A stretch of DNA of 64,000 bases, from NCBI GenBank assembly GCA_021513695.1, contig CP084166.1, positions 128,001-192,000 on the forward strand, written 5' to 3'. Below, one piece after another: positions 1 to 64,000 of this stretch; positions within the stretch are counted from its first letter, which is position 1, and every line of letters begins with the position of its first letter. This stretch comes from Candidatus Heimdallarchaeum aukensis (GTDB lineage Archaea > Asgardarchaeota > Heimdallarchaeia > Heimdallarchaeales > Heimdallarchaeaceae). The notes beneath the pieces were generated by a model. That model saw only the letters and a program-made list of their open reading frames with translations. It made no database searches and was not told the DNA's origin. The position numbers were made by a program, and so were the translations under genes.

Positions 1-378
1 TATTGTATTTAATATATGAATGAAAGGATATAACACCATTACTGTATAGAAAATGATGTATGTTGCTAAAGTAGCATGTCCTGTCATCAAAGATATTATT
101 GAGATTGGTAAGTAAACCAATAAAAAAGCTCCTCCAACGCTAAAGGTAATGTATAAACTTTCAAAAATCACAGTTAAGAGTTTTACTTTACCTTTAGTTA
201 GATAGAACCCTACTGCTGTAAAAACTATAGAAACTACTAGAAAAATTCCACCTAACATAATAATTAAGTCAGAGAAACCTGTGTTACATTTTAACATATA
301 AATTGCGAGAGCTCCTATTAGAAAAATGTAGATTGAACTGTCCAAAAACTTTCTGTAAAAAGGTTTTGAACGTAACAT
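1..378 (-). CDS. Partial membrane protein (N-terminal 126 codons; gene runs off the left edge)
   Basis: Not in the supplied track because no stop falls inside the window. A reverse-strand ATG at 378-376 opens a stop-free frame to base 1: MLRSKPFYRKFLDSSIYIFLIGALAIYMLKCNTGFSDLIIMLGGIFLVVSIVFTAVGFYL... It contains several hydrophobic helix-length segments. Confidence 0.45.
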   Translation of the reverse strand, partial: MLRSKPFYRKFLDSSIYIFLIGALAIYMLKCNTGFSDLIIMLGGIFLVVSIVFTAVGFYLTKGKVKLLTVIFESLYITFSVGGAFLLVYLPISIISLMTGHATLATYIIFYTVMVLYPFIHILNTI

Positions 379-490
379 AAGACATATTATGCTTTTGGAC
401 ATTTATATATTTGACTAAAAAAGTAGCTGTTTTTGTGAAACTTGTTCAAAGACTTCTAAAAAAGGAAAATAGTGAAAAAAATAAAAATTT

Positions 491-1558
491 CTATGTTGGA
501 ACAGTAACTTTTTGTTCTTTGATTTTTCGTTTTGTTTTGAGTTGTTTGAATGTTTTATCTTTGTTGTAATAAGGAGATTTACTTAATAATACTGCTCTTG
601 CAATAGGTCTAAAGGGTATGATAAGCATCCGCATTAGCATTCTTTTTCTCTTGAACTCTTTTAGGAAATCTTCAAAGTTAAATCTCTGAAACTTTAAGAC
701 CCTTTGTGCTTCTTCTGTATCCATCCAATCGCAGTGGTAGTAATCGTCTTCAGTCTTAATAGGTTTAAAAGCTTCTTCAGGGAGCATGCCAATTCCCATA
801 GCGCCAAGCATTCCTCTGATATATTCGCTTTGTATCATCCTGTTTCCGTCTCCTCCTCCAATAAAGAATATCTTACTTATTGCTTCTTCATTTCCTACAG
901 CGTTGGCGCATGCTAAACCAACATCTCTAGTATCAACAACTTCAATTCTTTGTGTCAAAGGAATCTCAAACATTATTGGGGGGATCTTAAAAGAGATTTC
1001 AAAAGGTGTTACCACTCCAAAACGCAGGATAGTCCAATTTAACTTACTTTCAAGTAGGATGTTTTCAACTGTTATTTTGTGTGAAGCATAATTGTCATAG
1101 TTTAATGGTTCCAAAGGGTCTGTTACTTTTGTAGGCGGTGGATATTTCATCCTGTTTCCATGTACAGCAATAGAAGATGCATAAATAAATTGAATATTTT
1201 TATCATTCTTTTCTTGCTCTTTTTCTGCACACTCAATCAAACTCTTTGATCCTAATACATTTACAGAGAAGGCAAAATCTGGCTTTTCATAAGCTAGTGG
1301 TGGAATAATTGCAGCTAGATGAACTATAGTATCAACATCTTGAACTATTTTTTTTACTGTTTCTTTATCTCTAATATCTCCCCAGACTACTTCAAAACTT
1401 TTATTTTCTTTTTTTAACTGTCTATATAATTTTCTCTTAACTTCAACATTTCGTTGTGTTTTTACATCAAAAGCTCTAACTTCATACCCCTTTTTTATAA
1501 GTTCTAATAGAGCATTTTTTCCAACATTACCGAATGACCCTGTTAGTAATACTTTCAT
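491..1558 (-). CDS. NAD-dependent epimerase/dehydratase (extended SDR family)
   Basis: N-terminal Rossmann motif MKVLLTGSFGNVGKNALLELIKKGYEVRAFD, and the length is typical of the family. The track start at 1567 is TTG; the ATG at 1558 (MKVLLTG) is the more likely start. Confidence 0.8.
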   Translation of the reverse strand: MKVLLTGSFGNVGKNALLELIKKGYEVRAFDVKTQRNVEVKRKLYRQLKKENKSFEVVWGDIRDKETVKKIVQDVDTIVHLAAIIPPLAYEKPDFAFSVNVLGSKSLIECAEKEQEKNDKNIQFIYASSIAVHGNRMKYPPPTKVTDPLEPLNYDNYASHKITVENILLESKLNWTILRFGVVTPFEISFKIPPIMFEIPLTQRIEVVDTRDVGLACANAVGNEEAISKIFFIGGGDGNRMIQSEYIRGMLGAMGIGMLPEEAFKPIKTEDDYYHCDWMDTEEAQRVLKFQRFNFEDFLKEFKRKRMLMRMLIIPFRPIARAVLLSKSPYYNKDKTFKQLKTKRKIKEQKVTVPT

Positions 1559-1742
1559 TTTAACCAATTTACCATTGTTTTTAGTAGTAATAATCAGTTA
1601 GATTCAACCGTTTTTTTCAGAATATGAGAACTGTTTTTGGGAAAGATTTATATAATAGACTTAAAACAGCAGAATTTTAAAAACACTAAACTTAAGGCTT
1701 GTAACAGCCAAAATATTAAAAAAAAAGAAAATAGGTTAATTC

Positions 1743-2170
1743 TTATCTTCGTCTAAAGAGTTTTCTCCAAAATAAAATCTTAGTTTTAAGATTAATACTA
1801 CACATTGGCTCTTTTTCTATAATTTTTAATTCAAGGAGATCTTTATCAAAAGATTCGAAAATTCCAAGGTCAGAATATCCCCTTCCAATTTCTCCTTCGT
1901 ATTTTTTAATAAATTGTTCATGGAGCAGTAAAAACTATAATTATTCCTCTTTCTTCATCTGTTTTAAAGTATAATTTTAAATTAGTAAAAACTACTTTTT
2001 CTTTACTCTTGTTAACCAAAACTTTCTTTGGAATATGCATATAGAGCAGCTAAAAAGCTAGTTTGAAGGGTGTGATCGGGTCTCATCTTGCAAGTTTTTC
2101 CACCAAAACACTTGCTGTAATAAGGAATTCCACTTTTATCTAAAATAAAAATATCATCTGGTATAATTTT
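1743..2170 (-). pseudogene. Roadblock/longin-like gene disrupted by two frameshifts
   Basis: Three consecutive reverse-strand frames read as one roadblock-like domain: IFILDKSGIPYYSKCFGG...TLQTSFLAALYAYSKESFG* / (V)NKSKEKVVFTNLKLYFKTDEERGIIIVFTAP* / LLHEQFIKKYEGEIGRGYSDLGIFESFDKDLLELKIIEKE...*. Track ORF 2012-2233 covers only the first piece, and its 5' end overlaps the 2154-2702 gene. Confidence 0.4.
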
Positions 2171-2702
2171 CCATTTTCTCTTTTCGTGACTGCTTAGTAA
2201 CATTGCCTTTAGACAAAAGTTCACAAACATCAAGAGGACAATTTAAGCATACTTTAGCATTGTAATCAAATCTTTTTGAAGTAAATATTCTTTTTATGAT
2301 AAAAAAAGCGAATGTTACTGCAATTGGGATAACTATTCGATACCATAGTATCTTGTCAACGAAAGAATAAAAAATGCTTGAAAAAATAATATACATAGAA
2401 GAAGCAGAAGAAAAACCTAACAAAAAGCGTGCTATGTCTTTAATTATTCTTTTCATTTCAAAAAAAACTGTAAAAATTGTTGGAATAAAAGTTAAAATTA
2501 TAATTAATAGCAATGCAGGGACATCTAGAACTTTGTAAAAAGAGAAAGATAGGTAAAAAACTACCCCTATTGCTAATCCTGAATAAAAGTTTGTGCACCC
2601 TCTGCAGATTCTATATCCATTAATTATATATACATGATTAGCAAAAAATGAACAATTAGGGTGATGTGACCAAGTATCTTTATCTTTAGGAAGAAGTTTC
2701 AT
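2154..2702 (-). CDS. Polytopic membrane protein with N-terminal Cys motif (DUF2085-like)
   Basis: HHPNCSFFANHVYIINGYRICRGCTNFYSGLAIG matches the H..RSF...G...CxRCxGxY pattern of DUF2085 membrane proteins. It is followed by 4-5 hydrophobic helices and a C-terminal CLNCPLDVC. Confidence 0.6.
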   Translation of the reverse strand: MKLLPKDKDTWSHHPNCSFFANHVYIINGYRICRGCTNFYSGLAIGVVFYLSFSFYKVLDVPALLLIIILTFIPTIFTVFFEMKRIIKDIARFLLGFSSASSMYIIFSSIFYSFVDKILWYRIVIPIAVTFAFFIIKRIFTSKRFDYNAKVCLNCPLDVCELLSKGNVTKQSRKEKMENYTR

Positions 2703-2740
2703 CTACTATCTTATTTGATGGCAAAATTAAAATTGTTTGT

Positions 2741-3187
2741 TTGTTCGATATATTTTTATTGTTCACTATATTTTCCATTTTAATGAACTCCAACTCAAAG
2801 AAAAGTGATGAAAGCACAATAAAAAAAGAAAACAAACAAAGCAATGACGTTATAAACAAGGCCAAAAAAAGTGCTGGTAAGACTGCGGAGAAAAAATCAT
2901 ATGAAGAAAAAGAAGAACTACTAATTAGTGAACTTAAATCTGTTAACAGATCATGGATAAAAAACCCCTATTTGTTTTGGATTTGTTTAATCGCAGGTCC
3001 TGCGTGGTTTGTTGGAGCATTATTTGTACCACTAGAAAGCACATTGTTAAGTTGGATACAAGCTATTTTCTTTTTCTTAAGTGTTGGTTTCTCAATTCTG
3101 CCATTAAGTTACTTGTTTAATCTTCTATGGATAGAATTACTTAAAAAACAAGAAAAAAAAAGAATTAGTCAAAAATCAGAAGAATAA
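2741..3187 (+). CDS. Hypothetical membrane protein with a Lys/Glu-rich linker
   Basis: The ORF has a TTG start (alternative ATG at 2783). It has a hydrophobic N-terminus, a charged low-complexity middle and two C-terminal TM helices (LFWICLIAGPAWFVGALFV, AIFFFLSVGFSILPLSYLF). Confidence 0.5.
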   Translation: MFDIFLLFTIFSILMNSNSKKSDESTIKKENKQSNDVINKAKKSAGKTAEKKSYEEKEELLISELKSVNRSWIKNPYLFWICLIAGPAWFVGALFVPLESTLLSWIQAIFFFLSVGFSILPLSYLFNLLWIELLKKQEKKRISQKSEE

Positions 3188-3298
3188 ACATAAAAATCTT
3201 TATTCTTCAATGTCTTACTAATATTCTTAAATTCTTTTATTAAATAAATAATAAATAATTTGCATATATTTATTAATGTCTGTTTAAAATTCACCTTT

Positions 3299-6200
3299 AT
3301 GAGTATAAAAAGCAAAAAAATTTTTTTGTCTTTTATTATTATTATGTTTATTACTTTAACAATAAATAGTGTAAAAGCTGAAGAGCAAGCAGCTCCTATT
3401 TTATATACGAAGTATTCTTCTTACACCAATATAGTTGAGTCAGTTTTTGACGAGAATAATCAAATGCATATTTTTCTCGGTCGTTCAGATGAATTTAATT
3501 ATAAAATCTTACATATCTTTAATGGAGAAGCGATACTCATTGATGCTGGTGTAAATAACATAGAAAGATTTTTCAAAGCAAAAATCTTCCCTGGAGGAGT
3601 TGCATTATTCTATTTAGATCACGATATTACAAAAGGAGATACATTATACTATTATTATTATTTCATAAATAACGGTTCACATGGCCTCAAGGTAATAACA
3701 AAATCAGGATTAGCATCTAATTATAAAATCAATATATTTCAGGATAACTCCAGATTTACAATTATTACTTCGTATAGTATTTCCTATTATACAAGTGCAA
3801 TAAAAAGCTTTAACTGCAGTTTTAGCGGAGAAATTTTAGACTCTGAAAGTTATGATGTTGAAGTCTCAATTTACAAGATAAAAGGATTCGTCTTTCAGAA
3901 TGAAAAAATATTCTTTTATTTTTACAAAGATGTTTATAACGCTAGTGCTTACCTCTCTTTTCTCTATGTTCAAGGGATAAACGAAAATGGACATATTTTC
4001 AATTCGAGCGTAATTGAATATCCTAATAGTTATTCAGAAACAATTATAACGCAAGGAATCAAAAAAGATTTTTATATCCAAACTATACAAGATGGTCAAA
4101 TTTTTTATTATTCTTTTAATGAAAATGAGACTTTTAGTTTCAGTGACTATAATTCTGCAGATTTTTATATTTACTATTATAACGAATATTCTATCGAGTA
4201 CACAGGTAATTGGATAAACACGACTTTCATAGAGTATGAATACATGTATTATAGTGACTTCTCTTATTCTTCAACTATTAACATTTTAGCTATCGTTACT
4301 TCATATAATTCAGAACAAATGTTGTTTGCAAAATTTGAAAAAACTATAACTTTTCAAGAAAGCTTTTTCCAATACTCAGTAGACATTGCTCTCGATGGTC
4401 CTTATTATTATATGTTTATTGCCACTAAAAGTACTGAAAAAATCCACTTTAATGAAACTGAAGTTTTAGGATTATATGTTCTCACAGATGATCCTAATTT
4501 TGTTCCACCTAAAGAACCAATATACTATGAAATCAAGCATATCTCCAATTTTACCTATTTCATGAAAAATTATTGGTGGACCCTTTTAATCGGTTTCGGT
4601 TTCATTGGTGGAATGTACGGTATTTTCCACAAGAGGATTAATAAGTCAATTCGCAAAATGAAAAAATTCCTGTTAAGACCTGTTGTGGACAATGTTTCTA
4701 CTGCTAAACTAATTTTAATCAACATTTGGCTATTTTTCTTTAATACTTATAGTTTAGTTCTTTCTTTGTGGAGAGTTAATAAAAAAAGACTAATAATAAA
4801 CATTCTTGGTCTTTCAATTCTTGCGTTTGTTCTGATAAACACTTCAGTACTTTATAATTCAGAACAGGCAACTGTTCTTCAGAAATATTTTGACAACCAT
4901 GACTTTGGTTCTAATTATGATACTTCTGTAGATTTTACAAAGACATTTATTGAACAATCAAAAACCGCTGAAAATATTTCCTTAATTAATGAAAATTATA
5001 CTTTATTAGCTGCAGAAGATATAATGAAATCTTTGAAACAAAAAGCTCCTACTTTAGCTTCCTTAATAGTTGATTATCAACTAACCAGTTTAATTACTAT
5101 CACAGGTTCAAACGTTACTTACGGAAATGAAGATATTCAATATTATTCAATAAACTCAAGCTATAATTTTGTTTTACAATCACTACTAGTTAATGGTACT
5201 TTGCCTAATAAAAAAGGAGAAGTAATTGTTTCTAGTAGTGTTGCTGAATATTATGACTTTCAAGTGGGTGAAGTAATACAATTTCAAGCAGTAAGCTATA
5301 AAGGTGCTTTCCTAAATTATGATGTAGTCAACCTAACTGTTTCTGGAATTTTTTCTAGTATTGGTTACAATACTTTGCGACAACTATGCGCAGATAATGA
5401 TCTACCATTTGATCCTGTTAGATATCTTACCTCTAACATGTTTTCAGCTATCGCTTTTAACAAATACTTCTTAAAAAATCTAGAAAATATCTCTTTAGGA
5501 CAACTAACCTTGTACGGAGATTTAGAGTTTATTTATGACTTTTCTTCGCTTGATCTAGAATCCTTTGAAAAACTAGTTGAAGAATATGAGTATTTAACTG
5601 AAAATCCTACTCAATACTTTAAATTTGATCCCAATGGTACCTGGTCATTAAGTTACGAGTTACGATATGTTATAATATATTTCCAATATGACCTAATAAT
5701 CATGCGGTTTTTAATCTATTTACTAACAATACCTATAGTCTTCTTAGCTTTATTTTTATTAAGTGAAGTTAACTCTATCTTTGCTTCAAGTTTTAAACAA
5801 GAGATAGAAATATTACAATCCCAAGGATTATCTGTTGGAAGAATAACTTTCATTTATTCTTCAATGAAATTCGGAGAGTCAGTTGTTGGAACAGTATTTG
5901 GACTTCTTGGAACATTTATATTTACACCAATTCTTTTAAAAGTTGATAAATTTCTACAATTTACGAACCCAATTTATCATTTTACTTTAAAGGGTAGCTT
6001 ATCTACAATTTTCATAACCTTTTTTGCTTTAATCATAGCTTCTCTCCCTCGAATTATTAGATTGGCAAAACAATCTGAAAAGAAACAAAAAGAACCAAGA
6101 AGATTTGTAACTCTAATAAAACGATTAAGAATACATTACTTTTTAGTCGTTATTTTTGGCGGAATTATTGCTTTCGGGGGATATTATTTAGCTGCTATTT

Positions 6201-7579
6201 TCACTTGGGTTTTTGAAGATTCATTTACTTCTCTCCTTGCTGTTTTTGTCAGCTTAATGGGAATAGGAGCTATGATTTCTATTTTCGGTATCGGATTAAT
6301 AATCAGAGAATTACATAATCTTCTCCTCATAATAGTCAGTAAATTGTCTTGGAAAGTTAAGAAATCTATAGGTTCCTTTTCATTAATTGAAGTTCGTTCT
6401 GATGCTAAGTTATTTACAAATACCTTTTTCTCATTTCTACTAATAATAGCTTTTGTAGTCCCTTCAATTATTGTTCCTTTGGCAATACAGGACCATTTCG
6501 TAAATATATCTTATTTCTCTTCTGGATCAGATGTTTATATTTCTAGCTGGTCTCTGTATAATGCTTCTAAGTCAAATATTACTTCTTACGATGAAGTAGT
6601 AAGTGTTGCTAATATTAGTGTTATAGAAACTACATATGGAGAACTCAACTTCCGTTTTCTAGTAATAGATAATTTAACAGAGTTCCGTTCTACAATATAC
6701 GATGTTCCAAAATACATAATGCCTGATTTTGATGAACTTCTATCCAAATTAGAACAAAATGATACTATGCTAGTAAGTAAGTTGTTTAACAAAGTTTTTC
6801 TTTCTCCTGAAACTTTTACCTTCACATCAGCTAATGAATCACTCAATAAAGAAATTCGAGTTGGAGGAGAGTTTACATACTTCCCTATCTTTTTCTTTGG
6901 CGATCGGTGGTTAAACGATAATTTTGAAATTTATTATTACGATTACATATGGTTTACTTTTCATATTGTCTTGACAAATCAAACTTTTACAGAAATCAAA
7001 GAAACTTTGAAAACACCTACTGTAGTTGTTGATAGACTCTTAATCAAACTTAAACCTAATTCTAATCCCATTAAATTTACTGAAAAAATTAAAAGAGATC
7101 TAAATATTGATTCAAGAAGTACGAAAGAACTAGCTGACTCAACTCTGTTTCAAGCCTATCCTTTCTATAGTGTTTTAACTTCGATGTTTGTTTATACAAT
7201 ACTAATGAGTATATTTGCAGTTGCTTTTATCAGTCTGAGTAATCCTTTGAAACTCTTGATACAGAAATCATCAAAGAATGACATTTTAAGAAAACTGGGT
7301 GTAAGGGTGAATAGAATTATTAACATATCTGCTTTTGAAATCTTTGTTTCAAGTTTTATACCTGGGATGATTCTTGGAGGACTTAGTGCCTACGGATTGT
7401 ATGTATTTTTCAAATACATTTTTATTGACTTTGGTTGGCGCGGTCTACCATACAAGAGTTACATGTTCTTCCCTGTTACTGGCGTTGTTATAGGCATATT
7501 TGGAGCATTATATTATGTCATCTTCTACTTCTCTATGAAGATGAATTTCTATAAATATAGACCTAGAAATTTGGAGTGA
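3299..7579 (+). CDS. Giant MacB/FtsX-type ABC permease (two FtsX modules plus ~430-aa N-terminal ectodomain), locus 1
   Basis: Signal/anchor MSIKSKKIFLSFIIIMFITLTINSVKA. The ectodomain is rich in Tyr/Phe/Asn with many N-x-S/T sequons. There are two MacB-like units: TM RLIINILGLSILAFVLINTSVL, FtsX-like EIEILQSQGLSVGRITFIY... and, near the C-terminus, ILRKLGVRVNRIINISAFEIFVSSFIPGMILGG. The stop overlaps the ATPase start. The track start at 3260 is TTG; the ATG at 3299 is preferred. Confidence 0.8.
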   Translation: MSIKSKKIFLSFIIIMFITLTINSVKAEEQAAPILYTKYSSYTNIVESVFDENNQMHIFLGRSDEFNYKILHIFNGEAILIDAGVNNIERFFKAKIFPGGVALFYLDHDITKGDTLYYYYYFINNGSHGLKVITKSGLASNYKINIFQDNSRFTIITSYSISYYTSAIKSFNCSFSGEILDSESYDVEVSIYKIKGFVFQNEKIFFYFYKDVYNASAYLSFLYVQGINENGHIFNSSVIEYPNSYSETIITQGIKKDFYIQTIQDGQIFYYSFNENETFSFSDYNSADFYIYYYNEYSIEYTGNWINTTFIEYEYMYYSDFSYSSTINILAIVTSYNSEQMLFAKFEKTITFQESFFQYSVDIALDGPYYYMFIATKSTEKIHFNETEVLGLYVLTDDPNFVPPKEPIYYEIKHISNFTYFMKNYWWTLLIGFGFIGGMYGIFHKRINKSIRKMKKFLLRPVVDNVSTAKLILINIWLFFFNTYSLVLSLWRVNKKRLIINILGLSILAFVLINTSVLYNSEQATVLQKYFDNHDFGSNYDTSVDFTKTFIEQSKTAENISLINENYTLLAAEDIMKSLKQKAPTLASLIVDYQLTSLITITGSNVTYGNEDIQYYSINSSYNFVLQSLLVNGTLPNKKGEVIVSSSVAEYYDFQVGEVIQFQAVSYKGAFLNYDVVNLTVSGIFSSIGYNTLRQLCADNDLPFDPVRYLTSNMFSAIAFNKYFLKNLENISLGQLTLYGDLEFIYDFSSLDLESFEKLVEEYEYLTENPTQYFKFDPNGTWSLSYELRYVIIYFQYDLIIMRFLIYLLTIPIVFLALFLLSEVNSIFASSFKQEIEILQSQGLSVGRITFIYSSMKFGESVVGTVFGLLGTFIFTPILLKVDKFLQFTNPIYHFTLKGSLSTIFITFFALIIASLPRIIRLAKQSEKKQKEPRRFVTLIKRLRIHYFLVVIFGGIIAFGGYYLAAIFTWVFEDSFTSLLAVFVSLMGIGAMISIFGIGLIIRELHNLLLIIVSKLSWKVKKSIGSFSLIEVRSDAKLFTNTFFSFLLIIAFVVPSIIVPLAIQDHFVNISYFSSGSDVYISSWSLYNASKSNITSYDEVVSVANISVIETTYGELNFRFLVIDNLTEFRSTIYDVPKYIMPDFDELLSKLEQNDTMLVSKLFNKVFLSPETFTFTSANESLNKEIRVGGEFTYFPIFFFGDRWLNDNFEIYYYDYIWFTFHIVLTNQTFTEIKETLKTPTVVVDRLLIKLKPNSNPIKFTEKIKRDLNIDSRSTKELADSTLFQAYPFYSVLTSMFVYTILMSIFAVAFISLSNPLKLLIQKSSKNDILRKLGVRVNRIINISAFEIFVSSFIPGMILGGLSAYGLYVFFKYIFIDFGWRGLPYKSYMFFPVTGVVIGIFGALYYVIFYFSMKMNFYKYRPRNLE

Positions 7580-9333
7580 TAAAAGTGATACAAGCTGATG
7601 ATTTATTAAAAGTATATTATGACCCTATTACTGAATACAAAGTTGCTGCTTTAAGAGGGTTATCTCTTGATATTAAAGAAGGTCAGTTAGTTAGTATAAT
7701 AGGCCCTTCTGGTTCAGGTAAAACAACCTTAATTAACATTTTAGCCGGACTTGATGTTCCTACAGGTGGAAGAGTAATTGTTAAGGGTCAACAATTAGAT
7801 AAAATGACAGAAAGAGAAAGAAGAGAGTTTAGGTATTATAATATTGGTTTAATTAATCAGTTTATAAGCCAGAACTTGTTTCCAAGACTCACTGTAATAG
7901 AAAATCTGATGATACCTAAACGTATGTTTTGTCTTCCTCATGAAACAGCTAAAAAAGAAGTAGAAGAGTTACTCGAACTTTTGAGATTAAAGCATATAGC
8001 AAAGAATAATGTAGAAAAAATATCTGGAGGAGAAGCAATTCGGTTGTCTCTTGGAGTAGCCTTAGCAAAGAATCCTGATATTTTGTTGTGTGACGAACCT
8101 ACAGGTCAATTAGACAATATGCATACTAAAGAAGTAGTTGAAACTATTAAAGATGTAAATATTACCATGGGTAAAACAATACTTGTAGTTACCCACGATA
8201 TTCGCTTTAGGACTGTTTTTGAACGAAGTTTCATCATTCGTGATGGCCGTCTTGCTGGAATTAGTGTGGATATTAATAGGAATCAACTAGAATTTCTTAT
8301 GGAATCTTCTGAAATGAAGAGATCTTATGTAGACCCTTCTAATTTCGCTAGAATTCCAGATGAAATAAAACGCAGTTTAGGCATTAAAGACACTGTTGAA
8401 TATGATCTTCATCCTTCGAAAAAGATTGGTTTAATTTGGAATCCTGATTTGATAACTAGAGAAGATATTTTCCACATATTAAACAACCCAGAAGAAGAGT
8501 ATGAAGAGACAGTAGATCAAATAAGCTATGAAGATGTAGAACCTATTCTCTCTCGAAGTTTTGTACCTCCTGAAAAAGAAGAACCTATTATTAAAATAAG
8601 TAATTTGAAGAAAGGATATCCTTCTCCAGCTGGATATAATCTTGTACTAAAGGGTATTAACTTATCAATTAATAAAGGAGATTTTGTTTTTATTTCTGGT
8701 CCCAGTGGAGTAGGTAAGACTACGCTCTTTAATTGTATTTCAGGATTAGATAAGATTGATGATGGACATGTAGAAATAATGGGTTTTGATATCAAAAACC
8801 AACCAGAACCTCTTATTTCTGATTTTAGATTAAAGCACATATCTTATATCACTCAGCACAATAACCTTTTTGAACCGCTATTAGTTGAAGATAACCTTTT
8901 CTTACCTTATTTGTTTTTAGGAGAGAAGATAGATATAGATTATGCCAAAAAAATAATGAAAGAATGCTTTATTGATCATAAAATTAAGTCTTACCCTGAT
9001 GAACTTTCTGCAGGAGAAAAACAACGTGCAGCACTAGCTACTAGTTTGGCAAGGAAAACATCTATCCTTATTGCTGATGAACCCACTGCTAATCTTAATT
9101 CTGAACTTGCCCGTTCAATAATTAATCTTTTTATGGATATATCTAAGCTAGAGCAAAAAACAGTTATTATCTGTTCTCATGATTTGAGTTTATTACGTCC
9201 AGGATTTAGACATATTCGTCTATCAGATGGTCAGATAGCGGAAGATTATCGTGTAACAAAAGAGCAATTACAAGAGATTATTACAGAATACCTTAGCATT
9301 CAAAAGAACAAAAAAAATGAATCTATTACGTAA
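7576..9333 (+). CDS. ABC transporter ATPase with two fused NBDs, locus 1
   Basis: NBD1: Walker A GPSGSGKTT, signature ISGGEAIRLS, Walker B ILLCDEPT, H-loop VVTHD. NBD2: GPSGVGKTT, LSAGEKQRAA, ILIADEPT, ICSHD. A ~110-aa inter-NBD linker contains ARIPDEIKRSLGIKDTVEYDL (AbrB/SpoVT-like pattern). The GTG at 7576 overlaps the permease stop; an alternative GTG lies at 7585. Confidence 0.9.
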   Translation: MIKVIQADDLLKVYYDPITEYKVAALRGLSLDIKEGQLVSIIGPSGSGKTTLINILAGLDVPTGGRVIVKGQQLDKMTERERREFRYYNIGLINQFISQNLFPRLTVIENLMIPKRMFCLPHETAKKEVEELLELLRLKHIAKNNVEKISGGEAIRLSLGVALAKNPDILLCDEPTGQLDNMHTKEVVETIKDVNITMGKTILVVTHDIRFRTVFERSFIIRDGRLAGISVDINRNQLEFLMESSEMKRSYVDPSNFARIPDEIKRSLGIKDTVEYDLHPSKKIGLIWNPDLITREDIFHILNNPEEEYEETVDQISYEDVEPILSRSFVPPEKEEPIIKISNLKKGYPSPAGYNLVLKGINLSINKGDFVFISGPSGVGKTTLFNCISGLDKIDDGHVEIMGFDIKNQPEPLISDFRLKHISYITQHNNLFEPLLVEDNLFLPYLFLGEKIDIDYAKKIMKECFIDHKIKSYPDELSAGEKQRAALATSLARKTSILIADEPTANLNSELARSIINLFMDISKLEQKTVIICSHDLSLLRPGFRHIRLSDGQIAEDYRVTKEQLQEIITEYLSIQKNKKNESIT

Positions 9334-9335
9334 AA

Positions 9336-9359
9336 TTGTTTTTTTTTAGAAATTTTTTT
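9336..9359 (+). terminator. Oligo-T tracts after the ABC ATPase (candidate archaeal terminator)
   Basis: T9 (9339-9347) and T7 (9353-9359) runs lie immediately 3' of the stop at 9333. Archaeal RNA polymerase terminates at oligo-T. Confidence 0.3.
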
Positions 9360-9386
9360 ATCTTTCTTTATTATTCATAATATACT

Positions 9387-9770
9387 ATGAAAAAAAATGT
9401 AAGAACACAAGCTAGAGATACTTTAGATTTTCTAGGAAGAATGAGAGTTTATTTCTTAAGAGGGCATAATAGTTGGTTTTACCTAGTTTTTTATTTTGTA
9501 AATTTCACATTAATTTTCTACAACCTACTAATAGAAAAACTATATTTTATCCCAGACTGGGTTTCATTCTGGAAATTCGCCTTGCTTTTTATTATTCTTT
9601 ATCCTCCTATTGCAATAATTGTAGGTAGATTCGATTATAGAAAGGGGACATATAAAGGAGAACAAGAAGTTCAATTAGCAGTAAATCCTCTATGGAAAAA
9701 AAATTTCCAGCGTCTAGATGACTTAGAAAGAGAAATTAAAGAGTTAAAGAACTTATTACTTCAAAAATAG
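9387..9770 (+). CDS. Small two-TM membrane protein with C-terminal coiled-coil tail
   Basis: 127-aa ORF with TM segments WFYLVFYFVNFTLIFYNLLI and FALLFIILYPPIAIIVG and the tail LDDLEREIKELKNLLLQK. It sits between the ABC ATPase and the large surface protein on the same strand. Confidence 0.55.
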   Translation: MKKNVRTQARDTLDFLGRMRVYFLRGHNSWFYLVFYFVNFTLIFYNLLIEKLYFIPDWVSFWKFALLFIILYPPIAIIVGRFDYRKGTYKGEQEVQLAVNPLWKKNFQRLDDLEREIKELKNLLLQK

Positions 9771-9818
9771 TTTTTCCTCCCTCAAAAAATATATAATTAA
9801 TGTTCCTTAATATAGGTT

Positions 9819-12758
9819 ATGAAAAAGTCTACACTCTTTTTTCTTCTATCTTTTCTAATTTTAAATATATCAAGTTTAATGTATGGATCATCTAATTCTA
9901 ATGTGAATAAGTATGTTGTTTCTTTAAATAGTAAGAATTTAGATTCTACAGAAGACACAATTTCATACCAAATAGAATCAAGATCTTATTCTCGCTCAAT
10001 TAGGAAAGATACTACAAACTACTATAGTTGGATAGAAAGTAGAAGCCTTTCAAGTGCAAAAGATCTAGCATTCTTCATGCTAGAGCAATTCGATTTTAAC
10101 TCAATACAAGTTACAAATGTTCATGATCTGGCTTTAGTTCACTTTGCAATAGCTTATATTGACCTTTTCTTTGCCACTTACAATCCTGATTATCTTTATA
10201 CAGCTCACTGGATTGTTAATAATAGTCTATTTTTAGATATAAACAAAAATATGATTGCTCTAGATACAAAAACTACCGACTATAAGGTATTTGCCTATGA
10301 TAATCTTTACTTGGTTTTAATGTATGAAAGATTTGCCAAAGCTTATGAAGCAACCTTTGATTTTCTAGTTGCTGATACTTTTTGGACTCTAGCTGATAAT
10401 TTGATGAACAATATTACAACTATTTTTTATGATGAAACTAATCACATTATCAAAGAATATGCTTTTATTTCAAGTACTGATTGGTCTGTTATTAATTCAT
10501 CTAGTTACACAACAGCAGAAATAGCTGGATTATACTCCATGGCTTCTCATGGTCTTAAGGATCCTACAAGCTACCATTCTCAAAGTTATGATGTAATTAA
10601 ATACTATTTCAACAACTATATTCAATATGTGAATCTAGGCGAAGGGTTCGATCGTTGGGCACCACTTAAAGGAACAAATCCGGCGATTAATGATACTCTC
10701 GCATTTACTGGAAGTGTTTTCTTGTCTTCTGCATACTTCTATGAAAGTAAGTACTTAAAGAGTCAAGGAAATACAACTTATGAAGATTTATTCTTTGTAT
10801 ATGGACAATGGTTGTTAGAGGATGCTCTAGCTATATTTTATAATTCAGAATACAATTTGCCGGTGTCAACGTATAACATTACTTCTAGCACTAAAGGAAC
10901 TATTATTTCAGCGTTTGATAGTACATTAGCTGCATTAGCTCTTAGAGAGTTTAATAGATACCATCTAGAGAAATATGGTTTTTCTCCAGGTGAACTTGCT
11001 ATTTCCATAATTACTACAACACAGGGTGTTTTCAAGACAGCTAATTTTTACGATCCTGGATTATCTACAGATCAAGGAATTTTTTCCTATAAAATAGATG
11101 AATATAGGAAAAACCCCTTTGTTATCAATTCAATGGCAATTTCAATGGAATTAAAGAAATATGCGTTAGCAGCTGATTTATCTGTTCCTGAATTTATTTA
11201 TACTAATGAAACTGTTGACATTTTCTGGACTATTTTCTGGAGTGAGAGCACAAATATCTTTAGTTACTCTAATGCCTCTTTTGCTACAAGTTTTGATTTT
11301 ACAATAGACAGTGTTCTTAATTTCACAGCTAACGATACTATAATAATAAATACATTTTCCATTGACGCTGTCCAAGTTACAGAACCCACTAGTTTCTATG
11401 TAAACACTACAGTAAGTGAAGGAGGAGATTACTACCCGAGATTCACCATTTCTATAGGTGAAACAACTGTAATTGATCATGAAAGTAGCATTTACGTTTT
11501 AAGAGAATTAAGGGTATACACTGATCCATCTAGGATTCAAGCGACTCAAGGGGTTGATGAATATTTAGAATTCTCTATCTTATGTGAAGATGAAAAAGGT
11601 ATTTCAGTACCAAAAGTTTCTTTATCTCTAACTTGGCTCGGTAATACTACTAATGTAATTTCAAACAATGCTGGTTCATATGATTTTAAAATGTCAGTGA
11701 AAGATATTTTAGCTCTACCAGAATTTACAAACAATCCTGATGAAAATCCAAGATTTGATTTCGAAATATATGCAACTAAAGATGGGTTCGTTGAATTTTG
11801 GTTAATTAAAACCATAACAATAAGAAGAAATGCTCTTATTCTTGAACTCTCACAAGATTTAGCTGTGAAAAGAGGAAATGATTTGACACTAACTATAGGC
11901 GTACAACCTCAAATACAAACATTAGTTCTTAATCCTAAAGCTTCAATCTATCTGAACGGTGAAGATATTTCAAATGAAGTTTCTCAAAGTATGGACCCAA
12001 GATTTGCTCCGAAGTTAATGCCTATTCCTCTTCCAGCTCAAATAACTTTACCAACAAAAGATTTGAAAGAAAATGCTAATTTAGTTATTGAGATAACAAG
12101 TAATAACTTTCCAACAGAACGTTTTGAGTATGAGATCGAAATAATACCGTTAAACACTTTTGAAGCTATTTATCAATGGTTATCTGACGTGTTCTCATCA
12201 ACTCTAGGGAAAATACTAGGTTCTCTCAGTGTTATTTGGGCAGTTCTGTGGAAACAATTCTCTCTCTATGTTCTACACATTATTAAACGCTGTCCCTATT
12301 GTGGTGAAACAGTGAAAAGAAGATATTCAACTTGTAGATATTGTGGAAACATAATTGATAGGTCAAAGTATGTTCAAACAAAAATGAAATTTTTACCTGA
12401 AGATACAGAGCATGATCATAATCCAAAAAACAATTTTAATCTTGATAAAAATCCAAGTCCAAAAGAAAATCTTAAGTCAAAAGATTCAGGTTTAACTTCA
12501 ATTCCTTTCGATGAGAACACTTATACAGAGCCTAAGTCTCCTTCTGAAGATACTTATACAGAGCCTAAGTCTCCTTCTGAAGATACTTATACAGAGCCTA
12601 AGTCTCCTTCTGAAGATACTTATACAGAGCCTAAGTCTCCTTCTGAAGATACTTATACAGAACCTGAGCCTTCTTCTGAAGATGCTTATACAGAACCTGA
12701 GCCTTCTTCTGAAGATACTTATACAGATTCAGAAAAAGATGAAAGCAATTGGTTTTAG
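9819..12758 (+). CDS. Large secreted/surface protein with C-terminal TM anchor, cytosolic zinc ribbon and repeat tail
   Basis: Signal peptide MKKSTLFFLLSFLILNISSLMYG and a ~800-aa ectodomain with many N-x-S/T sequons. TM segment ILGSLSVIWAVLWKQFSLYVLHII is followed by CPYCGETVKRRYSTCRYCGN (CxxC-x10-CxxC) and then 11-aa repeats TYTEPKSPSED. Confidence 0.75.
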   Translation: MKKSTLFFLLSFLILNISSLMYGSSNSNVNKYVVSLNSKNLDSTEDTISYQIESRSYSRSIRKDTTNYYSWIESRSLSSAKDLAFFMLEQFDFNSIQVTNVHDLALVHFAIAYIDLFFATYNPDYLYTAHWIVNNSLFLDINKNMIALDTKTTDYKVFAYDNLYLVLMYERFAKAYEATFDFLVADTFWTLADNLMNNITTIFYDETNHIIKEYAFISSTDWSVINSSSYTTAEIAGLYSMASHGLKDPTSYHSQSYDVIKYYFNNYIQYVNLGEGFDRWAPLKGTNPAINDTLAFTGSVFLSSAYFYESKYLKSQGNTTYEDLFFVYGQWLLEDALAIFYNSEYNLPVSTYNITSSTKGTIISAFDSTLAALALREFNRYHLEKYGFSPGELAISIITTTQGVFKTANFYDPGLSTDQGIFSYKIDEYRKNPFVINSMAISMELKKYALAADLSVPEFIYTNETVDIFWTIFWSESTNIFSYSNASFATSFDFTIDSVLNFTANDTIIINTFSIDAVQVTEPTSFYVNTTVSEGGDYYPRFTISIGETTVIDHESSIYVLRELRVYTDPSRIQATQGVDEYLEFSILCEDEKGISVPKVSLSLTWLGNTTNVISNNAGSYDFKMSVKDILALPEFTNNPDENPRFDFEIYATKDGFVEFWLIKTITIRRNALILELSQDLAVKRGNDLTLTIGVQPQIQTLVLNPKASIYLNGEDISNEVSQSMDPRFAPKLMPIPLPAQITLPTKDLKENANLVIEITSNNFPTERFEYEIEIIPLNTFEAIYQWLSDVFSSTLGKILGSLSVIWAVLWKQFSLYVLHIIKRCPYCGETVKRRYSTCRYCGNIIDRSKYVQTKMKFLPEDTEHDHNPKNNFNLDKNPSPKENLKSKDSGLTSIPFDENTYTEPKSPSEDTYTEPKSPSEDTYTEPKSPSEDTYTEPKSPSEDTYTEPEPSSEDAYTEPEPSSEDTYTDSEKDESNWF
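12519..12727 (+). repeat. In-frame 33-nt tandem repeat (6 full units plus a partial unit)
   Basis: The unit acttatacagagcctaagtctccttctgaagat starts at 12519, 12552, 12585 and 12618 (four perfect copies). Variant units (gaacctgagccttct) start at 12651 and 12684, and a partial unit starts at 12717. It encodes TYTEPKSPSED / (T/A)YTEPEPSSED. Confidence 0.9.
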
Positions 12759-12772
12759 TTTAAGATTAAAAT

Positions 12773-14098
12773 TTACTCAAAACTTTCAATTATTCCTTTT
12801 TTTATTATTTCATTTTTACATTCTTCAGGACAGATAAGTAGGCTATTATGTTTTGGTTTAGATAGACTTTGAACCACTTCTGATACTTCTGAAAGCTGTT
12901 TAACTGTTCCATCTTTCATTTTAACTAAAATTGCATTTCTATTTTTTTCTTCATATGGAGTATAGTATCTTGAATAAAAACTATCAATTCCCCAAAATTC
13001 TTTAGGATAATTAAATTTTTCAATTATTCTATCTATCTCATCGCTGTTTTTAAGCAATTTATTTGCAGTTTCTTTAGTAATTGGTATACTCTTAAACAAT
13101 TTTCTTCTTAACAATCTTTTTGCAAGATCTTCTAGAACTTTATTTTCTTCCTCTTTCAGTGCTGATAACTGAATTTGCGTATAAATTGTATCATCGGTTA
13201 AAGGTAACATTGTTTTCCAATACGGATTTTTAATGAAATTTTCAAGAAAAGGTAGTAGTACAATCTCAATTCCTTCTTCTTCACTTCTTATTAGTTCATA
13301 AATAAATGTTTTAACCATGAATTCCCAACATCTAACAGTTTTATGAAAATAAACTCTCGCAAATTGCATGTATCTAGCAACAACAATTTGTTCAACAGAT
13401 TGTAATCCTTTCTCTTTAATAATAATATTTCCATCATTAGAGATATTTAGCATAGCAATAAGCCTATCAATGTTGTATAAACCATAAGAAACGCCTGTTT
13501 CTAATGAATCTCGCATCAGATAGTCAATACTATCTCCATCAAGTTGAGATGCAATTATCTGGTTTAGAAAAGGTTTCCCTTCTATTTCTTTTCCAATAAT
13601 CAAGTGGGCAATTTTTCGTTTATTAAATCCTTTTTCTTTTAATATCTTTCCAATCTCAGATTCGTCAGATAGAACTATCTGTTCTGTAATGTTTTCATGT
13701 TTTTGGAATGGTTTAAACTTTTTAACGTTTTTTTCATTTTTGCAGAATTTAGTAAATATATCTTCAAACATGTGACTAAAAGGACCATGACCTATATCAT
13801 GAATCAAGGAAGCTATTCTAACATAATCAACATCTTCCTCTGAAACTATATCAGAGTGTTTATGTTTTAGTGATGTGATCATCCTGTTAGCTATATGAAA
13901 AGCTCCTAAACTATGTGCAAATCTACTGTGAGTGGCAGAAGGATATGAAATTTGTACTCCACCTAGTTGTCCTAATCTTCTTAACCTCTGAAACTCTGAA
14001 GTGTCTATTAAGTTTAAATAAAATTTATCAGGAATAGAGATATATTTATGGACTGAATCAGCGATTTGAACGATTTTACTATTCGTGTTAAAACTCAT
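12773..14098 (-). CDS. HD-domain phosphohydrolase (SAMHD1/dGTPase-like, COG1078 type)
   Basis: RFAHSLGAFHIA ... ASLIHDIGHGPFSH gives the H...HD...D metal-binding signature. The 441-aa length is typical of archaeal HD phosphohydrolases. Confidence 0.85.
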   Translation of the reverse strand: MSFNTNSKIVQIADSVHKYISIPDKFYLNLIDTSEFQRLRRLGQLGGVQISYPSATHSRFAHSLGAFHIANRMITSLKHKHSDIVSEEDVDYVRIASLIHDIGHGPFSHMFEDIFTKFCKNEKNVKKFKPFQKHENITEQIVLSDESEIGKILKEKGFNKRKIAHLIIGKEIEGKPFLNQIIASQLDGDSIDYLMRDSLETGVSYGLYNIDRLIAMLNISNDGNIIIKEKGLQSVEQIVVARYMQFARVYFHKTVRCWEFMVKTFIYELIRSEEEGIEIVLLPFLENFIKNPYWKTMLPLTDDTIYTQIQLSALKEEENKVLEDLAKRLLRRKLFKSIPITKETANKLLKNSDEIDRIIEKFNYPKEFWGIDSFYSRYYTPYEEKNRNAILVKMKDGTVKQLSEVSEVVQSLSKPKHNSLLICPEECKNEIIKKGIIESFE

Positions 14099-14192
14099 TA
14101 TTTTACAATTTTTAAAGAACTAAAAAACATTTGTTTTTTTACTAATTTCATTTGAAAAATTTAATATATCTTTAGCCAATGTTCTCTTCAAG

Positions 14193-15518
14193 ATGAATAT
14201 TGCAGTAATAGGAACAGGTTATGTAGGACTGGTAACTGGAACTTGTTTTGCATCAAAGGGGCATAAAGTCACTTGTGTAGATGTTATTCCAGAGAAAGTG
14301 GAAAAAATCAATAAAGGGATACCACCTATTTATGAAAAAGATTTAGACAGAATGTTGAAAGAAGTTGTAGAAGAAGGTTACTTAAAAGCTACTCTAGATT
14401 TATCTGAAGCTGTAGCCAACTCTGAGATAATTTACATTTGTGTTGGAACACCTTCTCTTCCTGATGGTTCAATGGACTATACCTATGTGAGAGAAGCTGC
14501 AAAAGGTATAGCCCAAGAACTAAAAAAAAGTGAAGAATTCAAGGTAATTGTAGTTAAAAGTACTTGTGTTCCGGGAACTACTGATGAAATAGGTAAAACA
14601 ATAATTGAAAAAGAGAGTGGAAAAAAACTTAATATAGACTTCGGATTAGGAATGAATCCTGAATTTTTAAGAGAAGGAGTAGCTATAAATGATTTCCTTT
14701 ATCCTGATAGAATAGTTATTGGGGGATCAAATAGAGAAACACAAAATACAATCGCTAAATGTTATGAGGGATTTGATGCTCCTATTCTGTTTACAGATAA
14801 TACAGCAGCAGAAATGATAAAATATGCGTCAAACTCATTTTTAGCAATGAAAATCTCGTTTATTAACGAAATGGCCAATTTAGCAGAGAAATTTGGAGTA
14901 GATATTGTTGATGTAGCTAAAGGAGTTGGAATGGATCATAGAATATCAGACAAATTTTTGCGCGCAGGGGCAGGGTTCGGAGGAAGTTGTTTTCCAAAGG
15001 ATGTTAGTGCACTATATGTTAAATCAAAAGAACTAAAACAACCTTCGATGTTGTTAGAAGCAACTCTAGCGGTAAATAAAAAACAGCCACTTAGACTTGT
15101 AGATTTGCTTAAAAAAGGTCTAGAAACTGAAGAAATCAAAGGTAAAACAATAGGACTTTTAGGTTTAGCTTTTAAACCTGATACTGATGATATGAGAGAA
15201 GCTCCTTCTTTAATTCTAATAAATAAATTATTAGAAGAAGGTGCAACAATAAAAGCAACAGATCCTATAGCCCTAGAGAACGCCAAAAAAGAAATTACAC
15301 ATGAAAAATTAATTTACTGTGAAAATGTAGAGGATGCTGTTAAAGAGACAGATGCAGTTATTTTGATCACAGAATGGAAAGAATTCAGGGATCTGAATGC
15401 AGAATTCTTTATCGAAAATATGGAAAATCCAATAATTATTGATGGAAGAAGAGCATTTGACTATAGACAATTTAGAGAAAAAGGAATAAAGATCCTAGCC
15501 ATAGGTCTGGGTAAATAA
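14193..15518 (+). CDS. ugd: UDP-glucose 6-dehydrogenase (nucleotide-sugar dehydrogenase family)
   Basis: MNIAVIGTGYVGLVTGTCFA (NAD-binding), catalytic-Cys motif GFGGSCFPKD and C-terminal LGLAFKPDTDDMREAP. Confidence 0.9.
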   Translation: MNIAVIGTGYVGLVTGTCFASKGHKVTCVDVIPEKVEKINKGIPPIYEKDLDRMLKEVVEEGYLKATLDLSEAVANSEIIYICVGTPSLPDGSMDYTYVREAAKGIAQELKKSEEFKVIVVKSTCVPGTTDEIGKTIIEKESGKKLNIDFGLGMNPEFLREGVAINDFLYPDRIVIGGSNRETQNTIAKCYEGFDAPILFTDNTAAEMIKYASNSFLAMKISFINEMANLAEKFGVDIVDVAKGVGMDHRISDKFLRAGAGFGGSCFPKDVSALYVKSKELKQPSMLLEATLAVNKKQPLRLVDLLKKGLETEEIKGKTIGLLGLAFKPDTDDMREAPSLILINKLLEEGATIKATDPIALENAKKEITHEKLIYCENVEDAVKETDAVILITEWKEFRDLNAEFFIENMENPIIIDGRRAFDYRQFREKGIKILAIGLGK

Positions 15519-15519
15519 C

Positions 15520-15537
15520 TTTTATTTTTTTTAGTTT
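15520..15537 (+). terminator. T-rich spacer between convergent genes (candidate terminator)
   Basis: A T8 run at 15525-15532 lies directly after the ugd stop (15516-15518). Only 19 nt separate it from the convergent gene end at 15538. Confidence 0.3.
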
Positions 15538-16911
15538 TTATGTTTCATCTTCAGCGACTGTATCTTGAACAACTGTAGCATCTAAATCTTCTTCAAATGC
15601 GTGTAAATATTTCTCCTTTTCAAAGAAGAATTTATCTCCGTGTAAAGGTTCAAGTTGATCTATCCAAGTTGCTTTCTCATTGAACTTAGCAAAGAAAGGT
15701 TTGCCTACCCATTCAGGGTTCCGAGCTTGAATGAATCTTAAAACAAAAATATCTTTATCATTATCCAGTTTATTTACGCCCAAGACATGTATTTTACCGT
15801 ATAAAGAACTCATTACAGGTCCTCTAACTGTTCGTGATAGACCAGAAACTGAACTGTAAGCTTTTATGTAAATTTTCCATGCATCAGATAATGAAACTTC
15901 AAAGAAGTGTCTTGCACCTGTGTCTCTAGCTATAAACATATAATAAGGAATCATTCCTAAATTGACCTGTTTAAACCACATTTCAGACCATACTTCTGGA
16001 GAATCGTTGATATGTTTAAGAATTGGTGATTGAGTTCTTATTACAGCACCAGTCTTTAAAATTCTCTTTATTGCTTCTTTAACAGCTTCTGTTTTCAGTT
16101 CGTTTGGATGGTTGAAATGAGCCATAAAAGCTAAATGTTTTTTATTTTCAACTATCTCAGAAAATAGCTCCAGAATGTCTTCATGGTCTTTGTCACTTAA
16201 ATATCTATAAGGCCAGTAACTTAATGTTTTGGAACCTATTCTTATACGTTTAAGATGTTTAATATCAGCTTCTAGAATTGGGTCAATGTACCTACGTAAA
16301 ACACTTGCTTGCATTATCATAGGGTCTCCACCGGTAATAAGGAGATCTTGAACTTCTTGGTGCATTTGTAAATAATCCACAAGCTTATCAGGATTCCTTA
16401 AACTCATCTTCCACTCTTTTTCTTTAATAAATTGAGGCCATCGGAAGCAAAAAGTACAGTAAGCATGACATGTTTGACCTTGAATAGGAAAAACTAAAGC
16501 TGTTTCTCTGTATTTATGTTGAATACCTTCAACAATTTCTCCTTGAAATTTAGGAATATTGTATTCAAGCTGTCCTGCTGGATGAGGATTTAGTTGCAAA
16601 TGTATTTGATGTATATAGTGAAAAAGTTCTTTTTTGTCTCCTTTCTGATAAATTTCCTTTAGGTTATCAAACTCATTATGAGGTAGCATCTTTTTATGAG
16701 GGAAATTTAGCAAGAAAATAGGATCTGATTTATAATATTCCCAGTCGATCAGTTCTTCCATAACATAATTATTGGTTTTAAAAGGAAAAACTAATGAAAG
16801 AAGTTTAATCTCTTCTATAACTTCTTTAGGAAGATTATTCTCTTCTGCTATTTTTTCTATATCTTTTCTCAAATATGCTTTATACCTTTTTTGAAACTCC
16901 ATTAAATTCAC
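15538..16911 (-). CDS. KamA-family radical SAM protein (lysine 2,3-aminomutase-like)
   Basis: Radical SAM cluster CHAYCTFCFRWPQF (CxxxCxxC), GGDPMIM, and overall KamA-like length and order (YRETALVFPIQGQTC...). Confidence 0.8.
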   Translation of the reverse strand: MNLMEFQKRYKAYLRKDIEKIAEENNLPKEVIEEIKLLSLVFPFKTNNYVMEELIDWEYYKSDPIFLLNFPHKKMLPHNEFDNLKEIYQKGDKKELFHYIHQIHLQLNPHPAGQLEYNIPKFQGEIVEGIQHKYRETALVFPIQGQTCHAYCTFCFRWPQFIKEKEWKMSLRNPDKLVDYLQMHQEVQDLLITGGDPMIMQASVLRRYIDPILEADIKHLKRIRIGSKTLSYWPYRYLSDKDHEDILELFSEIVENKKHLAFMAHFNHPNELKTEAVKEAIKRILKTGAVIRTQSPILKHINDSPEVWSEMWFKQVNLGMIPYYMFIARDTGARHFFEVSLSDAWKIYIKAYSSVSGLSRTVRGPVMSSLYGKIHVLGVNKLDNDKDIFVLRFIQARNPEWVGKPFFAKFNEKATWIDQLEPLHGDKFFFEKEKYLHAFEEDLDATVVQDTVAEDET

Positions 16912-17112
16912 CTACAAACAACAATGTGAGGAATTAACAATTAGAAATTAAACTAAAAGCATTAAATGGCCCTCTCAAGATTGTTTACTTCTCATTACTT
17001 AAATAATTTATCATAGAAATCTTAATAAATAATTAAAGTCCTTTTTATAATTATAAATCCATAAAAAAAAACATTGTTGTCTATTGAAAAATTAGTGGGG
17101 TTAATGGATTAT

Positions 17113-19200
17113 TTAAACACTCATTGTGAGGGTTTCATTAAATTGAGGGACAACTAGATCTTTGTGTTTAATAGTAATATTCTCTGGAGTATGAACCATT
17201 ATTTTCTTCCCATTAAGTTCTGAAATAAACTTATCCAAATTTCTAGGAGTAGTGTGTCCACTTATTTGTAGATTGTAAATTTGCTGAGAGTATTGATTTA
17301 AAGCTACAGGATGATTTGTTTTTAATGAGTAGCCTAAAGTTTCAGGGGCTTGATAACCACAGATTATTACTCCAACATCATCATTATCTCTTGTTTCATC
17401 TAAGAGCAATCTAGAGGTTCCTCCTTGAAGCATTCCATTTCCTGCAATTACAATATCTCCATCTTCAAATTCGTCAGCGTTCATACTTTTTAGTAATGTA
17501 TGATCTCCTGAAATACCCATTAATTTTGTTATTTCACTAGCTAACCCAACAATTTTTACATTGTGTTCTTTTGTTAAACGTAGTTTTTCTAAAAGTGTAT
17601 ACATTTCCTGTGCTCTTCCAACAGAAAAAGCTGGGATAATTACCTTTTTATTCTGTTTAACGGCATTTAAAACAGTTGTTTCATTATCAACCTTTTTTAG
17701 ATTTCTATTATAGTATGTTCCATCAAAAATGGTTACATCGGCATCGGTAGGAAATTCAGCTCCTTTGAAAAGATAACTTTTTTCTACTTTAAAATCTCCA
17801 GTAAACAAAATTCTCTTTCCGAATATTTCAATTAAATATCCATAACTTCCAAATACATGAGAAGAAGGAATAGGAGTAATTAAGAACTCAGGAGAAATCT
17901 CTATAGATTTTTTAGGTTTAAGTGGATTAAATCTATTAAAGAAATGAATTAATGTTGATTCACTTTTTATTGCTTTTAGGTATGGTGATAATAACTTTTC
18001 ATCAGGTATTCCTTTTAACATTGTTGAAGTGTTGAAAAGTAACTTTTCTCCTATTACTTTTGTATTTACACTTCCATACCATCTTTTTTCTTCATCAATA
18101 TTTACTAAATAAGGTAGAGCTCCAATATGATCTAAATGAGCATGGGTCACAAGTATTGCTTTCACAGTTCTCAAAGAAGGATGCCATCGAGGAATAGAAT
18201 AGTTGCTAACACTCATCCCATAATCTAGTAAAATGGCATCGTTATTATGTTGAATAAGTATAGCCATATTTCCAATTCCTCCACCACCTAAAAATGTAAT
18301 TCGTACTTTTTGGGCTAGTTTATGGCAAGAATAAGCTTTTTTCGAAGCAAATTCTTTAATTAACTTTGGAGGAGTATTTGCTAATTCTTCTAATTTTACT
18401 ATTCTAGGTTCTACTTTTTCTCTTATTTTCTCAAAGAATGGTTTGTATGTAATGGGGACAATTGGGTATTTACTTTTATTTAAAAGATTTTCAATCTTTT
18501 TTTGAACTTCTGGAATTGATGTTTTTTTATCCAGAGAAAGTTCTGAAATAATAAATTCACTATATCTTAAATCTAGTTCAGATAGTAGCTTATAATCTAT
18601 AAAAAAATCTAGAAATTCTAGCACTTCTGTAGGAAAATTTGGAATAAATTCTTCTAAATAGTTAGATTTTTCTTGTAATAGCTTAACCATTTTTTCTAAT
18701 TTTTCTGCTAATTCCTGAGTTTTTTGGTTGATGGTAAATGGTACGTTTAGTTTTTCTAAAATAGCGATGAATTCTGAAAAAGATCTAGGTTTTATACCCA
18801 TATCTCTACAAAAGTTTAGATACTGAAAGTAATCAATCTCTCTTTTTTTTACTTTCTTGGTTGAATAAATTAGAAAGAACAATATTATATTTTCATGTTT
18901 CAGACTATCTGTAAGCTGTAAATGTTGAAAAACCTCCTTTACAAGTTTAATATCGATTAAATCCTTTGCATACAAAGTAAATAAAACAGCAAGAAATTGT
19001 TCTCTTTGTTCTATGTCAATAGGTGTATTCCATGAAAGATTGAAGATATCTCCTATTGTTTTTGGGATTTCTTCAATTTCTCCTTTTTCTAGTATTCTAC
19101 TAAAATGTTTAACTTGCGTAATTAACTCTTCTTCTATTTGGGGTTCCTTTTCACCATTTAACAAAAATTCAATAATATTTTTTCCTGCTTGAATACTCAT
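17113..19200 (-). CDS. Metallo-beta-lactamase / beta-CASP family nuclease with a ~290-aa uncharacterised N-terminal domain
   Basis: MBL motif VTHAHLDHIGALPYL (HxHxDH), FDGTYYNR (EsTy-like) and C-terminal ISGHTTPRNLDKFISEL (beta-CASP SGHA-like). I could not see KH GxxG motifs in the N-terminal region. Confidence 0.75.
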   Translation of the reverse strand: MSIQAGKNIIEFLLNGEKEPQIEEELITQVKHFSRILEKGEIEEIPKTIGDIFNLSWNTPIDIEQREQFLAVLFTLYAKDLIDIKLVKEVFQHLQLTDSLKHENIILFFLIYSTKKVKKREIDYFQYLNFCRDMGIKPRSFSEFIAILEKLNVPFTINQKTQELAEKLEKMVKLLQEKSNYLEEFIPNFPTEVLEFLDFFIDYKLLSELDLRYSEFIISELSLDKKTSIPEVQKKIENLLNKSKYPIVPITYKPFFEKIREKVEPRIVKLEELANTPPKLIKEFASKKAYSCHKLAQKVRITFLGGGGIGNMAILIQHNNDAILLDYGMSVSNYSIPRWHPSLRTVKAILVTHAHLDHIGALPYLVNIDEEKRWYGSVNTKVIGEKLLFNTSTMLKGIPDEKLLSPYLKAIKSESTLIHFFNRFNPLKPKKSIEISPEFLITPIPSSHVFGSYGYLIEIFGKRILFTGDFKVEKSYLFKGAEFPTDADVTIFDGTYYNRNLKKVDNETTVLNAVKQNKKVIIPAFSVGRAQEMYTLLEKLRLTKEHNVKIVGLASEITKLMGISGDHTLLKSMNADEFEDGDIVIAGNGMLQGGTSRLLLDETRDNDDVGVIICGYQAPETLGYSLKTNHPVALNQYSQQIYNLQISGHTTPRNLDKFISELNGKKIMVHTPENITIKHKDLVVPQFNETLTMSV

Positions 19201-19291
19201 TTTTCTATCACATAAGTTGGAAATTAATTAAAGTCAAAGATAATATAGACACATAGCTAATAATAAAAGGAAATGAAGAGTAAGAAAATAA

Positions 19292-20251
19292 TCATTTTTC
19301 TTCTTCATCATCATTTAACAAGCTACTGAAGGCTGCTCTTAATTCATTTTGAAGTGATTCTTTCATTTGCTTTGTAGATTTTTTAGGAGTAGCTGGTGTA
19401 GGCTCTGATACTGGGCTTACTTCATCTGATTCTTCCATTCGTTGAGATCTTCTTTGTTGAGCAGCTTTAACTTCTGAAAGTAAAGCTTGTTGTGGAGAAA
19501 GAGGTCTTGATGCTTGTGCAGCTTGTTCTCTCTCTTTTTTATGAGCATCAGGATCAACTTTCTTTAATTTTGCTTTTGCTTCCAGAATTGCTGAAGCTGT
19601 TGGTCCACCTAATGGTCCCACACCTCCCCCACCCATAGGTCCTGGGCCAGGAGCTGGTGATTGTTGCACTGGAGCTTTTTGTAATTTTGCTTTTGCTTCC
19701 AGAATTGCTGAAGCTGTTGGTCCACCTAATGGTCCCACACCTCCCCCACCCATAGGTCCTGGGCTAGGTGCTGGTGATTGTTGCACTGGAGCTTTTTGTA
19801 AAGATTTGGCAGCATTAGCTATCTCGCTAGCAAATCCTGGAGAACCTGGCCCTGCTCCTAGATTAGGAGCTGGTGCAGGAGCTCCACTTAAATTTGGTGT
19901 TGGAGCTGGTCCCCCTAGATTAGGCGCAGAAGTCGCTCCACCCCCTATATTTGGCGCTGGAGCTGGTCCAGAACTCAATTTAGGTGCAGAAGGTATCGAG
20001 GGACTTGGAGTACTTCCACCTATACTTGGAGCACTAGGCATTCCCATTCCTCCTCCAGGTGCTCCACCTAATTTATTCTCCAAAGCTGTTATTCGCGCAT
20101 CTAATTCGTTAATAGCATCTTCAATTCTTTCTGTAGATTTGATCATAATACTTCCAAAGTTTTCAAGAAGTCTAGTTAATTTTGCAATCGCAGTTTTCGT
20201 AGGGGAAGAACCTTCAGATAATAAATTGTCTAGGTACTCATCAATTGACAT
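19292..20251 (-). CDS. Coiled-coil plus Pro/Gly-rich low-complexity protein with repeated amphipathic LQKAP/LKKV segments
   Basis: N-terminal helix ...RIEDAINELDARITALENKLGG. Then AP.PNLGG-type repeats, followed by FASEIANAAKSLQKAP, SAILEAKAKLQKAP and SAILEAKAKLKKVD, and an acidic tail. The track start at 20254 is TTG; the ATG is at 20251. Confidence 0.7.
   Translation of the reverse strand: MSIDEYLDNLLSEGSSPTKTAIAKLTRLLENFGSIMIKSTERIEDAINELDARITALENKLGGAPGGGMGMPSAPSIGGSTPSPSIPSAPKLSSGPAPAPNIGGGATSAPNLGGPAPTPNLSGAPAPAPNLGAGPGSPGFASEIANAAKSLQKAPVQQSPAPSPGPMGGGGVGPLGGPTASAILEAKAKLQKAPVQQSPAPGPGPMGGGGVGPLGGPTASAILEAKAKLKKVDPDAHKKEREQAAQASRPLSPQQALLSEVKAAQQRRSQRMEESDEVSPVSEPTPATPKKSTKQMKESLQNELRAAFSSLLNDDEEEK
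19566..19799. repeat. Two tandem 117-nt near-identical repeats inside the Pro/Gly-rich gene
   Basis: aattttgcttttgcttccagaattgctgaagctgttggtccacctaatggtccc... starts at 19566 and again at 19683. The copies differ only around ccaggagct versus ctaggtgct. Each encodes a 39-aa unit QKAPVQQSPAP.PGPMGGGGVGPLGGPTASAILEAKAKL. Confidence 0.9.
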
Positions 20252-20335
20252 CAAATATCAAAATATACTAGACTGAAAACTATAAAAAGACTTTGTTAAT
20301 GCATAATGAAAAAGAAAAATTAATTGTTCTTGAAA

Positions 20336-21364
20336 TTAGAACGCCTCTGAAAGAACTTTAACTACTTTTTCAATATCTTCTCTGCTTATATTGAAGTGAG
20401 TTACAAAACGAATCAATTGCTCTCCCATTTGTGTTACTAAAACCCCTTGTTTTTCTAGTTTTTTGCTTAAGGTATTTGCATTATATTCTGAGTCTGAAAG
20501 ATCAATAATTACAATGTTTGTATCCACAGGTTTGACAATTATATTTTCCTTTTCTCGAAGAACTTTTTCAATCATTTTAGCGTGATCATGATCTTCTTTT
20601 AATCTATCAATCATATGGTTAAGGGCATATATTCCTGGTGCTGCTATAACTCCTGCCTGTCTCATTCCCCCTCCTACTCTTTTTCTGTTTTTTCTGGCTT
20701 TTTCAATAAACTCTTCTGTTCCCACGATTATAGAACCAATTGGACAAGCAAGTCCTTTACTTAAACAAATCTGTATTGAATCTGCATGTTCTACTAGTTT
20801 TGCTGGAGAAATATCTAACGCTACTGAAGCGTTAAATAATCTAGCTCCATCAATATGTACAGGAACTTCATAATCATGTGCTAGTTTTGCTATTTCGTCC
20901 ATATTCGATTTAGGAATAACTCTTCCTCCCCCTCTGTTGTGAGTATTTTCAATACATACTAATTTAGGATCTGCGTAATGAACATTATATGGTCTAGAAA
21001 GAATTGCTTCAATATCTTTAGGATCCATTAACCCATTGTCTCCTCTTATTAAATAAGGTAAAGCTCCAACTATTGATGCAATTCCACCAGCTTCATACAA
21101 ATATATATGGCTCTCTGCTTCTAAAATTATTCCTTCTCCTTTATTTAGATGAGTCATCTCTGAAACTAGATTTCCTTGTGTACCACTTGTAACTAGTAAG
21201 CCTGCTTCTTTACCTAGTATTTTTGCTGCTAAAACCTCTAATTCTTGTACTGTAGGGTCTTCTCTCCAAACATCATCGCCTAATTTAGCTGTTAAAATTG
21301 TTTCTAACATCTCTTTTGGAGGTAAAGTTAATGTATCAGAACGCAAATCAATTACTTTTTTCAT
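20336..21364 (-). CDS. ltaE: Low-specificity L-threonine aldolase (PLP-dependent)
   Basis: IDLRSDTLTLPPKEMLE...GDDVWREDPTVQELE is the hallmark N-terminus of threonine aldolases. The protein is 342 aa. Confidence 0.9.
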   Translation of the reverse strand: MKKVIDLRSDTLTLPPKEMLETILTAKLGDDVWREDPTVQELEVLAAKILGKEAGLLVTSGTQGNLVSEMTHLNKGEGIILEAESHIYLYEAGGIASIVGALPYLIRGDNGLMDPKDIEAILSRPYNVHYADPKLVCIENTHNRGGGRVIPKSNMDEIAKLAHDYEVPVHIDGARLFNASVALDISPAKLVEHADSIQICLSKGLACPIGSIIVGTEEFIEKARKNRKRVGGGMRQAGVIAAPGIYALNHMIDRLKEDHDHAKMIEKVLREKENIIVKPVDTNIVIIDLSDSEYNANTLSKKLEKQGVLVTQMGEQLIRFVTHFNISREDIEKVVKVLSEAF

Positions 21365-21425
21365 TTCAAATATTATTTGAACAAGCTATTTAAATTATTT
21401 TTGATAAAAAAAGAGAAAATAAAAA

Positions 21426-22961
21426 CTAAAGGAATTTAGGTGGTTCAGGGATATTATCTAAATATTTAAGGAAAGGTTCTGGCCATTCGTCAGTTTTTAA
21501 GCCTTTTTGAGAAACAAAGGCAGTAATAAATCGTTCAAAACTTCCTCCTCCACAGCCTGACCAAAGATCTTTTCCTCCTTCAGTTTTTACACTAAATCCT
21601 CTTGGATATTTGTCTCCTATAATAGAAATATTCTGGATTTCTAACCACTCACTTTCTTCTCTAGAACCTCTATAAGGCATATAAGTTTCGAAGTCAATTG
21701 TACCAACAAGCATGTCTTCTTCCTCTTCATCTTTTGCAGATTGTTCAAGCCACCAAGGCATAACTTTTGCTTCTCGGACTTCTAAATCAAAAATTCTGTC
21801 AAAAACTTCTCTTAATTTCTTTCTTGTTTCAGTTGCTACCTCTTTTACTTGTTTTGGAGTGCCAATAAACAATGTTTCAATTCTATGTAATTCATCTACT
21901 CTTTCAAAACCATAAGCAGAGCCAGATTCATATCTATATGTTGGTCCACTCCAATCATAAACTAGTATAGGTAAGCTCTCTTTAGCAATTGTTTTTCCTT
22001 GAAGCCAAGCCCAGAAAGGAGGACATTGAGCATAAGACAATCCTCCTATTGGAGGAGTGATTTTTTCATATAGTTTGTCTTCAGGAATTGTTTTTGTTAT
22101 TGTTATATAATCAGCTATTTCTTCAAAAAATTCAGGGTTTGCACTTTTAGGTTGAACAACAAAGTACGGTTCAAACCCTCCTTGAAACATTCCTTCTGCA
22201 TGACCAGAGCGTAGCCAAATTGACCAGTCCACAAGCTTTGGTATCATCATTTTCTGATAGTTTAGAGGAGTATATACATGTTCAACCATTATCTTCTTTA
22301 TTGCTTCAATAACTGCTGTAATGGAAGGAGTTAAAATCCATTGATTTCTATAATTTGTTCTTTTAATCCATCCTTCTTTTTCAAGAAGTTTTGTTGGATT
22401 TTTGGAAGTAAGAAGTTTCTTTTCACCTGAATACCAAGCAACTGTATGGTGTTCTTTTTTAGCTCCATGATAATCTTTAGATATTTTATCATTGATTCTT
22501 CTTAATATCCGTTCTATTGCTCCTTTTTCAACAAAATCTTCTTCTATTTCAGGGTCTATCTCAATTCTTGCCCAAGGTTCATCCTCTTTTTTGAAAAACT
22601 CAAGCTTTGATGTTAAAGGTAAAGTAAATTCTCTTTTAGGTTCAAGTTTAAGTTTTTTCTCTATCTCATATTTGATAAATTTAAAACCTCTTAGACCAAT
22701 TTTGTATTTTTTGCCAATTTCTTGTGCTAATTGTTTGCGCATGCGTAAAACTATAGTGTGAGGAGCATATGAGTCAACTGAATTAAGAGAAAGTACAATC
22801 TTCTTATCCTTTATTTCAGAAAGTTCAATAGTGAATTTTCCTTTTGGACGTTTAGAATTTAAATCTTGTTCATATTTTGAAATAAACTGTGTTAAATGTT
22901 CTATACTCTCTTTAGGTAATTCTCCGCTTGTGATAAAATATAGTTCTAAAGTTTGTTTCAT
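21426..22961 (-). CDS. serS: Seryl-tRNA synthetase, methanogen (atypical) type
   Basis: The full-length 511-aa protein matches my recollection of Methanosarcina-type SerRS block by block: RMRKQLAQEIGKKYKIGLRGF, GAKKEHH, KEGWIKRT, IPKLVDWSIWLRSGHAEG, IGGLSYAQCPPFW, TYRYESG, GFERVDELHRIE, WLEIQNISIIGDKYPRGFSVK, LWSGCGGGSFERF. The Zn-ligand Cys/Glu/Cys positions appear to be present. Confidence 0.8.
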   Translation of the reverse strand: MKQTLELYFITSGELPKESIEHLTQFISKYEQDLNSKRPKGKFTIELSEIKDKKIVLSLNSVDSYAPHTIVLRMRKQLAQEIGKKYKIGLRGFKFIKYEIEKKLKLEPKREFTLPLTSKLEFFKKEDEPWARIEIDPEIEEDFVEKGAIERILRRINDKISKDYHGAKKEHHTVAWYSGEKKLLTSKNPTKLLEKEGWIKRTNYRNQWILTPSITAVIEAIKKIMVEHVYTPLNYQKMMIPKLVDWSIWLRSGHAEGMFQGGFEPYFVVQPKSANPEFFEEIADYITITKTIPEDKLYEKITPPIGGLSYAQCPPFWAWLQGKTIAKESLPILVYDWSGPTYRYESGSAYGFERVDELHRIETLFIGTPKQVKEVATETRKKLREVFDRIFDLEVREAKVMPWWLEQSAKDEEEEDMLVGTIDFETYMPYRGSREESEWLEIQNISIIGDKYPRGFSVKTEGGKDLWSGCGGGSFERFITAFVSQKGLKTDEWPEPFLKYLDNIPEPPKFL

Positions 22962-23031
22962 TTCGTTCGATAGAAAGAATCAGTTATCTATTTTAAACTA
23001 TTTCTTCTATCGATAAAAAAGTAAAAAGAAG

Positions 23032-24774
23032 TTATTTGTCATTGATTTTTACTTGTAAGAAATACTCAATTATTTCTTTCAAATCTTTCTTTGTTATACG
23101 TTTATCTGACTGAATTCCACCTTTTTCTAAGACTATGTGTCTCATTCCTGGTCTTAACAAACTAAGATCATGCGAGCAAATAATTACTGTTGTTTGTAAT
23201 TTTTCTGCAACATCCATTAATACATCAATTATGGCTCTTGCCAAATCACTATCTAAATTAGCTGTTGGTTCATCTCCTATTAGAATAGGCGTTTTTCTTG
23301 TTAATGCAAGTGATAAGGAAGCTCGTTGTTTTTCTCCAGCAGAAAGTTCATCAGGATAAGCTTCTAACTTATGTTTTATTTGACATTCCTCAACCATATT
23401 TAGAGAGTACTCTTCATCATAGTCTAATTTAGAAAACAGATAAGGGACAAGAAGATTATCTTTAACTGTAACAGGTTCAAAGAGGTTATTATGCTGAGTG
23501 ATATAAGCAATGTTCTTTAATCTAAACATTGATGTTTCATATTCATCTTTATCATGAAGTGAAACATTATTGATAATTATTTCTCCTTTATCTGCTTTTA
23601 CAAGTCCTGTAATGCAATTAAAAAGGGTAGTTTTTCCTACTCCACTGGGCCCAGTAATCATTACGAAATCTCCTTTTTTAACTTCTAAGTTAATGTTTTT
23701 TATTACTTGATTATAACCTGCTGGAGAATGATATCCTTTGGAAACTCCTTTTAATTGCAAAATATTTTCTCTACTCTCTATGAAGTTGAATTTTCTGCTA
23801 ATAATTTTTTCAATTTCTTCATAAGAAATTTCTCGAGATTCTTTAATCGCTTCGTCAACTGGTTTATTCAAAATCTTGTATATTTCTTCTCTATTTACTA
23901 TATCAGGATTCCAAAATAAACCAAGAGATCCAGCAGGATGAGCGTCAAATTCTACTACATCATAAAGCTTTGTTTTCATCTTTATTTGATCAGGTATTCT
24001 AAGAAGGCTATTTTTATCTAAGTAAGCCCGATTATTTGTAGAAGAACTTGTCATAAATTCAAGTTTATCTTTTTCCATATCTTGACTTACTCCTACTAAT
24101 CTCCCATCTCTAATGATAAAGCTATGTTTGAATACATTTCTAAAGCGGATATCGTGAGTCACAACAACAATAGTTTTACCCGTGTTCTCGTTAATATCTT
24201 TTATAGTATTAATTACTTCTTTAGTATGCTCAGTATCTAATTGACCTGTAGGCTCGTCAAGAAGTAGAAATTTAGGATTTTTAGCTAAGGCTGCACCTAA
24301 AGATAAACGCATAGCCTCTCCACCAGAAATGCGAGAAACGAGATTATTTCGCACATGATATAAGTTTAACAGTTCTAAAATTTCCTTGACTTCTCTTCTG
24401 GCTTGCTCTCTTGGAATGTAAAATAATTTTTTGTGTATCATAAGATTCTTTTCAACAGAGAGATTTGAGAATAAGTTATCGCTAATATTTTGATTGATCA
24501 ACCCAATGTATCTGAATCTGAACTCTCTTAGTTGTTTTTGAGACATTTTTTCTAAATGATGGTTGTCAATAATGACTGATCCTCCAGTAATATCTTCTAA
24601 GCCAGATAAAATCTTGATTAATGTGGTTTTTCCTGCTCCAGAAGGACCAACTATACTTACAAGATCACCTTTTTCTACATATAAATCTAATCCTCTTAAA
24701 GCAGCAACTTTATAATCAGAATGAGGGTCGAAATAAATTTTAAATAAATCAATACATTGTATCATTTTTATCAC
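23032..24774 (-). CDS. ABC transporter ATPase with two fused NBDs, locus 2 (paralogue of 7576-9333)
   Basis: GPSGAGKTT / ISGGEAMRLS / LLLDEPT / VVTHD, then GPSGVGKTT / LSAGEKQRAS / ILIGDEPT / ICSHD. It is collinear with the locus-1 ATPase, including the linker LRIPDQIKMKTKLYDVVEFDAHP. The GTG at 24774 overlaps the permease stop; an ATG lies at 24765. Confidence 0.9.
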   Translation of the reverse strand: MIKMIQCIDLFKIYFDPHSDYKVAALRGLDLYVEKGDLVSIVGPSGAGKTTLIKILSGLEDITGGSVIIDNHHLEKMSQKQLREFRFRYIGLINQNISDNLFSNLSVEKNLMIHKKLFYIPREQARREVKEILELLNLYHVRNNLVSRISGGEAMRLSLGAALAKNPKFLLLDEPTGQLDTEHTKEVINTIKDINENTGKTIVVVTHDIRFRNVFKHSFIIRDGRLVGVSQDMEKDKLEFMTSSSTNNRAYLDKNSLLRIPDQIKMKTKLYDVVEFDAHPAGSLGLFWNPDIVNREEIYKILNKPVDEAIKESREISYEEIEKIISRKFNFIESRENILQLKGVSKGYHSPAGYNQVIKNINLEVKKGDFVMITGPSGVGKTTLFNCITGLVKADKGEIIINNVSLHDKDEYETSMFRLKNIAYITQHNNLFEPVTVKDNLLVPYLFSKLDYDEEYSLNMVEECQIKHKLEAYPDELSAGEKQRASLSLALTRKTPILIGDEPTANLDSDLARAIIDVLMDVAEKLQTTVIICSHDLSLLRPGMRHIVLEKGGIQSDKRITKKDLKEIIEYFLQVKINDK

Positions 24775-27700
24775 TCCAAATTCATAGGTTGATATCTAGC
24801 AAATTGCATTTTCATTGTCATGTAGAATATAGAGAAAAACATAACAGGAATAACTAGAAAAATTATCACCGCAATAACTGGTGGAAACTGAATAGGATTA
24901 GGCAATATCTCTTGCCTTAGGCTTCTTAACACTCTTCGTATAATTTCAGTTATTGTAAAACCTACTGCTGTACCACTGATTATTCCAGGAAGAATTCCAA
25001 TCATGAATAATTCAAAGGAACTCATTTGAATTATAAGTTTGTTAGGTATACCCATCTTCTTAAGAATGTCATGCTTACCCATTCTTCTTTGCAATATCTT
25101 AAGAGGATTACTCATACTTGTAAATACAATAGAGATTATGCAAATTAATAATGAAAAAACAAATATTGAAACTATCGAAGCATAAAAGGGAAGATTGGTA
25201 CGGTAAATTTCTTGTTCTTCTTCAACTATGTTAATGATTTCTAGATTGTATTTCTCTTCTAAACTTGAAGAAAATTGAACTATATCCGTTTTTTCTTCAA
25301 CATTTATTAATAATCTATAACCAAATACTCCAAAAACGGTTAAACTCTCTTCTATTTTCTCATAATTGCTCTCTGTTAGAACAATCATAGGAGTTCCTCC
25401 CGATTCTCGTGGACCATAAGGATAGATTATGGGGAAATAGTCAAACTCATCTATTATCTTCACTTCTACGTCATCGAATGAGTATTTCATTTCGCTAATA
25501 TCAAAGAAAAACTTGAAGTTGCTAGAAACAATTATCTCTTTATCGTTATCCAGTTGAGGAATAATATCATCCCAATTTTTGTAAAATCTTTCTGAAGGTT
25601 TATACGCTGTATTATAGAAATCCGAAGCTTTTTGAATCACTAAAAGATTTAACTGTCTTCCTCCAAACATTGCGTCAACTTGAGAAACGTTACATATGCC
25701 GATTACTTCGGGAAGAATTTTAATTTCATCACTGATACTGGAATTAACGTTATTGTAATTGCTTATATACATATCAGCTCCTGCCATAAAGTAAGAATCT
25801 TTTATTATCCCATTCTGCATTGTTAGAGGAGCAGCTATTGCAGGAACAGCAATTCCTACCAAAAGTAAATAGGTCAAGAAAATATCATTAAACAATGAAA
25901 GATCTGTTTTTACTTCAACTAATGAGAAAGTGAATATATTCTTCTTAATTTTCCACAAAGTTTTGCTTAAAACTGCCATAATAAAAGAGTGAAGATCTTT
26001 TAAAATTAGTCCTAAACCGAATAAAGATATCATTACTCCAATTCCAATAATATACACGAAAATGTTTATCAATTGGTTATCTGAAGAAGAAAGATTTTCG
26101 CTGAAAGTTAGATATAGTTTTAGTCCTCCGTAAATTATTCCTCCTCCAACAGCAATAATAATGAAGTTGCCGATTTTCACCTTTTTAAGAAAAGAAACAA
26201 ATTTGTTATAATCTCTTATTTGCTCCTTCTTTATTTTTGCCATTCTTATTGTTAAAGGTAAAGTAATAATTATTAAACCAAAGAACGAAATTGTGAAAAT
26301 TAAAGGAAGATTCTTTAACGAAGGCATTGTAGAACTTAGATTGAAAGAGACAAATCTATCTAATTTTAATAAAATGGGAATAATCAGTATTGCTTCTCCT
26401 AAACCTAAAAAGGTTGCAATAAGTGATTCTACAAATTTCATTACTGTGTTCAGATAAACTATTTTTCCAGTTGACAACCCTTTGGAACGGAGAATTTTAA
26501 TTTCTTCATCAAAACTTGTAGCAAATAAGGCATTTGTTTCAAAAATCAAGAATAGTGCAAGGTAAAGGACAGGTATTGATAATAAAACAATTAGAAATTG
26601 AGTAGAGGAATAGGAAGGAACTAAACTTTGCAATACTAGTTTTAATTCAGTTGAAATAACCCAAGAACCACCTAAATCAAATTTTACAGGATGATCGTAA
26701 CTTGGTTGTAAAATGTCAAAATCATTTATTAGTTTTCCAATATTTTTAGAATTAACTAAAGAAAAATCATAGAAAAATTGAACTATACCATCAAATTTCA
26801 GATGTTGAACTGGCATAGTTTTTAAACTTGACAGATAAAAATCATTGAAAGTTATTGCACCGATGTATTGTGAAATCATTTCTATGAGATCATATGATAA
26901 TCCATAATCTCTACTCATCTTAAATAATGAAGGTTCTGTTGGTTTTTCGTAAATCCCTACAATAGTCATGTTCACTCTTTCTTTTAAACCTCCAACAGAG
27001 ACATCTGCACCAACAAAGACAATAGTGTCGTTTATTGTTTTATTGAAAGCTGTCGCTGTAGTTTGATCGATTATAACTTCATTGATTTTATCAGGTAACC
27101 TACCTGAAACTAGAATTCTTCCCAAAATATCCTTATAATTAGTAGATAAGGAATAATATGATTCTACGCTCTGAACTGTACTCTCAGTATCCTTCTTAAA
27201 TAGAATTCGCATTTGCATTGAATAATCAGAATCAATAATTATATCCTTCAAAACTTCAGTTTTAAAAGCGATAGTTGAAAGAATCTCGTTCATAACAGCA
27301 GAAGAAAAATTCTCGTAAAAAGGTGAGTATTCATTTACTCTCCCCCATCTCGCGGAAAGAACATTATGCATTCTCGAAAACGTAGCTGAAGCTTTTTCAT
27401 CTTCTTCTAAATGAGCATCTTCTAAATATTGTTGTATCATCATGTTTTGTTTATATGAAAAGAGTGAAGAAGAAGAGAAAACAATCATTGCCAAAATTGA
27501 TAAGCCTAGTATTGTTATTATAGCTCTCTTTTTGTTTGATCTCCATAAATCGAAAGGAAGACTCAATGAACTTACAATAAAAACCCATAGATTGAGAAAT
27601 ACTAAAACAAATTTACTTTTTCCAGTTTTTATAGGTCTAAATAAAAACCTAAATAGTTTTTTTCCTTGATTTACTATTTTTTTGTAAAATATGGCTATAA

Positions 27701-29045
27701 ATAGTAAGAGAATTGAGATAGCTATTGTAAATTCAATCCAATGTATTCTAAAAACATATTGAAAGAAGTTTACTAAAGTTAGATCGTAAATAACAGGTCT
27801 TATAATACTGTTGAAAGATAAATTACTATTTGAATAAATTAAAACAGAAAAGACATTAGGTTCTACTATAACTTTGTTTTCTAGTTGAGTATCATGAAAT
27901 CTCTGTGTTCTACTAACTAAAAAAGTAGTAGGAGATTGAAAATTGATATGAGTCGAGTCGAAAACCGTAATGTTTGAAGTGAAAGGAATATCAATAAATT
28001 GTTGAGTAATATTTTTTCCATTATATCTTAAAATAGTAAATTCAGTAATTAAATCAGCCTTAGAATTACTTGAATTAAGAGGTAAGTGGGGATTAGGGTT
28101 GATTAAGAATGTTATTGACGAATCAAAAGAGTAGTGATACAAGTCATCATATGAATACATTCCCAATTGAAATTCACTAAAGTTTTCAAAAGAAAGACTT
28201 TCGTTCAATTTAAAATTATGAGTATAGAATGTTGATCCTTTAATTAGAGCCAAGTTTAGTGTAGTTTGATTAAATACCGATAAATAAACATCATAATCAG
28301 TATTGAAAAGAAGATAGTTACTTAAATAAGGGTCATCGTTTATGATATATATTCCAACTAGCCTTGTTGGGAAAAACATATACTTGTACAATGCAACTAA
28401 TTTTCCATCAACAAGTAGCAATGTTTGAATGCCATTATATTCTAAATCTGTAAACCAATTTTCAGTGCTTGAAGTTCCATTTAGAAAAACTGTTAATTTT
28501 TTAAATTTAGTCTTTGGGTGCTCATCCATTGCCGATTCAAACATTGGTTCTGCAAACAGCAAATAGAAAGAGTTTTCTATAAACTGAACATTATAGATAA
28601 AATAATTTCCAAAAAAACTTGAATGGTAAATCAAGAAATTACTTTTGTTTTGTTCTGATTCCCAAACATACATTTCAATATTGAATTGCCCAAAGTTTCC
28701 ATGATATGAATAGAACAATACTATTTTGTTATCAATTCTAAAGGTGTCAAAAATTGTTCCTGGACTTAAATCTGTTTTAATCTTTGATATATTTCCTTCA
28801 AACAAATGAAAGATAGTGAAGGATTGATTTTCTAATTCCATTTTTATGAATAAGTGTAATCTTTCTTGAGTGTCTAACACCGCTCTTGTTTCTAAATCTA
28901 CTATTGTTTCATAAGCTTGAAAATAACCTATAACCTCTTCTTTAACTTCTGGATTTTCAGTTATATCAGCACTTATTAGCAAAGAATTATAATTTAAACT
29001 TAATATAGACGCTATTAAAATAAACACGAAATATTTTTTTTCCAT
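24771..29045 (-). CDS. Giant MacB/FtsX-type ABC permease, locus 2 (paralogue of 3299-7579)
   Basis: Architecture matches locus 1: signal MEKKYFVFILIASILSLNYNSLLISA, an aromatic/Asn-rich ectodomain, and two FtsX-like modules (EIKILRSKGLSTGKIVYLN..., ILKKMGIPNKLIIQMSSFELFMIGILPGIISG). The track start at 29195 overlaps the divergent MFS gene, so the ATG at 29045 is preferred. Confidence 0.8.
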   Translation of the reverse strand: MEKKYFVFILIASILSLNYNSLLISADITENPEVKEEVIGYFQAYETIVDLETRAVLDTQERLHLFIKMELENQSFTIFHLFEGNISKIKTDLSPGTIFDTFRIDNKIVLFYSYHGNFGQFNIEMYVWESEQNKSNFLIYHSSFFGNYFIYNVQFIENSFYLLFAEPMFESAMDEHPKTKFKKLTVFLNGTSSTENWFTDLEYNGIQTLLLVDGKLVALYKYMFFPTRLVGIYIINDDPYLSNYLLFNTDYDVYLSVFNQTTLNLALIKGSTFYTHNFKLNESLSFENFSEFQLGMYSYDDLYHYSFDSSITFLINPNPHLPLNSSNSKADLITEFTILRYNGKNITQQFIDIPFTSNITVFDSTHINFQSPTTFLVSRTQRFHDTQLENKVIVEPNVFSVLIYSNSNLSFNSIIRPVIYDLTLVNFFQYVFRIHWIEFTIAISILLLFIAIFYKKIVNQGKKLFRFLFRPIKTGKSKFVLVFLNLWVFIVSSLSLPFDLWRSNKKRAIITILGLSILAMIVFSSSSLFSYKQNMMIQQYLEDAHLEEDEKASATFSRMHNVLSARWGRVNEYSPFYENFSSAVMNEILSTIAFKTEVLKDIIIDSDYSMQMRILFKKDTESTVQSVESYYSLSTNYKDILGRILVSGRLPDKINEVIIDQTTATAFNKTINDTIVFVGADVSVGGLKERVNMTIVGIYEKPTEPSLFKMSRDYGLSYDLIEMISQYIGAITFNDFYLSSLKTMPVQHLKFDGIVQFFYDFSLVNSKNIGKLINDFDILQPSYDHPVKFDLGGSWVISTELKLVLQSLVPSYSSTQFLIVLLSIPVLYLALFLIFETNALFATSFDEEIKILRSKGLSTGKIVYLNTVMKFVESLIATFLGLGEAILIIPILLKLDRFVSFNLSSTMPSLKNLPLIFTISFFGLIIITLPLTIRMAKIKKEQIRDYNKFVSFLKKVKIGNFIIIAVGGGIIYGGLKLYLTFSENLSSSDNQLINIFVYIIGIGVMISLFGLGLILKDLHSFIMAVLSKTLWKIKKNIFTFSLVEVKTDLSLFNDIFLTYLLLVGIAVPAIAAPLTMQNGIIKDSYFMAGADMYISNYNNVNSSISDEIKILPEVIGICNVSQVDAMFGGRQLNLLVIQKASDFYNTAYKPSERFYKNWDDIIPQLDNDKEIIVSSNFKFFFDISEMKYSFDDVEVKIIDEFDYFPIIYPYGPRESGGTPMIVLTESNYEKIEESLTVFGVFGYRLLINVEEKTDIVQFSSSLEEKYNLEIINIVEEEQEIYRTNLPFYASIVSIFVFSLLICIISIVFTSMSNPLKILQRRMGKHDILKKMGIPNKLIIQMSSFELFMIGILPGIISGTAVGFTITEIIRRVLRSLRQEILPNPIQFPPVIAVIIFLVIPVMFFSIFYMTMKMQFARYQPMNLE

Positions 29046-29169
29046 ACCAATCTCCCATCGGATATGCCTTTTTTTGAACACTTTAAAATTTTCCTCTGTA
29101 AAAATATTTTTTAAATGAATAAATACTTCAAGAAAAGAATTTATATATTGCAAGTTCTTGTTAAGCAAA

Positions 29170-30492
29170 ATGTCCTCAAAAACCTCTAAAGACACAGAAA
29201 AATTAAGAAGTAAACTGAAAGACTTGTTATCAATACCCAGTTCTCTGTTAATAGTTTTTCTGACAACATTGTTAATGAGAGCCAGTTTTTATTTGGCAAT
29301 TGCAATCTTGAATTATCCTCATTATTTAACTCATCTTTCTTCAGTTCAAAAAACATGGATTTTTATTGTTTATCCATTAAGTGAATTATTAACTGTATTA
29401 TTTTTTGGAGTGCTATCTGATAAGATTGGGCGAAAGATTATTTATTACATTGGTCTAGGCACAACTGCGATAGCGATTTTATTATTTTCCTTTGTTTCAG
29501 AATTTGCATTATTATTGGTTGTTTCTTCAATATTGGGAATTGGTGCAGCTGCTCAAGTCGCCTCTACCTTATCTATTGTAGCAGATGAAGCTCCTGAAGA
29601 CAAAAGAGGGCGATTTATGGGTTTTTACGATGCGATGACACTTATAGGTTTAGGTTTAGGATTTGGAGGAGGTTTCCTCATTATGGAAATCTTGTTTGGG
29701 AATGAAGATGTTACGACGATGACTAGTTCCCAGCAAACTGAGTTTTACAAAAGAGTTGCAACAACGAGCGAAGTTCTTTTTGTAATTGCAGCTGTGTTGC
29801 TTTTTATTTCATTAGTAGTAGCAGTGGTATTGTTAAAAGGAAAACAATTTGTAAAATTCGGTAAAGAACAAACAATAAAAGAGAAGGTCAGTTTTATAAT
29901 TAAAGATAAAAATTTACGTTACTTGATGCCTGTTTGGGTACCAATAATCTGTCTTTATGCAATTGTATTGACTAATGCTGAAGAATTAGCTCACACACTG
30001 AACCTACATGACGTCAAACTACTTATCGTTCTTGCAGTTATTTTCGGTTCTATACTGATAGGCTTTCCTCTTAATGGAATATTAAGTGACAAAATAGGAA
30101 GAAAACCTTTTCTGTATATAGGCATGTTCTCTTTTGCCGGATTTGTTACAGTTCTAATAATTGGTGCAGAACAAGCTAAAGTTAACAATCCAAATCTACT
30201 ATTGTATCTATCTCCATTGATGTTTGTTCTAGGTATCGGTTGTGGAGCTTTTCCTCCAGCAGCACTAGCATTGTTAACTGATCTATCTCCAAAAGAAAAT
30301 TATGGGTCAAGTATGGGTGCTTATTCTGTAGTTTATGGAACTGGAATGATTATTGGTCCTCTCTCTGCAGAATATTCACAATCAGTTGGAGGTTTATTTG
30401 GATTAATCATTTTGATTTGGATTCTTTGTGCAATTAGTGTTGTTGGAACATTATTAGTTCCAAAACATCTTTTGAGCAAAGGATCTCATTAG
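29170..30492 (+). CDS. MFS transporter
   Basis: About 12 predicted TM helices. MFS motif A occurs in both halves: GVLSDKIGRKIIYYIGL and GILSDKIGRKPFLYIGM. The track TTG start at 29158 is likely an over-extension; the ATG is at 29170. Confidence 0.85.
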   Translation: MSSKTSKDTEKLRSKLKDLLSIPSSLLIVFLTTLLMRASFYLAIAILNYPHYLTHLSSVQKTWIFIVYPLSELLTVLFFGVLSDKIGRKIIYYIGLGTTAIAILLFSFVSEFALLLVVSSILGIGAAAQVASTLSIVADEAPEDKRGRFMGFYDAMTLIGLGLGFGGGFLIMEILFGNEDVTTMTSSQQTEFYKRVATTSEVLFVIAAVLLFISLVVAVVLLKGKQFVKFGKEQTIKEKVSFIIKDKNLRYLMPVWVPIICLYAIVLTNAEELAHTLNLHDVKLLIVLAVIFGSILIGFPLNGILSDKIGRKPFLYIGMFSFAGFVTVLIIGAEQAKVNNPNLLLYLSPLMFVLGIGCGAFPPAALALLTDLSPKENYGSSMGAYSVVYGTGMIIGPLSAEYSQSVGGLFGLIILIWILCAISVVGTLLVPKHLLSKGSH

Positions 30493-30533
30493 TTTTTCTA
30501 TTTTTTTTCTAATTAATAATTAAGTAACCTTTA

Positions 30534-31379
30534 TTATTTACTAAAATAAGCCGATTCTTCATTATTTATTTCTAATAGAATCTTAGCCATTTTTGGGAAT
30601 TCTGTAGGAGCTATTAAGCTAGCATTCTGACACCCAGTATTTACTAATATATAGACAAACAAATCAGAATAGTGCGCAATAACCTCTATATTCCCATTGG
30701 TAAAAGCTATTTTGTTTAAGTTTTCTTTTATTAAGATGGAAAATTTGATTTCGTTTAAAATTTTTAAAAGGTAGGTATGATCTGAATAAAAAATATTTGA
30801 AGTTGTTTTATGAAATAATAACTCATTTGTATATCTATCTAAAATAAAAAGATTATAGGGAGTATTTTCTACATATTTATCTACTCTATTGAAAAAATCT
30901 AGTTTCTTTGCTGAGTCAATGTTTAGATTGTAAATTCTTTCTTCTTCTCTTATTTCATAATCTTTTAGCACATCAAGAATCTGCATGAAGGGTTCTTTAA
31001 AGAGTTTTAAAAAGAAAGTACCATCTCCAAATTCACGATTAATTATCTCTTCATTTTCATAATCACTAAAAGTACTTGAAACTAGAAATCTAAAATTTTC
31101 CACTTCTTTTAAAAACACTCTTTCTCCTTTTTCGAATTCAATTCTTGCTACAAGAAAGAAACGATTATTAAAAAAAGGAATGTAAATCAGTCTTTCATCT
31201 CCCGCAATATCTAGGTAATTAATGGTTTTTCCAGTTAACTCAACTGAGAAGGATTGTAAAGCACTCATTAGAGCACCTATTAAATCAGGGTCGATAGGAA
31301 CAGATTTTCTTATTATCGCGTGATTTATTAGAATACCATCATTTGAAACTAACCACATTTCTTTAATCATTTTTTTCAC
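30534..31379 (-). CDS. Tandem roadblock/LC7 (longin-like) domain protein
   Basis: Unit 1: MWLVSNDGILINHAIIRKS..DPDLIGALMSALQSFSVELTGKTINYLDIAGDERLIYIPFFNNRFFLVARIE (a beta-beta-alpha-beta-beta pattern typical of MglB/roadblock). Unit 2: YNLFILDRYTNELLFHKT...YLLKILNEIKFSI...IAFTNGNIEVIAHYSDLFVYILV. The ATG abuts the stop of the upstream GTPase gene. Confidence 0.65.
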   Translation of the reverse strand: MKKMIKEMWLVSNDGILINHAIIRKSVPIDPDLIGALMSALQSFSVELTGKTINYLDIAGDERLIYIPFFNNRFFLVARIEFEKGERVFLKEVENFRFLVSSTFSDYENEEIINREFGDGTFFLKLFKEPFMQILDVLKDYEIREEERIYNLNIDSAKKLDFFNRVDKYVENTPYNLFILDRYTNELLFHKTTSNIFYSDHTYLLKILNEIKFSILIKENLNKIAFTNGNIEVIAHYSDLFVYILVNTGCQNASLIAPTEFPKMAKILLEINNEESAYFSK

Positions 31380-32174
31380 TTATAGTTTTTTTATATATTC
31401 GATTATAGAATTAAAATTATTATTAGTTAGAGAAGAGTATACAATCAGATTTTTCTGTAAGAACGAAATTTCTTCCAGCTTTTTGCTTATTCTTTCAAAG
31501 TTTTTAGTTGTATTTTTAATATCACTTTTTGTTAAAATAAATGACATTCTAAGTTTATTCTCATCTTCAATTTTCTTCAGAATTGCAAAAATTCTTTCAT
31601 ACAAAGATTCTTTGTAGATAAAGCCATAGTCAAGAACAAAAAAGATCGCATCAAAGTTATTTTCGACTTTTTCATTTAGATAATATGAAATCAAATCCAT
31701 ATTTCCGCCAATTTCTGTAATTTTTAATTTTTTTCCAAGGAAATAAAATTGAGATGTGGAAATTCCGATATTATGAAGTTTAGTTCCCAAAAAAGCATTG
31801 TAATTTAATCTGTGAATAATACTCGATTTTCCACATTTACTAAAACCAATTAGTAGAATGTTGAGTTGTTTATTTTCCTTTCTTGAGATTGAATATTGTA
31901 CTTTGAATTGATTTTTTTGTCCAAAAGTAATTTTGGTAGAATATTGACCTAGAATTGAGCCTGTTGATTCAATTATTTTTCCAAAACCATCAAAAATGCT
32001 TATACCAAGAATAAATTCTTCAGGAATTTTTTCTAGGAGTTGAAGGAGAAGTGATTTGATAGATATTTGATTTTGTAAATAAAATGACAATTTGTTATGG
32101 AATTCATTATTTTGAACTATTTGTCTTAGCAACTGTGTGGCAATTGTATCTTCTTTCACGTTTATTAAGTTCAT
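31380..32174 (-). CDS. Divergent Arf/Ras-superfamily small GTPase with ~100-aa N-terminal extension
   Basis: G1 LLIGFSKCGKSS, G3 TEIGGN (compare Arf WDVGGQ), G4 LTKSD (NKxD variant), G5-like YSSL. The N-terminal extension contains LLLQLLEKIPEEFILGISIFDGFGKIIESTG. Confidence 0.7.
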   Translation of the reverse strand: MNLINVKEDTIATQLLRQIVQNNEFHNKLSFYLQNQISIKSLLLQLLEKIPEEFILGISIFDGFGKIIESTGSILGQYSTKITFGQKNQFKVQYSISRKENKQLNILLIGFSKCGKSSIIHRLNYNAFLGTKLHNIGISTSQFYFLGKKLKITEIGGNMDLISYYLNEKVENNFDAIFFVLDYGFIYKESLYERIFAILKKIEDENKLRMSFILTKSDIKNTTKNFERISKKLEEISFLQKNLIVYSSLTNNNFNSIIEYIKKL

Positions 32175-32193
32175 TTAACCTTAATTAACTTTT

Positions 32194-33183
32194 TTAATAA
32201 CCCATGTCCAAATTTACTTTATTAAGTGGTTCTTCTCCTCTCACGAACCTATTGATATTTTCAACTAGTTTAATTACACGATCGTGCCATTTTTTATCAG
32301 TTTGCCAAGCGCGATGAGCAGACATAATTATGTTATCTAATTCCTGAAATGGATACTTAGAAGGGTAACAAGGAACAGGTTCTTGTTTCTCTCCTCTCCT
32401 TTTTGGATAATTATACCAGACATCTATTGCTGCGCCTTTGATTTTTTTATTTTTAAGGCTGAGATATAGTTCTTCTTCATCTATTGTTTTTCCTCTTCCT
32501 ACATTTACAATAATAGCTTCTTTTTTCATAGCGTTAAACTCTTCTTTTCCTAAGAAGTTTCTTGTTTCTTCAGTAAGTGGAAGTGAATTAATGATAAAAT
32601 CAGCTTGTTTGATCGCTTCAATTCTCTTTTCTGGAGTATAAACTGTTACATTTTGCATTTCTGCGTTCTTTCTTCTTTTTATCGCGATAAATTTCATGTC
32701 AAACGGTTTACAATACTCCATTACTTTTTTGCCTATATGTCCAAAGCCTAAAAATAATATTGTTTTATTTGTTAAACTTACAGAAGGATATTGGGTGTAA
32801 TCCCATAGTCCTTTTTCTCTTAATAATTTGTCATTTGCTAACAACTCTTTAGAAGCTGCTAAAAGTAAAGAAAAAGCATATTCTGCAATTGTGTCTGAAT
32901 GTTCATGACTATTACAGAGAATAATATTTTTTTCTTTGTAAATTTTTAAGTTGTGTCTATCTACACCAGTTCCAAATGTTTGATGAAACTTCAATTTATT
33001 TGTACTTTCTAGCTCTTCTTTTGATAATCTTCCACCTAAAACAATATCTACTTCTTGTAAGATTTTTTTTCTTTCATCTTCTGTAAGTTCATCTCTAAAA
33101 AATACTTCTACTCTCTCGTCTATTCTTTCTCTAATTTCTTCTTTTTCTTGTTCATTAGCGTTAATTAAAAAGAGTGCTTTCAT
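32194..33183 (-). CDS. D-isomer-specific 2-hydroxyacid dehydrogenase family protein
   Basis: NAD-binding motif ILFLGFGHIGKKV, NVGRGKTIDEEEL, and the catalytic region MSAHRAW. The protein is 329 aa. Confidence 0.85.
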   Translation of the reverse strand: MKALFLINANEQEKEEIRERIDERVEVFFRDELTEDERKKILQEVDIVLGGRLSKEELESTNKLKFHQTFGTGVDRHNLKIYKEKNIILCNSHEHSDTIAEYAFSLLLAASKELLANDKLLREKGLWDYTQYPSVSLTNKTILFLGFGHIGKKVMEYCKPFDMKFIAIKRRKNAEMQNVTVYTPEKRIEAIKQADFIINSLPLTEETRNFLGKEEFNAMKKEAIIVNVGRGKTIDEEELYLSLKNKKIKGAAIDVWYNYPKRRGEKQEPVPCYPSKYPFQELDNIIMSAHRAWQTDKKWHDRVIKLVENINRFVRGEEPLNKVNLDMGY

Positions 33184-33292
33184 AAGTTAAAGTAGATTTT
33201 CTCGTTAAAAATATTTTCAAAATACAAATATCAATTTCTAAATTTTTCAATTAAGGTTAACTATAAATAGTTTTATTACACTTTAAAATTAG

Positions 33293-34951
33293 ATGACTGA
33301 AAATTCGTCCAAAGATGAGAAAACTGCACTGATAAAACAACTTCGCTTAAGTTCTCTCCCCGTACAAAGGGAAAAGGCTGCAATATTACTAGCTAACTTT
33401 CCTGATTCTGAAGTGCTAGATGCTCTTCTAAATGCACAAATTCGTGATCCCAACCCAAAAGTTCGTGATGCAGCAGCTGCTTCTTTAGCGAGACTAATTT
33501 CATATTCAGAGGACGATGATTCAGAAATTTTGCCTGAAGATAAAAAAAAGCGATATAATCAAATTTTCAATCTAACAAAAGAAATAGAAATAATAAGACA
33601 AGGTACAACACGATTCAGATTTAACAAAAAAGATACACTTGAGATCACGCAACTTTTTAATCAGATAAAATCTGATAGATACCTCCCCAAACAGACTAAC
33701 GTTAGAAGTTTGATTAATTCTATTTTATTACTTCCAATAGATAATATTGATTTGGGAAGAGATGTAGCAATAACATTAACTGAAATACTAAAACGTAGTT
33801 TCGACGAAGAAGAAAGGTTGATAGCAATAGGTAGTTTAAGTAATATTGTAACAACAATTGAATCGTATAATCCCCTATTTGGAATTGCAGAAGCGTTTTT
33901 AATGATTTATAAGACATCAGACGATTCAGAGATGAGAATGATATCTTTTAGATGTCTCGAATTATTAATCTCAAAAACAAAATCAATGAATAAACTCAAT
34001 TACCATGTAGATAATCTTGCAAAACTTCTAACCTTCTCTTATGATAAGCGAATTCGAGAAATAGCTATATCTGCATATCCAGAGTTAGTATTTCTTTACA
34101 ACGAAAAATCTACTTTTTTAGTTGATCACATAATCAAGATTGTAAGAGCAACTTATGAAGATAGACTAAGAGAATTAGGTCTTAAAGCTCTAGAAGCACT
34201 GATTTTAAGAAAAAGGGTAACAGAAGAGAATTTTGAAAGCATTATTAAGATGCTAAAATCTCATCATTCTAAAAATATTCGAATTAGAGCAATTGAGTTA
34301 TTTCTGTCTATAATTTTACAAGCTCACGAAGATATGATAGATGATGCTTTAGCAAGTTTGTTTATTATTATGCAGAAAACAAAAGATGAAGATATATGTT
34401 ATACTGCAATACAGAATATTGAGCATTATTCATTGATAGATGTTCCTAAAGAAAATGTTCAAAATGTTTTTAGATTAATTGAAATAATTGCCACAACCTC
34501 TCCTCATCCACTAATCGCTCTAAGAGCATACAATCTTGTTTCGAAGATCATTTCAAATAAACCTAATCTCATAACAACAGACTTCATAGTCGAAATAGCT
34601 CATAATATGTTGTCTAGTAAAGATCTAGGTGTAACTGAACAGATTCTAGTATCTTTCTGTGAGTTAATCTACAATAGAGAGCTAAATCCTCTAGATATTA
34701 CACAAAATATTAGTAACATATTATTTTTATCTGATGATTCAGATATTTTAGAGGGATTAGTAACCATATTTCAGGAATTACTTGTTTCTGATAAAAGTAT
34801 TAATCCTAAAGATGTACTTGATAAATTGATAGTTATTATTTCAGAATCTAATGGAAAGCATGATGTGTTTAGAAGATTAGCTAATTTAGATGTAGATATT
34901 TTCAAAAAAAGTTCTAATAAAGAAAAATCAGAGAAGAAAAAGACCGAATAG
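33293..34951 (+). CDS. HEAT/armadillo-repeat protein
   Basis: The N-terminus has PBS-lyase-type HEAT units (VQREKAAILLANFPDSEVLDALLNAQIRDPNPKVRDAAAASLARL). The remaining ~450 aa show helical-repeat periodicity. Confidence 0.65.
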   Translation: MTENSSKDEKTALIKQLRLSSLPVQREKAAILLANFPDSEVLDALLNAQIRDPNPKVRDAAAASLARLISYSEDDDSEILPEDKKKRYNQIFNLTKEIEIIRQGTTRFRFNKKDTLEITQLFNQIKSDRYLPKQTNVRSLINSILLLPIDNIDLGRDVAITLTEILKRSFDEEERLIAIGSLSNIVTTIESYNPLFGIAEAFLMIYKTSDDSEMRMISFRCLELLISKTKSMNKLNYHVDNLAKLLTFSYDKRIREIAISAYPELVFLYNEKSTFLVDHIIKIVRATYEDRLRELGLKALEALILRKRVTEENFESIIKMLKSHHSKNIRIRAIELFLSIILQAHEDMIDDALASLFIIMQKTKDEDICYTAIQNIEHYSLIDVPKENVQNVFRLIEIIATTSPHPLIALRAYNLVSKIISNKPNLITTDFIVEIAHNMLSSKDLGVTEQILVSFCELIYNRELNPLDITQNISNILFLSDDSDILEGLVTIFQELLVSDKSINPKDVLDKLIVIISESNGKHDVFRRLANLDVDIFKKSSNKEKSEKKKTE

Positions 34952-35719
34952 TAATTGAGAAAAAATAAACATTGATATTATTATAGCAAGTGTATAATTC
35001 TCAAATTTGAATTCTTTAATTACCTCTTTAAACATCAAGGGAGAAAAAATAGAAAAAAGCAAAAAGAATGTCCCAGGATAATATAGATAGATTAAGAAAT
35101 CATTGTAAGATAAGGGAATGAAGAAAGCTACAAAAATAAAAAATGTAGCAAATAATAAATCTATAACTATATATGCTATAAGGGGTTTTCTGAAATTCTT
35201 ACATTTGTCTTGTTGGAAAGAAATAATTGTTAAAGGAAGAATAAAGAAGAATATATCTGTCATAAAGTCTGTTGTTTGAAGTATTTTTAGGGATAGATCT
35301 GAAAGCTGAAGTTCTGTAACTAAAGGCCAACCAACAAAAGTTAAGCTAAAAGGCCAAAAAACAGCCACTTTTACTAAATAAAACATGTCTAAAATGACAT
35401 GTGTAATCATCCCCACTCCAATTCCAATACTTATACTCCTAAAATCTATTTTACTTATTTTTTTATCAGGAATATACTTTTTTGTAATAAATCCTAGAAG
35501 GTAAATGAGTAAAGAAAGTACAGTAATAAAAAACAAGCTATGAGTAAATGTTCTATGTAAAATTGTAGCTTTTTCTCCAATGAAAAGATAAGCTAAAGCT
35601 GCAATAAATATATCAATATCAGGGAATATAGCTCCAAAAGCAGCTGATACTTTGAAACCTTCTTTTTTTCCAAAACTTGCTAAAACTAAACCTGAAAGAA
35701 GATGAACTCCTCCTTGCAT
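34928..35719 (-). CDS. Membrane-bound metal-dependent hydrolase (YdjM/DUF457 family)
   Basis: MQGGVHLLSGLVLA..., FPDIDIFIA and LHRTFTHSL motifs plus a polytopic hydrophobic profile. Confidence 0.7.
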   Translation of the reverse strand: MQGGVHLLSGLVLASFGKKEGFKVSAAFGAIFPDIDIFIAALAYLFIGEKATILHRTFTHSLFFITVLSLLIYLLGFITKKYIPDKKISKIDFRSISIGIGVGMITHVILDMFYLVKVAVFWPFSLTFVGWPLVTELQLSDLSLKILQTTDFMTDIFFFILPLTIISFQQDKCKNFRKPLIAYIVIDLLFATFFIFVAFFIPLSYNDFLIYLYYPGTFFLLFSIFSPLMFKEVIKEFKFENYTLAIIISMFIFSQLLFGLFLL

Positions 35720-35764
35720 AAGAGTTGGAATAAATGTTCTATTATAAATTTTCTTAATTTCAAA

Positions 35765-36046
35765 TTAAAGAACTTTATTTATTAGAGAAGATATTTTTTC
35801 AACTACTTCTTGTGCTTCCTCTTCTTCTACTCTATAAATTAGGATCTTTCCAGATGGAAATAAAGAAACTTTTTTTCCTTTTTTTGTTTCTAAAATGTAA
35901 ACAACTTTTGTCTCTCTTAGTATCTTGAAATACTCATCTTCAACAAGAATAGATTTTATTTTTTCTAAATTTATTGTTGTTTGCTCATCTGGTAAAGCTT
36001 CAAATCCTGTTTGTTTTTTGCACTTTTGAATGACAGAGTACTTCAT
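35765..36046 (-). CDS. Hypothetical small alpha/beta protein
   Basis: A 93-aa ORF with no overlapping competitor. The segment KKVSLFPSGKILIYRVEEEEAQEVVEKISSLI resembles a beta-beta-alpha unit of the TBP-like fold, but I cannot assign a family. Confidence 0.5.
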   Translation of the reverse strand: MKYSVIQKCKKQTGFEALPDEQTTINLEKIKSILVEDEYFKILRETKVVYILETKKGKKVSLFPSGKILIYRVEEEEAQEVVEKISSLINKVL

Positions 36047-36156
36047 TTAGATGTCGTTTTTTACTATATTTTTATGCTTTTCTTTTTTATTTCTTATCTA
36101 CACTTTTGTTTTTGAAGTTTGGTAAAAGTTATTAATTTATAAAAATAAAGATTGTT

Positions 36157-37968
36157 ATGAAACAAGTTTTACTTCGAATTAATCTTTCTGATGGAACACA
36201 CAAAATTGAAACTATTCCCCAAGAGGTAAGTAGGCAGTTTCTCGGAGGAACAGGTTTTATTACTTACTTCCTTTATAAAGAAATCAAACCAAAGATAGAT
36301 CCTTTATCTGAAGAAAATAAGATAGTCATAGCTTCAGGACCTCTACAAGGAACAATTGTTCCTATTACTGGTAGATATAGCATTGGAACTAAATCTCCAC
36401 TAACAGGACTGTTTTTAGATACAAATGTGGGCGGTTTTGTAGGCCCTGAACTAAGGTTTGCAGGATATGATGTCATAATAATAGAAGGAATGGCAGAGAA
36501 ACCCATTTATATTTCAATAATTGATGATGTAATTTCAATTAAAGATGCATCATCATTGTGGGGTAAAACTACTCATCAAACAGAAGATAAACTTCGAGAA
36601 CTTGAAAATGAAGAAAGTATGCGAGTAATATCCATTGGCCCAGCAGGAGAAAATAAAGTTAAGATTGCTTGTGTTACTTCTGATAGGTTTAGAAACGCTG
36701 GAAGAGGAGGTTTAGGCGCAGTTTTTGGAAGTAAAAATTTGAAAGCCATAGGTATCAAAGGGAGTTCTAGACCCACAAATGGCAATAAAGAAGAATTAGA
36801 TAAAATAAGAAGAGGAATAATCAAAAGAGCTAAAACAGCAAAAGAGCATAAGCACCTACTTTATCAACATGGAACCAGCTGGTTAGTTGATATCGCCAAC
36901 CAATATTCTCAGTTTCCTACAAAGAATTTCCAGAGCGGGGTATTTGATAAACATGAGAAAATAAACCATAAAGCACTTGAAAAATATAAAAGAAAAAGAA
37001 GACCATGCTATAAATGTGTGATTTCTTGCTCTGAGGTTCTTGATGCTTCTTCTTTTGATTGGACAGATGAAGAATTTATTGCCAAACCCGAATATGAAAC
37101 TTTAGGATTAATTGGAGGAAATTGTGCAATTGATGATCCAGAAACAATAATCAAAGCAAATTATAGATGTAATGAATATGGTTTAGATACAATTTCAACA
37201 GGAAGCATAATTGCAATGATTATGGAGGGAGTAGAAAAAGGGAGAATTAAGGAAGAAGAATATCAAGATATTAGATTTGGAAATAAAGAAAAACTAATGG
37301 AACTAATTGACAACATTGCTTATCGCCAAGGTATTGGAGATTTTCTCGCTGAGGGACTGGTAGATGCTGCTAAAAAGTTTAATACTGAAGATTTAGCAGT
37401 ACATACAAAGAAGTTACCATATGCAGCTTGGGATCCAAGAGGAAAATTGGGTCTAGGTCTAAGTTATGCCACTGCAGCTGTCGGTGCAAGTCATTTAAGA
37501 GGTTGGCCATCAACAAGCGACATTCCTGACAAAAGTGCAGTATCAGTCATTGATTCGTTAATAGAGCAACAAGATTTGAAGACTTTAAAAGATAGCTTGA
37601 TCATATGCCATTTCACACATAGTATCAGCCCAGCATTAAATATTGATGATTGCCACAAAATGGTTGAAGCAGCGTTTGATGAAAAATTTGAGAGAGAAGA
37701 GATAATTAACATCGCAAAGAGAGTTTGGATACTTAAAAGAATGTTCAACATTAGAGAATTTAAACCAAACAAAGCTAAAGAATTTGATAAATTACCTCCA
37801 AGATTTTGGGAACCAATGCCTGAGGGAAGAGCAAAGGGAATGAAAGCTTTTATCTCTGAAGAAGATTTCAATAAATCTCTATTGGCACTATATGAAAAAC
37901 GAGGTTTAGATGAGTTGGGAGAACCTTTACCATCTACTATTTCCAAATTGGATCTTGATAAGATATAA
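36157..37968 (+). CDS. aor: Aldehyde:ferredoxin oxidoreductase (tungstopterin AOR family)
   Basis: N-terminus LLRINLSDGTHKIETIPQEVSRQFLGGTGFITYFLY, mid-region KPEYETLGLIGGNCAIDD and EYGLDTISTGSIIAM. The 603-aa length is typical of AOR. Confidence 0.9.
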   Translation: MKQVLLRINLSDGTHKIETIPQEVSRQFLGGTGFITYFLYKEIKPKIDPLSEENKIVIASGPLQGTIVPITGRYSIGTKSPLTGLFLDTNVGGFVGPELRFAGYDVIIIEGMAEKPIYISIIDDVISIKDASSLWGKTTHQTEDKLRELENEESMRVISIGPAGENKVKIACVTSDRFRNAGRGGLGAVFGSKNLKAIGIKGSSRPTNGNKEELDKIRRGIIKRAKTAKEHKHLLYQHGTSWLVDIANQYSQFPTKNFQSGVFDKHEKINHKALEKYKRKRRPCYKCVISCSEVLDASSFDWTDEEFIAKPEYETLGLIGGNCAIDDPETIIKANYRCNEYGLDTISTGSIIAMIMEGVEKGRIKEEEYQDIRFGNKEKLMELIDNIAYRQGIGDFLAEGLVDAAKKFNTEDLAVHTKKLPYAAWDPRGKLGLGLSYATAAVGASHLRGWPSTSDIPDKSAVSVIDSLIEQQDLKTLKDSLIICHFTHSISPALNIDDCHKMVEAAFDEKFEREEIINIAKRVWILKRMFNIREFKPNKAKEFDKLPPRFWEPMPEGRAKGMKAFISEEDFNKSLLALYEKRGLDELGEPLPSTISKLDLDKI

Positions 37969-37983
37969 TTTGAAGTGACAAAT

Positions 37984-39738
37984 ATGGAAAGGAAAATAAA
38001 AGAAGAAGTTGAAGAATTTCTGAATTTAGAACCGAAAGAACAAATAAGTATCGTTCAAAATCAATGCGAAGAAGTAATTTCACAAATAAAAGAAAAAAAT
38101 GTTGACTTGGAACATTTCATATACCAAGTAACAAAATTCAAAACTTTTTTTTCTCTTTTAAGTAAAGTAAGAAGGATTTATAGAAAAGAATACTTTGATC
38201 TTGTAGTTAATACATTAGCTAAACTTTGGTATGCTGTCGAAAAGTGCCAATCTCAAAAGTTGCTTTACCCTACTTTATCCGCTTTTACAGAAGTATTTTC
38301 CAAACTCAAAGGGTTAAATCCGTACTTTACTTTAGAAGCTTGTATAAATAAAACAATCTCATACAGTTTACTCCCCTCAATTGTAGAGTTAGAGATTCTT
38401 CTATCAAAAGAAAAGCAACATCTTCAATTTCTTCTTGACTATTTTCAGTTAGAATCAGTTTTAAAGCTAGTAGAAAAAGAAGAAGAAAAAATAACAATAA
38501 TACAATCAGCAACAAATTACATTCAAACACTAATTTTAACCTTATACAATTTCCTTTTTACTATTCCTAATCTGAAAAAAAAGGACTTTATTTCATGGTA
38601 TAAATTATTTGAAGAAGCGTTAAGCAAAGCTATCTCAACACATAAACTACTACTAAAACAAGAACTTTCAGAGATAAATAAATTTAGGACACTTCTATCT
38701 AAATCCTCACTCCATTCTATAAAAGCACAACTATTACTACTTTGGATAAAGTTTCTAAACGAAAAAAATGAAGAGAAGTTAAATCTAGCCTTAATGGAAA
38801 ACACACAGGCCATGCAAACAATCGAACACCTGCTCGATAATTCAATATATAAAGAAAATGTTAAACCCTATTATTTCCAGTATAAAACATTATTTTTGGA
38901 AACACGATTTTATCAGTTACTACATAATTTTGTAAAAAGCCAGTTTAGAAATGATTTACGTGTAGGAGATATAAAAGATGACAAAAAATCTTTATCTCTT
39001 AAAAATCTTAAATTCCAAGTAGATGAAATATTGAATGAAATATGGGAATACATAAGTGAAATACAAACAAAGGGAGACGACAGTATTATTGGAGTTTCCT
39101 CAAATATGATAAACACTTATGCAAAAGTATCTTATGGAGCTTACATTTACGAAATAAGAGAGAATATAGAGCAGATGGAACAAATAATAAAAACAAGAAG
39201 ATTGGATATTAGCGACCCTGAGCTATCTCTCATGTTAGGAAATTATTGGTTGATGAAATGGGGAGAAAATAACGAAAATAATCGAAAATATCTAGAATTA
39301 GCTGAATCTTATTTCACACGAGCAGCAGAAATTTATCAAATATTATTTAACAACAAAAAACTTCCAATATATGCATTTAGCATTTCAGGACTAATTTCGT
39401 TAAGACAAAATAATCCTCCGAAAGCAGAAGTCTTTTTCATGAAAGCAGATGATGTATTTAATGATGCTAAATATGCAGAAATATTAAATGAATCAGAGAT
39501 ACTATACTATACAAAATTTAGAGAGCAAATTGATAGAATATTGAACAATGAAAAAATAAAAAAACCATTAAGATTTAATAAACCTTTTAACCCACTAGAT
39601 TTCAACACATGGACAATAGAAAAAAAAGACTGGAGAAAAAAGTTTTCTTATATTGCAGAACCATTTCCATTTCATTTAACACAATTAAAAATACATGAGT
39701 TTGAATTTATGAGCCCAAGAAAGGAGAACGAAGAATGA
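37984..39738 (+). CDS. Hypothetical helical protein (TPR-like C-terminal part)
   Basis: A long ORF directly after aor. The track start at 37975 is GTG; the ATG is at 37984. The sequence is helix-rich, and YLELAESYFTRAAEIYQILFNN...KAEVFFMKADDVFNDAKY looks TPR-like. I recognised no catalytic motif. Confidence 0.6.
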   Translation: MERKIKEEVEEFLNLEPKEQISIVQNQCEEVISQIKEKNVDLEHFIYQVTKFKTFFSLLSKVRRIYRKEYFDLVVNTLAKLWYAVEKCQSQKLLYPTLSAFTEVFSKLKGLNPYFTLEACINKTISYSLLPSIVELEILLSKEKQHLQFLLDYFQLESVLKLVEKEEEKITIIQSATNYIQTLILTLYNFLFTIPNLKKKDFISWYKLFEEALSKAISTHKLLLKQELSEINKFRTLLSKSSLHSIKAQLLLLWIKFLNEKNEEKLNLALMENTQAMQTIEHLLDNSIYKENVKPYYFQYKTLFLETRFYQLLHNFVKSQFRNDLRVGDIKDDKKSLSLKNLKFQVDEILNEIWEYISEIQTKGDDSIIGVSSNMINTYAKVSYGAYIYEIRENIEQMEQIIKTRRLDISDPELSLMLGNYWLMKWGENNENNRKYLELAESYFTRAAEIYQILFNNKKLPIYAFSISGLISLRQNNPPKAEVFFMKADDVFNDAKYAEILNESEILYYTKFREQIDRILNNEKIKKPLRFNKPFNPLDFNTWTIEKKDWRKKFSYIAEPFPFHLTQLKIHEFEFMSPRKENEE

Positions 39739-39920
39739 ATAAGCAACAAAAGCAAAAAAAATCTATATGGCTAAAAGAAAATTTTTTGCTTTTACTTGTT
39801 TCTCTAATTACTATTTTTTTAGGAATATTTTTATGGTTTAAGTATGATGAAGTTTATTATCTTATCTTTACCTTTGTTACAGTTTCTCTATTTATCTATT
39901 TCTTATACAAAAACCAATAA
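39735..39920 (+). CDS. Small two-TM membrane protein
   Basis: A 61-aa ORF whose ATG overlaps the upstream stop (ATGA), suggesting coupling. It has two hydrophobic helices: FLLLLVSLITIFLGIFLWF and YLIFTFVTVSLFIYFLY. Confidence 0.45.
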   Translation: MNKQQKQKKSIWLKENFLLLLVSLITIFLGIFLWFKYDEVYYLIFTFVTVSLFIYFLYKNQ

Positions 39921-40216
39921 ATTTGACAACAATCATTTTGAGACTATTGAGTAATATATAAAATAAAAGAAGAAAATTGTTTATTCTTGTTTCATTCTTT
40001 TAATTCTTCCAAAGATAAGGAGTTCTAGTCTTGGAAAAAACAGCTTAACACTACCAACTTCAAATTATTCAACCATGAACATTTTTTGTTTTGCAAGAAT
40101 TAGCTCAATAGATCAGAATCTACTTGATTTTTTAGTTAACTCAATTTTTGTTCTAATGGTGGTACTTAAATTCAATTTTGTTCTCAAGAATATAGTGAAA
40201 AATAATAAGTAAATCT

Positions 40217-40732
40217 TTATTCTTTTGACTTTCTTACATTAAATGTCCATATTTCATTGAAAACATAATTGTTAATTACGGAAAGAATAAATGCGATACT
40301 TGTTGCGATAAAATCATTAATGCTTAAGACTGTTGCTAATAGATAGACAATACCTAAATTTACTACTGTTCCTGATGCTCCTACTATGCTAAATTTGATA
40401 AATTGTTTAAGTACATTTACTTCAATTCCTTCTTCTTTTTCTTTGAATGTCCATATTTTGTTTAGAATGAAATTATATATTGTAACAATTATTATTGCAA
40501 TAAATGTTGAAATAATTATTTTTTCTATTCTTATTTTTCCTATTGTGAATAATAGATCTTTTTCTATAATTTGATTAAGTATTTTGAGCATGACGAAAAT
40601 AATAAGTTCATTAATAGCTAAACCACCTATGCTGACTATAGCGAATCTTGTGAATCTTCTTTTAATTTGAGGGCTTAAGCTTTTTTTCTCCTTTTCAGGA
40701 TCGTTTTCCATTTCATTCATTTTGTTAATCAT
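40217..40732 (-). CDS. GtrA-family membrane protein
   Basis: RFTRFAIVSIGGLAINELIIFVML ... NKIWTFKEK ... FIKFSIVGASGTVVNLGIVYLL ... NYVFNEIWTF is the classic duplicated GtrA pattern. Confidence 0.8.
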   Translation of the reverse strand: MINKMNEMENDPEKEKKSLSPQIKRRFTRFAIVSIGGLAINELIIFVMLKILNQIIEKDLLFTIGKIRIEKIIISTFIAIIIVTIYNFILNKIWTFKEKEEGIEVNVLKQFIKFSIVGASGTVVNLGIVYLLATVLSINDFIATSIAFILSVINNYVFNEIWTFNVRKSKE

Positions 40733-40803
40733 GTTCTAAACAAATGCTTTTTAAATGCTTTTACGGAATTTTTTCTAAACAGTTATTGTTGAGAGGTTTA
40801 CAT

Positions 40804-41199
40804 ATGACTATTCACGTACAATATCTATCTCAAGTTATAGTTAGAATGAAGTTTGAAGGCGATTTTGATGACAAATTGATCGATGAATTAGATCGTTGTC
40901 TGGATGAACAGATAGGGAATACCCAAAAACAGTTATTCTACTTAATTGATCTATCAAGTTATGATAAAATTACTGCTAATAATGCTTCAACTGTTATTGC
41001 TGATAAACTAGCAGAGAGGGGAGATATTATAGCTAATGTTGCTTTTCTTGGTCAGAAAAAGATTAAGATCAAGAATAAAGACATTAAAGCTAAGTCTGAA
41101 GTTTTCACTAGTGATTTTAGTGCACAAAACTGGATCAGTGACAAGTCTCGTCATGGTTTCTTGGACCATATTTCTGTGAAATCACTTTTGGATAGGTAA
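40804..41199 (+). CDS. Hypothetical protein, possibly STAS/SpoIIAA-like
   Basis: The track start at 40744 would leave only 11 nt to the divergent gtrA-like start, so the ATG at 40804 (MTIHVQYLSQ) is preferred. The pattern VRMKFEGDFDD...LFYLIDLSS...ANVAFLG...FTSDFSAQNWI resembles STAS_2-type domains. This assignment is weak. Confidence 0.45.
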   Translation: MTIHVQYLSQVIVRMKFEGDFDDKLIDELDRCLDEQIGNTQKQLFYLIDLSSYDKITANNASTVIADKLAERGDIIANVAFLGQKKIKIKNKDIKAKSEVFTSDFSAQNWISDKSRHGFLDHISVKSLLDR

Positions 41200-41208
41200 A
41201 GTAATTAC

Positions 41209-42174
41209 CTATTCTCCCAAATTTTTTCTCCAGTTGTAATCTTCTTTTGCTATCAGTGTAACAGCAGAATCTTCTTTTGAATCGATGATTTTTAATTCTG
41301 TATTTTCTATAATCTTCTTTGAAAATTCTAGTATTTTTGGGTACCTTGGCATTATTTCATAAGGTAACCTTTTTCTTGCGTCTCCAACACTCATAAAACC
41401 TTTTACTTCTAGAAAATGAGCTTCTGATCTTAAAAATAATTCAGCAAAAGCTTCTGGTTCGACTAAATTGTAGTTTTCATCTACTAAAGTTAATCTTATA
41501 ACTTTTCTAGTGTTAAGCGAAGGAAGTAATTCAATTGTTTCCATCACTTTGTTCCATAGATTTGAAAAAGAAGGACGAGCAGTTTTTTTGAAACTTTCTT
41601 CAGTAGGGGCAATTAGAGTAACATAGAGTTGAGTAGGAAGAGGGTCAAGTTTCTTCAACATTTCAGGATTAGTGCCATTAGTTACTAGAAAAGTAGTCAT
41701 ATCACGATTGTGGAACTCTTGAATTAATTCTGGTAACAAAGGATAGAAAGTTGGTTCTCCACTTAAAGAAATTGCAGCATGTTTTGGATTGTAAGCTTCT
41801 TCATATAATCTTGGTTCTACTTTTGGATGATTTTTGAATCCTGCAATTAGTCTTCTTTGATGTTCTATCATTTGATCAATAATATATTCCGGTTTGTCAA
41901 CTTTTCCTCTCATTAATTCTTTGTTGTACCATGATGCACTTCTCCAGCAAAAAACACATTTTAGATTACACCATATTGTTGCAGGAGTACATTGAAGACA
42001 ACGGTGAGAAGCTATTCCGTAAAATTGTTGTTTATAGCAAAAACCTTCTCCTTTTAACGCGTGCTTTAACCAGGTGCAAATTTTTACTGCAGAGTGATTA
42101 CCAGCTATTCTGTACTGTTGTTTTTCTAGTTTGTCTTTCAATTTTGGAGGAATAATGTTTGTATTTAAACTCAT
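41209..42174 (-). CDS. taw1: tRNA 4-demethylwyosine synthase Taw1 (archaeal TYW1, radical SAM), intact copy
   Basis: GNHSAVKICTWLKHALKGEGFCYKQQFYGIASHRCLQCTP followed by the radical SAM cluster CNLKCVFCWR. The protein is 321 aa. Confidence 0.9.
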   Translation of the reverse strand: MSLNTNIIPPKLKDKLEKQQYRIAGNHSAVKICTWLKHALKGEGFCYKQQFYGIASHRCLQCTPATIWCNLKCVFCWRSASWYNKELMRGKVDKPEYIIDQMIEHQRRLIAGFKNHPKVEPRLYEEAYNPKHAAISLSGEPTFYPLLPELIQEFHNRDMTTFLVTNGTNPEMLKKLDPLPTQLYVTLIAPTEESFKKTARPSFSNLWNKVMETIELLPSLNTRKVIRLTLVDENYNLVEPEAFAELFLRSEAHFLEVKGFMSVGDARKRLPYEIMPRYPKILEFSKKIIENTELKIIDSKEDSAVTLIAKEDYNWRKNLGE

Positions 42175-42301
42175 TAGATTTACTTATTTTTCTTTATTTT
42201 TAGACTTTATCTTTATTGAAATTTTTTTTGATTAAATTTACTATAAAATTAACAAAGGAAAACAATAGATTAAAATATTTAAAAAATTAAAATATACTGA
42301 T

Positions 42302-43417
42302 ATGGTTAGTATTAAAAAAGTTCTCAAGCAACTAGAAGATTCTGATCCTATAGTTCGAAGAGATGCAATACTTACTCTTGGAGAACTAAAAGACGAAAAA
42401 GGGGTTGATCCTTTAATTAAGTGTGTTCAACAAGAAATAAAAGAAAATAGAATCACCGCTATTGTTGCACTTTCAGATATTGGAGATCATAGGGCTATTG
42501 AAATATTAATCTACTGTTTAATGGATGATGATGAAGAAATAAGACTTGCTGCTGCTCGAGCTTTAGGACGATTTACTTCTCCTCAAGCTATCACTACTTT
42601 ACTTGTTTCATTAAAAAAAGACCCAAGTGTGAGAGTTAAGAGTCGTGCAGCTCTATCTTTAGGGAGTATTGGTTCAGAACTGCCTGTTGAAGAATTACTT
42701 AAAGAATCTAAATTAGAACACCCAACCACTCTTCTTTATTCTATAAATTCTGCTTTGACAATGATAGCAAAGAAAAATGGTTATAGTTCAGTAGATGAAC
42801 TTGTTCAAAAAATAAGGGCTAAAAAGGCAGAAGTAGATGAGAAAACACCAGAGCATAAACAAATTCAGGAGAAAGAAGAGCTCGAATCTTTTCCTCGTTT
42901 ATATGACTACATTAGAAAATATGTAGCTCGAGAACTAGAAGGGGTACAAACAGTATTAAGTATTAACTCAGATGAAAAGACTGCATCAAAGAAAATAGCT
43001 GATATTTTAGCAGAAAAATTCTGGAAATTTGCTGAATGGATCGGAAAAAGAATGGGACATAAATTAACTGAATATCAATCTGATTTGCTCTGGCAGATGA
43101 TATGGGATACATCAAGGCCAATTAGAAATGAAATTTACCAAATGATAAGAGATCATCGCTCAGAATTAGAGGAATTAAATCGATTCCAGAAATGGCTCAA
43201 CAAAATAGAAGAACAAAAAGAAGAAGAAATCGTTAAAGATATTGAAAGAAGCAGACCTAAACCCATTATTCAAACTTCAAATAATGTGAAAAAAGACGAA
43301 GCAGAGACAATTAGAGCTGCAGATTTGGCAAGAAGTATTTCTTCAAATCTTGAAGAAATAATGGGCAAATATTCTAGTTGGAAAACAAGAGAGTTAAAAG
43401 ATGAAGAAGATTATTAA
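42302..43417 (+). CDS. HEAT-repeat (PBS-lyase type) protein with C-terminal charged coiled-coil region, copy A
   Basis: LEDSDPIVRRDAILTLGELKDEKGVDPLI, IGDHRAIEILIYCLMDDDEEIRLAAARALGRF, KKDPSVRVKSRAALSLGSIG. Confidence 0.7.
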   Translation: MVSIKKVLKQLEDSDPIVRRDAILTLGELKDEKGVDPLIKCVQQEIKENRITAIVALSDIGDHRAIEILIYCLMDDDEEIRLAAARALGRFTSPQAITTLLVSLKKDPSVRVKSRAALSLGSIGSELPVEELLKESKLEHPTTLLYSINSALTMIAKKNGYSSVDELVQKIRAKKAEVDEKTPEHKQIQEKEELESFPRLYDYIRKYVARELEGVQTVLSINSDEKTASKKIADILAEKFWKFAEWIGKRMGHKLTEYQSDLLWQMIWDTSRPIRNEIYQMIRDHRSELEELNRFQKWLNKIEEQKEEEIVKDIERSRPKPIIQTSNNVKKDEAETIRAADLARSISSNLEEIMGKYSSWKTRELKDEEDY

Positions 43418-43542
43418 GCTTCTTTAAAATTCTGAAAATTGCCAAAAAAATTTTTCTAAAACAATTTTTTATTATTTATTAATTTTCGTAATACCTTGCT
43501 AATACTAAATCCTTCACGACAAAAACATATTTATTTCTGTTT

Positions 43543-43565
43543 ACAATTGTGATATAGTAGATATC
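43543..43565. promoter_or_regulatory. Palindromic elements directly upstream of the RHH gene (candidate operator); duplicated at 46891-46913
   Basis: ACAATTGT (43543-43550, a perfect palindrome) is followed by GATAT-AGTAG-ATATC (43551-43565, 5-bp inverted arms). They end 4 nt before the ATG at 43570. RHH regulators typically bind repeats in their own promoters. Confidence 0.3.
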
Positions 43566-43569
43566 TAAG

Positions 43570-43779
43570 ATGGAATATGGGGTTAATATGAAAAAAAAGC
43601 TGATTACATTTAAAGTAACAGAAGCTATGATGAAATGGATAGCAGAAATGATGGAAAAGGGGAATTATAAAAATAGAACAGAATTAATTGTAGATGCTCT
43701 TAGAGAGTTTCTCATCCAAGAAAGAATGGTTGAAGATCAGGAAGAACTAGAAGCAATTTTTGAAAGAATTGATGAATAG
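43570..43779 (+). CDS. Ribbon-helix-helix (CopG/Arc-like) DNA-binding protein, copy A
   Basis: KKLITFKVTEAMMKWIAEMMEKGNYKNRTELIVDALREFLIQE follows the beta-alpha-alpha RHH pattern (compare ...ggysnRSElireAlreyL). The likely true start is the second ATG (MKKKL) at 43588. Confidence 0.7.
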   Translation: MEYGVNMKKKLITFKVTEAMMKWIAEMMEKGNYKNRTELIVDALREFLIQERMVEDQEELEAIFERIDE

Positions 43780-43821
43780 TTCTCTTATAACTCCTTCTGT
43801 ATTTCTGTTATTTTAGCCCTA

Positions 43822-44629
43822 TTATTCAAACCAATACATAGATGTTTTTTCGAAACATTCTTTTGTTAAATTTTGTGAAAGCTTAAAATAATTAGTAACT
43901 TTTTTATCTATCCTTTTTCTGAAAATCACTGCTTGATTAAAATCTCTATCTGATTTTATCCAGTTTTTTGTAATTTCTTTCATTGTTACCCAGATATCAG
44001 AGGAAGGAAAAGGGATTGGTATCTCTCTAAAAAGGTTTGAAGTTATGTCTCTTACAATAAAACTTTCTACTATAAATTGAACAAATGAGGAGGAAAGATA
44101 ACCAAACAACCCATAAAGGTCTATTTGTTCATCAGGAATTATGATGTCAAAAATGTCGTTTACGTAATAGCCTTCTAGGTCCAAACCAATAAAATACTTC
44201 TTTCCTCTATTTCTACGGACTATTTTTGGTTTTTCAAATATTTGATGATCTCCTGGTGCTCCTAATACTTTTCTGTCATAAATTATTTTTTCTTTTCCTG
44301 GAAAAACTTCAAAGTTTATGACACCTTCTTTGTAATTATTTGAAAAGATATTGTGTCTTACTATTTCTACAGATTTAATTTCATTTGAATATTTCTTTTT
44401 TTTAATATACTTCTCTTTGTATCTCTTTGTTATCGTTAATCCTCGTCTAATAAAAGAATGTTCTTTTAATTTAGGGTAATTATTCAGGATAGTGCTGATT
44501 TCCTTTTGACTTTCAGAACTAAAATTTGAAAAAAGAAAAAGAGGAGGGAAAATGAAGCTATAGTCTATTTTGTGTTCATGATTATCTTTTCTTTTATGAA
44601 ATTTAATGTAATTACTTTCGTTTTTTAAA
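43822..44629 (-). pseudogene. 3' fragment (~268 codons) of the N6-adenine DNA methyltransferase gene, truncated at the duplication junction
   Basis: Identical to 47170-47977. It lacks the start codon, the SAM-binding motif and NPPW. Track ORF 43822-44184 (identical to the last 120 residues of the 663-aa protein except Leu544 read as Met from the TTG start) is only its tail. Confidence 0.8.
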
Positions 44630-45524
44630 AATCGATGATTTTTAATTCTGTATTTTCTATAATCTTCTTTGAAAATTCTAGTATTTTTGGGTACCTTGGC
44701 ATTATTTCATAAGGTAACCTTTTTCTTGCGTCTCCAACACTCATAAAACCTTTTACTTCTAGAAAATGAGCTTCTGATCTTAAAAATAATTCAGCAAAAG
44801 CTTCTGGTTCGACTAAATTGTAGTTTTCATCTACTAAAGTTAATCTTATAACTTTTCTAGTGTTAAGCGAAGGAAGTAATTCAATTGTTTCCATCACTTT
44901 GTTCCATAGATTTGAAAAAGAAGGACGAGCAGTTTTTTTGAAACTTTCTTCAGTAGGGGCAATTAGAGTAACATAGAGTTGAGTAGGAAGAGGGTCAAGT
45001 TTCTTCAACATTTCAGGATTAGTGCCATTAGTTACTAGAAAAGTAGTCATATCACGATTGTGGAACTCTTGAATTAATTCTGGTAACAAAGGATAGAAAG
45101 TTGGTTCTCCACTTAAAGAAATTGCAGCATGTTTTGGATTGTAAGCTTCTTCATATAATCTTGGTTCTACTTTTGGATGATTTTTGAATCCTGCAATTAG
45201 TCTTCTTTGATGTTCTATCATTTGATCAATAATATATTCCGGTTTGTCAACTTTTCCTCTCATTAATTCTTTGTTGTACCATGATGCACTTCTCCAGCAA
45301 AAAACACATTTTAGATTACACCATATTGTTGCAGGAGTACATTGAAGACAACGGTGAGAAGCTATTCCGTAAAATTGTTGTTTATAGCAAAAACCTTCTC
45401 CTTTTAACGCGTGCTTTAACCAGGTGCAAATTTTTACTGCAGAGTGATTACCAGCTATTCTGTACTGTTGTTTTTCTAGTTTGTCTTTCAATTTTGGAGG
45501 AATAATGTTTGTATTTAAACTCAT
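44625..45524 (-). CDS. taw1: Taw1 duplicate, C-terminally truncated at the duplication junction (last 23 residues replaced by Phe-stop)
   Basis: The first 298 residues are identical to 41209-42174. The frame then crosses the junction at 44629|44630 and terminates. It is unknown whether the product is functional. Confidence 0.6.
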   Translation of the reverse strand: MSLNTNIIPPKLKDKLEKQQYRIAGNHSAVKICTWLKHALKGEGFCYKQQFYGIASHRCLQCTPATIWCNLKCVFCWRSASWYNKELMRGKVDKPEYIIDQMIEHQRRLIAGFKNHPKVEPRLYEEAYNPKHAAISLSGEPTFYPLLPELIQEFHNRDMTTFLVTNGTNPEMLKKLDPLPTQLYVTLIAPTEESFKKTARPSFSNLWNKVMETIELLPSLNTRKVIRLTLVDENYNLVEPEAFAELFLRSEAHFLEVKGFMSVGDARKRLPYEIMPRYPKILEFSKKIIENTELKIIDF

Positions 45525-45649
45525 TAGATTTACTTATTTTCTTTATTTTTAGACTTTATCTTTATTGAAATTTTTTTGATTAAATTTACTATAAAATTAA
45601 CAAAGGAAAACAATAGATTAAAATATTTAAAAAATTAAAATATACTGAT

Positions 45650-46765
45650 ATGGTTAGTATTAAAAAAGTTCTCAAGCAACTAGAAGATTCTGATCCTATA
45701 GTTCGAAGAGATGCAATACTTACTCTTGGAGAACTAAAAGACGAAAAAGGGGTTGATCCTTTAATTAAGTGTGTTCAACAAGAAATAAAAGAAAATAGAA
45801 TCACCGCTATTGTTGCACTTTCAGATATTGGAGATCATAGGGCTATTGAAATATTAATCTACTGTTTAATGGATGATGATGAAGAAATAAGACTTGCTGC
45901 TGCTCGAGCTTTAGGACGATTTACTTCTCCTCAAGCTATCACTACTTTACTTGTTTCATTAAAAAAAGACCCAAGTGTGAGAGTTAAGAGTCGTGCAGCT
46001 CTATCTTTAGGGAGTATTGGTTCAGAACTGCCTGTTGAAGAATTACTTAAAGAATCTAAATTAGAACACCCAACCACTCTTCTTTATTCTATAAATTCTG
46101 CTTTGACAATGATAGCAAAGAAAAATGGTTATAGTTCAGTAGATGAACTTGTTCAAAAAATAAGGGCTAAAAAGGCAGAAGTAGATGAGAAAACACCAGA
46201 GCATAAACAAATTCAGGAGAAAGAAGAGCTCGAATCTTTTCCTCGTTTATATGACTACATTAGAAAATATGTAGCTCGAGAACTAGAAGGGGTACAAACA
46301 GTATTAAGTATTAACTCAGATGAAAAGACTGCATCAAAGAAAATAGCTGATATTTTAGCAGAAAAATTCTGGAAATTTGCTGAATGGATCGGAAAAAGAA
46401 TGGGACATAAATTAACTGAATATCAATCTGATTTGCTCTGGCAGATGATATGGGATACATCAAGGCCAATTAGAAATGAAATTTACCAAATGATAAGAGA
46501 TCATCGCTCAGAATTAGAGGAATTAAATCGATTCCAGAAATGGCTCAACAAAATAGAAGAACAAAAAGAAGAAGAAATCGTTAAAGATATTGAAAGAAGC
46601 AGACCTAAACCCATTATTCAAACTTCAAATAATGTGAAAAAAGACGAAGCAGAGACAATTAGAGCTGCAGATTTGGCAAGAAGTATTTCTTCAAATCTTG
46701 AAGAAATAATGGGCAAATATTCTAGTTGGAAAACAAGAGAGTTAAAAGATGAAGAAGATTATTAA
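45650..46765 (+). CDS. HEAT-repeat protein, copy B (identical translation to 42302-43417)
   Basis: The 371-aa translation is identical to copy A. Confidence 0.7.
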   Translation: MVSIKKVLKQLEDSDPIVRRDAILTLGELKDEKGVDPLIKCVQQEIKENRITAIVALSDIGDHRAIEILIYCLMDDDEEIRLAAARALGRFTSPQAITTLLVSLKKDPSVRVKSRAALSLGSIGSELPVEELLKESKLEHPTTLLYSINSALTMIAKKNGYSSVDELVQKIRAKKAEVDEKTPEHKQIQEKEELESFPRLYDYIRKYVARELEGVQTVLSINSDEKTASKKIADILAEKFWKFAEWIGKRMGHKLTEYQSDLLWQMIWDTSRPIRNEIYQMIRDHRSELEELNRFQKWLNKIEEQKEEEIVKDIERSRPKPIIQTSNNVKKDEAETIRAADLARSISSNLEEIMGKYSSWKTRELKDEEDY

Positions 46766-46917
46766 GCTTCTTTAAAATTCTGAAAATTGCCAAAAAAATT
46801 TTTCTAAAACAATTTTTTATTATTTATTAATTTTCGTAATACCTTGCTAATACTAAATCCTTCACGACAAAAACATATTTATTTCTGTTTACAATTGTGA
46901 TATAGTAGATATCTAAG

Positions 46918-47127
46918 ATGGAATATGGGGTTAATATGAAAAAAAAGCTGATTACATTTAAAGTAACAGAAGCTATGATGAAATGGATAGCAGAAATGAT
47001 GGAAAAGGGGAATTATAAAAATAGAACAGAATTAATTGTAGATGCTCTTAGAGAGTTTCTCATCCAAGAAAGAATGGTTGAAGATCAGGAAGAACTAGAA
47101 GCAATTTTTGAAAGAATTGATGAATAG
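46918..47127 (+). CDS. Ribbon-helix-helix DNA-binding protein, copy B
   Basis: The 69-aa translation is identical to copy A. Confidence 0.7.
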   Translation: MEYGVNMKKKLITFKVTEAMMKWIAEMMEKGNYKNRTELIVDALREFLIQERMVEDQEELEAIFERIDE

Positions 47128-47169
47128 TTCTCTTATAACTCCTTCTGTATTTCTGTTATTTTAGCCCTA

Positions 47170-49161
47170 TTATTCAAACCAATACATAGATGTTTTTTCG
47201 AAACATTCTTTTGTTAAATTTTGTGAAAGCTTAAAATAATTAGTAACTTTTTTATCTATCCTTTTTCTGAAAATCACTGCTTGATTAAAATCTCTATCTG
47301 ATTTTATCCAGTTTTTTGTAATTTCTTTCATTGTTACCCAGATATCAGAGGAAGGAAAAGGGATTGGTATCTCTCTAAAAAGGTTTGAAGTTATGTCTCT
47401 TACAATAAAACTTTCTACTATAAATTGAACAAATGAGGAGGAAAGATAACCAAACAACCCATAAAGGTCTATTTGTTCATCAGGAATTATGATGTCAAAA
47501 ATGTCGTTTACGTAATAGCCTTCTAGGTCCAAACCAATAAAATACTTCTTTCCTCTATTTCTACGGACTATTTTTGGTTTTTCAAATATTTGATGATCTC
47601 CTGGTGCTCCTAATACTTTTCTGTCATAAATTATTTTTTCTTTTCCTGGAAAAACTTCAAAGTTTATGACACCTTCTTTGTAATTATTTGAAAAGATATT
47701 GTGTCTTACTATTTCTACAGATTTAATTTCATTTGAATATTTCTTTTTTTTAATATACTTCTCTTTGTATCTCTTTGTTATCGTTAATCCTCGTCTAATA
47801 AAAGAATGTTCTTTTAATTTAGGGTAATTATTCAGGATAGTGCTGATTTCCTTTTGACTTTCAGAACTAAAATTTGAAAAAAGAAAAAGAGGAGGGAAAA
47901 TGAAGCTATAGTCTATTTTGTGTTCATGATTATCTTTTCTTTTATGAAATTTAATGTAATTACTTTCGTTTTTTAAATCCATTGATAACAAAAAGAATTC
48001 ATTGGAAACGTCTTTAAAGGAATAATCTAAATCTGTGTAAATTTCTACATCATATCTATTATCTTTGAGGTGTTTTCTCCATTTCTTGCCATAAGTATCA
48101 GTTATGATACCTGAAGGTAATATTAATCCTACTTTCTCTTTGGATAAACTTTCTGCAATGATCAAAAAAGGTAGAGCAAAATTATATTTTCCAAAGATTC
48201 TATTTTTATAAGGTTCTCTCTTTAAGAATTCTTTATATCTATTATTTATTTTTTTATATTCTATCCACGGTGGATTTCCAATAACAAAATCAAAAAATTT
48301 TTTCTGAAGACTTAAACTTTCATCAAAAAATATTTCAGGCAAATCAACAAAAAAGCTAAATTTGGATAGAGAAGGATATTTCTTCGATATTTCATCTCTT
48401 TTTGTTAAACATTCTTTTATATCTTGAAAAGAAATTTCTTTTTTACCAAATATCACTTCTCTTCTTTTTTCACGAAGTATCGCTAAAAGTTTCAAAAAAG
48501 TTGTATTTTTTCTTTCTGACATTTGCTTTATTATTCTTTCATCATAACCAAGAATGCTATCTCCGTATTTTGAGATTAAAGGAAGTAATTTTCTTTTTCT
48601 ATTATCTTGTAACATGAAAAAGAGTTTGAAAACTTGAAATTCATAAATAAATGGATCAACTTCAACTGAATATGGCATAATCTCTTGTTTTTCAAAAGCT
48701 GGGTAGAGAAAATCTCCTATTCCTGAAGAAATATCGATAACTGTTTTAGTTTTTTTAGAATTGTTACTCAAAATATCTAATAAATCATATACCTTTTTAA
48801 CAAGAATCCTATTAGTAAAATATTGACCTGTTAATCTCGTTTTATCTTGAATAAGTGATAAAATATTAACTTCATTTATTGTCTTGATTATATTTTTGAT
48901 TTGTTCAAAAACCCAAACTGGTAACTTTTTTTCTAGAACTCTGAGTTTTTCTAACGATAGAAGTATTTGCTTATCATCTTGATTTAGATTAACCAGATTT
49001 ATTAACGAAGTTTTTTGTTGATTTTGTTCAGATGAAAAGGATGAAGAATTGTAAATAAAGTAAAACTTTACTATCATCGATTTTAATTCATTAACTGAAA
49101 CTTTGTACCTACTAGCCTTTTTCTGAATTCTACTATGTAGATTTTCCTCTTTTATTTCCAT
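47170..49161 (-). CDS. N6-adenine DNA methyltransferase (gamma-class, Eco57I/TaqI-like) with C-terminal target-recognition region
   Basis: Motif order X-I-IV: GQYFTNRILVKKVYDLL, VIDISSGIGDFLY (SAM-binding), FDFVIGNPPWIEYKK (NPPW catalytic). I could not see a PD-(D/E)xK nuclease motif. Confidence 0.85.
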   Translation of the reverse strand: MEIKEENLHSRIQKKASRYKVSVNELKSMIVKFYFIYNSSSFSSEQNQQKTSLINLVNLNQDDKQILLSLEKLRVLEKKLPVWVFEQIKNIIKTINEVNILSLIQDKTRLTGQYFTNRILVKKVYDLLDILSNNSKKTKTVIDISSGIGDFLYPAFEKQEIMPYSVEVDPFIYEFQVFKLFFMLQDNRKRKLLPLISKYGDSILGYDERIIKQMSERKNTTFLKLLAILREKRREVIFGKKEISFQDIKECLTKRDEISKKYPSLSKFSFFVDLPEIFFDESLSLQKKFFDFVIGNPPWIEYKKINNRYKEFLKREPYKNRIFGKYNFALPFLIIAESLSKEKVGLILPSGIITDTYGKKWRKHLKDNRYDVEIYTDLDYSFKDVSNEFFLLSMDLKNESNYIKFHKRKDNHEHKIDYSFIFPPLFLFSNFSSESQKEISTILNNYPKLKEHSFIRRGLTITKRYKEKYIKKKKYSNEIKSVEIVRHNIFSNNYKEGVINFEVFPGKEKIIYDRKVLGAPGDHQIFEKPKIVRRNRGKKYFIGLDLEGYYVNDIFDIIIPDEQIDLYGLFGYLSSSFVQFIVESFIVRDITSNLFREIPIPFPSSDIWVTMKEITKNWIKSDRDFNQAVIFRKRIDKKVTNYFKLSQNLTKECFEKTSMYWFE

Positions 49162-49243
49162 TATTTCCCATTTTAATTTATAAGATAAAAAAATTCTCTT
49201 AAATACTTAAAGCTACAGATATCTTTTTATTTTTTAGCTACGT

Positions 49244-51307
49244 ATGTCTCATATATTGAAGCAAAATGTAAAGATACCCAAAGAAATACTCCCATTCTAT
49301 AAATTATTTAATGATTATGAGAAAGAACAATTTCAAAAATTGTCATCTTTAAACCAAATGTCTAATTTAAATGAAATAGGTACATTATTGTTAGATATCT
49401 TTAATAAAGAAATTGAACACACTTCATATTTTATGCTTGCTCTTGGCAGAATATTATATCATACTTCAGATATGTTAAATCTTGAAAATATCTATAAAGA
49501 AACCGATTCTGCTGAAATAGGGTTATGGTACGCTTTCTTGAGAATTATTAGTTCAGACGATGTACGAAAGGAAGAAATTCTATTAGATCAACTGAAAGAA
49601 AAACTAAATTATTCCTTATTGCACCTTCTTTGGACTATTGTTGAGCTTAATTTTTATGTATATTCAGGAAATCAATTTAATTTTAGAGAAACTAAAGATA
49701 TTATAATTAATCGTTTTTTAGTTGAAGATATCGAAAATAGAGAAAAACATAAAGTGATTTTCAAGCTTTTTTATTCATATATTTTAATTATAGAAATAAA
49801 TTTGAATTTTCTACAGAATCACATTTCATATGCTAAAGACCTACTTATCCATGCTTCTGATATTATAGTTACTTTAGAAGATAGGATTTTAGAGTCGATG
49901 CAACTTAGATTATCTGCATTAATTGAGTTAAGAAAAAACAACTTTTCAACAGCTCAACATCTATTTTTACGTTCTCTTGCTCTCGCAGATATGTTAAAAG
50001 AAATAAGATTTGCAATACAAGTTAATTCAGAAATTGGAGACCTATATCTACAGATGGGCCATGTTAAAGATGCAAAATTGTTTTACGATAAATCACTAGA
50101 GCTTTTAAAAAAGCATGTACCTTATGATTCTTCATTGCAAGGCATTCTACTTTCTAAGATTGCTGATTACTATTTTGTGAATGAAAAGTTTCAAAAGTCT
50201 CTAGATTTGCTTGATGAAGCTCTTTCATTCTTTAAAGTAGATAATAATTTTTCATTTCAGATCAAACTCAAATACATTGAATATCTTTTAAATTTGAAAA
50301 AAGTTAATAAAGCAGAATCTTTGTTGGTTTCAAGTTTTCAAAAGAAAGACAATTATCTTTATTTGCAGAATCAGAGTTTTTGCCTGTATTTAAGAGGATT
50401 TATTGAATTTCTTAAGAAGAATTTTGGTAAAGCCCAGTCTTTCCTCTATGAGGCAATAGGGATTGCAGATAGAACAGGAGATGAATGGACCAGTTCAAAA
50501 TCTTTAGTTCTTCTTTTAATTTTGCTTCTTCTAAAGTATAACTTAGCTTCAAAAGTAGACGATATAGTAGAAGCAGACAAGTGTGTAGATGATATAATTA
50601 CATTTTTAGAAGAAAAAGCGAAGTTTAAAGAACTTGCTCAGATATATCTAATTCGAGCTAAGATAAGAAAAATACTTCTCGACTTTGAGACTTCACTTTT
50701 TTTACTGAAAACAGGAGAAAATATAGCTAGACAGTATTATCCTGAACTTATTACTAAATATGAAGAAAATATTGATGAGATTTCTAGACTCTTAAATTTT
50801 GAAAACATTGCAGAGACAGAAACACCCTCCATAGATTTCAAGGAAGATATTGACACAATTTTTCAAATTCTTATCAGACAGACTAAAAAACTTGGTTCTC
50901 CAATAGAAAGTATTACAATAGCCGTACTTATTTTTCATTCAAGCGGTATACCAGTTCGGACTTATCGTTCTGAAGAGCTCTATATTAGTGATGATATGAT
51001 CTTTGGTGGTTTTGTGTCAGCAATAAGACATCTGCTTGATGAATTGTTCTATTCCCAAGAATCAAAGTCTTTAAGTGTTGATCATGGACAGTACAAGCTT
51101 CTAATTGAGTTTTACAAGAATTTATTTTCTATTGTTATTCTTACTGTTCGAGATAGCTTCTTGTTACGCAGAAAGATGCATCAATTAGTTAGTTTTGTAG
51201 CTTCAAAGGATCTGTTCAAAGAGAAATATTTTGGTAAAATTGATGAACTTGCTTTGAGAGACATTGATTCATTTGTTGAGAAGTTGTTTAAAGTCAAAAA
51301 GAATTAG
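49244..51307 (+). CDS. TPR-repeat protein with C-terminal roadblock/longin-like domain (paralogue 1)
   Basis: TPR-like units, for example IGDLYLQMGHVKDAKLFYDKSLELL. The C-terminal ~130 aa are IAVLIFHSSGIPVRTYRSEE..DDMIFGGFVSAIRHLLDELF...GQYKLLIEFYKNLFSIVILTVRDSFLLRRKMHQLVSFV. Confidence 0.7.
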   Translation: MSHILKQNVKIPKEILPFYKLFNDYEKEQFQKLSSLNQMSNLNEIGTLLLDIFNKEIEHTSYFMLALGRILYHTSDMLNLENIYKETDSAEIGLWYAFLRIISSDDVRKEEILLDQLKEKLNYSLLHLLWTIVELNFYVYSGNQFNFRETKDIIINRFLVEDIENREKHKVIFKLFYSYILIIEINLNFLQNHISYAKDLLIHASDIIVTLEDRILESMQLRLSALIELRKNNFSTAQHLFLRSLALADMLKEIRFAIQVNSEIGDLYLQMGHVKDAKLFYDKSLELLKKHVPYDSSLQGILLSKIADYYFVNEKFQKSLDLLDEALSFFKVDNNFSFQIKLKYIEYLLNLKKVNKAESLLVSSFQKKDNYLYLQNQSFCLYLRGFIEFLKKNFGKAQSFLYEAIGIADRTGDEWTSSKSLVLLLILLLLKYNLASKVDDIVEADKCVDDIITFLEEKAKFKELAQIYLIRAKIRKILLDFETSLFLLKTGENIARQYYPELITKYEENIDEISRLLNFENIAETETPSIDFKEDIDTIFQILIRQTKKLGSPIESITIAVLIFHSSGIPVRTYRSEELYISDDMIFGGFVSAIRHLLDELFYSQESKSLSVDHGQYKLLIEFYKNLFSIVILTVRDSFLLRRKMHQLVSFVASKDLFKEKYFGKIDELALRDIDSFVEKLFKVKKN

Positions 51308-51389
51308 TTATTTATGCTCATAAAAAGTTTTTTCTTTTAGACGTAACAAGATAATATTTTTAAGAATAGTAAATATAATGTAAATAAGA

Positions 51390-53474
51390 ATGTCAGTAGT
51401 ATACAGTTTCCCTAGGGAATATAGTCATTATATCCCTCTTTTCACTAGAGAAGAACAAGATTTGATTAACAACTTTTCATCAAAAGTTAATAAAGATACT
51501 TCAATGGGAATCTTGAAAGATATCCTTTTAGATATTTTAGATAATCTTTCTTCCCCTTCTCTCTATTTCTTATACTCACTAGGTAAAGTTTTATTCATTT
51601 CTAGTAATTATAATCTACTTGAAGAACTCAATAAGAAATATAAAAGTGAGAGTTTAGAGCTGTGGTGGGGAAATGCTCTAATAAGGCGAACTGAGAATGA
51701 TAAAGTAATTAATCTCGCTTTGAAAATACTCAACAAGAATCCTGAAGAAAAAATAATTAGATTACATTGTTATGCCCTTTTAGCTAATGCATATGCAAAT
51801 ATGGAAAGTGAAAATCAATATAGACATTATATGCAAGAACTCTATCATGAGTCAATTATCTTTCATAGAGATTTAGATAAAGAAAAAATTGTAATAAATG
51901 ATATCCTTCTTTTTGCACATGCTATTGACATTTGGAAAGAGAGAATATCTGCACCTCTTTTAAAACTTGAAAACAAAATTGATGTAGCTTTTCAAATTGC
52001 AAAAGAACTAGGAGATCGTTATCACCTTGGAAGGTTGTACAACATAAGAGGAGTAATTTACAGATATGTAGGAAGAATCTCTGATTCATTTGAATTTATA
52101 AATAAGGCTATAAATTATTATAAAGCAGTTGGAGCTAGGAGAGGAGTAGCAGCAGCAAAAGCAAATCTTGCAACAATTTATACAATTAAAAATGAACTAG
52201 ATAAAGCCGAGAAATTACTAAAAGAGTCTCTCTCAATTTTTTTGGAAGTAGGTGATTACAAAAATCAATCCTTAATTCACTCTTCTTTAGGTGAAATTGC
52301 TATTGCTAAAGGAGATTATCACTCTGCTTTAGAATTGTATGAAGAATCTGTAAGTATATTGGAGCAAATAAACGCACACGAACTACAAGTTTATTGCTCT
52401 TTAGGCGAATTATATTATTTCTTAGGAAATAAAGAAAAAATGAAAATAATAATGAAATTCCTGCAAGAGACAGACAAAAAGAAAGAAGGATTCGTCTATG
52501 GATATTATAATTTGTTTAAAGCTCTTTTAGAAATTGATAACATGAATTATGGTAAAGCAAATGAATACTTGGAAAAAGCTTTGTCTATAAGTGATACAAG
52601 AGGAACAGGATTTTTCTCTGCAAAAATACTTCTTCAACTGTCATTGATCAACATAAAGCAATATGATTCTTTTCAAGAAAAGGAGTATTTAGAAAAAGCA
52701 AAACAGTACATAAATGATTTAGAACCATTTTATGAAGAGTTGAATAAAACAATTGAACATGTAATAATTCTATTGGTTCTTTCAAAAATATATGCAGTAA
52801 TGGAAGAATATACGAAGTCTTTTAACATTTTACAAAAAGCAAAAGATCGTCTTAATTTGTCAAAGAAAGAAAGAAAAAAGGATAAATATTACCACTTAAT
52901 AGAAAATAGAATTAAAGAACTTGAAGAAATCTTTTCAAAAGCCAAAACCGAAACATCATTCCAAAATGAAACTTTTCAATATGAAATTAAAGAAATGGAA
53001 AGTATAAGCATTAGACAAATATCAGAATATGAAAAAGAATTAAGAACTTCAATATTGGCACTTTTAATAGTACATCCTTCAGGAATACCTTTAATGAATT
53101 ATACGCTCAAGAGGTCTAGTCAATTTAGAGATGAACTAATGTTTGGAGGTTTTATTGTAGCTGTAAAAGACATGATAGAAGAGTTATTCTCTAATCCAAT
53201 GCAGAGTAAAGTAATGGTCATTAGCTATGGTAATAATAAGATAATAATGGAGCACAGTCCAAAGAGAAATTTTAGTGTAATTATTTTATCATCAAAGGAT
53301 AGTTTTATTCTACGAAGAAAAATTCATCGATTAACTCAAAATCTACAAGATATAGAGCTCCCGCAACAGTATATTGGAGAATTGACCCCTAAAACAGCTT
53401 CAAGAATAAATGAAGAAGTAAAAAATGTTTTTGGAGAAAACTTAATGCTATATGAAGGTGCTGTTCATATTTAG
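51390..53474 (+). CDS. TPR-repeat protein with C-terminal roadblock/longin-like domain (paralogue 2)
   Basis: Clear TPRs: LGRLYNIRGVIYRYVGRISDSFEFINKAINYYKAVG, AAAKANLATIYTIKNELDKAEKLLKESLSIF, SSLGEIAIAKGDYHSALELYEESVSI. C-terminus: ILALLIVHPSGIPLMNYTL...DELMFGGFIVAVKDMIEELF...NKIIMEHSPKRNFSVIILSSKDSFILRRKIHRL. It is collinear with 49244-51307. Confidence 0.7.
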   Translation: MSVVYSFPREYSHYIPLFTREEQDLINNFSSKVNKDTSMGILKDILLDILDNLSSPSLYFLYSLGKVLFISSNYNLLEELNKKYKSESLELWWGNALIRRTENDKVINLALKILNKNPEEKIIRLHCYALLANAYANMESENQYRHYMQELYHESIIFHRDLDKEKIVINDILLFAHAIDIWKERISAPLLKLENKIDVAFQIAKELGDRYHLGRLYNIRGVIYRYVGRISDSFEFINKAINYYKAVGARRGVAAAKANLATIYTIKNELDKAEKLLKESLSIFLEVGDYKNQSLIHSSLGEIAIAKGDYHSALELYEESVSILEQINAHELQVYCSLGELYYFLGNKEKMKIIMKFLQETDKKKEGFVYGYYNLFKALLEIDNMNYGKANEYLEKALSISDTRGTGFFSAKILLQLSLINIKQYDSFQEKEYLEKAKQYINDLEPFYEELNKTIEHVIILLVLSKIYAVMEEYTKSFNILQKAKDRLNLSKKERKKDKYYHLIENRIKELEEIFSKAKTETSFQNETFQYEIKEMESISIRQISEYEKELRTSILALLIVHPSGIPLMNYTLKRSSQFRDELMFGGFIVAVKDMIEELFSNPMQSKVMVISYGNNKIIMEHSPKRNFSVIILSSKDSFILRRKIHRLTQNLQDIELPQQYIGELTPKTASRINEEVKNVFGENLMLYEGAVHI

Positions 53475-53613
53475 AAATCAAATTACAATGAATAAATCTT
53501 AATAGTGAAGTTTCTAACAGGGTAAAGAAAATACTTTTTTTGATAAAGTAAATTGAAGTGAAATTTATTTTTTCCTAGAAAAATTAAAAAACAAGCAAAA
53601 ATCAAAGCATTAT

Positions 53614-54720
53614 ATGAGTAAATTATTTACTCCCTTTAAAATAGGAAAAATTGAACTAAAAAATAGATTGATAAGATCAGCAACTACCTCATATTGGTCA
53701 ACGAATGATGGATTACTTACAGAACCTATCTTTGATTATTACGAGAAACTTGCTAAAGGGGGAGTAGGTCTTATTATAAAAGGTCATTCGTATATAAATG
53801 ATAAAGCAAGAGCACATCAAAGACAATCAGGATTATGCAACAAAGAACATGTAAAAAAAATGAAAGAATTAACGGAAATTGTTCATAAATATGAAACTCC
53901 TATTATTGCTCAATTAAACCATGGGGGATATTATTGTAGAGATGACAGAATTAGTGCTTCCAAGTACCGTTCTAAAAAATGGCAATCTAGACAAGCATCT
54001 ATTGAAGAAATAAAAAAAATAATTAATGATTTTGCTAATTCAGCTGAACTTGCTATAGAAGCAGGGTTTGATGGAGTACAGATTCATGCAGCACATGGTT
54101 ATCTTATAAGTCAATTTTTATCTGATATTGTTAATAAGAGAAAAGATGAATATGGAGGGTCTTTAGAAAATAGAGCTCGTCTGCTTTTAGATGTTTATTC
54201 TGCAATCAGAGACAGAATCGGAAAAAGAGAAGTAGTAGGAGTAAAAATCAACTGTGATGATTTCGCTAATGAAGGTGGATTTACAATAGAGCAATCTATA
54301 CAAGTAATGAAATGGTTATCAAAAAATTCCATTGACTTTATTGAAATATCTGGAGGAGGTCCTGAACAAAATAGAGAAATTAGAAAAAAGAGAGCTAGAT
54401 ACATAGATTCAAGTAATGGAAAGTCTCCTTTAGAACAACCAACATTTGGTGGATATGCAATTAAAATAAAAAAAGAGATTAAAAACACTCCTCTCTCTTT
54501 AGTTGATGGAATACGAACAAAAGAAACAATGGATGCTTTGCTCGATAATAATATTGTTGACTTGGTTTCGATGAGTAAGCCATTTATTATTGAACCTGAT
54601 TTTCCAGCAAAAATGAAAAACGGACAAAGTCGTTCAGCTTGTATTGACTGTTTAAGATGCTTACAGCCTAACAATTTTGGTAAAAAAATGTTAAGATGTT
54701 TCTATCTAAACGAGATCTAA
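53614..54720 (+). CDS. NADH:flavin oxidoreductase (Old Yellow Enzyme family)
   Basis: LFTPFKIGKIELKNRLIRSATT..., GFDGVQIHAAHGYLISQFLS..NKRKDEYGGSLENRARLLLDV. Confidence 0.9.
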   Translation: MSKLFTPFKIGKIELKNRLIRSATTSYWSTNDGLLTEPIFDYYEKLAKGGVGLIIKGHSYINDKARAHQRQSGLCNKEHVKKMKELTEIVHKYETPIIAQLNHGGYYCRDDRISASKYRSKKWQSRQASIEEIKKIINDFANSAELAIEAGFDGVQIHAAHGYLISQFLSDIVNKRKDEYGGSLENRARLLLDVYSAIRDRIGKREVVGVKINCDDFANEGGFTIEQSIQVMKWLSKNSIDFIEISGGGPEQNREIRKKRARYIDSSNGKSPLEQPTFGGYAIKIKKEIKNTPLSLVDGIRTKETMDALLDNNIVDLVSMSKPFIIEPDFPAKMKNGQSRSACIDCLRCLQPNNFGKKMLRCFYLNEI

Positions 54721-54797
54721 AAAGAAAATTTTCTTTTTTATCTCTAATCACTAAACTAAAAGATTTAATATTTATTTTTATGTTATTGTTCTGAACA

Positions 54798-55625
54798 ATG
54801 ACATCTAATTTTGAGTATTTTAAAATATTAAAGCCTGTCTTAGTCACTGGAGGAATGATATTAAACCTCATGAGAGGAAAAGTAACTAATCAACCAAAAG
54901 AAAGTGATCTCCCTCCAGAATTGGTTAAAGAAAGCTCTACTGCTCACACAGAAATTGACGACTTTGTACAAGATATAGCCCTCGAAATTCTCCATTCTTC
55001 TTTACCAGATATTGGAATAAATGCAGAAGAAGTTACAGATAGAGTAAAATGGTTTAAACAAGACAAAACAGGACTCTGTTTTCATCTAGATCCCTTAGAT
55101 GGGACGCTGGCATATACAAAAAATAGAGAAGATTTTGCTATTGGTGCAGCTTTATCTGACAAATTAAAATTTATAGCCAGTGGGATATACTTTCCTGCAG
55201 TTGATAGACTTTTTTACGCAGAAAAAGGAAAAGGTGTTCTAGTTATTAATAGTTTAGGAGAAAAGATTTCATTCACTAGACCTTCCTCACCAGAAAAAAA
55301 ATATGCGCAAAAAAGATGTGATGAGTATGTTCCCATTCTAGAAAAATTAGCTTTTACAAAGCTAGATTCAATGAGTGCTCATCATAGTATGATTTCTATC
55401 CTAGAAGGAAAAGCTGCAATTCAGATGTATCATATGGCAAGCCCTCATGATTTTGGAATTCCTCAACTAATTCTTGAAGAAGCAGGAGGAATATGTACTG
55501 ATCTTGAAGGGAAACCAATAAAATATGACCCAGACTTTAATAGAGTGCCCTACTTCCTCGCTTTCTTTGATACTAAAATCAAGGACTTATTTTTCAAAGA
55601 AATAGAGAGAAGTAAAACATTGTAG
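54798..55625 (+). CDS. Inositol monophosphatase / CysQ superfamily phosphatase
   Basis: Metal-binding motif FHLDPLDGTLAY (the DPxDGT motif), and the C-terminal motif region SPHDFGIPQLILEEAGG (corresponding to WD.AAG..I..EAGG). Confidence 0.7.
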   Translation: MTSNFEYFKILKPVLVTGGMILNLMRGKVTNQPKESDLPPELVKESSTAHTEIDDFVQDIALEILHSSLPDIGINAEEVTDRVKWFKQDKTGLCFHLDPLDGTLAYTKNREDFAIGAALSDKLKFIASGIYFPAVDRLFYAEKGKGVLVINSLGEKISFTRPSSPEKKYAQKRCDEYVPILEKLAFTKLDSMSAHHSMISILEGKAAIQMYHMASPHDFGIPQLILEEAGGICTDLEGKPIKYDPDFNRVPYFLAFFDTKIKDLFFKEIERSKTL

Positions 55626-55652
55626 ATGACTTATTTTTTTACGTAAGTTTGT
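55626..55652. repeat. Left inverted repeat / junction of the TnpB element (contains TTACGTAA at 55639-55646)
   Basis: See the mobile_element entry. The 16-nt core ttttttacgtaagttt is a perfect reverse complement of 57466-57481. Confidence 0.75.
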
Positions 55653-55809
55653 AAAAATTGAGGGAGAATTGAATGTAAAAAAAGAAAAAGGAAAGGAGGA
55701 AGGGAGTGGAAAGGAAAATGATGGCTTTTTATAGGGAAAAAAAGTATAAGTAAGTAAGAAGAGAAGAAGAAAACCAAAGAAAGAGAAAATAGAAGGAGAA
55801 AAGAAAGAG

Positions 55810-57255
55810 ATGGAGGCCGTCGTCAAAACCTTGAAAGTGAGAATAAAGAATGAGGTATTGACGACAAGGAAGAAGGAAAGGTTAAGGAGAATAACAGGAA
55901 GAGATACGAGAATAATAGAAAAGTATGTGAGAATAATACACCAAAATAGAAAAAAAATATGTATAAGAACTAAAAAAGGGAAAATAAGAGTACATAGAGG
56001 AAAATTAGACGATTTAACATTAACTACTTCAAGAGTAAAAGAAGAAGAGAGGAGAAAGACTTTTCCTCACGACCTTAAGAAAATGTTCCCCTATTGTTCT
56101 CACAATGAGTTTCAAGAGTGTAGAGATATAGCTGTACAACTATATAAACAATGGTATAGACCTAACACCACTCGTCCTCCAATAAAGAGAGCGAGAAGAC
56201 AACTAATTAATGGAAAGAGGTTCATCCTCATCCATCTACCAAAAGAAAAGAATAACACTCTCACTCGTTGGTGGGTAGGAATAAGAGACTCGTTAGACAC
56301 TTGGAAAAGAAATACCCCCTATCATCAGAAGTTGTGGTTACCTTTAGAGATGAGCGATTTCCACCAGAAAGAGTTAAAAAAAGGACAGATAAAAGGTCTA
56401 GAACTGCGATACAAACGTTCTACAAGTGAGTGGTGGGTATATTTTCAACTAAAAGTTCTTCCTCCTTCTTCTTTTCTAAGCGATAATTCCTCTTCTTCTC
56501 TTCCTCCAGCTGTGCTGGGAATAGATCTGGGGATAAACATTCCTGCTGCAGGAGTGTTACTAACCCCTAAAAAGAAGTTAACTATTAAACAGATAAAATT
56601 CTAGTATACCAAACAGTGGAATATAATCAATCATAGATATAAACTCAAACTTTCCCGTCTTCAGAGGAAAGCGGCTTTAAACGACCAGTCGGGTAAAAAA
56701 CACCAAGTTTATCGTTTTCTTGGTCTTCTTCGTCGGAGATATAGAAACGTTAAACTGGCGTATATCCACCAATTTGTAAACGATGTTGTGCGGACAATAG
56801 AGACTTATGCACAAGTGTATGACCTTTTCGTCGTCGTAGGTTATCCTAAACATATCCGTGAAGAGAAAGGAAAAGGGAAAGTTTCTCGTCAATTTCGCAG
56901 AAAACTTCATCAGTGGAACTATGCTCTTGTTCTTGGTCTTCTCCGTCGGGCATTAATATTAAGAGGTTTCGAATCTCACCGTATTCTCACTTTAGACGAA
57001 AGAGGAACATCCTCTCACTGTTCTCGTTGTGGAACGAAAGTCTCTCGCCCTGTCAGAGGGTTAATCTCTTGTTCTTCTTGTAATTACACTTTCCACTCTG
57101 ACCTCACAGGAGCAATGAATATCGCTCGAAGGTTCCTTGGTCATCTTTTCCGTCCTCGTGCAACAACTATTACTGACCACCTTACTGGCTATAAATTCAG
57201 TCTCACCCATTTCACTGTTTGCCAAGGGCTCAGCCATTGGTTGCAGTCCCAGTAG
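55810..57255 (+). pseudogene. tnpB: TnpB-like (IS605 OrfB / RNA-guided nuclease family) gene interrupted by one in-frame TAG
   Basis: Track ORFs 55810-56604 and 56788-57255 are in the same frame. Codons 56605-56787 are also open and read YTKQWNIINHRYKLKLSRLQRKAALNDQSGKKHQVYRFLGLLRRRYRNVKLAYIHQFVND... RuvC-I is GIDLGINIPAAG. The zinc finger is CSRCGTKVSRPVRGLISCSSCNY. RuvC-III is FHSDLTGAMNIARRF. The single stop is TAG at 56602-56604. Confidence 0.8.
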
Positions 57256-57463
57256 ACAAAAAAAGAAACTAATTACTCTTATCTTTGAGGATAGTTATCT
57301 TTTTTTGTCTCTCGTGGAGCGAAGAAAAAGTTCCTTTCTTCTTTATGATTCCCACGATTCGTGTATGATGTCTGTCTCAACCCCTTCTTTCATTGTATGC
57401 TCTGGTTGAGTTCGCAAGAGATCAAACTCTCTTCTAGTTTTTTCTCTTGAAAGACTGAGTGCG

Positions 57464-57490
57464 AAAAACTTACGTAAAAAAGTAAATCAT
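57464..57490. repeat. Right inverted repeat / junction of the TnpB element (contains TTACGTAA at 57470-57477)
   Basis: Reverse complement of 55626-55652 at 24 of 27 positions. Confidence 0.75.
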
Positions 57491-57527
57491 GAAAAAGAGT
57501 TAAAATCTTCTTTGTTTTTTTTTTGAT

Positions 57528-58550
57528 ATGAAATGGATTTATAAATTTCTAATTAGATTTCTTATTTTTACTCTTCTTTTCGGAATATTTATTGCGATTT
57601 CTGTAAAATTTGCATATGTTGAGCCATCAGAATACATATATTCAGATAATGATTGGGATAATTTCTCTTATACTCCAGAATATAATCATTCTCAGTGGAA
57701 TGTTTTGCTTGATGCTCATTCTCACACTTATTATTCGGATGGTTATCTTTCTCCTAGACAGAATATCCTTTGGCATATCGCTATGGGCTTTAATGCTATG
57801 GTTCTTACTGATCATAATACGTTTGATGGTGTTGAAGAGATATTAAAATTAGCAAGAGAAGAGTTTAATGACTCCATTAAAGTTTTTAGAGGTATGGAAT
57901 GGACTACTGATAGAAGTCATCTAAATATTATTCTTCCTCCTGATGTTACTCCTGAAGATTATGAAAAACTGAAAACACATAAGAGTTATTCTTACACTCC
58001 TACAGATGAAGAATTTAAGAGTATAATTGAAGAAACACATTCTATTGGAGGGTTGGTGATTGTTAACCATATTCCTTGGTCAGAAGAGTTTTGTCACGAT
58101 CAGCCAACAAGAGAGCAATTTCTTGAGTGGGGTGTAGATTATATAGAAATAATTAATGAAGAAACTTATGACAAAGTTTCTGAAGATTTTTGCATAGAAA
58201 ATAATCTGGGAATAATTACAGGAACAGATATGCACAAACCAGAACCAGTTTATGCATGGACAACACTAAATGTTTCTGAATTTTCAGAGGAAACAATCTT
58301 TAATGAACTAAAAGCAAAAAGAACAGGATACATTTTTACTGGAGCAGCTTCTCCTTATCCTATTGAACACAGACATAACCCTGCTTATTCTATTTTTTAT
58401 CCTTTTATCAAAATGGGCGAAGTATTCAGAGATGTTTATTCAAGTCCATATTTTGCAGAATACTTGACTCCCATATTTCTCTATCCTTACTTAATCTTCT
58501 TTTCTGTAGAACTAACCAAATTTGTGATTTATAAAAAGAGAAAGAAATAA
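57528..58550 (+). CDS. Membrane-anchored PHP-domain metal-dependent phosphoesterase
   Basis: An N-terminal TM helix is followed by LLDAHSHTYYSDGYLSP...MVLTDHNTFDG...VIVNHIPW...TGTDMH, the PHP His/Asp motif series. There is a C-terminal TM helix. Confidence 0.75.
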   Translation: MKWIYKFLIRFLIFTLLFGIFIAISVKFAYVEPSEYIYSDNDWDNFSYTPEYNHSQWNVLLDAHSHTYYSDGYLSPRQNILWHIAMGFNAMVLTDHNTFDGVEEILKLAREEFNDSIKVFRGMEWTTDRSHLNIILPPDVTPEDYEKLKTHKSYSYTPTDEEFKSIIEETHSIGGLVIVNHIPWSEEFCHDQPTREQFLEWGVDYIEIINEETYDKVSEDFCIENNLGIITGTDMHKPEPVYAWTTLNVSEFSEETIFNELKAKRTGYIFTGAASPYPIEHRHNPAYSIFYPFIKMGEVFRDVYSSPYFAEYLTPIFLYPYLIFFSVELTKFVIYKKRKK

Positions 58551-58583
58551 TTCTCTTTTTTCTTTTTTACAACTTAATAGCTG

Positions 58584-59663
58584 TTAGATTGGTCTGTTAT
58601 ATTTCCATCTTTCGATTGTTTCTTTCCAGTTTTCATAGATTTCTTTTTCAACTTCTGGTTCAATTTTGTAATTATCTGGTTTATATTCACGGAGAGTATC
58701 TAAATATGATTGAATATCGGGTTTAACCTTATTAAAATCTCCTAATTGGAGCTGAGAGTAGATTTTTTCTAGATTTTCTATAGGATTTTGACAAAATTCT
58801 TCATATTTAATTTCAATAATGTTTTCTTTGGGAATGGATTCAAGGTCATTGTAGAATTTCTTATACATCTCTTTATACATCTCGAAAATAAACTCTTTAA
58901 TTTCAAAATTAGGTTTTTGCAAATAGAATAGCTTTGTGTTTGTATTGTATAATTTTACTGTTGAAAAGAATACTTTGTAAGGGTCTCTATAAATGTGAAT
59001 GAATTTTGCGTTAGGATACAAATCAAGAATAAGTTTTACTCTAAACGTATCCAAAGGATTTTTGAGCAATAGTTGTTTTCCCTTTCCTCTAATTGTGAGT
59101 TTGTTAATTAAGTATCTGAAAGATTCTTTCCACTTTCTTAATTCTTTTTCAGTTGCATCATCAAAGGAGCAATATTTCAAATATTTTTCTTTATTTCTAG
59201 GGAAGAAAAGAGCTGTAAGGGGAGAAAGTAAGCAATAATTAGTTAACGCAAACTCGTGCTCTTGAGGAGTTTTTGCATTCATTTTCATATTATCCATTGG
59301 ACGTTTCTTTGGAATAAGAGGTGACATTATTGTTTTTGTAAACCAATAACTTGTAAGAAATTGATGAGGGAAGGTTGCTTCAACCATGTTAAGATAATAA
59401 TATCTCTTATCATGTAACATTAGTTCTTGTAGGTAAGTTGTTCCTCCTCTCCAATGTCCAATAATAAATATAGGGTCTTTCTCTAACTTAAGTTTCTTTA
59501 TTCTTTTATTCCATATTAATTGTTCAAATATTACAAAAGGAGAAAAAAGAATTGTTACCAATGTTATTGCAAATACCTTTGGCCAATATTTGATGTGAAT
59601 CCTGAATTTGTTTTCCCATAGTAGTTTTATCCATTTAATAAAACTTGCACCCATAAGAAACAT
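58584..59663 (-). CDS. Sulfotransferase family protein
   Basis: 5'-PSB-like loop PIFIIGHWRGGTTYLQELM and 3'-PB-like FIHIYRDPYKVFFS. There is an N-terminal TM/anchor helix. Confidence 0.8.
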   Translation of the reverse strand: MFLMGASFIKWIKLLWENKFRIHIKYWPKVFAITLVTILFSPFVIFEQLIWNKRIKKLKLEKDPIFIIGHWRGGTTYLQELMLHDKRYYYLNMVEATFPHQFLTSYWFTKTIMSPLIPKKRPMDNMKMNAKTPQEHEFALTNYCLLSPLTALFFPRNKEKYLKYCSFDDATEKELRKWKESFRYLINKLTIRGKGKQLLLKNPLDTFRVKLILDLYPNAKFIHIYRDPYKVFFSTVKLYNTNTKLFYLQKPNFEIKEFIFEMYKEMYKKFYNDLESIPKENIIEIKYEEFCQNPIENLEKIYSQLQLGDFNKVKPDIQSYLDTLREYKPDNYKIEPEVEKEIYENWKETIERWKYNRPI

Positions 59664-59780
59664 TGGTACATCAACAGATTGAACAGAAAGAATAGTAGTT
59701 ATAAAAATTTGCTTGAAACGAGAGAAATATTACAGTACATTTAAAAAAAAACTTCTTTATCTTGAAATAATTTGAAAAAT

Positions 59781-60707
59781 ATGCTACATTATCTGAAAGT
59801 TGGAACAATAGTCTTTGGTTGGGCTCTTGCTCCTGTTATTGGAGAGTTTATAATTGATCAAACTAAACAATTTTCTCCTTTTCAACTCTCTTTCCTAAGA
59901 TATTCTTTAGCTGCTATCACTTTAATGATAATTTTTCTCTTTCAAAATCGGGAAAAAAGGCCCTCAAAACAAGAGATGGTAAAAACATTGAAAGATAAAT
60001 GGTTTTTTCTTCTTGTTACTAGTATTTTTGTCTCACTTATGCCAATTTGTCTTTTTTTTGCTGTTAAAAAAACAACTGCTTCTTCTGCATCATTCTTGTT
60101 GAACATAAATGTAGCTTTTATCCCTCTAATTGCATTTTTTCTAGTTAAGGAGAAAATAAAAAAGTTTCAAGCAATAGGTGTTTCTGTTACAATAATAGGC
60201 AGTTTTCTAGTTATTTTTGACAAAAAGATAAAATCACTAGATTTTTCTCTTTCTTCTTTTACTTCTTCTACTGTTGTTGGAAATTTACTCGCACTAGCTT
60301 CAGGTTTAAGCTGGGCGATATATACAGTTTTGCTTAAAAAATTCTATACTGAAGAGGATCCACTATTTATTACTTTTCTAAACTTGTTATTAAGCAGTAT
60401 CTTCTTGTTTCCCATTGCATTCTTTATCTTTCCTTTTTCGATTTCTGTTACCTATTTAGGGATAGTTTTAGTAATATCTCTTGCAATAGTATCAACAGCT
60501 TTAGCTTACACTTTTTGGTTAGATATACTTGCTTATATGAGTACAACAGAAGTAGGAGTTATTCAAGTATTAATTCCTGTGATTTCTGCATTGTTAGCAG
60601 TGTTCTTCCTTGGAGAAACAATTACATTTGTTTTTGCTATTGGTGCTTTTTTAATAATAGTTGGTTTGTTTCTAGTTGAAAAAGAGACTGAGCTAGTTGA
60701 AGAATGA
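59781..60707 (+). CDS. EamA/DMT-superfamily transporter
   Basis: Ten hydrophobic helices in a 5+5 arrangement, with typical EamA segments (ALASGLSWAIYTVLLKKF, FFLGETITFVFAIGAFLIIVGLFLV). The track start at 59772 is TTG; the ATG is at 59781. Confidence 0.8.
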   Translation: MLHYLKVGTIVFGWALAPVIGEFIIDQTKQFSPFQLSFLRYSLAAITLMIIFLFQNREKRPSKQEMVKTLKDKWFFLLVTSIFVSLMPICLFFAVKKTTASSASFLLNINVAFIPLIAFFLVKEKIKKFQAIGVSVTIIGSFLVIFDKKIKSLDFSLSSFTSSTVVGNLLALASGLSWAIYTVLLKKFYTEEDPLFITFLNLLLSSIFLFPIAFFIFPFSISVTYLGIVLVISLAIVSTALAYTFWLDILAYMSTTEVGVIQVLIPVISALLAVFFLGETITFVFAIGAFLIIVGLFLVEKETELVEE

Positions 60708-60763
60708 ATAAATAAATTAGGAAATCAGAAAAATTTATCTGTTCAAAGAAAAACTATTATGTA

Positions 60764-61552
60764 GTGATAAAGTTGAAAATGATAAATGAAGATATTTGTA
60801 TAAGCAAAGATGAGTTTTTGATTGTTCAGGAAAAAGACATCGAATTTAAGAACCCCATAGTTTTCCTTACATATCCTACTTCAGGGGTTATAGGACCTAT
60901 TATTTCAAATCAGATGATCTCTTCTTTAAAATTAAAAGAAATAGGTTTTTTCAAATCTAAGTTCCTCTCTCCAGTTGTTATCTTTACTGACAACGTACTT
61001 AAACATCCTTACCTAATTTATTCAAATCATGATGGGTCAATTGTGTTAATTTCGATTAATTATCCAGTTCCTCAGAGTTCTTACCTTGCTGTTGCCGAAG
61101 GATTGATTAATTGGGTTGATAGAGAACTAAATGCTAAATATATTGTATGTTTAGATGCTATTCCTGTTCAAGTACGACCCGAGAAAAAAATAGTTATTAC
61201 GGCTGCAGAAAAAGAAATTGCAGATGAAATGAAGAAATATGCAGTCGAATTATATGAAGATGGGGTTGTTTTGGGCTTATCAGGAGCAGTGATGAGTGAA
61301 GCATTACTAAGACAAATTGTAGGAATAGCTTTGCTAACTCCAGCTACAGTTAACTTTCCTGACCCAGAAGCAGCTCTACATTTAGTTGAGGTGATAAATG
61401 ACTTTTTTAAGCTAGGTATAGACATCCAACCTTTAATACAAGAATCTGAAAATATTAAGAAACAACTATCCTTAATGTCTCAAAAACAACAACAAATTGA
61501 AAAAGAAAAAATTCTTCCTCCCAGATCTTCTTTGAGAGAAAGCTTCGTCTAA
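60764..61552 (+). CDS. PAC2-family proteasome assembly chaperone homologue
   Basis: NPIVFLTYPTSGVIGPIISNQMISSLKLKEIGFFKS.FLSPVVIF resembles the PAC2 N-terminal signature (glpGvG.vg..a...Li..l....ig.i.s...pp). The length is ~260 aa. The track start is GTG; an ATG lies at 60779. Confidence 0.6.
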   Translation: MIKLKMINEDICISKDEFLIVQEKDIEFKNPIVFLTYPTSGVIGPIISNQMISSLKLKEIGFFKSKFLSPVVIFTDNVLKHPYLIYSNHDGSIVLISINYPVPQSSYLAVAEGLINWVDRELNAKYIVCLDAIPVQVRPEKKIVITAAEKEIADEMKKYAVELYEDGVVLGLSGAVMSEALLRQIVGIALLTPATVNFPDPEAALHLVEVINDFFKLGIDIQPLIQESENIKKQLSLMSQKQQQIEKEKILPPRSSLRESFV

Positions 61553-61592
61553 ACACTACTTTTTTATTATTTTTCATTTTTTCTAATCTGAA

Positions 61593-62561
61593 ATGAAAAT
61601 TTTTGTTACTCGTAAAATACCAAGAGAAGGAATAGAACTATTGATAAAAAATGGTTTTGAAGTTGAGGTTTTTGAAAAAAAAGAACCCATTTCGAGAGAA
61701 GAACTTCTAAATGGAGCAAAAGGAGCAGATGGATTAATCTGTTTGTTAACTGATAAAATTGATAAAGAGATCATGGAAAAAACTGGAATTAAAGCTATAG
61801 CAAACTATGCTGTAGGATATGATAATATAGATATTCAAGCAGCTACTGAACTAAAAATTCCTGTAACAAACACTCCTGGAGTTCTTACTGATGCAACAGC
61901 AGATTTGACATGGGCTTTAATTCTTGCAGTAAGCAGAAGAATTGTAGAAGCTGATAAGTTTGTAAGAGAACAAAGATTCAAAGGGTGGGAACCAATGCTT
62001 TTTCTTGGTGGAGATTTCAAAAATAAGACTATTGGTATCATAGGAATGGGAAGAATAGGAGAAGCTGTGGCAAGAAGAGCAGTAGGTTTTGGAATGAATA
62101 TCATTTACTTTAATAGAACAAGAAAAAAGAACTTAGAGGAAGAATTAAATGCTAAATTTGTTCCACTAGACACTTTGTTAAAAGAAAGTGACTACATAAG
62201 CATTCATTGCCCCTATACACCAGAGACGCACCATTTAATTGATTGGGAAGAGTTTGAGTTAATGAAACATTCATGTTACTTGATAAATACAGCTAGGGGA
62301 AAAGTAGTTAATGAAAAAGCATTGATAAAAGTTTTACAAGAAAAAAGAATAATGGGCGCAGGATTAGATGTGTTTTACAATGAACCAGAAGTTCCAAAAG
62401 AATTTTATTCACTTCCTAATGTGGTTCTTCTCCCACACATTGGTTCAGCAAGTATAGAAACAAGAAACAAGATGGCTGTAATGGCTGCAGAGAATATTAT
62501 CGAATGCCTAAAAGGAAATATACCTCCAAATATTATAAATAAAGAGATATATGAAAAATAA
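61593..62561 (+). CDS. gyaR: Glyoxylate/hydroxypyruvate reductase (D-2-hydroxyacid dehydrogenase)
   Basis: MKIFVTRKIPREGIELLIKNGFEVEVFE...EELL..AKGADGLICLLTDKIDKEIME closely parallels archaeal GyaR N-termini. It also has NAD-binding GIIGMGRIGEAVARR and the catalytic region LPHIGSAS. Confidence 0.9.
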   Translation: MKIFVTRKIPREGIELLIKNGFEVEVFEKKEPISREELLNGAKGADGLICLLTDKIDKEIMEKTGIKAIANYAVGYDNIDIQAATELKIPVTNTPGVLTDATADLTWALILAVSRRIVEADKFVREQRFKGWEPMLFLGGDFKNKTIGIIGMGRIGEAVARRAVGFGMNIIYFNRTRKKNLEEELNAKFVPLDTLLKESDYISIHCPYTPETHHLIDWEEFELMKHSCYLINTARGKVVNEKALIKVLQEKRIMGAGLDVFYNEPEVPKEFYSLPNVVLLPHIGSASIETRNKMAVMAAENIIECLKGNIPPNIINKEIYEK

Positions 62562-62566
62562 AAAAA

Positions 62567-63874
62567 TTAAGGATAAACTCGATTTCGAGTTCTAGGGAAG
62601 GGTAAAGTTTCTTGAATAGAGTCTAAACCACATAACCACCAAGTAATTCTTTCTGCACCAAGACCAAATCCCGAATGTGGAACAGAACCATATTTTCTCA
62701 AATCGATGTACCATTTATAATCCTCTGTACTCCACCCTTCTTCCTTGATTCGTCTGATAAGAGTTTTTAGATCATCTTCTCTTTGTCCACCAGTGATGAT
62801 CTCTCCAAAACCTTCAGGCGCTATTAAATCTGCAGAATAACACCATTTAGGGTCATCTTGATAAATCTTAACGTAAAATGGTTTGTGGTGGGCAGGATAC
62901 ATTGTAATAAAGAATGGTTCTCCAATGATCTTAGATAAAGTTCTTTCTTCTTCAGTTTTTATATCGTCATCCCATTTTAGGTTAAATCCGTTATCATTCA
63001 AAATATCTATTGCTTCTTTGTAAGTTATTCTTTTGAATGGAGTTTTGATTTTTTCTAGTTCTGTTGTATCTCTGTTAAGGGCTTTCAACTCTTTTTTATT
63101 GTTTTCAAGAATATAATGAACTATATATGTTACAAGTTCCTCTTGTATTTTCATATTTCCTTCGAAGTCTACAAAAGCTTCTTCTCCTTCTATATGCCAG
63201 AACTCGTTTACATGTCTTTTTGTTCGCATTTTTTCTGCTCTAAAGCTTGGGGTAACAGAATAAACTTTTTCTAAACCGTATATTAGCGCTTCTAAATATA
63301 ATTGAGCACTTTGACTTAGATAAGCGGTTTTATCAAAGTATTTAAGGCTGAAAAGTGTTGCTCCCCCTTCACAAGCAGAACCAGTTAGTATGGGAGGAGT
63401 CGTTTCATAAAAGCCATTGTTGTAAAACCATTCTCTTGCTGCTCTAAGAACAGAAGCTTTTACTTTCATCACATTAACTGATTTTTGGCTTCTTAAGAAT
63501 AAATGAGCATTATCACGGATGAATTCTTGACTTTGATCCTTCGAGATAGGAAAGACTTCACCTTTATGAATGAATTTAAAGTCAGTTATATGAACCTCAA
63601 CATTATTTATTGCCCGATTATCTTCTACAGGTTTACCTTCTATGATTATTGAATTCTCTATTGCTGCATTTTCTAAATTCTTCCATACTTCTTCTGGTAA
63701 TTCTTCTCTATTTGCAACACATTGAATAAGTCCAGAAGCATCTCTTAAAACAATGAAAATTTTCTTTTTCATTATTCTTATTCTATAAATCCAACCTCTT
63801 AACCTAACAATTGAATCTGTAGGTTCAACTTCATCTGCAAATTTGTAATTTTCGGGCATGATATGGTCTAACAA
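62567..63874 (-). CDS. asnS: Asparaginyl-tRNA synthetase (class IIb)
   Basis: Motif 2 FRAEKMRTKRHVNEFWHIEGE. The C-terminus YKWYIDLRKYGSVPHSGFGLGAERITWWLCGL..IQETLPFPRTRNRVYP matches the AsnRS-specific WY.DLR.YG.VPHSGFGLG block rather than AspRS (G.PPH.G). Confidence 0.85.
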   Translation of the reverse strand: MLDHIMPENYKFADEVEPTDSIVRLRGWIYRIRIMKKKIFIVLRDASGLIQCVANREELPEEVWKNLENAAIENSIIIEGKPVEDNRAINNVEVHITDFKFIHKGEVFPISKDQSQEFIRDNAHLFLRSQKSVNVMKVKASVLRAAREWFYNNGFYETTPPILTGSACEGGATLFSLKYFDKTAYLSQSAQLYLEALIYGLEKVYSVTPSFRAEKMRTKRHVNEFWHIEGEEAFVDFEGNMKIQEELVTYIVHYILENNKKELKALNRDTTELEKIKTPFKRITYKEAIDILNDNGFNLKWDDDIKTEEERTLSKIIGEPFFITMYPAHHKPFYVKIYQDDPKWCYSADLIAPEGFGEIITGGQREDDLKTLIRRIKEEGWSTEDYKWYIDLRKYGSVPHSGFGLGAERITWWLCGLDSIQETLPFPRTRNRVYP

Positions 63875-64000
63875 TAGACCAATAAAAAATTTTGGGAAGA
63901 ATAGTATTTAAATAAAAAAACATTTTTGGTTTGTTTAGAAAAAGTGGAGAAAAAGTTTTTGCTACTCTTCTTCATTTAACTCAAAAAGATGAGATTTAGG

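Follow-up and report, generated by a model that had tools for sequence, protein, structure and literature searches.

Our analysis suggests that each of two inverted gene pairs in the window, by which we mean the whole 64,000-nucleotide stretch of the Candidatus Heimdallarchaeum aukensis genome (contig CP084166.1, positions 128,001 to 192,000), probably encodes a complete ABC machine of type VII, the MacB/FtsX superfamily, in only two polypeptides: a permease with the layout of YbbP and a fused ectodomain, and an ATPase with two nucleotide-binding domains (NBDs) in tandem. From its sequences, the family appears to have what marks a type VII system, namely FtsX-type modules, a MacB_PCD-like (Porter/Sabre) domain between TM1 and TM2 that is predicted to lie outside the membrane, and NBDs of the LolD/MacB/FtsE clade. 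Nearly all known type VII ABC systems are bacterial, and they serve there in the sorting of lipoproteins, in cell division, in efflux and in the clean-up of the membrane; to our knowledge eukaryotes have no FtsX-type transporters. What looks new here is the fusion of NBD to NBD in a type VII system, an inter-NBD linker found in this family only, and an orphan ectodomain of about 400 aa with an extra transmembrane (TM) helix.

Two paralogous gene pairs and their relatives

Locus 1 lies on the forward strand (3299-9333) and locus 2 on the reverse strand (23032-29045), and in each a permease of about 1425 aa stands immediately before an ATPase of about 580 aa with two NBDs in tandem. Permease 1 (3299..7579, 1426 aa) is 100% identical to NCBI P0121, which NCBI names 'hypothetical protein' and UniRef 'ABC3 transporter permease'. 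Only 5 nt separate its stop from the start of ATPase 1 (7585..9333, 582 aa), whose longest open reading frame begins at 7576 and whose annotated GTG start at 7585 has its own GGAG 8 nt upstream. On the reverse strand, permease 2 (24771..29045, 1424 aa) shares the topology of permease 1 as judged by hydropathy, and ATPase 2 (23032..24765, 577 aa; longest-frame start 24774, annotated start 24765) is 100% identical to NCBI P0053. The earlier note had described the loci as inverted paralogues, and they are: the reading frames lie where it placed them, the ATPases are 58% identical from end to end, and the permeases are 32% identical over a region confined to the C-terminal ~1030 aa, while their N-terminal ectodomains are only about 13% identical in a multiple alignment. 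The genes around both loci are housekeeping genes and offer no clue to function.

The same architecture recurs in relatives. In all 11 related loci a 1395-1460-aa reading frame directly precedes the ATPase, and each of 15 further metagenome loci, found by a DNA pattern for HDLSLxRPGFR, has two Walker A motifs and the linker. For most of these 15 the directly upstream frame is giant (1248-1462 aa) or reaches the contig end; L108 and L109 have no upstream frame. An unfused version of the ATPase was found at none of the surveyed loci, and two NBDs in one chain are present in all of them as well as in 39 of 39 aligned homologues. The earlier note had proposed a survey of the fused architecture, and in the one reported here the gene pair recurs wherever related loci have enough upstream DNA. 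There are three paralogues per genome, and the synteny of each locus type is conserved. Downstream of locus-1-type operons we also observe a surface protein with a signal peptide, about 900 aa long, in four of six genomes; it is absent from L087 and L089.

Other searches help to define the scope of this survey. L016, L024 and L025 were considered as NBD fusions and rejected, being adjacent separate NBD genes. A scan of genome contigs with the ATPase alignment, which relied on generic Walker A patterns, returned ordinary single-NBD genes and is no measure of how widely the fusion has spread, and a word-index search for permease homologues returned three close relatives and missed the paralogue in the same genome. 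A search of the literature yielded no report of this system from Heimdallarchaeia.

The permease and its predicted outside domains

Hydropathy gives the order signal peptide, ectodomain of about 400 aa, one TM helix, TM1-ECD1-TM2-4, two linking TM helices and TM7-ECD2-TM8-10, that is, a predicted topology of 1+10 TM helices and three outside domains. The predicted Sec signal peptide of permease 1 (3299..3379, + strand, aa 1-27) has a hydrophobic stretch at aa 7-25 and an A-x-A-like site, where cleavage would fall between SVKA and EE. The ectodomain that follows (3380..4588, +) was described by the earlier note as rich in Tyr, Phe and Asn and laden with sequons, a description that its composition (11.2% Tyr, 9.5% Phe, 7.4% Asn) and its 8 sequons bear out, the sequons being candidate glycosylation sites. 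Permease 1 as a whole has 28 N-x-S/T sequons, 24 of them inside the three predicted outside domains, and permease 2 has 19. The ectodomain has no known family: Pfam gave no match at E<=1, the PDB profile search gave none, and neither search pointed to an enzyme family or a catalytic motif. It can be aligned over 13 homologues at 11-26% identity, with D51, H57 and F59 conserved. The extra TM helix that would anchor it (4592..4648, +; aa ~432-450) is placed by alignment to permease 2, where hydropathy calls it at aa 436-454; the aligned segment of permease 1, WWTLLIGFGFIGGMYGIF, is slightly below threshold.

The earlier note had claimed two FtsX modules per permease, and both are supported. Module 1 (4694..6088, +), placed by Pfam and hydropathy, comprises an interfacial helix, TM1, a MacB_PCD-like extracytoplasmic domain 1 and TM2-4, and the TM2-4 region has the coupling-helix motif EIEILxSxG in the family consensus. 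In permease 1 it matches Pfam MacB_PCD at 22.7 bits and FtsX at 21.6 bits (FtsX E 2.3e-4); in permease 2, which matches FtsX in two stretches as well as MacB_PCD, module 1 reaches 28.4 bits for MacB_PCD against a cut-off of 27. Module 2 (6386..7576, +) comprises TM7, extracytoplasmic domain 2 and TM8-10 and is placed by hydropathy and by Pfam matches of homologues: segments holding module 2 only match FtsX in 10 of 13 homologues (best E 4.6e-7), and when the module is taken alone the permease 1 copy falls short of the FtsX threshold and the permease 2 copy scores 18.7 bits. FtsX-like coupling-helix motifs are present in the family consensus of both modules. The Pfam matches of the permeases are weak, most of them below gathering scores. 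The loops of about 280 and about 225 aa predicted between TM1 and TM2 and between TM7 and TM8 would form the two extracytoplasmic domains (ECDs). Between the modules lie two linking helices, TM5 and TM6 (6125..6337, +; hydropathy peaks at aa 949-967 and 980-1013), the counterpart of the two interceding helices of YbbP and BceB (PMC5985334).

Profile comparisons did not extend these matches. The family permease profile found no PDB chain at E<=1, either for the whole permease or for module 2; hhalign of module 1 against module 2 was not significant; and hhalign of a 13-sequence core profile against E. coli YbbP aligned only 40 columns (probability 11.9%), which is not significant. Because the module-module and YbbP comparisons are not significant, we base the YbbP-like layout on hydropathy and domain matches and not on subfamily homology.

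The tandem-NBD ATPase and its linker

Each ATPase contains two ABC_tran domains (E about 1e-62; 7.5e-63 in ATPase 1), which are 32% identical to each other, and both were complete, as the earlier note had held: each keeps Walker A, Q-loop, signature, Walker B Glu and H-loop, invariant across 39 homologues. The best NCBIfam families are LolD, then FtsE, bacteriocin-export and DevA; since these whole-protein scores add up two NBDs, passing the LolD cut-off does not make the protein a LolD equivalog, and the FtsE score is inflated in the same way. The best PDB sequence matches of the NBDs are PsdA/BceA, LolD, MJ0796 and YtrE, all of them type VII partners. In the AF2 model of ATPase 1 both NBDs have pLDDT 80-93, and the chain with both NBDs best matches OppD (TM 0.70/0.67) and DppD (TM 0.67/0.74) of M. 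tuberculosis.

Between the NBDs lies the linker (8311..8586, +; aa ~246-337 in 585-aa numbering), about 90-110 aa long and conserved in the family. It is built of a core, SYxDxSNFxRIPDEIK...VEFDxHPSKK....WNP, a variable acidic stretch and a conserved helix, ISFEDVEPLLSRxF. That it is conserved in both paralogues, as claimed before, holds more widely, with D253, P261, H279, N289, P290 and F329 invariant in 39 homologues. Among 1.84 billion representative proteins searched it is confined to this transporter family, in sequences of Heimdallarchaeaceae type; one apparent match, P0127, was discarded as a repetitive junk translation. AF2 gives it the secondary structure strand, helix, strand, strand, helix, helix, with pLDDT below 50 within the full chain and a mean of 65 when modelled alone.

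Could the linker be a true SpoVT/AbrB swapped-hairpin half-barrel, pairing two ATPase chains or transporters, or pairing with another AbrB-like protein, in a regulatory or even DNA-binding role? We regard this as possible, though on balance rather doubtful. The segment RIPDEIK...VEFD followed by a strand has the order and spacing of the AbrB strand-helix-strand-strand unit, and the strand, helix, strand, strand order predicted by AF2 would suit half the fold. Compared by hhalign with a hand-typed AbrB/MazE alignment, the linker core lines up with AbrB/MazE/SpoVT N-domains over 34 columns in the register that the earlier note had proposed (P=0.0013, probability 18.5%), and among 350,542 PDB chains Foldseek ranks an AbrB N-domain second (E 4.6, not significant) and a further AbrB entry fourth. 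Moreover, a fold that exists as an obligate dimer is expected to yield low confidence when modelled as a monomer. However, SpoVT_AbrB (PF04014) has no match at E<=10 in the linkers of the window or of 25 family members, the linker has no PDB sequence match, and neither the sequence nor the structure comparison is significant. The linker is also unlike AbrB in being present as one copy per chain, in the ATPase of a transporter in the cytoplasm, and in lacking the Gly-Arg that is conserved in the DNA-binding loop of AbrB. As for a nearby AbrB-like partner, the candidate frames 2154-2702, 2741-3187 and 9387-9770 are small membrane proteins with no family match, and we set them aside. Thus the motif and its conservation stand, and the resemblance to AbrB is a lead, short of a finding.

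Comparison with known systems and proposed function

The nearest precedent for the layout is YbbAP-TesA (PMC12646458). YbbP consists of two MacB permease units linked by two TM helices, with two periplasmic domains (Greene et al. 2018, PMC5985334), and hydropathy gives the same core here: one chain that holds two FtsX/MacB units, the pair of linking helices and an extracytoplasmic domain for each unit, served by NBDs that are likewise LolD-like. Since the single-chain two-module core is already known from E. coli YbbP, the fused permease is not new. The earlier note had set both fusions against MacB-type systems that normally assemble from separate single-module subunits; YbbP and BceB, which have two modules in one chain, show that this was overstated for the permease, and the NBD-NBD fusion does depart from the norm. 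Greene et al. 2018 (PMC5985334) state that fused TM domains always go with an NBD on a chain of its own, and the NBD-NBD fusion is the sole departure from that description. YbbA is indeed a separate protein with one NBD, two copies of which are used; in the present family both NBDs are fused via a linker of about 100 aa. Further differences are the size of the permease, which adds a signal peptide, an ectodomain of about 400 aa and one TM helix to what in YbbP is 804 aa, and the gene order, with the permease first here and ybbA first in E. coli. Because the system is archaeal, there is no periplasm or outer membrane here, unlike in the host of YbbAP.

LolCDE, MacB and FtsEX share with the present family the four-helix module of FtsX, an outside domain resembling MacB_PCD and NBDs of LolD/FtsE type, and by analogy we expect mechanotransmission, in which the membrane offers no path for a substrate, here too. 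Their permease modules are separate chains in LolCDE (LolC/LolE) and FtsEX (an FtsX dimer) and are fused to the NBD in MacB; none has an NBD-NBD fusion. Such a fusion does occur in OppD (Rv1281c) and DppD of M. tuberculosis, the best whole-chain matches to the AF2 model, which have two NBDs per chain and form an intramolecular dimer. Those proteins, however, belong to peptide importers of type I, with unrelated permeases, a substrate-binding protein and an unrelated linker, so that the fusion is analogous and the family a different one. We rejected an importer reading of the present loci: there is no gene for a substrate-binding protein nearby, and we know of no importers that employ the FtsX fold.

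How would such a two-chain machine work? From what is known of MacB, LolCDE, FtsEX and YbbAP, we infer that both NBDs of a chain come together head to tail around two ATP molecules, forming an intramolecular dimer, and that coupling helices and TM stalks would relay the NBD movement to the outside domains. The work would then be done outside the membrane, and by analogy it would most likely be to extract or expel a molecule, hydrophobic or lipid-linked, from the outer leaflet, or to drive a surface partner. YbbAP-TesA itself has a partner outside the cytoplasm and is proposed to pull hydrophobic molecules out of the membrane. In the present family the ectodomain fused at the N-terminus may stand in for the separate partners of bacterial systems (TesA, EnvC, LolA, MacA). 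Fusion would set the permease:ATPase ratio at 1:1 and could let the two ATP sites specialise, and the linker would be a tether at minimum and possibly a regulatory or docking module. A bolder version, in which this is an envelope machine complete in itself and restricted to Heimdallarchaeaceae, with the ectodomain as a built-in partner driven by the ECDs and the linker as a degenerate AbrB half-barrel that pairs transporters or recruits a partner and so couples the ATPase to an oligomeric or regulatory state, strikes us as a long shot.

Two other functions have to be weighed. An FtsEX-like regulator, in which ATP-driven motion of the outside domains toggles a surface hydrolase or remodelling enzyme and no substrate is moved, would make good use of the fused orphan ectodomain, which is well positioned as a controlled partner; alternatively the enzyme could be a neighbour, such as the 979-aa surface protein. 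Locus-1-type operons are followed by a surface protein of about 900 aa in four of six genomes. FtsE is moreover the second-best NCBIfam family. The inflation of that score, the lack of any enzyme signature in the ectodomain and the absence of the downstream protein from two of the six genomes lead us to consider this reading improbable. We think it very unlikely that the loci form a BceAB-type module for resistance to or sensing of antimicrobial peptides, which would release lipid-cycle intermediates bound by peptide antibiotics and pass a signal to a kinase. BceAB and PsdAB of Bacillus do come close, as BceB, too, joins two FtsX modules and 10 TM helices in one chain and is served by two NBDs (PMC5985334), PsdA and BceA are among the best single-NBD matches in the PDB, and NBD2 is closest to BceA. 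However, BceB has one large extracellular domain (TM7-TM8), NBDs on separate chains and a coupled two-component system, whereas here two ECDs are predicted besides the N-terminal domain, and no histidine kinase or response regulator adjoins either locus or is found in the 11 related loci. Three paralogues in stable housekeeping synteny also resemble core envelope genes rather than accessory resistance cassettes.

Our preferred reading of a type VII machine in two polypeptides means that an archaeal branch of these systems pairs fused permease units with fused NBDs, an arrangement that reviews call absent, and that it does so with a linker and an ectodomain for which no relatives were found beyond one Asgard family. 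The result has no direct bearing on eukaryogenesis. With its fixed asymmetry of NBD1 and NBD2, the system would lend itself well to testing whether a MacB-type motor assigns different jobs to its two ATP sites. The envelope of Heimdallarchaeaceae is essentially uncharacterised and, given three syntenic copies per genome, these machines are probably important for it.

Two operons and their fused subunits

Our ORF calls bear out, at both loci, the gene positions of the earlier note. At locus 1 (3299-9333, + strand), permease 1 (3299-7579, +; 1426 aa, identical to NCBI protein P0121) is directly followed on the same strand by ATPase 1, which is annotated from GTG 7585 (582 aa). Locus 2 (23032-29045, - strand) mirrors this arrangement, with permease 2 at 29045-24771 (-; 1424 aa) and ATPase 2 running from its annotated start at 24765 to 23032 (-). 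The longest ORFs of the two ATPases begin at GTG codons (7576 and 24774), 9 nt before the starts that NCBI and the homologues have in common; for ATPase 1 this gives a 4-nt overlap with the permease stop. Since the longest-ORF starts precede those used by NCBI and homologues, the real permease-ATPase junction is probably a 5-nt gap rather than a 4-nt stop/start overlap; GTG 7585 is the start common to homologues as well as the annotated one, and a GGAG lies 8 nt upstream of it. ATPase 1 matches the annotated Candidatus Heimdallarchaeum aukensis protein at 99.8% (tblastn) to 100% identity. The two ATPases share 58% identity end to end; the two permeases can be aligned over their C-terminal ~1030 residues only, at 32% identity, with 13% over the N-terminal ~400 residues in a 13-sequence alignment. 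The same genome encodes, outside the window, a third paralogue (P0105, 47% identical), and in several further genomes a single contig bears two or three paralogues.

By hydropathy, each permease begins with a signal peptide with an A-x-A-like site, a ~400-aa ectodomain, one TM helix and a basic cytoplasmic stretch, followed by a core consisting of TM1, a ~280-aa loop, TM2-4, two more TM helices, TM7, a ~225-aa loop and TM8-10. The earlier note had proposed two FtsX modules in one chain, and the Pfam scans agree, although the matches are weak: MacB_PCD matches the first loop with 28.4 bits in permease 2 (cut-off 27) and 22.7 bits in permease 1, FtsX matches TM2-4 in permease 1 and TM8-10 in permease 2, and the second module scanned alone matches FtsX in 10 of 13 family members (best E 4.6e-7). 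A single FtsX module per permease thus fails as a description, because both modules draw Pfam matches. In the family consensus, TM2 is followed by EQEIEILxSxGLS and TM8 by KNDILKKMGI, both coupling-helix motifs of the FtsX type. Comparisons of module 1 with module 2, and of the core with E. coli YbbP, were without significance, and the family profile found no chain in the PDB. The N-terminal ectodomain, rich in Tyr, Phe and Asn, is the fastest-evolving part of the permease in the 13-sequence alignment and has no relative in Pfam or PDB searches. In permease 1, 24 of 28 sequons fall inside the three predicted outside domains, a placement that fits the predicted topology, with glycosylation itself putative.

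Each ATPase chain contains two ABC_tran domains (E about 1e-62), which share 32% identity. Among curated families, LolD, FtsE, a bacteriocin-export ATPase and DevA match best; among solved structures, the nearest in sequence are PsdA/BceA, LolD, M. jannaschii MJ0796 and YtrE, every one an NBD partner of FtsX-type permeases. Across 39 aligned homologues, Walker A, the Q-loop Gln, the Walker B Asp-Glu and the H-loop His are retained in both NBDs, as is the signature, which reads (I/L/V)SGGE in NBD1 and LSAGE in NBD2; because the motifs of both halves are kept, both ATP sites look catalytic. In an AF2 model built from the same alignment both NBDs reach pLDDT 80-93, with a pTM of only 0.54; its best solved matches over both NBDs are M. 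tuberculosis OppD and DppD (TM 0.67-0.74), both of them single-chain tandem-NBD ATPases. The model is consistent with NBD1 and NBD2 forming an intramolecular dimer.

The inter-NBD linker

The linker is tripartite. A conserved core (SYxDxSNFxRIPDEIK..., VEFDxHPSKK, WNP) leads into a variable acidic stretch, which is followed by a conserved helix, packed onto NBD2 in the AF2 model. The conservation of the linker stands as the earlier note described it; its supposed AbrB-like character fares less well. Neither SpoVT_AbrB (no match at E<=10) nor a sequence search of the PDB matched the linker. When hhalign was run against a hand-made alignment of AbrB, Abh, SpoVT, MazE, Kis, ChpS, Sso7c4, VapB and PrlF sequences, it aligned 34 columns in exactly the register the note had suggested, with P=0.0013 and a probability of 18.5%. 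Within the whole-chain AF2 model the linker has pLDDT below 50; when it is modelled alone from 48 sequences the mean is 65, and the elements run strand, helix, strand, strand, helix, helix. Foldseek against 350,542 chains gave no significant match, the AbrB N-domain ranking second (E 4.6) and another AbrB entry fourth. All the positive AbrB signals trace back to one short motif. We consider true homology to an AbrB-type domain rather doubtful. Searched against 1.84 billion representative proteins, the linker profile returned two full-length clusters and two fragments, all of its own family, and no free-standing or differently placed relative; its other matches were repeat artefacts. Because only its own family is returned, the linker is, judged from sequence, a lineage-specific invention.

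Conservation and genomic neighbourhood

At 11 of 11 loci reached through ATPase homologues, an ORF of 1395-1460 aa lies directly upstream of the ATPase. Every named source falls under Heimdallarchaeaceae, Heimdallarchaeota or 'Asgard group'. Scanning JGI metagenomes with the NBD2 motif HDLSLxRPGFR as a pattern turned up 27 matches, of which 15 belong to the family, having both the linker and two Walker A motifs; most of these are directly preceded by a giant ORF (1248-1462 aa) or by one cut off at the contig end, while two (L108 and L109) have no ORF upstream. None of the matches was an unfused intermediate.

The paralogues can be told apart by synteny. Locus-1-type operons are followed by a ~900-aa surface protein (4 of 6 loci), an HD protein and UDP-glucose dehydrogenase, and locus-2-type operons by SerRS, a beta-eliminating lyase and a beta-CASP nuclease. 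In the window the surface protein (9819-12758, +; 979 aa) has a signal peptide, a large outside region, a C-terminal TM helix and a cytoplasmic zinc ribbon, as well as SEDTYTEPKSP tandem repeats. In the related loci L084, L088 and L090 the locus-1-type ATPase is followed by a counterpart of 893-909 aa, which L087 and L089 lack at that place; the protein could be a partner of the transporter or a mere neighbour. The UDP-glucose dehydrogenase of L089 (9361-12069) carries an intein (Intein_splicing and LAGLIDADG_3) that its window orthologue (14193-15518, 441 aa) lacks. Locus 1 is flanked by three small proteins (9387-9770, +; 2741-3187, +; 2154-2702, -) predicted to span the membrane with 2-3 helices, none with a family match; one, of 182 aa, has Cys-rich ends.

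The genes around the loci, among them those for an archaeal-type SerRS, an Arf-family GTPase, HEAT-repeat proteins and aldehyde:ferredoxin oxidoreductase, agree with a source in Heimdallarchaeaceae, a family of Asgard archaea. At 30534-32174 (-), a 281-aa protein that weakly matches Roadblock/LC7 lies beside an Arf-family small GTPase, a combination characteristic of Asgard 'eukaryotic signature' genes. Further along, a near-exact direct segmental duplication (41209-43417 and 44625-46765, spacing 3348-3350 bp) has in each copy a radical-SAM/wyosine-formation gene (321 versus 299 aa) together with a HEAT-repeat protein of 371 aa that is 100% identical between copies. An Eco57I-type restriction-modification methylase with a TaqI-like specificity domain (47170-49161, -) is followed by two paralogous TPR proteins of ~690 aa (49244-53474).

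Relation to known transporters and possible role

How unusual are these fusions? The earlier note had presented the fused permease as a departure, which the arrangements of the MacB superfamily listed by Greene et al. 2018 (PMC5985334) contradict: in view of that list, the permease fusion is of an already known kind. The NBD-NBD fusion is not among the listed arrangements, but tandem-NBD chains do occur in other ABC classes (M. tuberculosis OppD and DppD), so that the fusion as such is convergent and has precedent. The closest functional model is YbbAP-TesA, in which YbbAP works with the periplasmic partner TesA and has been proposed to extract hydrophobic molecules from the membrane (McAndrew et al. 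2025, PMC12646458). Whereas the bacterial partner is separate, the window permeases have an ectodomain fused at that place. The observation of the earlier note holds, and its interpretation is supported in part.

We propose that ATP binding would close NBD1 on NBD2 inside the single ATPase chain, and that this closure would be passed through both coupling helices of the one-chain permease and the TM stalks to the extracytoplasmic domains of the two FtsX modules, which would act, probably jointly with the N-terminal domain, on an outer-leaflet or surface molecule. The fusions would impose 1:1 stoichiometry and let the two halves diverge.

Within the type VII ABC class, the window systems are a family-restricted new variant, of moderate appeal to transporter and Asgard specialists. 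Given the housekeeping synteny, the lack of regulators nearby and the three conserved paralogues, we argue for a core role in the envelope rather than for an accessory resistance cassette.

Follow-up and report, generated by a model that had tools for sequence, protein, structure and literature searches.

The locus and its genes

The DNA analysed here (the window) is a 64-kb stretch from Candidatus Heimdallarchaeum aukensis, and the gene under study is a 979-aa open reading frame (ORF) at positions 9819–12758 of the + strand, which is annotated as hypothetical protein K9W45_00520. Upstream of it on the same strand lie, in order, a permease gene (3260–7579), the gene for a double-NBD ABC ATPase (7576–9333) and the gene for a small protein (9387–9770); all features described below are on the + strand unless stated otherwise. 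The initial annotation placed a small two-TM protein and a 979-aa protein downstream of this ABC locus (locus 1) on the same strand, which the ORFs (127 and 979 aa) match. It also held that locus 1 alone has such accessory genes, and this is borne out because the second ABC locus (24771–29195 and 23032–24774, minus strand) runs into a tRNA synthetase gene instead. Rfam and tRNA scans of the window returned nothing. The window also encodes a Pro-rich protein that has WH2-like motifs and ends in an acidic stretch.

The permease, K9W45_00505, is a giant of the FtsX/MacB type (type VII, ‘ABC3’), whose Pfam matches to FtsX and MacB_PCD fall below the curated cutoffs. Its ORF is 1439 aa long when read from a TTG codon, and the deposited start lies 13 codons downstream, giving 1426 aa; the protein is a 100% match to P0059, which bears the UniRef name ‘ABC3 transporter permease’, and a homologue search returned two Heimdallarchaeum proteins only. 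The permease stop codon overlaps the start of the ATPase gene, which encodes a fused double-NBD protein of the LolD/FtsE/MacB type with two ABC_tran domains (Pfam, E 7.5e-63) and best NCBIfam matches to LolD (4e-99), FtsE and MacB. An anti-phage defence system was considered and rejected, since the large, small and permease proteins have no PADLOC match; the ATPase gave generic ABC-fold matches only. Literature searches for Heimdallarchaeum together with ABC transporters found nothing, and those for Asgard together with FtsX/MacB returned no title on such a system.

The 127-aa small protein is predicted from hydropathy to contain two membrane segments (aa 30–50 and aa 52–84), followed by a coiled-coil-like C-terminal tail, and it has no match in Pfam, NCBIfam or PADLOC. 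It accompanies the large protein in Heimdallarchaeaceae only; its identity in the loci L003 and L005 is 78%, against 42–50% for the large protein. A homologue, P0047 (46% identical), sits in an unrelated gene context.

Architecture of the ectodomain

The large protein begins with a predicted Sec-type signal peptide (aa 1–23, 9819–9887; MKKSTLFFLLSFLILNISSLMYG, Kyte-Doolittle 1.78), as the initial annotation had stated; there is no lipobox, and the possibility of a lipoprotein was rejected on that ground. Searches of Pfam, NCBIfam and PADLOC with the large protein gave nothing but a sub-threshold zinc-ribbon match. The first AlphaFold model of the full-length protein reached a pLDDT of just 53.6 and gave way to a domain model from 15 sequences, which is of high confidence. 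Fold prediction strongly supports an (alpha/alpha)6 barrel of 12 helices at aa 75–445 (10041–11153), in line with the earlier, weak impression of a toroid. Conserved polar residues of the barrel are D103, D115, N142, D161, N162, R171, Y204, Y263, D/E367, E377, R380 and N432. Helices 2, 4, 10 and 12 begin at or close to D103, D161-N162, D/E367, E377, R380 and N432.

The predicted barrel shares its fold with GH76 glycoside hydrolases, a family that includes the alpha-1,6-mannanases Bacillus circulans Aman6 and Bacteroides BT3792/BT2949 and the membrane-anchored fungal proteins Dfg5/Dcw1. The likeness is confined to the fold: identity is just 8–11%, nine N-domain sequences have no GH76 match in Pfam at E≤10, and the N-domain profile has no match among PDB sequences at E≤10. 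The catalytic pair of GH76 enzymes consists of adjacent aspartates, such as D124/D125 in BcGH76 and D136/D137 in GH76A. In contrast, no adjacent pair of acidic columns (acidic in at least five of nine sequences) was found in this family, the nearest candidate being the conserved D161-N162. Also setting the large protein apart are its Ig-like stalk domains and its anchoring by a helix and zinc ribbon, as opposed to the GPI anchor or secretion of GH76 enzymes. With no GH-family sequence match, no conserved pair of adjacent aspartates and no conserved His, catalysis is unproven and the barrel may be a lectin-like module.

Two other assignments were rejected. The AGE superfamily (N-acylglucosamine 2-epimerase, YihS, cellobiose 2-epimerase) is incompatible with the extracellular location and the lack of a conserved catalytic His pair, and a thioester alpha2-macroglobulin/complement-like TED protein is incompatible with a barrel that has no Cys, and hence no CGEQ-type thioester motif.

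The barrel is followed by approximately three predicted Ig-like beta-sandwich domains (aa 446–780, 11154–12158), the first of which is modelled at pLDDT ~90 and the others mostly at 57–77, locally ~45; Foldseek gave weak matches of this stalk to transglutaminase, integrin and cadherin beta domains. The ectodomain had been described as rich in glycosylation sequons, a description that does not hold, as the 12 sequons present do not differ significantly from the 10.3 ± 2.8 of composition-preserving shuffles and reflect amino-acid composition only.

Membrane helix and zinc ribbon

A juxtamembrane helix and a membrane helix are predicted at aa 781–822 (12159–12284), with an invariant W811-K812-Q813-F814 motif. 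AlphaFold places helices at 780–792 and, continuously, at 795–821, with pLDDT <50 in this stretch. The membrane helix, the single one predicted in the protein, is of marginal hydrophobicity (KD no higher than 1.48 over any 19 aa), and K812 and Q813 within it are invariant. The 25 residues preceding the helix include five D/E and no K/R, and the 30 that follow it eight K/R; this positive-inside pattern, with which a cytosolic Cys4 ribbon would fit, supports a type I surface protein with a cytosolic C-terminus; the tail had already been placed on the cytoplasmic side by the initial annotation.

The probable zinc ribbon (aa 823–851, 12285–12371; CPYCGET-x-K-x-KY-xx-CRYCG) contains the CxxC-x10-CxxC pattern noted earlier, in the form C825-x2-C828-x10-C839-x2-C842, and the sole further cysteine in the protein is C589. 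It matches Pfam Zn_ribbon_3 below threshold (E 8.5e-5, 22.3 bits against a gathering cutoff of 27). Generic membrane-proximal ribbons (Pfam Zn_ribbon_3/DZR/Zn_Ribbon_1, for example at the TcaA N-terminus) have the same ‘KCPYCGE..K..A..CRYCG’-type C4 knuckle beside a membrane segment, a ribbon type that is also common to unrelated proteins. Unlike those, the ribbon here is C-terminal to the helix of a putative type I protein, and ribbon and polar helix are conserved as one unit family-wide: the CxxC knuckle motif is invariant, and mean pairwise identity is 50% for the membrane helix and 54.5% for the ribbon, the best-conserved segment, whereas the ectodomain reaches ~30% and the tail 17%.

Distribution and linkage to the ABC genes

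The family comprises ~13 clusters at E<1e-30 among 1.84e9 proteins, and all nine genome loci found are from Heimdallarchaeota, so that it is, as found so far, confined to Heimdall-group Asgard archaea. The permease and ATPase genes are directly upstream in the window and in L001, L003, L007, L009 and L014, at large-protein identities down to 28%. Four genomes have ABC genes with an intact large gene, and two (L009 and L014) have ABC genes with a large gene that is fragmented or, in L014, decayed. Two more (L005 and L008) have an intact large gene, with WKQF and ribbon kept, and no ABC genes; L005 retains just a 125-aa ATPase remnant and L008 has no type VII ABC nearby. The association of the large gene with the FtsX/MacB-type ABC locus appears to be ancestral without being obligatory. 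The initial designation of these genes as ABC accessory genes stands as far as ancestry is concerned, and fails as a general rule in L005, L008 and L014.

A T9 run (9339–9347), resembling an archaeal oligo-T terminator, lies 6 nt past the ATPase stop and is one of two T≥9 runs on the + strand of the whole 64 kb; terminator-like T-runs stand behind both genes upstream of the large gene. A BRE/TATA-like element, AAAAAATATATAATTA (9785–9800), precedes the ATG of the large gene by ~25 nt, and is conserved in L001 and similar in L003. The T9 run and the TATA-like box, whose functions are inferred, speak against simple co-transcription with the ABC genes and suggest separate transcripts.

The same signals favour another explanation, which we regard as possible, if rather unlikely: the large protein would act on its own at the cell surface, as an adhesin, a glycan binder or an enzyme, its helix and ribbon would self-associate or bind some other partner, and its place beside the ABC genes would be no more than inherited gene order. 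The intact genes of L005 and L008 are consistent with it, as is L014, where intact ABC genes adjoin a decayed large gene. The HD and UGDH genes are as syntenic with the large gene as the ABC genes are, and therefore the ABC adjacency may be inherited gene order. Asgard archaea in culture reportedly have no cell wall and bear surface proteins thought to mediate contacts and adhesion (bioRxiv 10.1101/2025.11.30.690169), which would suit such a protein. Against this explanation, the permease/ATPase adjacency holds down to 28% identity in most loci, a helix that is 50% conserved and has an invariant Lys-Gln would make an unusual passive anchor, and where the neighbouring ABC locus has been lost, a paralogous one might stand in for it in trans.

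In one strain pair dS is 0.75–0.95 for aa 1–650, compared with 0 (UGDH) and 0.19 (HD) in the flanks, and at population level the ectodomain-coding part occurs as old divergent alleles exchanged by recombination; dN/dS is ~0.1 for the barrel, denoting purifying selection. Old recombining ectodomain alleles are typical of exposed surface proteins, and they fit the adhesin or receptor of the stand-alone explanation as well.

The repeat tail

The C-terminal tail (aa 852–979, 12372–12755) is acidic, rich in Ser/Thr/Pro/Tyr and non-conserved, and ends in DESNWF. It contains a 33-nt coding minisatellite (12519–12727) of four identical, two variant and one partial unit, which Tandem Repeats Finder (TRF) reports as period 33, 6.3 copies and 96% matches. 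The initial annotation counted six and a half copies of TYTEPKSPSED; the four perfect 33-mers (units 1–4) encode this peptide, but that of units 5 and 6 is T/AYTEPEPSSED and the seventh unit is incomplete, so the array is not 6.5 copies of one peptide. An ORF in another frame (12511–12837) is a by-product of the 33-nt repeat.

Recent expansion of the perfect units had been proposed and is supported by comparison with a near-identical strain, against which they form a clean insertion of 132 nt in otherwise ~99–100% identical 3′ DNA. The comparison of repeat number across strains that had been recommended, made here on cluster members, gives 6, 4 or 2 copies, with unit variants, among near-identical strains and close orthologues.

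Either the repeat number or the gene itself could in principle be an assembly or annotation artefact. PMC8813620 states that Nanopore sequencing of H. aukensis used MDA-amplified DNA and, for species whose long-read data were poor, describes assembly from Illumina reads first with joining by Nanopore reads. The 209-nt repeat is close to short-read length, and metagenome contigs break around the large gene. The repeat nevertheless recurs in independent assemblies at 2 or 4 copies, two separate contigs carry the 2-copy form, the full-length ORF is conserved at the low dN/dS given above, and the domain model is confident. An artefact is thus extremely improbable; the gene is real and codes for a cell-surface protein.

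The initial annotation likened the tail to a repeated kinase or docking motif on a receptor-like protein; on such a reading, copy number would tune signalling output. The predicted cytosolic location of the tail, the array's staying in frame, and the S-P, acid-directed S/T-x-x-E/D patterns and one Tyr held by the units are consistent with this, as are an S/T-Y-x-D/E-x-P-x-S-E-D motif and NWF(Q) ending common to H. aukensis-type and H. endolithica-type tails. However, the repeat is restricted to the genus Heimdallarchaeum and absent from every family member outside it; family tails are 17–136 aa long and ~17% identical; variation in copy number between near-identical strains denotes weak constraint; and no kinase or phosphatase was seen among the scanned neighbouring genes. 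Intragenic tandem repeats are, according to PMC8813620, common in these genomes. Another lies within the window. The phospho-docking reading is unsupported, and signalling by the repeats is very improbable; the array of 11-aa units arose by expansion very recently, varies between strains and is not a conserved signalling device.

Coding minisatellites of the contingency type are found where microbial surface proteins are exposed or disordered. The present array resembles them in being perfect and in frame, and in varying in copy number between near-identical strains, but differs in its predicted location on the cytosolic side; on/off frameshifting is impossible because the unit is 33 nt. A bolder proposal is that these archaea, the nearest to eukaryotes, have at the cytosolic end of the protein a eukaryote-style short-linear-motif platform, tying a surface protein that senses glycans to the cytoskeletal or trafficking machinery of Asgard cells, with repeat number tuning valency. 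It draws by motif resemblance on the zinc ribbon, the acid-directed Ser/Thr sites of the acidic tail, the repeated Tyr motif and the acidic-aromatic C-terminus, which is DESNWF here and NWFQ, DYQY, SNQY or SDQF in other lineages. Non-conservation of the tail counts against it, and we judge it highly improbable.

Proposed function

K9W45_00520 thus appears, on the models, to be a membrane-anchored glycoside-hydrolase-like surface protein. The best overall explanation, towards which we lean somewhat, is a type I surface protein with a GH76-like head on an Ig-like stalk, a helix and ribbon acting as a handle for a partner, and an unconstrained tail. Outside the cell, the barrel would most likely bind or process a glycan of the wall-less surface or of the environment, because conserved acidic, amide and aromatic residues lie at the N-terminal ends of alternate helices. 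The approximately three Ig-like domains would hold the barrel away from the membrane, and the polar helix with its WKQF and the C4 ribbon, the most constrained part, would be the handle for a membrane partner. The acidic sequence past the ribbon is unconstrained, and the genus Heimdallarchaeum gained its 11-aa minisatellite there as a by-product of low constraint; the array grows and shrinks by slippage or unequal recombination.

The most likely partner would be the ancestrally adjacent FtsEX/MacB-type (type VII) ABC complex. We tentatively suggest, with more doubt than for the architecture, that this complex links the hydrolysis of ATP in the cytosol to the condition of the external domain, in loose analogy to the control of extracellular hydrolases by FtsEX. 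FtsEX-type systems (EnvC-amidases, PcsB, RipC, and CwlO with SweC/SweD) likewise have an FtsX/MacB-type permease and FtsE/LolD/MacB-type ATPase beside a hydrolase-like extracellular protein, and the large gene here adjoins genes of both kinds; the co-factors SweC/SweD (PMC6705773) may be compared with the small membrane protein. In contrast to those systems, the host here is an archaeon that lacks a cell wall, the giant permease has two modules in its 1439 aa, the ATPase combines two NBDs in one fused chain, and the putative partner is itself membrane-anchored, with a linkage that is not universal. Known FtsEX effectors (EnvC, PcsB, RipC, CwlO) dock into the extracytoplasmic domain of FtsX via coiled coils (PMC7668044, PMC6355983), and no long coiled coil was seen in the predicted ectodomain models. 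The absence of this docking element, the separate-transcript signals, the marginal hydrophobicity of the helix and the non-obligatory linkage all count against ABC coupling.

The repeat tail as such is ordinary, and the significance of the locus lies elsewhere. The family is a concrete Heimdallarchaeia-specific candidate among the uncharacterised Asgard surface proteins, and its conserved helix and ribbon must contact something in the membrane or inside the cell. The mosaic, old-allele ectodomain in near-clonal strains singles this locus out as one under diversifying pressure, which might come from viruses, partners or predators. If the ABC complex is indeed the partner, the system would be an archaeal counterpart, differently built, of FtsEX-controlled extracellular hydrolases.

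Locus organisation

The 979-aa large protein (9819-12758, + strand) matches UJG40958.1 (K9W45_00520) in every residue, an entry annotated as 'hypothetical protein' in the complete genome of Ca. Heimdallarchaeum aukensis (PMC8813620). The window has a G+C content of ~30%. Upstream of it on the + strand are genes for a permease (3260-7579, 1439 aa) with weak FtsX and MacB_PCD matches, an ABC ATPase (7576-9333, 585 aa), whose start overlaps the permease stop, and a small protein (9387-9770, 127 aa). The ATPase contains two NBDs and most closely matches LolD, FtsE and MacB; based on these matches, the permease and ATPase are assigned to a type VII 'mechanotransmission'-type ABC system. Downstream, an HD-domain gene is convergent with the large gene, with a gap of 14 nt. 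The paralogous ABC pair on the minus strand (23032-29195) is followed by a tRNA synthetase gene, and accessory genes are indeed found only at the first ABC locus, as the initial annotation had stated.

Two small membrane proteins are encoded upstream of the permease. The first (2154-2702, - strand, 182 aa) has N- and C-terminal Cys/His clusters, and ORFs of like size in the homologous loci L001 (H. endolithica), L003 and L005 are its counterparts by position and size. The second (about 2960-3190, + strand, approximately 134 aa) ends in ...PLSYLFNLLWIELLKK, and its SYLFNLLWI motif also occurs in ORFs of loci L005 and L008.

Domain architecture of the large protein

The large protein clearly carries a signal peptide. 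The initial full-length model had low confidence (pLDDT 53.6), yet already indicated GH76. Remodelling of aa 61-554 from 15 sequences, with family members taken from the 1.84 billion representatives searched, gave 12 helices and a beta-sandwich (pLDDT 92.5, pTM 0.91), and Foldseek concurs with this fold, so that the (α/α)6 toroid first proposed as a 'weak impression' is correct. Residues 446-780 are predicted to form about three beta-sandwich domains. The description of the ectodomain as sequon-rich does not hold, since its 12 N-glycosylation sequons compare with 10.3 ± 2.8 in shuffled sequences and show no enrichment beyond amino-acid composition.

By its modelled fold the large protein belongs to the six-hairpin glycosidase-like barrels, nearest to GH76, but it differs from GH76 in both sequence and catalytic dyad: Pfam and PDB sequence searches with the barrel gave zero matches at E ≤ 10, and the adjacent Asp-Asp that forms the GH76 dyad is not conserved in the family. 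AGE enzymes require a conserved His, and the family has none. Conserved polar residues of the barrel comprise D103, D115, N142, D161-N162, R171, Y204, Y263, D/E367, E377, R380 and N432, several of which sit where alternate helices begin in the aa 61-554 model, the end at which such barrels would usually have their pocket. With a dN/dS of about 0.1, the barrel is under purifying selection. The protein is rated as one of the membrane-anchored glycoside-hydrolase-like surface proteins.

The single transmembrane helix of the initial annotation is present as a segment, but is only marginally hydrophobic (KD maximum 1.48) and contains K812-Q813; AlphaFold places a helix at 795-821, where pLDDT is below 50. 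The flanks of this segment obey the positive-inside rule, with no K/R before and eight after, which places the tail in the cytosol, as first proposed. The zinc ribbon (CxxC-x10-CxxC, C825-C842) is present as described.

Conservation across the family

The search of 1.84 billion representatives returned only 13 clusters at E<1e-30, and all nine of the loci from the genome collection come from Heimdallarchaeota MAGs or genomes, with the full-length architecture kept across the family. Mean pairwise identity within the family is 19.5% for the signal peptide and linker, 29.8% for the barrel, 30.5% for the beta domains, 49.8% for the juxtamembrane region and membrane helix, 54.5% for the zinc ribbon and 17.3% for the tail. 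The helix, with its invariant WKQF, and the ribbon therefore make up the functional core of the protein at its inner face. The tail is unconstrained; family tails are 17-136 aa long, polar, acidic and impossible to align. Several otherwise unrelated tails have acidic-then-aromatic endings (DESNWF, DDQNNWFQ, EDDYQY, YSNYSNQY, NYSDQF and DSLFQ), which other tails lack.

Between species, evolution is also faster in the permease and the large protein (78% and 81% amino-acid identity) than in the ATPase (95%), the small protein (95%), HD (94%) and UGDH (91%).

The repeat tail

The tail had been described as six and a half copies of TYTEPKSPSED. The array is real (33 nt × 6.3, 12519-12727), but consists of four identical TYTEPKSPSED units, two of the form T/AYTEPEPSSED and one partial unit. 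The repeat is confined to the genus Heimdallarchaeum: compared with the six units and one partial of H. aukensis, the related protein P0052 (a JGI variant) has four and P0001/P0057, from two different contigs, have two. One to two units of a 10-11-aa variant occur in H. endolithica-type proteins, and the repeat is missing from relatives at 51% and 43% identity. In an alignment with L018, the contig encoding P0001, the last 550 nt of the gene are 96-100% identical apart from one clean 132-nt insertion that corresponds exactly to the four perfect 33-mers, which demonstrates that the array is real and, in line with the initial annotation, that its expansion is very recent. The exact copy number is less secure than the array itself and would benefit from long reads, because MDA-amplified DNA was used for the Nanopore sequencing of the assembly (PMC8813620).

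Intragenic tandem repeats are numerous in these genomes (PMC8813620), a second one in the window being 117 nt × 2.1, and the 11-aa repeat is an ordinary coding minisatellite. The suggestion that it serves as a kinase or docking motif has the resemblance of the motif alone in its favour, and the 17.3% identity of the tail and the restriction of the repeat to one genus argue against it; it is highly improbable that the cytosolic end is a eukaryote-like motif platform. A 108-aa ORF in another frame (12511-12837, + strand, LIQSLSLLLKI...) owes its existence to the tandem array and is not a gene.

Linkage to the ABC genes and the small protein

The permease and ATPase lie immediately upstream of an intact large homolog in the window, L001, L003 and L007 (the last at 28% identity). 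This linkage is not strict, however. At L005 and L008 the large gene is intact and retains WKQF and the ribbon; the ABC locus of L005 is reduced to a 125-aa remnant of the ATPase C-terminal NBD (8912-9289, sharing 64% identity with aa 454-577), which precedes the small and large genes, both intact, and no type VII ABC was seen nearby at the L008 locus. Conversely, in L014 (5700-7600, a Heimdallarchaeota MAG) the ABC genes are intact and the large gene has degenerated, leaving only short fragments (parts of the N-domain, and the helix and ribbon). A 276-aa secreted/anchored protein is inserted in the same L014 interval. In L009 (10016-12154), a low-coverage MAG contig, the large gene is split into two ORFs. 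HD and UGDH are found downstream in every locus that extends that far. Since distant loci resemble the two ABC paralogs of the window to much the same degree, and are slightly nearer to locus 1 in ATPase identity, one ABC locus followed by the large gene is the likely ancestral state.

Archaea use oligo-T termination and TATA promoters. A T9 run (9339-9347; the + strand has just one other run of T≥9 in 64 kb) lies 6 nt past the ATPase stop, and a BRE/TATA-like element, AAAAAATATATAA (9785-9800), lies about 25 nt upstream of the ATG of the large gene, which suggests that the ABC genes and the large gene may be separate transcription units.

The small protein is located between the ATPase and the large gene only in Heimdallarchaeaceae, and its conservation (78%) far exceeds that of the adjacent proteins. 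L015 (2024-2416), a contig labelled Promethearchaeota by NCBI, encodes a homolog of this two-segment membrane protein at 46% identity. There it adjoins ThiS-like and xanthine-dehydrogenase-type genes, and neither an ABC gene nor the large protein is encoded close by. Because of this unrelated context, the small protein is not a dedicated partner.

Allelic mosaic of the ectodomain

L018 and the window genome are almost a single strain (UGDH dS = 0, HD gene dS 0.19), and identity in the DNA downstream of the large gene is 96-100% over most of its length, falling to about 90% in places. In contrast, codons 1-650 of the large gene have a dS of 0.75-0.95, close to the aukensis-endolithica distance (1.0-1.1), with a dN/dS of about 0.1, and the ectodomain-coding DNA (window 9819-11770, L018 56-2000) is about 80% identical, the divergent stretch breaking off in the last beta domain. 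The ectodomain thus exists as old, functional alleles exchanged by recombination. Metagenome contigs end at the large gene, consistent with strain heterogeneity.

Other features of the window

A 320-aa protein (19292-20254, - strand) has a WASP/WAVE-like layout, consisting of an N-terminal coiled coil that Pfam matches weakly to the WASH-complex subunit CCDC53 (E 5e-4, below cutoff), a long Pro/Gly-rich middle, three WH2-like motifs, of which the clearest is ASAILEAKAKLKKV, and the acidic end LLNDDEEEK. L001, L003 and L018 all retain the motifs, and the 117-nt repeat (19558-19801) doubles one WH2-like unit, a copy that strain L018 lacks. The protein has no Pfam WH2 match, and the literature consulted places the WH2-like motifs of Asgard archaea in gelsolins, not in this protein.

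A near-perfect direct segmental duplication, or assembly artefact, occupies about 41200-43500 and about 44600-46800 (spacing 3348-3350 nt) and holds two genes, one of the radical-SAM/wyosine type and one for a 371-aa HEAT-repeat protein whose two copies are 100% identical. A 663-aa restriction-modification methylase of the Eco57I type (47170-49161, - strand), which carries a TaqI_C specificity domain, adjoins two large TPR proteins (49244-53474).

Proposed role

The combination of a barrel, an Ig-like stalk, a conserved polar membrane helix and a C-terminal cytosolic zinc ribbon, found only in Heimdallarchaeota, defines an uncharacterised family. The helix-ribbon module may act as a handle for a membrane partner, for which the adjacent type VII ABC complex would be the leading, if tentative, candidate, by a loose analogy with FtsEX-hydrolase systems and SweC/SweD-type cofactors. 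This analogy is weakened by the two ABC-less loci and by the large protein, unlike its counterparts in FtsEX-hydrolase systems, having no docking coiled coil; a stand-alone surface protein with no ABC partner is nearly as likely. At the surface of a wall-less cell, the ectodomain would serve as a head that binds or processes glycans.

Follow-up and report, generated by a model that had tools for sequence, protein, structure and literature searches.

The window analysed here is a 64,000-nucleotide stretch of contig CP084166.1 of Candidatus Heimdallarchaeum aukensis, and it contains, at positions 19292–20251 of the minus strand, an ORF of 319 codons plus a stop codon (ATG at 20251, stop at 19292–19294). 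An earlier reading made from the letters alone (the sequence-only reading) had placed an ORF at these positions, and it was found there with all of the features that had been described. ORF calling, the orthologues and the ratio of synonymous to non-synonymous substitutions define it as a complete gene. The encoded protein consists of 13% alanine, 13% proline, 12% glycine and 11% serine, and the GC content of the ORF is 44% compared with 30% for the window; an ORF on the plus strand (19806–20276) was dismissed as a shadow of the G/C-rich codons. Comparison with two near-identical assemblies gave synonymous to non-synonymous ratios of 18:4 and 21:3, which indicate purifying selection; the gene is real and conserved among Asgard archaea of the Heimdall group. 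A TATA-like hexamer, TTTATA on the coding strand (20282–20287, minus strand), was read from the sequence approximately 33 nt upstream of the ATG; it is identical in the assemblies L004 and L005 and may be the gene's own promoter.

A homologue search returned 15 relatives of the protein. Within Heimdallarchaeaceae, orthologues are carried by no fewer than 23 species genomes; the 23 loci, all from GTDB species genomes, include those of Heimdall AB_125 and of Ca. Heimdallarchaeum endolithica, whose genome is closed. A distant relative (P0027) was detected in Kariarchaeaceae. An exhaustive HMM search of 1.84 billion protein representatives gave only 14 matches at E≤1e-3; one of these (P0029) was a low-complexity false match, and none of the rest lay clearly outside the family. 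The library searched carries no names, and none of its matching entries was recognisable as eukaryotic, a eukaryotic actin regulator included. When only the N-terminal domain was used in a word-indexed search, no more than two fragments were gained; the NCBIfam search returned nothing, and neither Pfam nor NCBIfam holds a model for this family. The family is uncharacterised, it is conserved across Heimdallarchaeaceae and, as judged by sequence similarity, it is restricted to Heimdallarchaeia, with the one divergent relative in Kariarchaeaceae.

Alignment of 32 orthologues showed conserved islands, namely an N-terminal domain, short helix units and a C-terminal helix, joined by linkers that vary. 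The AlphaFold2 monomer, which has a mean pLDDT of 55 and is informative for helix positions only, placed helices exactly at these islands and disorder elsewhere, and a Foldseek comparison of the predicted structure with the PDB gave one meaningless match (E=5.8). The protein is family-specific and predicted to be largely disordered. The order of its motifs is fixed: coiled coil, proline repeats, amphipathic helices, basic helix, acidic patch and C-terminal helix. The layout proposed in the sequence-only reading, in which an oligomerisation helix is followed by a Pro-rich tract, tandem short amphipathic helices and a charged tail, is present in the window protein and conserved in its orthologues.

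The N-terminal domain (aa 1–62; 20066–20251 and, as with all features below, on the minus strand) was defined from the AlphaFold2 model, the alignment and the heptad pattern. A short helix (residues 3–11) and a long helix (residues 19–62) were predicted with a pLDDT of about 80, and hydrophobic residues recur at a spacing of 3–4 from residue 22 to residue 61, both of which support an N-terminal helix. The domain has 33 invariant positions among 16 aligned sequences and gave generic coiled-coil matches only against Pfam; we infer that it is a putative oligomerisation coiled coil.

The best Pfam match of the window protein was CCDC53 (PF10152), at 21.0 bits (E=5e-4) and below the gathering cut-off of 24.6 bits. 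Its close orthologue P0001 reached 26.9 bits as a whole protein (E=7e-6), above that cut-off, and carries a precomputed PF10152 label. As in CCDC53/WASHC3 and HSPC300/Brk1, the N-terminal helix is approximately 45 residues long, with a shared 'E[ED]x[IL]xxLxxRIxxIExxL' stretch. These matches speak for a family of true WASP-family or WASH homologues, in which the N-terminal helix would correspond to CCDC53 or to the WASH/WAVE helices and a degenerate V-C-A tail would activate an Arp2/3-like nucleator. However, the CCDC53 match was absent from seven of ten further members scanned individually, including the most divergent, and the N-terminal 72 residues of P0001 alone scored 17.1 bits (E=0.008). 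Comparable Pfam E-values were obtained for the N-terminal domain with haemagglutinin HA2, ABC_tran_CTD, BLOC1_2, Osmo_CC and Dynamitin, and the shuffled domain matched other families at E-values of 0.03–0.08. With a CCDC53 profile made of mammalian sequences only, hhalign gave a probability of 1.9–2.9% over 20–27 columns, a score reached by one of 100 column shuffles, and the CCDC53 C-terminal domain is missing from the family. Because most orthologues lack the match, hhalign gave only 2–3%, and the isolated domain scored 17 bits among unrelated coiled coils, CCDC53 was rejected as evidence of homology.

Downstream of the coiled coil lies a Pro/Ala/Gly/Ser tract (aa 63–139; 19835–20065) that is predicted to be disordered (pLDDT below 50) and contains six x[AT]Px[LI][GS] repeats spaced 9–15 residues apart, e.g. 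SAPNLGG and PAPNLGA. The repeat tract noted before is thus present, but with a length of 77 residues rather than approximately 90. Orthologues carry two to six copies of the APN[LI][SG] (xAPx[LI][GS]-type) repeat. A PPP run, the classical profilin-binding element, was absent from all 32 members, so the caveat that the prolines do not form poly-Pro was well founded. With a coiled coil (here putative) for oligomerisation, a tract rich in Pro and short helices united in a single, mostly disordered chain, the family is similar to Ena/VASP proteins, in which the short helices bind G-/F-actin and valency is provided through oligomerisation, as proposed likewise for the family. It differs from them in having its coiled coil at the N-terminus instead of the C-terminus, in lacking the PPPPP profilin-binding run and in giving no Pfam match to an EVH1/WH1 domain.

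The tract of the window protein also contains two PSAP motifs (aa 72–75 and 87–90), which would fit a role as adaptor for ESCRT/Vps4 or for the ubiquitin system, with MIM1-like helices and with proline repeats that are MIM2- or P(S/T)AP-like. According to the literature, the ESCRT-I, -II and -III components and Vps4 are encoded in Asgard genomes, which lends this reading some background. The MIM1 pattern is LxxRLxxLK, and the helices of the family resemble it loosely, but its Arg/Leu positions are unmatched; PSAP is not conserved, with APNLS in its place in the main clade, and no ESCRT gene was found in the neighbourhood of the gene or of the annotated related loci. As the motifs are not conserved, the P(S/T)AP and MIM readings were set aside, and we consider an ESCRT adaptor hardly credible.

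The amphipathic helix units share an 11-residue motif, [IL]xx[AIV]xxxLxK[AVI](D)P, which occurs in two conserved units in a typical member. All 32 members have two or three copies, compared with 0.086 expected per 319 residues on the basis of the other ORFs of the window. Together with the conserved islands, this places the features beyond chance. In the window protein, the three segments quoted in the sequence-only reading were recovered verbatim at aa 140–155 (FASEIANAAKSLQKAP), 179–194 (..SAILEAKAKLQKAP) and 218–232 (..SAILEAKAKLKKVD). Unit 1 (aa 140–155, FASEIANAAKSLQKAP; 19787–19834) has a predicted helix at residues 139–152; its 'AA..L.KAP' pattern is invariant in the 16 sequences of the full-length alignment A1, and LQKAP accounts for 28 of the 35 LxK[AT]P-type unit endings counted over the 32 members. 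Unit 2 (aa 179–194, TASAILEAKAKLQKAP; 19670–19717), with a predicted helix at residues 180–191, is a duplicated copy. Unit 3 and its basic extension (aa 218–242, TASAILEAKAKLKKVDPDAHKKERE; 19526–19600; predicted helices 219–230 and 234–247) are orthologous to SAxDIQDVRSGLTKVDPDEHRKER in other members, and the L, K, V, D, P, H, K and R of this region are invariant in the alignment of the C-terminal half (A4). The LTKVDPDEH unit is missing from the Kariarchaeaceae relative.

Tandem Repeats Finder identified a 117-bp tandem duplication (2.1 copies, 96% identical; 19558–19801), which generates units 2 and 3 with their PG-rich linkers; the two 39-residue copies share 36 of 39 residues. Thus three helices are present as proposed, but they are not three originally separate units: two are conserved, and the third arose from the duplication. 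The duplication is shared with Ca. Heimdallarchaeum endolithica PR6, is lacking in the remaining 28 members with their two units, and is collapsed or frameshifted in the assemblies L004 and L005. This recent gain of a further helix copy is compatible with a module for which valency is important.

A helix followed by LKKV had been taken as the signature of a WH2/thymosin-β motif, but WH2 identity found no support in the sequence tests run. The Pfam WH2 model (PF02205) had no match at E≤10 in hmmscan, either in 16 whole proteins or in eight isolated peptides covering the helices or the C-terminal half. When the PDB was searched with profiles of the full-length and the C-terminal-half alignments, only coiled-coil or unrelated chains were retrieved, and no WH2, WASP or actin-binder chain at E≤10. 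The classic LLxxI-(4–9)-LKK[VT] pattern, written after the WH2 consensus, was found in none of the 32 members. A confident match to an unrelated family, which had been named as a finding that would count against the WH2 proposal, was likewise absent from the Pfam and NCBIfam searches.

The units do resemble WH2 and thymosin-β4 (PF02205; tandem in Spire and Cobl) in being short amphipathic helices of approximately 15–20 residues, arranged in tandem in a disordered context, with each unit ending in L-x-K-[VAT] followed by charged residues, literally LKKV in the clade of the window protein. When conservation of the LKKV unit was checked, the helix with LxK[VA] was kept in all 32 members, whereas literal LKKV was found in only eight; LTKV takes its place in 23, and the first unit ends in LQKAP. 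It follows that only one lysine of the 'basic motif' is invariant: the L, the second K and the V/A of the L-[KR]-[KR]-[VT] tetrad are conserved in the family, with the second basic residue of WH2 usually replaced by Thr or Gln and KAP at the end of the first unit. Natural WH2 variants such as LNKT do exist. The spacing is a further difference, one the sequence-only reading had itself cautioned about: the Leu follows the last helix hydrophobic residue by three residues, compared with 5–8 in WH2. The hydrophobic residues form an i, i+3, i+7, i+10 stripe, which argues for one continuous helix rather than a helix followed by an extended LKKT, and AlphaFold2 runs the helix through LxK. Judged on these sequence comparisons, membership of the helix units in WH2 is not supported. 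A closer precedent by organism is provided by the Asgard two-domain gelsolins, which carry a WH2-like 'LKKT' linker seen crystallographically on actin (Akil et al. 2022, PMC9433394). The family has a similar short L-[KR]-[KRH]-[VT] element in the same group of organisms, although it lacks a gelsolin domain and its motif is predicted to be helical, in contrast with the extended linker between folded domains of the gelsolins.

The charged tail described after the helices is present and conserved, and consists of three elements. A basic amphipathic helix (aa 249–271, RPLSPQQALLSEVKAAQQRRSQR; 19439–19507; predicted helix 253–274) has the consensus L..EVK.AL.KR.SR in 31 of 32 members and resembles the 'C' region of WASP-family VCA segments, but not significantly. 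It is followed by an acidic patch (aa 272–284, MEESDEVSPVSEP; 19400–19438) that was delimited in the alignment of members and is D/E-rich with a terminal Phe in 28 of 32 members, the exception being the clade of the window protein. No member has a Trp in this patch, and in the clade of the window protein aromatic residues are missing from it altogether. No segment of the protein is conserved more strongly than the C-terminal helix with its acidic tail (aa 290–319, KKSTKQMKESLQNELRAAFSSLLNDDEEEK; 19295–19384; pLDDT 78–89); its pattern STKQMKE.LQ.ELR.AFSSLL is nearly invariant in all 32 members, with an echo (DLQSRLKGAFS) in the Kariarchaeaceae homologue.

This tail bears directly on whether the family could be homologous to WASP-type proteins. 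The order of N-terminal helix, Pro-rich tract, LxKV helix, basic amphipathic helix and acidic patch is that of WASP/WAVE/SCAR/WASH proteins, with the L..V..AL.KR.SR helix approximately 20 residues past the LxKV helix and, in 28 of 32 members, an aromatic residue at the end of the acidic patch. A profile made from the VCA regions of WASP, N-WASP, WAVE1, WAVE2, WASH and Las17 aligned co-linearly with IRxG-LKKV, L..V..AL.KR and the acidic run, with the Phe opposite the VCA Trp. In addition, the Kariarchaeaceae relative carries 'EIMGVLSRRRDRKEEEAEVDAEEEE', which we take to resemble the WAVE C-A region, and there are reports of ARPC4-like proteins from Asgard genomes. However, hmmsearch with these VCA sequences gave at most 8.6 bits, and 0–3 of 200 shuffles reached the score for four sequences but not for the other seven. 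hhalign gave P values of 0.012–0.097, with the score reached by 2–5 of 100 column shuffles and exceeded by the reversed target. The co-linear alignment is statistically indistinguishable from these controls, and the VCA lead was set aside as not significant. The reading as WASP-family or WASH homologues as a whole has against it hhalign probabilities of 1.9–3.6% with shuffled or reversed controls scoring alike, the absence of the CCDC53 match from most members, the Phe in place of the defining Trp, the lack of poly-Pro and of any relative recognisable as eukaryotic in the exhaustive search, and the extra, highly conserved C-terminal helix after the acidic patch. Moreover, Asgard archaea are not known to have a complete Arp2/3 complex, the literature reporting ARPC4-like proteins only. 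We therefore regard true homology as very improbable.

In the window, the 319-residue protein gene lies directly upstream, on the same strand, of a gene for a β-CASP metallo-β-lactamase nuclease, which is aCPSF-like with a 300-residue N-terminal extension. The adjacency was found in 24 of 26 Heimdallarchaeaceae loci compared, the other two flanks ending before the nuclease gene, and is kept even where the nuclease is only 42–47% identical. This conserved same-strand arrangement would fit an accessory or scaffold subunit of the nuclease, acting in RNA processing. Eukaryotic 3′-end processing factors likewise include Pro/Gly-rich disordered scaffolds. The adjacency, however, belongs to a longer syntenic block (ABC ATPase, SerRS, threonine aldolase, 319-residue protein gene, β-CASP nuclease) that includes functionally unrelated housekeeping genes, and it may thus reflect only slow rearrangement. 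The T-runs and TATA-like element in the 91-bp gap by the gene suggest separate transcription, and the Kariarchaeaceae homologue has different neighbours. A role as a nuclease subunit is hence improbable in our view. As to actin, a tblastn search of the window and of 28 related loci with β-actin retrieved no actin gene, and no profilin or gelsolin domain was present among the annotated neighbours.

Taken together, the predicted helices, the conserved motif order and the repeated units are best explained by an oligomeric, multivalent motif scaffold, a mechanism that we consider probable. The N-terminal helix would self-associate into a coiled coil, the oligomer would display many motif copies on flexible arms, and the multivalent adaptor would recruit and concentrate globular partner proteins. 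Among single clients, actin/profilin is the leading candidate, if a doubtful one. The idea arises because the module order parallels that of factors in which an oligomeriser is followed by a Pro-rich region, G-actin-binding helices, a basic helix and an acidic region; the amphipathic helices would dock on actin monomers, which the oligomer would deliver or cluster. As none of the sequence tests supported WH2, WASP-type or WASH-subunit identity, the actin link stays a candidate idea, and the likeness to Ena/VASP, tandem-WH2 and WASP-type factors may be described as analogous, without demonstrable homology.

The same scaffold could be built for a partner other than actin, for example as the hub of a lineage-specific complex or as a condensate-forming protein, and this we hold to be quite possible, if somewhat short of probable. 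The majority of conserved disordered proteins have nothing to do with actin, which gives this reading a high prior. None of the similarity to actin-related proteins rises above noise, the genomic context does not connect the gene with actin genes, and WH2, VASP and WASP proteins contain nothing equivalent to the C-terminal helix STKQMKEALQGELRDAFSSLL, the best-conserved element. Such a reading nevertheless leaves the specific module order and the L-x-K-[VA] endings unexplained and, since it names no partner, makes few predictions; it pools many diffuse alternatives, no single one of which is more specific than actin.

Returning to actin as client of the motif scaffold, Asgard archaea encode actin, profilin and gelsolin, the actin regulators described from them are profilins, gelsolins and ARPC4-like proteins only, and no nucleation or elongation factor of the kind considered here is yet known. 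In its strongest form, which we think very unlikely, the family would be a pre-eukaryotic actin-assembly factor, self-oligomerising and with helices binding archaeal actin, its N-terminal helix and V-C-A-like tail being an ancestral or early parallel to WASP/WAVE/WASH. If true, it would be the first archaeal actin nucleation or elongation factor besides gelsolins and profilins, and site-specific nucleation and elongation of Asgard actin filaments matters to models of eukaryogenesis. Having the layout expected of a primitive assembly factor, the family is a concrete and cheap candidate for testing, with a small, soluble protein and with assays for Heimdall actin and profilin already available. 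Should the actin link fail, it would still be a clear case of a conserved archaeal protein whose disordered chain carries short linear motifs, one of which recently gained a copy by tandem duplication.

The protein is encoded by a minus-strand ORF of 319 aa (19292-20251, ATG at 20251), as determined from the ORF listing and by direct translation, with a GC content of 44% compared with 30% for the window and a residue make-up rich in Ala (13%), Pro (13%), Gly (12%) and Ser (11%). By sequence reading, TTTATA lies ~33 nt upstream of the ATG, and we infer that it may be a TATA-like element. A plus-strand ORF of 156 aa (19806-20276) is an antisense shadow of the GGN/CCN-rich (Gly/Pro/Ala) codons, and its annotation is unwarranted. 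Within the gene, 117 bp are duplicated in tandem (19558-19801), the two copies being 96% identical in DNA and sharing 36 of 39 residues. In two assemblies near-identical to the window the gene appears as 2-3 ORFs, with a 97-bp deletion within this repeat breaking it in one (L004:6001-6866, GCA_054383455.1) and deletions of 25 and 16 bp within the repeat in the other (L005:2528-3446, JGI 3300033149). Because the differences in the codons past the apparent frameshifts are still mostly synonymous, the split genes look like assembly collapse of the repeat, and the truncated database 'hypothetical proteins' P0002 and P0026 are apparently its products. Synonymous and non-synonymous differences from these assemblies numbered 18:4 and 21:3, showing that the gene is under purifying selection.

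A word-indexed search retrieved 15 relatives, all in Heimdallarchaeia MAGs, and a scan of GTDB species genomes gave 23 loci, including the original Heimdall AB_125 and the closed chromosome of Ca. Heimdallarchaeum endolithica PR6, whose orthologue (312 aa, 85% identity in the best aligned segment) carries the same tandem duplication. When the family profile was run exhaustively with HMMER against 1.84 billion cluster representatives, just 14 proteins scored E<=1e-3: family members or fragments, the divergent orthologue P0020, a 452-aa relative labelled Kariarchaeaceae (P0027) with its fragment P0025, and P0029, which was rejected as a low-complexity false positive. No eukaryotic relative was recognisable among these 14 matches, the library being one without names. 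The protein is lineage-specific and conserved across the family Heimdallarchaeaceae. The Kariarchaeaceae relative (L003:6083-7441, MAG GCA_054388035.1) retains the N-terminal domain, APS/APN repeats and an 'LKAPD' helix, has two copies of 'MSQMQELKNAFSGGGDQSHL' where the LTKVDPDEH unit would stand, and bears both a stretch resembling WAVE, 'EIMGVLSRRRDRKEEEAEVDAEEEE', and a long tail rich in Lys and Glu that ends in 'DLQSRLKGAFS'; ~3 kb downstream is a gene for an Arf-family GTPase.

Comparison of 32 members revealed islands of conservation interspersed with variable linkers. Across the first 16 sequences, 33 positions of the N-terminal domain never vary (SID.YLD.LLS...P...AI.KLT.L.EN.G.IM..STER.ED.I..L..RI...E...G.), and the domain is followed by 2-6 APN[LI][SG] repeats per member, by unit 1 (..SADLMKAA..LQKAP), by a PG-rich linker ending in SPFG and by unit 2 (SA.DIQDVRSGLTKVDPDEHRKER). 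Then come a basic helix (L..EVK.AL.KR.SR, in 31 of the 32), an acidic run with Phe at its end in 28/32 members, the clade of the window being without it, and a nearly invariant KSTKQMKEALQGELRDAFSSLL plus acidic tail. AlphaFold2, run with the orthologue alignment, predicted helices at 3-11 and 19-62 (pLDDT ~80), at 139-152, 180-191, 219-230, 234-247 and 253-274, and at the C-terminus (293-317, pLDDT 78-89), with the remainder disordered and a mean pLDDT of 55. Both helix units share the pattern [IL]xx[AIV]xxxLxK[AVI](D)P, found in 2-3 copies in every member compared with 0.086 expected per 319 aa from the other ORFs of the window. Its hydrophobic residues fall at i, i+3, i+7 and i+10, the stripe of one continuous, Pro-capped amphipathic helix, the form that AlphaFold2 predicts. 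The protein is an N-terminal helical domain plus a disordered chain bearing conserved short motifs, one of which has recently gained a copy.

The sequence-only reading had proposed a possible tandem WH2-like actin regulator, and what it described is correct: the three quoted segments occur verbatim at aa 140-155, 179-194 and 218-232, and the layout of coiled coil, Pro/Gly-rich tract and helices is borne out by the AlphaFold2 helices, by hydrophobic residues at 3-4 spacing in aa 22-61 and by six x[AT]Px[LI][GS] repeats within the Pro-rich tract (aa 63-139). All three helices are present, with the qualification that the 117-bp duplication accounts for units 2 and 3, one per copy. Nor has the helix-plus-LKKV unit, whose loss in orthologues was to count against the proposal, been lost among the 32 members; its tetrad reads LKKV in eight, including the window protein, and 23 have LTKV; the ending of unit 1 is LQKAP. 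The WH2 identity itself did not hold up in profile and spacing tests. At E<=10 the Pfam WH2 model matched 0/16 whole proteins, and it also missed all eight peptides scanned separately; neither the full alignment nor its C-terminal half, used as a profile against every PDB chain sequence, retrieved a chain of WH2, WASP, thymosin or any other actin binder; and the canonical spacing LLxxI-(4-9 residues)-LKK[VT] occurred in 0/32 members. At the level of family membership, judged from sequence, the WH2 reading is thus weakened. A PPP run was likewise absent from 32/32 members, and at least one tested defining feature failed for each of WH2, WASP-family, Ena/VASP and CCDC53 membership.

True homology to WASP/WASH proteins, which we consider very unlikely, was suggested by two leads. 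The best Pfam match of the window protein was CCDC53, a WASH-complex subunit (21.0 bits, with the cut-off at 24.6); its close orthologue P0001 reached 26.9 bits. However, seven of ten further members had no match, and the hhalign probability of the family against real WASHC3 sequences was 1.9-2.9% over 20-27 columns. Cut down to its N-terminal 72 residues, P0001 scored 17.1 bits (E=0.008), while the same stretch matched haemagglutinin HA2, ABC_tran_CTD, BLOC1_2, Osmo_CC and Dynamitin at E 0.01-0.2, and its shuffled versions matched other families at E 0.03-0.08. The CCDC53 match was put down to generic coiled-coil similarity and rejected as evidence of homology. The second lead was a likeness, by eye, of the C-terminal half to V-C-A regions. 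A profile of six eukaryotic VCA regions aligned co-linearly with this half over IRxG-LKKV, the basic helix and the acidic run, at <=8.6 bits; hhalign gave P 0.012-0.097, 2-5 of 100 column-shuffled targets reached the observed score, the reversed target outscored the real one, and Trp is absent. The V-C-A likeness was likewise rejected as evidence of homology.

We propose that the N-terminal helix oligomerises and that this would make the protein a multivalent adaptor, which we regard as probable. Given the order of its modules and its L-x-K-V helices, the actin/profilin system would be the single most likely client, a tentative assignment resting on analogy, not membership. The Asgard literature reports profilins, ARPC4-like proteins and gelsolins, the last with a WH2-like LKKT linker joining their gelsolin domains (Akil et al. 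2022, PMC9433394); full-text searches of it found neither a stand-alone WH2, VASP or WASP-like factor nor the present family. The protein may be a cheaply testable candidate for how Asgard actin assembly starts. No actin gene was found in the window or in 28 related loci, and no profilin or gelsolin domain among annotated neighbours. Non-actin partners are, in sum, a realistic prospect. A separate rival, an ESCRT/MIT adaptor role, is hardly credible. A partnership with the adjacent beta-CASP nuclease, which we judge improbable, would fit the gene order (double ABC ATPase, SerRS, threonine-aldolase-like gene, studied gene, nuclease), kept wherever the flank of a Heimdallarchaeaceae locus is long enough, including cases where nuclease identity is 42-47%; but the block includes housekeeping genes of unrelated function, and the genes around the Kariarchaeaceae relative are different.

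The nuclease itself (17113-19200, minus strand) is a 695-aa MBL/beta-CASP protein whose ~300-aa N-terminal extension has no KH domain; a weak Cdc6_C winged-helix match, a score far under the aCPSF1 cut-off and a weak match to the Cas14 MBL-CASP model were obtained. At 21426-22961 (minus strand), this Heimdallarchaeial genome encodes a class II aminoacyl-tRNA synthetase with an N-terminal tRNA_bind_4 domain, the architecture of the rare 'methanogen-type' seryl-tRNA synthetase. Two paralogous two-gene modules (3260-9333, plus; 23032-29195, minus) each pair a giant multi-pass membrane protein (1439/1474 aa, 32% identity over ~1030 aa, nothing in Pfam) with a double ABC ATPase (585/580 aa) through a 4-bp overlap, and probably represent ABC exporters of an unusual kind, in which the permease is oversized. 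Two plus-strand ORFs, 9819-12758 (979 aa) and 37975-39738 (587 aa), matched nothing in Pfam at E<=1e-5. An Eco57I/TaqI_C-type restriction-modification methylase gene (47170-49161, minus) adjoins two paralogous TPR proteins of ~690 aa (49244-53474, plus). A segmental duplication of ~3.35 kb (41280-43417 and 44630-46765), 100% identical in sampled stretches, may have arisen very recently or be an artefact of assembly; each copy holds a radical-SAM/Wyosine_form (Taw1/TYW1-like) gene (299 aa in the shorter copy, 321 aa in the other) as well as a HEAT-repeat gene of 371 aa, the Pfam scores being identical.

Follow-up and report, generated by a model that had tools for sequence, protein, structure and literature searches.

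A likely very recent head-to-tail duplication of a 3.35-kb segment in the deposited genome of Candidatus Heimdallarchaeum aukensis PM71

Introduction

Asgard archaea are the closest prokaryotic relatives of eukaryotes. The deposited complete genome of Candidatus Heimdallarchaeum aukensis PM71 includes the 64-kb stretch of DNA analyzed here (64,000 nt, hereafter the window), in which a segment of 3.35 kb occurs twice in immediate succession, with both copies annotated in the record. Is the second copy part of the chromosome or a product of its assembly? An earlier note, made from the sequence alone, had offered precisely these alternatives, a very recent duplication or an assembly artefact. The likely answer, in our view, is that the segment was truly duplicated in tandem, head to tail and very recently, in the chromosome of the sequenced PM71 population.

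Extent and identity of the repeat

Global alignment of the two copies (Table 1) yields 3348 identical positions, 0 substitutions and two 1-nt gaps, and a match of 3.35 kb at 99.94% identity is far above what chance would produce in such a sequence. Both gaps fall in T runs of the spacer between taw1 and the HEAT-repeat gene: the T5 at 42187-42191 and T8 at 42222-42229 of copy A become T4 at 45537-45540 and T7 at 45571-45577 in copy B. The copies abut head to tail without a spacer, through one novel joint, and the match cannot be extended by even one base on either side (41279 is G vs A at 44629; 44630 is A vs T at 47978). The repeat described in the earlier note is confirmed: its coordinates hold to the base, the base-by-base alignment shows no differences beyond the two T-run changes, the gene coordinates shift by 3350 nt in the case of taw1 and by 3348 nt in that of the HEAT, ribbon-helix-helix (RHH) and methyltransferase-tail genes, and all duplicated translations are identical on comparison. 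Within the 64-kb window, no further copies of the exact unit occur at unlinked sites; apart from the two copies, the repeats of 60 nt or more comprise just two short tandem arrays (12479-12742 and 19558-19791) and a diverged inverted pair (segments at about 8020-8917 and 23433-24330).

Table 1. Features of the duplicated segment and its boundary genes, in window coordinates
Feature	Coordinates	Strand	Basis or remark
Intact taw1 (predicted TYW1, 4-demethylwyosine synthase), 321 aa	41209..42174	-	Pfam Radical_SAM and Wyosine_form; PDB 2YX0, E=3e-86; NCBI name
Copy A of the repeat unit	41280..44629		3350 nt; full-length match at 100% identity to Logan contig SRR15988954_11202 (exactly 3350 nt)
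HEAT-repeat protein, copy A, 371 aa	42302..43417	+	Pfam HEAT_2, E=3.6e-26
RHH protein, copy A, 69 aa (63 aa in the NCBI call)	43570..43779	+	Pfam RHH_1, E=5e-5
Methyltransferase 3' fragment (residues 396-663 and part of codon 395)	43822..44629	-	TaqI_C specificity domain only
Novel joint ...TTTCGTTTTTTAAA / AATCGATGATT...	44600..44659 (44629/44630)		Methyltransferase interior fused to 3' part of taw1; 0 nt microhomology
Truncated taw1', 299 aa (298 native residues and Phe, then stop)	44625..45524	-	Deposited as UJG40983.1
Copy B of the repeat unit	44630..47977		3348 nt; sole differences from copy A are T4 in place of T5 and T7 in place of T8
HEAT-repeat protein, copy B, identical to copy A	45650..46765	+	Translation comparison, NCBI record
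RHH protein, copy B, identical to copy A	46918..47127	+	Translation comparison
Intact DNA methyltransferase (predicted Eco57I-family, N6-adenine), 663 aa	47170..49161	-	Pfam Eco57I and TaqI_C; PADLOC MTase_II; motifs; UJG40986.1

Genes within and across the repeat boundaries

The gene at the left boundary is assigned on sequence grounds to the TYW1/Taw1 radical-SAM 4-demethylwyosine synthases. Its scores for PF04055 and PF08608 exceed the Pfam cut-offs, it has the radical-SAM CxxxCxxC cluster motif in the form CNLKCVFC, and residues 5-313 match the solved Taw1 structures 2YX0, 6DJT and 2Z2U at E=3e-86 to 8e-69. The repeat leaves out its final 23 codons (41209-41279). The truncated version lacks the conserved C-terminal EDSAVTLI segment; the missing residues, 299-321, fall within the Wyosine_form match and correspond to conserved positions of 2YX0 and 6DJT in the alignment.

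The gene at the right boundary is predicted to encode an Eco57I-family N6-adenine DNA methyltransferase. It has the AdoMet-binding motif I as DISSGIGDF (residues 143-151), the catalytic motif IV as NPPW (296) and the target-recognition domain TaqI_C (510-593), and PADLOC calls it MTase_II (E=3.6e-14). No nuclease partner was found among the ORFs and Pfam matches of the neighboring genes. Its C-terminal 268 codons (47170-47977) lie within the repeat, and the fragment that these codons form in copy A has neither motif I nor NPPW, nor an ATG, GTG or TTG start before 44184. The two genes between these boundaries are duplicated whole; the HEAT entries UJG40981.1 and UJG40984.1 are one and the same sequence at NCBI. 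Domain matches bear out the earlier identification of all four genes—Radical_SAM and Wyosine_form together with the TYW1 structures for taw1, HEAT_2, RHH_1, and Eco57I/TaqI_C for the adenine methyltransferase—and the ORFs and motifs agree with its reading of the two sides, an intact taw1 with a dead 3' methyltransferase fragment in copy A and an intact methyltransferase with a taw1 ending in Phe-stop in copy B. No Rfam RNA families were found in the window.

DNA methyltransferases and small RHH regulators are gene types common on mobile elements, raising the possibility that a mobile cassette (a transposon, integrative element or plasmid insert) was inserted beside its own copy. However, both ends of the unit lie mid-codon inside housekeeping or host genes, the unit has no terminal inverted or direct repeats, target-site duplication, transposase or integrase, its genes are only the four listed above, and no tRNA gene is present. 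Further, the sister species Ca. H. endolithica has the same four genes in the same order and context at 85-88% identity, which indicates that they were vertically inherited. We regard a cassette as very improbable.

The joint and its probable origin

The joint links codon 395 of the 663 codons of the methyltransferase to codon 299 of taw1, leaving 298 native residues followed by Phe-stop (299 vs 321 aa); alignment and codon positions agree with the earlier description of a methyltransferase interior fused to taw1 23 codons before its stop. Since the repeat cannot be extended by one base on either side, the joint is without microhomology. Nor is there significant similarity between the two parental breakpoint sites: their best local alignment covers 13/16 positions, lies 2 nt out of register, and has a score of 15 that is reached by 30-45% of random or shuffled pairs (p about 0.3-0.45 vs random pairs). 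Homologous or microhomology-mediated recombination at the breakpoints is accordingly unsupported, their alignment being no better than that of random pairs, and the lack of shared homology points to illegitimate recombination.

We propose that a single illegitimate, homology-independent joining between sister chromosomes or replication arms linked the point in the methyltransferase to the point in taw1. As tandem duplications in general do, it would leave each boundary gene intact once, taw1 on the left and the methyltransferase on the right. The joint would yield two dead-end products, namely a taw1 shortened by 23 C-terminal residues and a methyltransferase tail, likely promoterless and catalytically empty, that follows immediately downstream on the same strand. 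In both copies the HEAT and RHH genes are complete and retain the whole upstream spacer, which probably doubles their dosage. The duplication may be unfixed because such structures collapse readily through homologous recombination.

Spontaneous tandem duplications by illegitimate recombination are known in bacteria, among them the short-junction duplications of Salmonella. Duplications formed in this way in Acinetobacter baylyi usually have joints with 0-5 bp of identity (Reams & Neidle; PMC9997567). The A. baylyi cat-region amplicons resemble the present locus in several respects: they are built of head-to-tail copies that meet at one novel junction with 0-5 bp of identity (PMC9997567), their boundary genes are split with one intact copy of each kept, a young event leaves identical copies, and instability and population polymorphism are expected. 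They differ in size, being 12-290 kb, so that the 3.35-kb unit is much shorter (PMC9997567), and in setting—the host here is an uncultured Asgard archaeon from an enrichment, with no known selection for the duplicated genes.

Single-copy relatives and the age of the duplication

The single-copy arrangement taw1-HEAT-RHH-methyltransferase, which the earlier note had proposed looking for in related genomes, is present in both Ca. H. endolithica and strains represented in JGI metagenomes. In Ca. H. endolithica PR6 (CP084167.1, 219-240 kb), the order is TPR-TPR-methyltransferase-RHH-HEAT-taw1, with taw1 93% identical to that of the window at the amino acid level and the DNA 85-88% identical. Contigs from JGI metagenomes (two or more samples), 98.4-99.4% identical, likewise have a single copy that continues through both boundaries. 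In PR6 and the JGI contigs Ga0366834_1006968 and Ga0366832_1009023, the gene order, orientation, flanking genes and gene lengths (321, 371, 63-69 and 663 aa) are those of the window, and the flanks and unit of the window are collinear with these loci; unlike the window, they have one 3.35-kb segment and both boundary genes are uninterrupted. Because the sister species and the metagenome strains of 98-99% identity are single-copy, the duplication appears younger than the strain divergence; every relative examined agrees with the very recent origin suggested by the earlier note.

An older duplication, with its copies held identical by gene conversion, could in principle give the same picture, and tandem copies in general are known to homogenize. 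Against this, the strains are only 0.6-1.6% diverged and they and the sister species are all single-copy, while the 3.35 kb shows 0 substitutions, including in both non-functional fragments. Such an origin is therefore very improbable. Of the positions inside the unit, 37 differ between the JGI strain and the window, and the two window copies share one allele at 37/37.

Indirect evidence for the joint in independent re-assemblies

De Bruijn contigs necessarily break at repeat boundaries. In an independent re-assembly of run SRR15988954 (Logan, k=31), contigs 100% identical to the window break in just this way: SRR15988954_4408 (21,538 nt) ends at 41309, that is 41279+30; SRR15988954_11202 is exactly 41280-44629; and SRR15988954_5275 begins at 47948, that is 47978-30. 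Breaks with a k-1 overlap at exactly both repeat ends are the pattern expected of a self-loop from the unit to itself, as predicted for a graph in which two successive units lie between the flanks; a path running straight from one flank through a single unit to the other is not what this assembly shows, as it branches at both ends to the base. In a second run, SRR15988958, a Logan contig begins at the same base, 41280. An origin of these contig ends from strain SNP bubbles was considered and rejected, the nearest differences to the co-occurring lineage being at least 46 nt from either boundary. From the branching at both ends of the unit, we infer that the novel joint is very probably present in the reads. 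The branching is compatible with a chromosomal tandem copy or a circular unit, and with a major or a minor genotype. Among the assemblies examined, the joint is crossed by the deposited genome only: an exact search of JGI metagenome contigs with a 43-nt joint-spanning sequence gave 0 matches, in samples that hold the related single-copy strain, and the 299-aa taw1', looked up as an exact sequence across public assemblies, is on record for the NCBI genome alone.

Possible assembly over-count, amplification or extrachromosomal circle

The dominant chromosome could instead be single-copy, with the second copy written by loop traversal in the assembler or by LRScaf. Reads across the joint would then come from a rare duplication present as a minority variant, or else from the unit excised as a 3.35-kb circle, and rolling-circle amplification by phi29 during MDA would turn such a circle into Nanopore reads of several units in succession. 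According to the genome paper, metaSPAdes contigs were scaffolded twice by LRScaf with MDA-amplified Nanopore reads and then polished with Pilon (346x); such a pipeline, with no validation specific to this locus, can pass through a loop too often or write overlapping ends twice. The locus is neither mentioned nor verified in that paper, in which the copies are undiscussed and the word "duplication" occurs 0 times; 0/5 of its published finishing primers for PCR and Sanger regions occur in the window, and a literature search for Heimdallarchaeum with "tandem duplication" found no paper. The single-copy state of all relatives would also fit an over-count, as would the two homopolymer deficits of copy B, which are typical of long-read or polishing error. 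The T-run lengths in the two JGI strains and both Logan contigs are those of copy A, which matches every short-read contig. On the reading of a genuine duplication, too, the changes in copy B most probably reflect leftover errors of sequencing or polishing, not mutations.

Among documented assembly errors are false duplications, and those described by Ko et al. (2022, Genome Biol., PMC9516828) share with this locus near-identical adjacent copies, a scaffolded or hybrid assembly and differences in homopolymer length only. However, they come from diploid vertebrate assemblies, where haplotype heterozygosity or sequencing errors are the main causes, and a purely computational duplication without joint reads would not make an independent re-assembly branch exactly at the two ends. 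The joint k-mers must be abundant enough for the Logan graph to fork on both sides of the unit in SRR15988954 and on its left side in the second run. A non-replicating circle or a very rare variant is unlikely to reach that level in unamplified DNA; by Table S6 of the genome paper, the Illumina library was made from unamplified DNA and MDA was used for the Nanopore libraries only (the numbers and platform of runs SRR15988954, SRR15988958 and SRR15988959 are absent from the paper's supplements). Moreover, one joint accounts for both branch points, which is the most economical configuration, and Pilon at 346x neither removed nor broke it. The alternatives set out in the earlier note remain the correct pair, and the branching at both ends shifts the balance towards a real joint; we regard an over-count as unlikely.

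In run SRR15988958, the unit assembles to 3.25 kb, whereas five flanking genes (61, 93, 131, 171 and 687 aa) are not recovered intact. This would be in keeping with an over-count, and the uneven recovery is also a weak hint that the unit is over-represented beyond 2x in this run. The joint might belong to an ongoing, selected gene amplification during laboratory enrichment or to its by-product, a 3.35-kb extrachromosomal circle, an explanation that we consider improbable. Were it true, copy number could exceed two and be uneven across libraries, of which the recovery in SRR15988958 may be a hint, and the locus would be a directly observed homology-independent duplication raising HEAT and RHH dosage in an Asgard archaeon.

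Implications

A tandem duplication of this kind is ordinary biology, and known mechanisms are unchanged whether the second copy is real or over-counted. The main import lies in data quality. Very few Heimdallarchaeial genomes are closed, and that of Ca. H. aukensis PM71, one of them, is in wide use for studies of eukaryote origins; its record holds an extra HEAT protein, an extra RHH protein and a truncated TYW1 entry (UJG40983.1), all of which paralogue counts and gene-gain analyses will take as real genes. If the second copy was over-counted, the deposited record needs correction. If it is real, as we consider likely, the locus would represent a small, clean gene duplication by illegitimate recombination in an Asgard archaeon, younger than the 1% divergence of its strains.

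A 3.35-kb unit repeated head to tail

The segment 41280-44629 of the window recurs at 44630-47977, exactly as the earlier note had claimed. The base-by-base global alignment of the two copies (A and B) has 0 substitutions and two 1-nt gaps, and the T-run changes that the note had listed are thus the sole differences. Both gaps sit in T runs of the 127-nt spacer that separates taw1 from the divergent HEAT-repeat gene; the runs read T5 (42187-42191) and T8 (42222-42229) in copy A and T4 and T7 in copy B. The repeat is not extendable by even one base on either side; hence, the unit measures 3350 nt in copy A and 3348 nt in copy B, and the novel joint, 44629|44630, is without microhomology. The reciprocal deletion joint of the unit would read ...CTTCTTTTG|TCCATTGATAAC.... 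No comparable repeat was found elsewhere in the 64-kb window. We regard this arrangement as most likely a tandem duplication that arose very recently in the PM71 population.

Genes in and around the repeated unit
Feature	Position	Strand	Remarks
taw1/TYW1	41209-42174	-	321 aa; Radical_SAM + Wyosine_form; PDB 2YX0 match E=3e-86
HEAT-repeat protein, copy A	42302-43417	+	371 aa
RHH protein, copy A	43570-43779	+	69 aa
MTase 3' fragment	43822-44629	-	specificity domain only
taw1' (truncated taw1)	44625-45524	-	299 aa; end ...IIDF-stop
HEAT-repeat protein, copy B	45650-46765	+	
RHH protein, copy B	46918-47127	+	
Intact Eco57I-family adenine methyltransferase (MTase)	47170-49161	-	663 aa; motif I 143-151, NPPW 296, TaqI_C 510-593

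The taw1 gene is cut within codon 299, the MTase gene within codon 395. The C-terminus of taw1' and the domain content of the MTase fragment (Table) agree with the initial description of a copy B taw1 ending in Phe-stop and a copy A MTase reduced to a 3' piece. The frame of this fragment has no ATG, GTG or TTG before 44184. Residues 299-321, absent from taw1', contain the segment EDSAVTLI, which aligns with conserved residues in all three solved Taw1 structures; because this conserved C-terminal segment is lost, taw1' is probably impaired. The HEAT and RHH genes retain their complete upstream spacers in both copies.

Single-copy relatives and the age of the event

A single-copy arrangement, for which the earlier note had proposed looking in related genomes, is present both in the sister species and in a close strain. 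In H. endolithica PR6 the genes are arranged TPR-TPR-MTase-RHH-HEAT-taw1, in one copy and flanked as in the window (taw1 93% identical in amino acids, DNA 85-88% identical to the window). JGI metagenome contigs from at least two samples (3300033148, 3300033149) are 98.4-99.4% identical to the window, single-copy and unbroken through both boundaries. At the 37 positions within the unit that distinguish the JGI strain from the window, copies A and B are alike in every case (37/37). Given the single-copy state of this strain and of the sister species, the duplication would be younger than the ~1% strain divergence, unless it is not biological. The single-copy, syntenic relatives and the position of the breakpoints within codons also speak against two other origins: an old duplication whose copies have been made uniform by gene conversion is very improbable, and a mobile cassette is scarcely credible.

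The HEAT gene (42302-43417) is a SNP hotspot relative to one contig of the JGI strain (L001), with 29 nt differences in 1116 nt and only 5 amino acid changes. Beyond it, the single-copy ~2.3 kb comprising the RHH gene and the 3' half of the MTase gene (compared stretch 43365-49000, to 49000) has 0 differences. Such a SNP-dense gene beside a difference-free stretch suggests recombination between strains.

Evidence for the joint in individual sequencing runs

The Logan re-assemblies (k=31) of individual SRA runs give indirect evidence on the joint. For SRR15988954, contig _4408 (21,538 nt), from the left flank, stops at window position 41309, 30 nt (k-1) inside the unit; contig _11202 is exactly 3350 nt, equalling 41280-44629 at 100%; and the right-flank contig _5275 (7,708 nt) starts at 47948, 30 nt short of the end of copy B. 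Each of the three is 100% identical to the window. Contig breaks with a k-1 overlap imply that, in the de Bruijn graph, two k-mers lead into the unit's first k-mer and two follow its last one; a single added link from the end of the unit back to its start accounts for both branch points. SNP bubbles against the related strain were rejected as the cause of the breaks: on the left side, the nearest differences lie at 41233 and 41398, and between 43364 and 49000 there is none. A contig of SRR15988958 has the same start, 41280, and runs to 44533, where the sequence is A-rich. Because the SRR15988954 graph branches at both unit ends, the assemblies argue strongly that joint-containing reads exist, and this branching would rule out a purely computational duplication without read support. 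The same pattern fits equally a duplication fixed in the chromosome, a sizeable sub-population and a circular copy of the unit. No independent contig across the joint was found among the Logan, public protein and JGI metagenome records.

Logan also breaks at another tandem repeat: the far end of _4408 falls, by arithmetic, at ~19772, inside a tandem pair of 117-nt units (19558-19791, 97% identical).

PM71 was assembled from Illumina PE150 reads with metaSPAdes, scaffolded twice by LRScaf with Nanopore sequence and polished with Pilon at 346x; the Nanopore libraries came from MDA-preamplified DNA and the Illumina library (NEBNext) from extracted DNA (Wu et al. 2022, Nat Microbiol, PMC8813620). 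Run SRR15988954 probably stems from this unamplified Illumina DNA (FW4588, BioProject PRJNA721962). The assembly pipeline leaves room for the main rival explanation, a consensus over-count, in which joint reads from a minority variant or circle led loop traversal or LRScaf to write a second copy. Also on the side of the over-count, the locus is without validation in the PM71 assembly, the primers that the authors used for PCR/Sanger finishing all lie outside the window, and copies A and B differ in homopolymers only. The unit, which reaches 3.25 kb in SRR15988958, is possibly over-represented in that run, from which five flank genes (61, 93, 131, 171 and 687 aa) were not recovered intact—an argument qualified by the unconfirmed platform and by a T7-to-T6 difference in a contig of a third run, SRR15988959, suggestive of long-read data. 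Against this stands the clean branching of the SRR15988954 graph, and we hold the over-count to be unlikely.

The copy A lengths, T5 and T8, also occur in both JGI strains and both Logan contigs, and at each site copy B lacks one T. With two homopolymer deletions and 0 substitutions in 3.35 kb, the copy B differences resemble errors left over from long reads or polishing more than mutations. The pattern is consistent with the second copy entering the assembly via Nanopore sequence, and is not decisive either way. The third-run contig (SRR15988959_37097, 1.4 kb) equals the window except for T7-to-T6 at 40681, which truncates a GtrA-family gene call to 124 aa; the cause is either a homopolymer error of long-read sequencing or a genuine frameshift variant.

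Probable mechanism of duplication

There is no significant similarity between the parental breakpoint sites: their best local alignment scores 15, which 30-45% of random or shuffled pairs from the window also reach, and it is offset by 2 nt from the register of the joint. Terminal repeats, recombinase genes and tRNA genes were looked for and none was found. Once the 3.35-kb copies exist, homologous recombination between them, as is established for tandem duplications, may collapse them, amplify them further or release a circle bearing the same joint. Ongoing selected amplification, or a circle, in the Asgard enrichment appears improbable. For the young tandem duplication that we favor, the best-supported mechanism would be one illegitimate joining event, independent of homology, between replication arms or sister chromosomes. 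Joins of this class predominate in Acinetobacter baylyi, with 0-5 bp identity at the join points (PMC9997567). The duplication would be a known kind of event, without an unusual mechanism.

Other features of the window and its relatives

Two adjacent large TPR proteins (49244-51307, 687 aa; 51390-53474, 694 aa) neighbour the MTase; both are conserved in H. endolithica too. In the JGI contig Ga0366832_1009023 (L040 2892-4927), the first is called as two pieces of 438 and 103 aa, and its gene may be disrupted in that strain. The ORFs 37975-39738 (587 aa) and 40744-41199 (131-151 aa) have no Pfam match and are conserved and syntenic in H. endolithica and the JGI strains. A 333-aa taw1 homologue (P0006), encoded on a 2,560-nt ENA contig, has N-terminal ~25 residues unrelated to the rest of the 90% cluster; the contig could be chimeric, or the start region a different one. 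An array of 33-nt tandem repeats (12479-12742; 73-100% identity between copies) appears to be intragenic; read in frame, each repeat would encode 11 residues. It probably belongs to the "intragenic tandem repeats" of the genome paper (PMC8813620). An inverted ~0.9-kb pair (8020-8917 and 23433-24330), 70-82% complementary and ~15 kb apart, probably represents diverged paralogous genes in opposite orientation.

The deposited genome

The duplication is included in the public complete genome of strain PM71, where the HEAT sequence is deposited as UJG40981.1 and UJG40984.1, taw1' as UJG40983.1 and the MTase as UJG40986.1. The genome paper covers non-tandem repeats, CRISPR arrays and intragenic repeats in its repeat analysis and makes no mention of this duplication, the word "duplication" being absent from its text (PMC8813620). 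The locus therefore calls for an annotation caveat in a much-used Asgard reference genome, which lists one additional gene each for HEAT and RHH along with a truncated TYW1 entry, and contains an unannotated MTase fragment.
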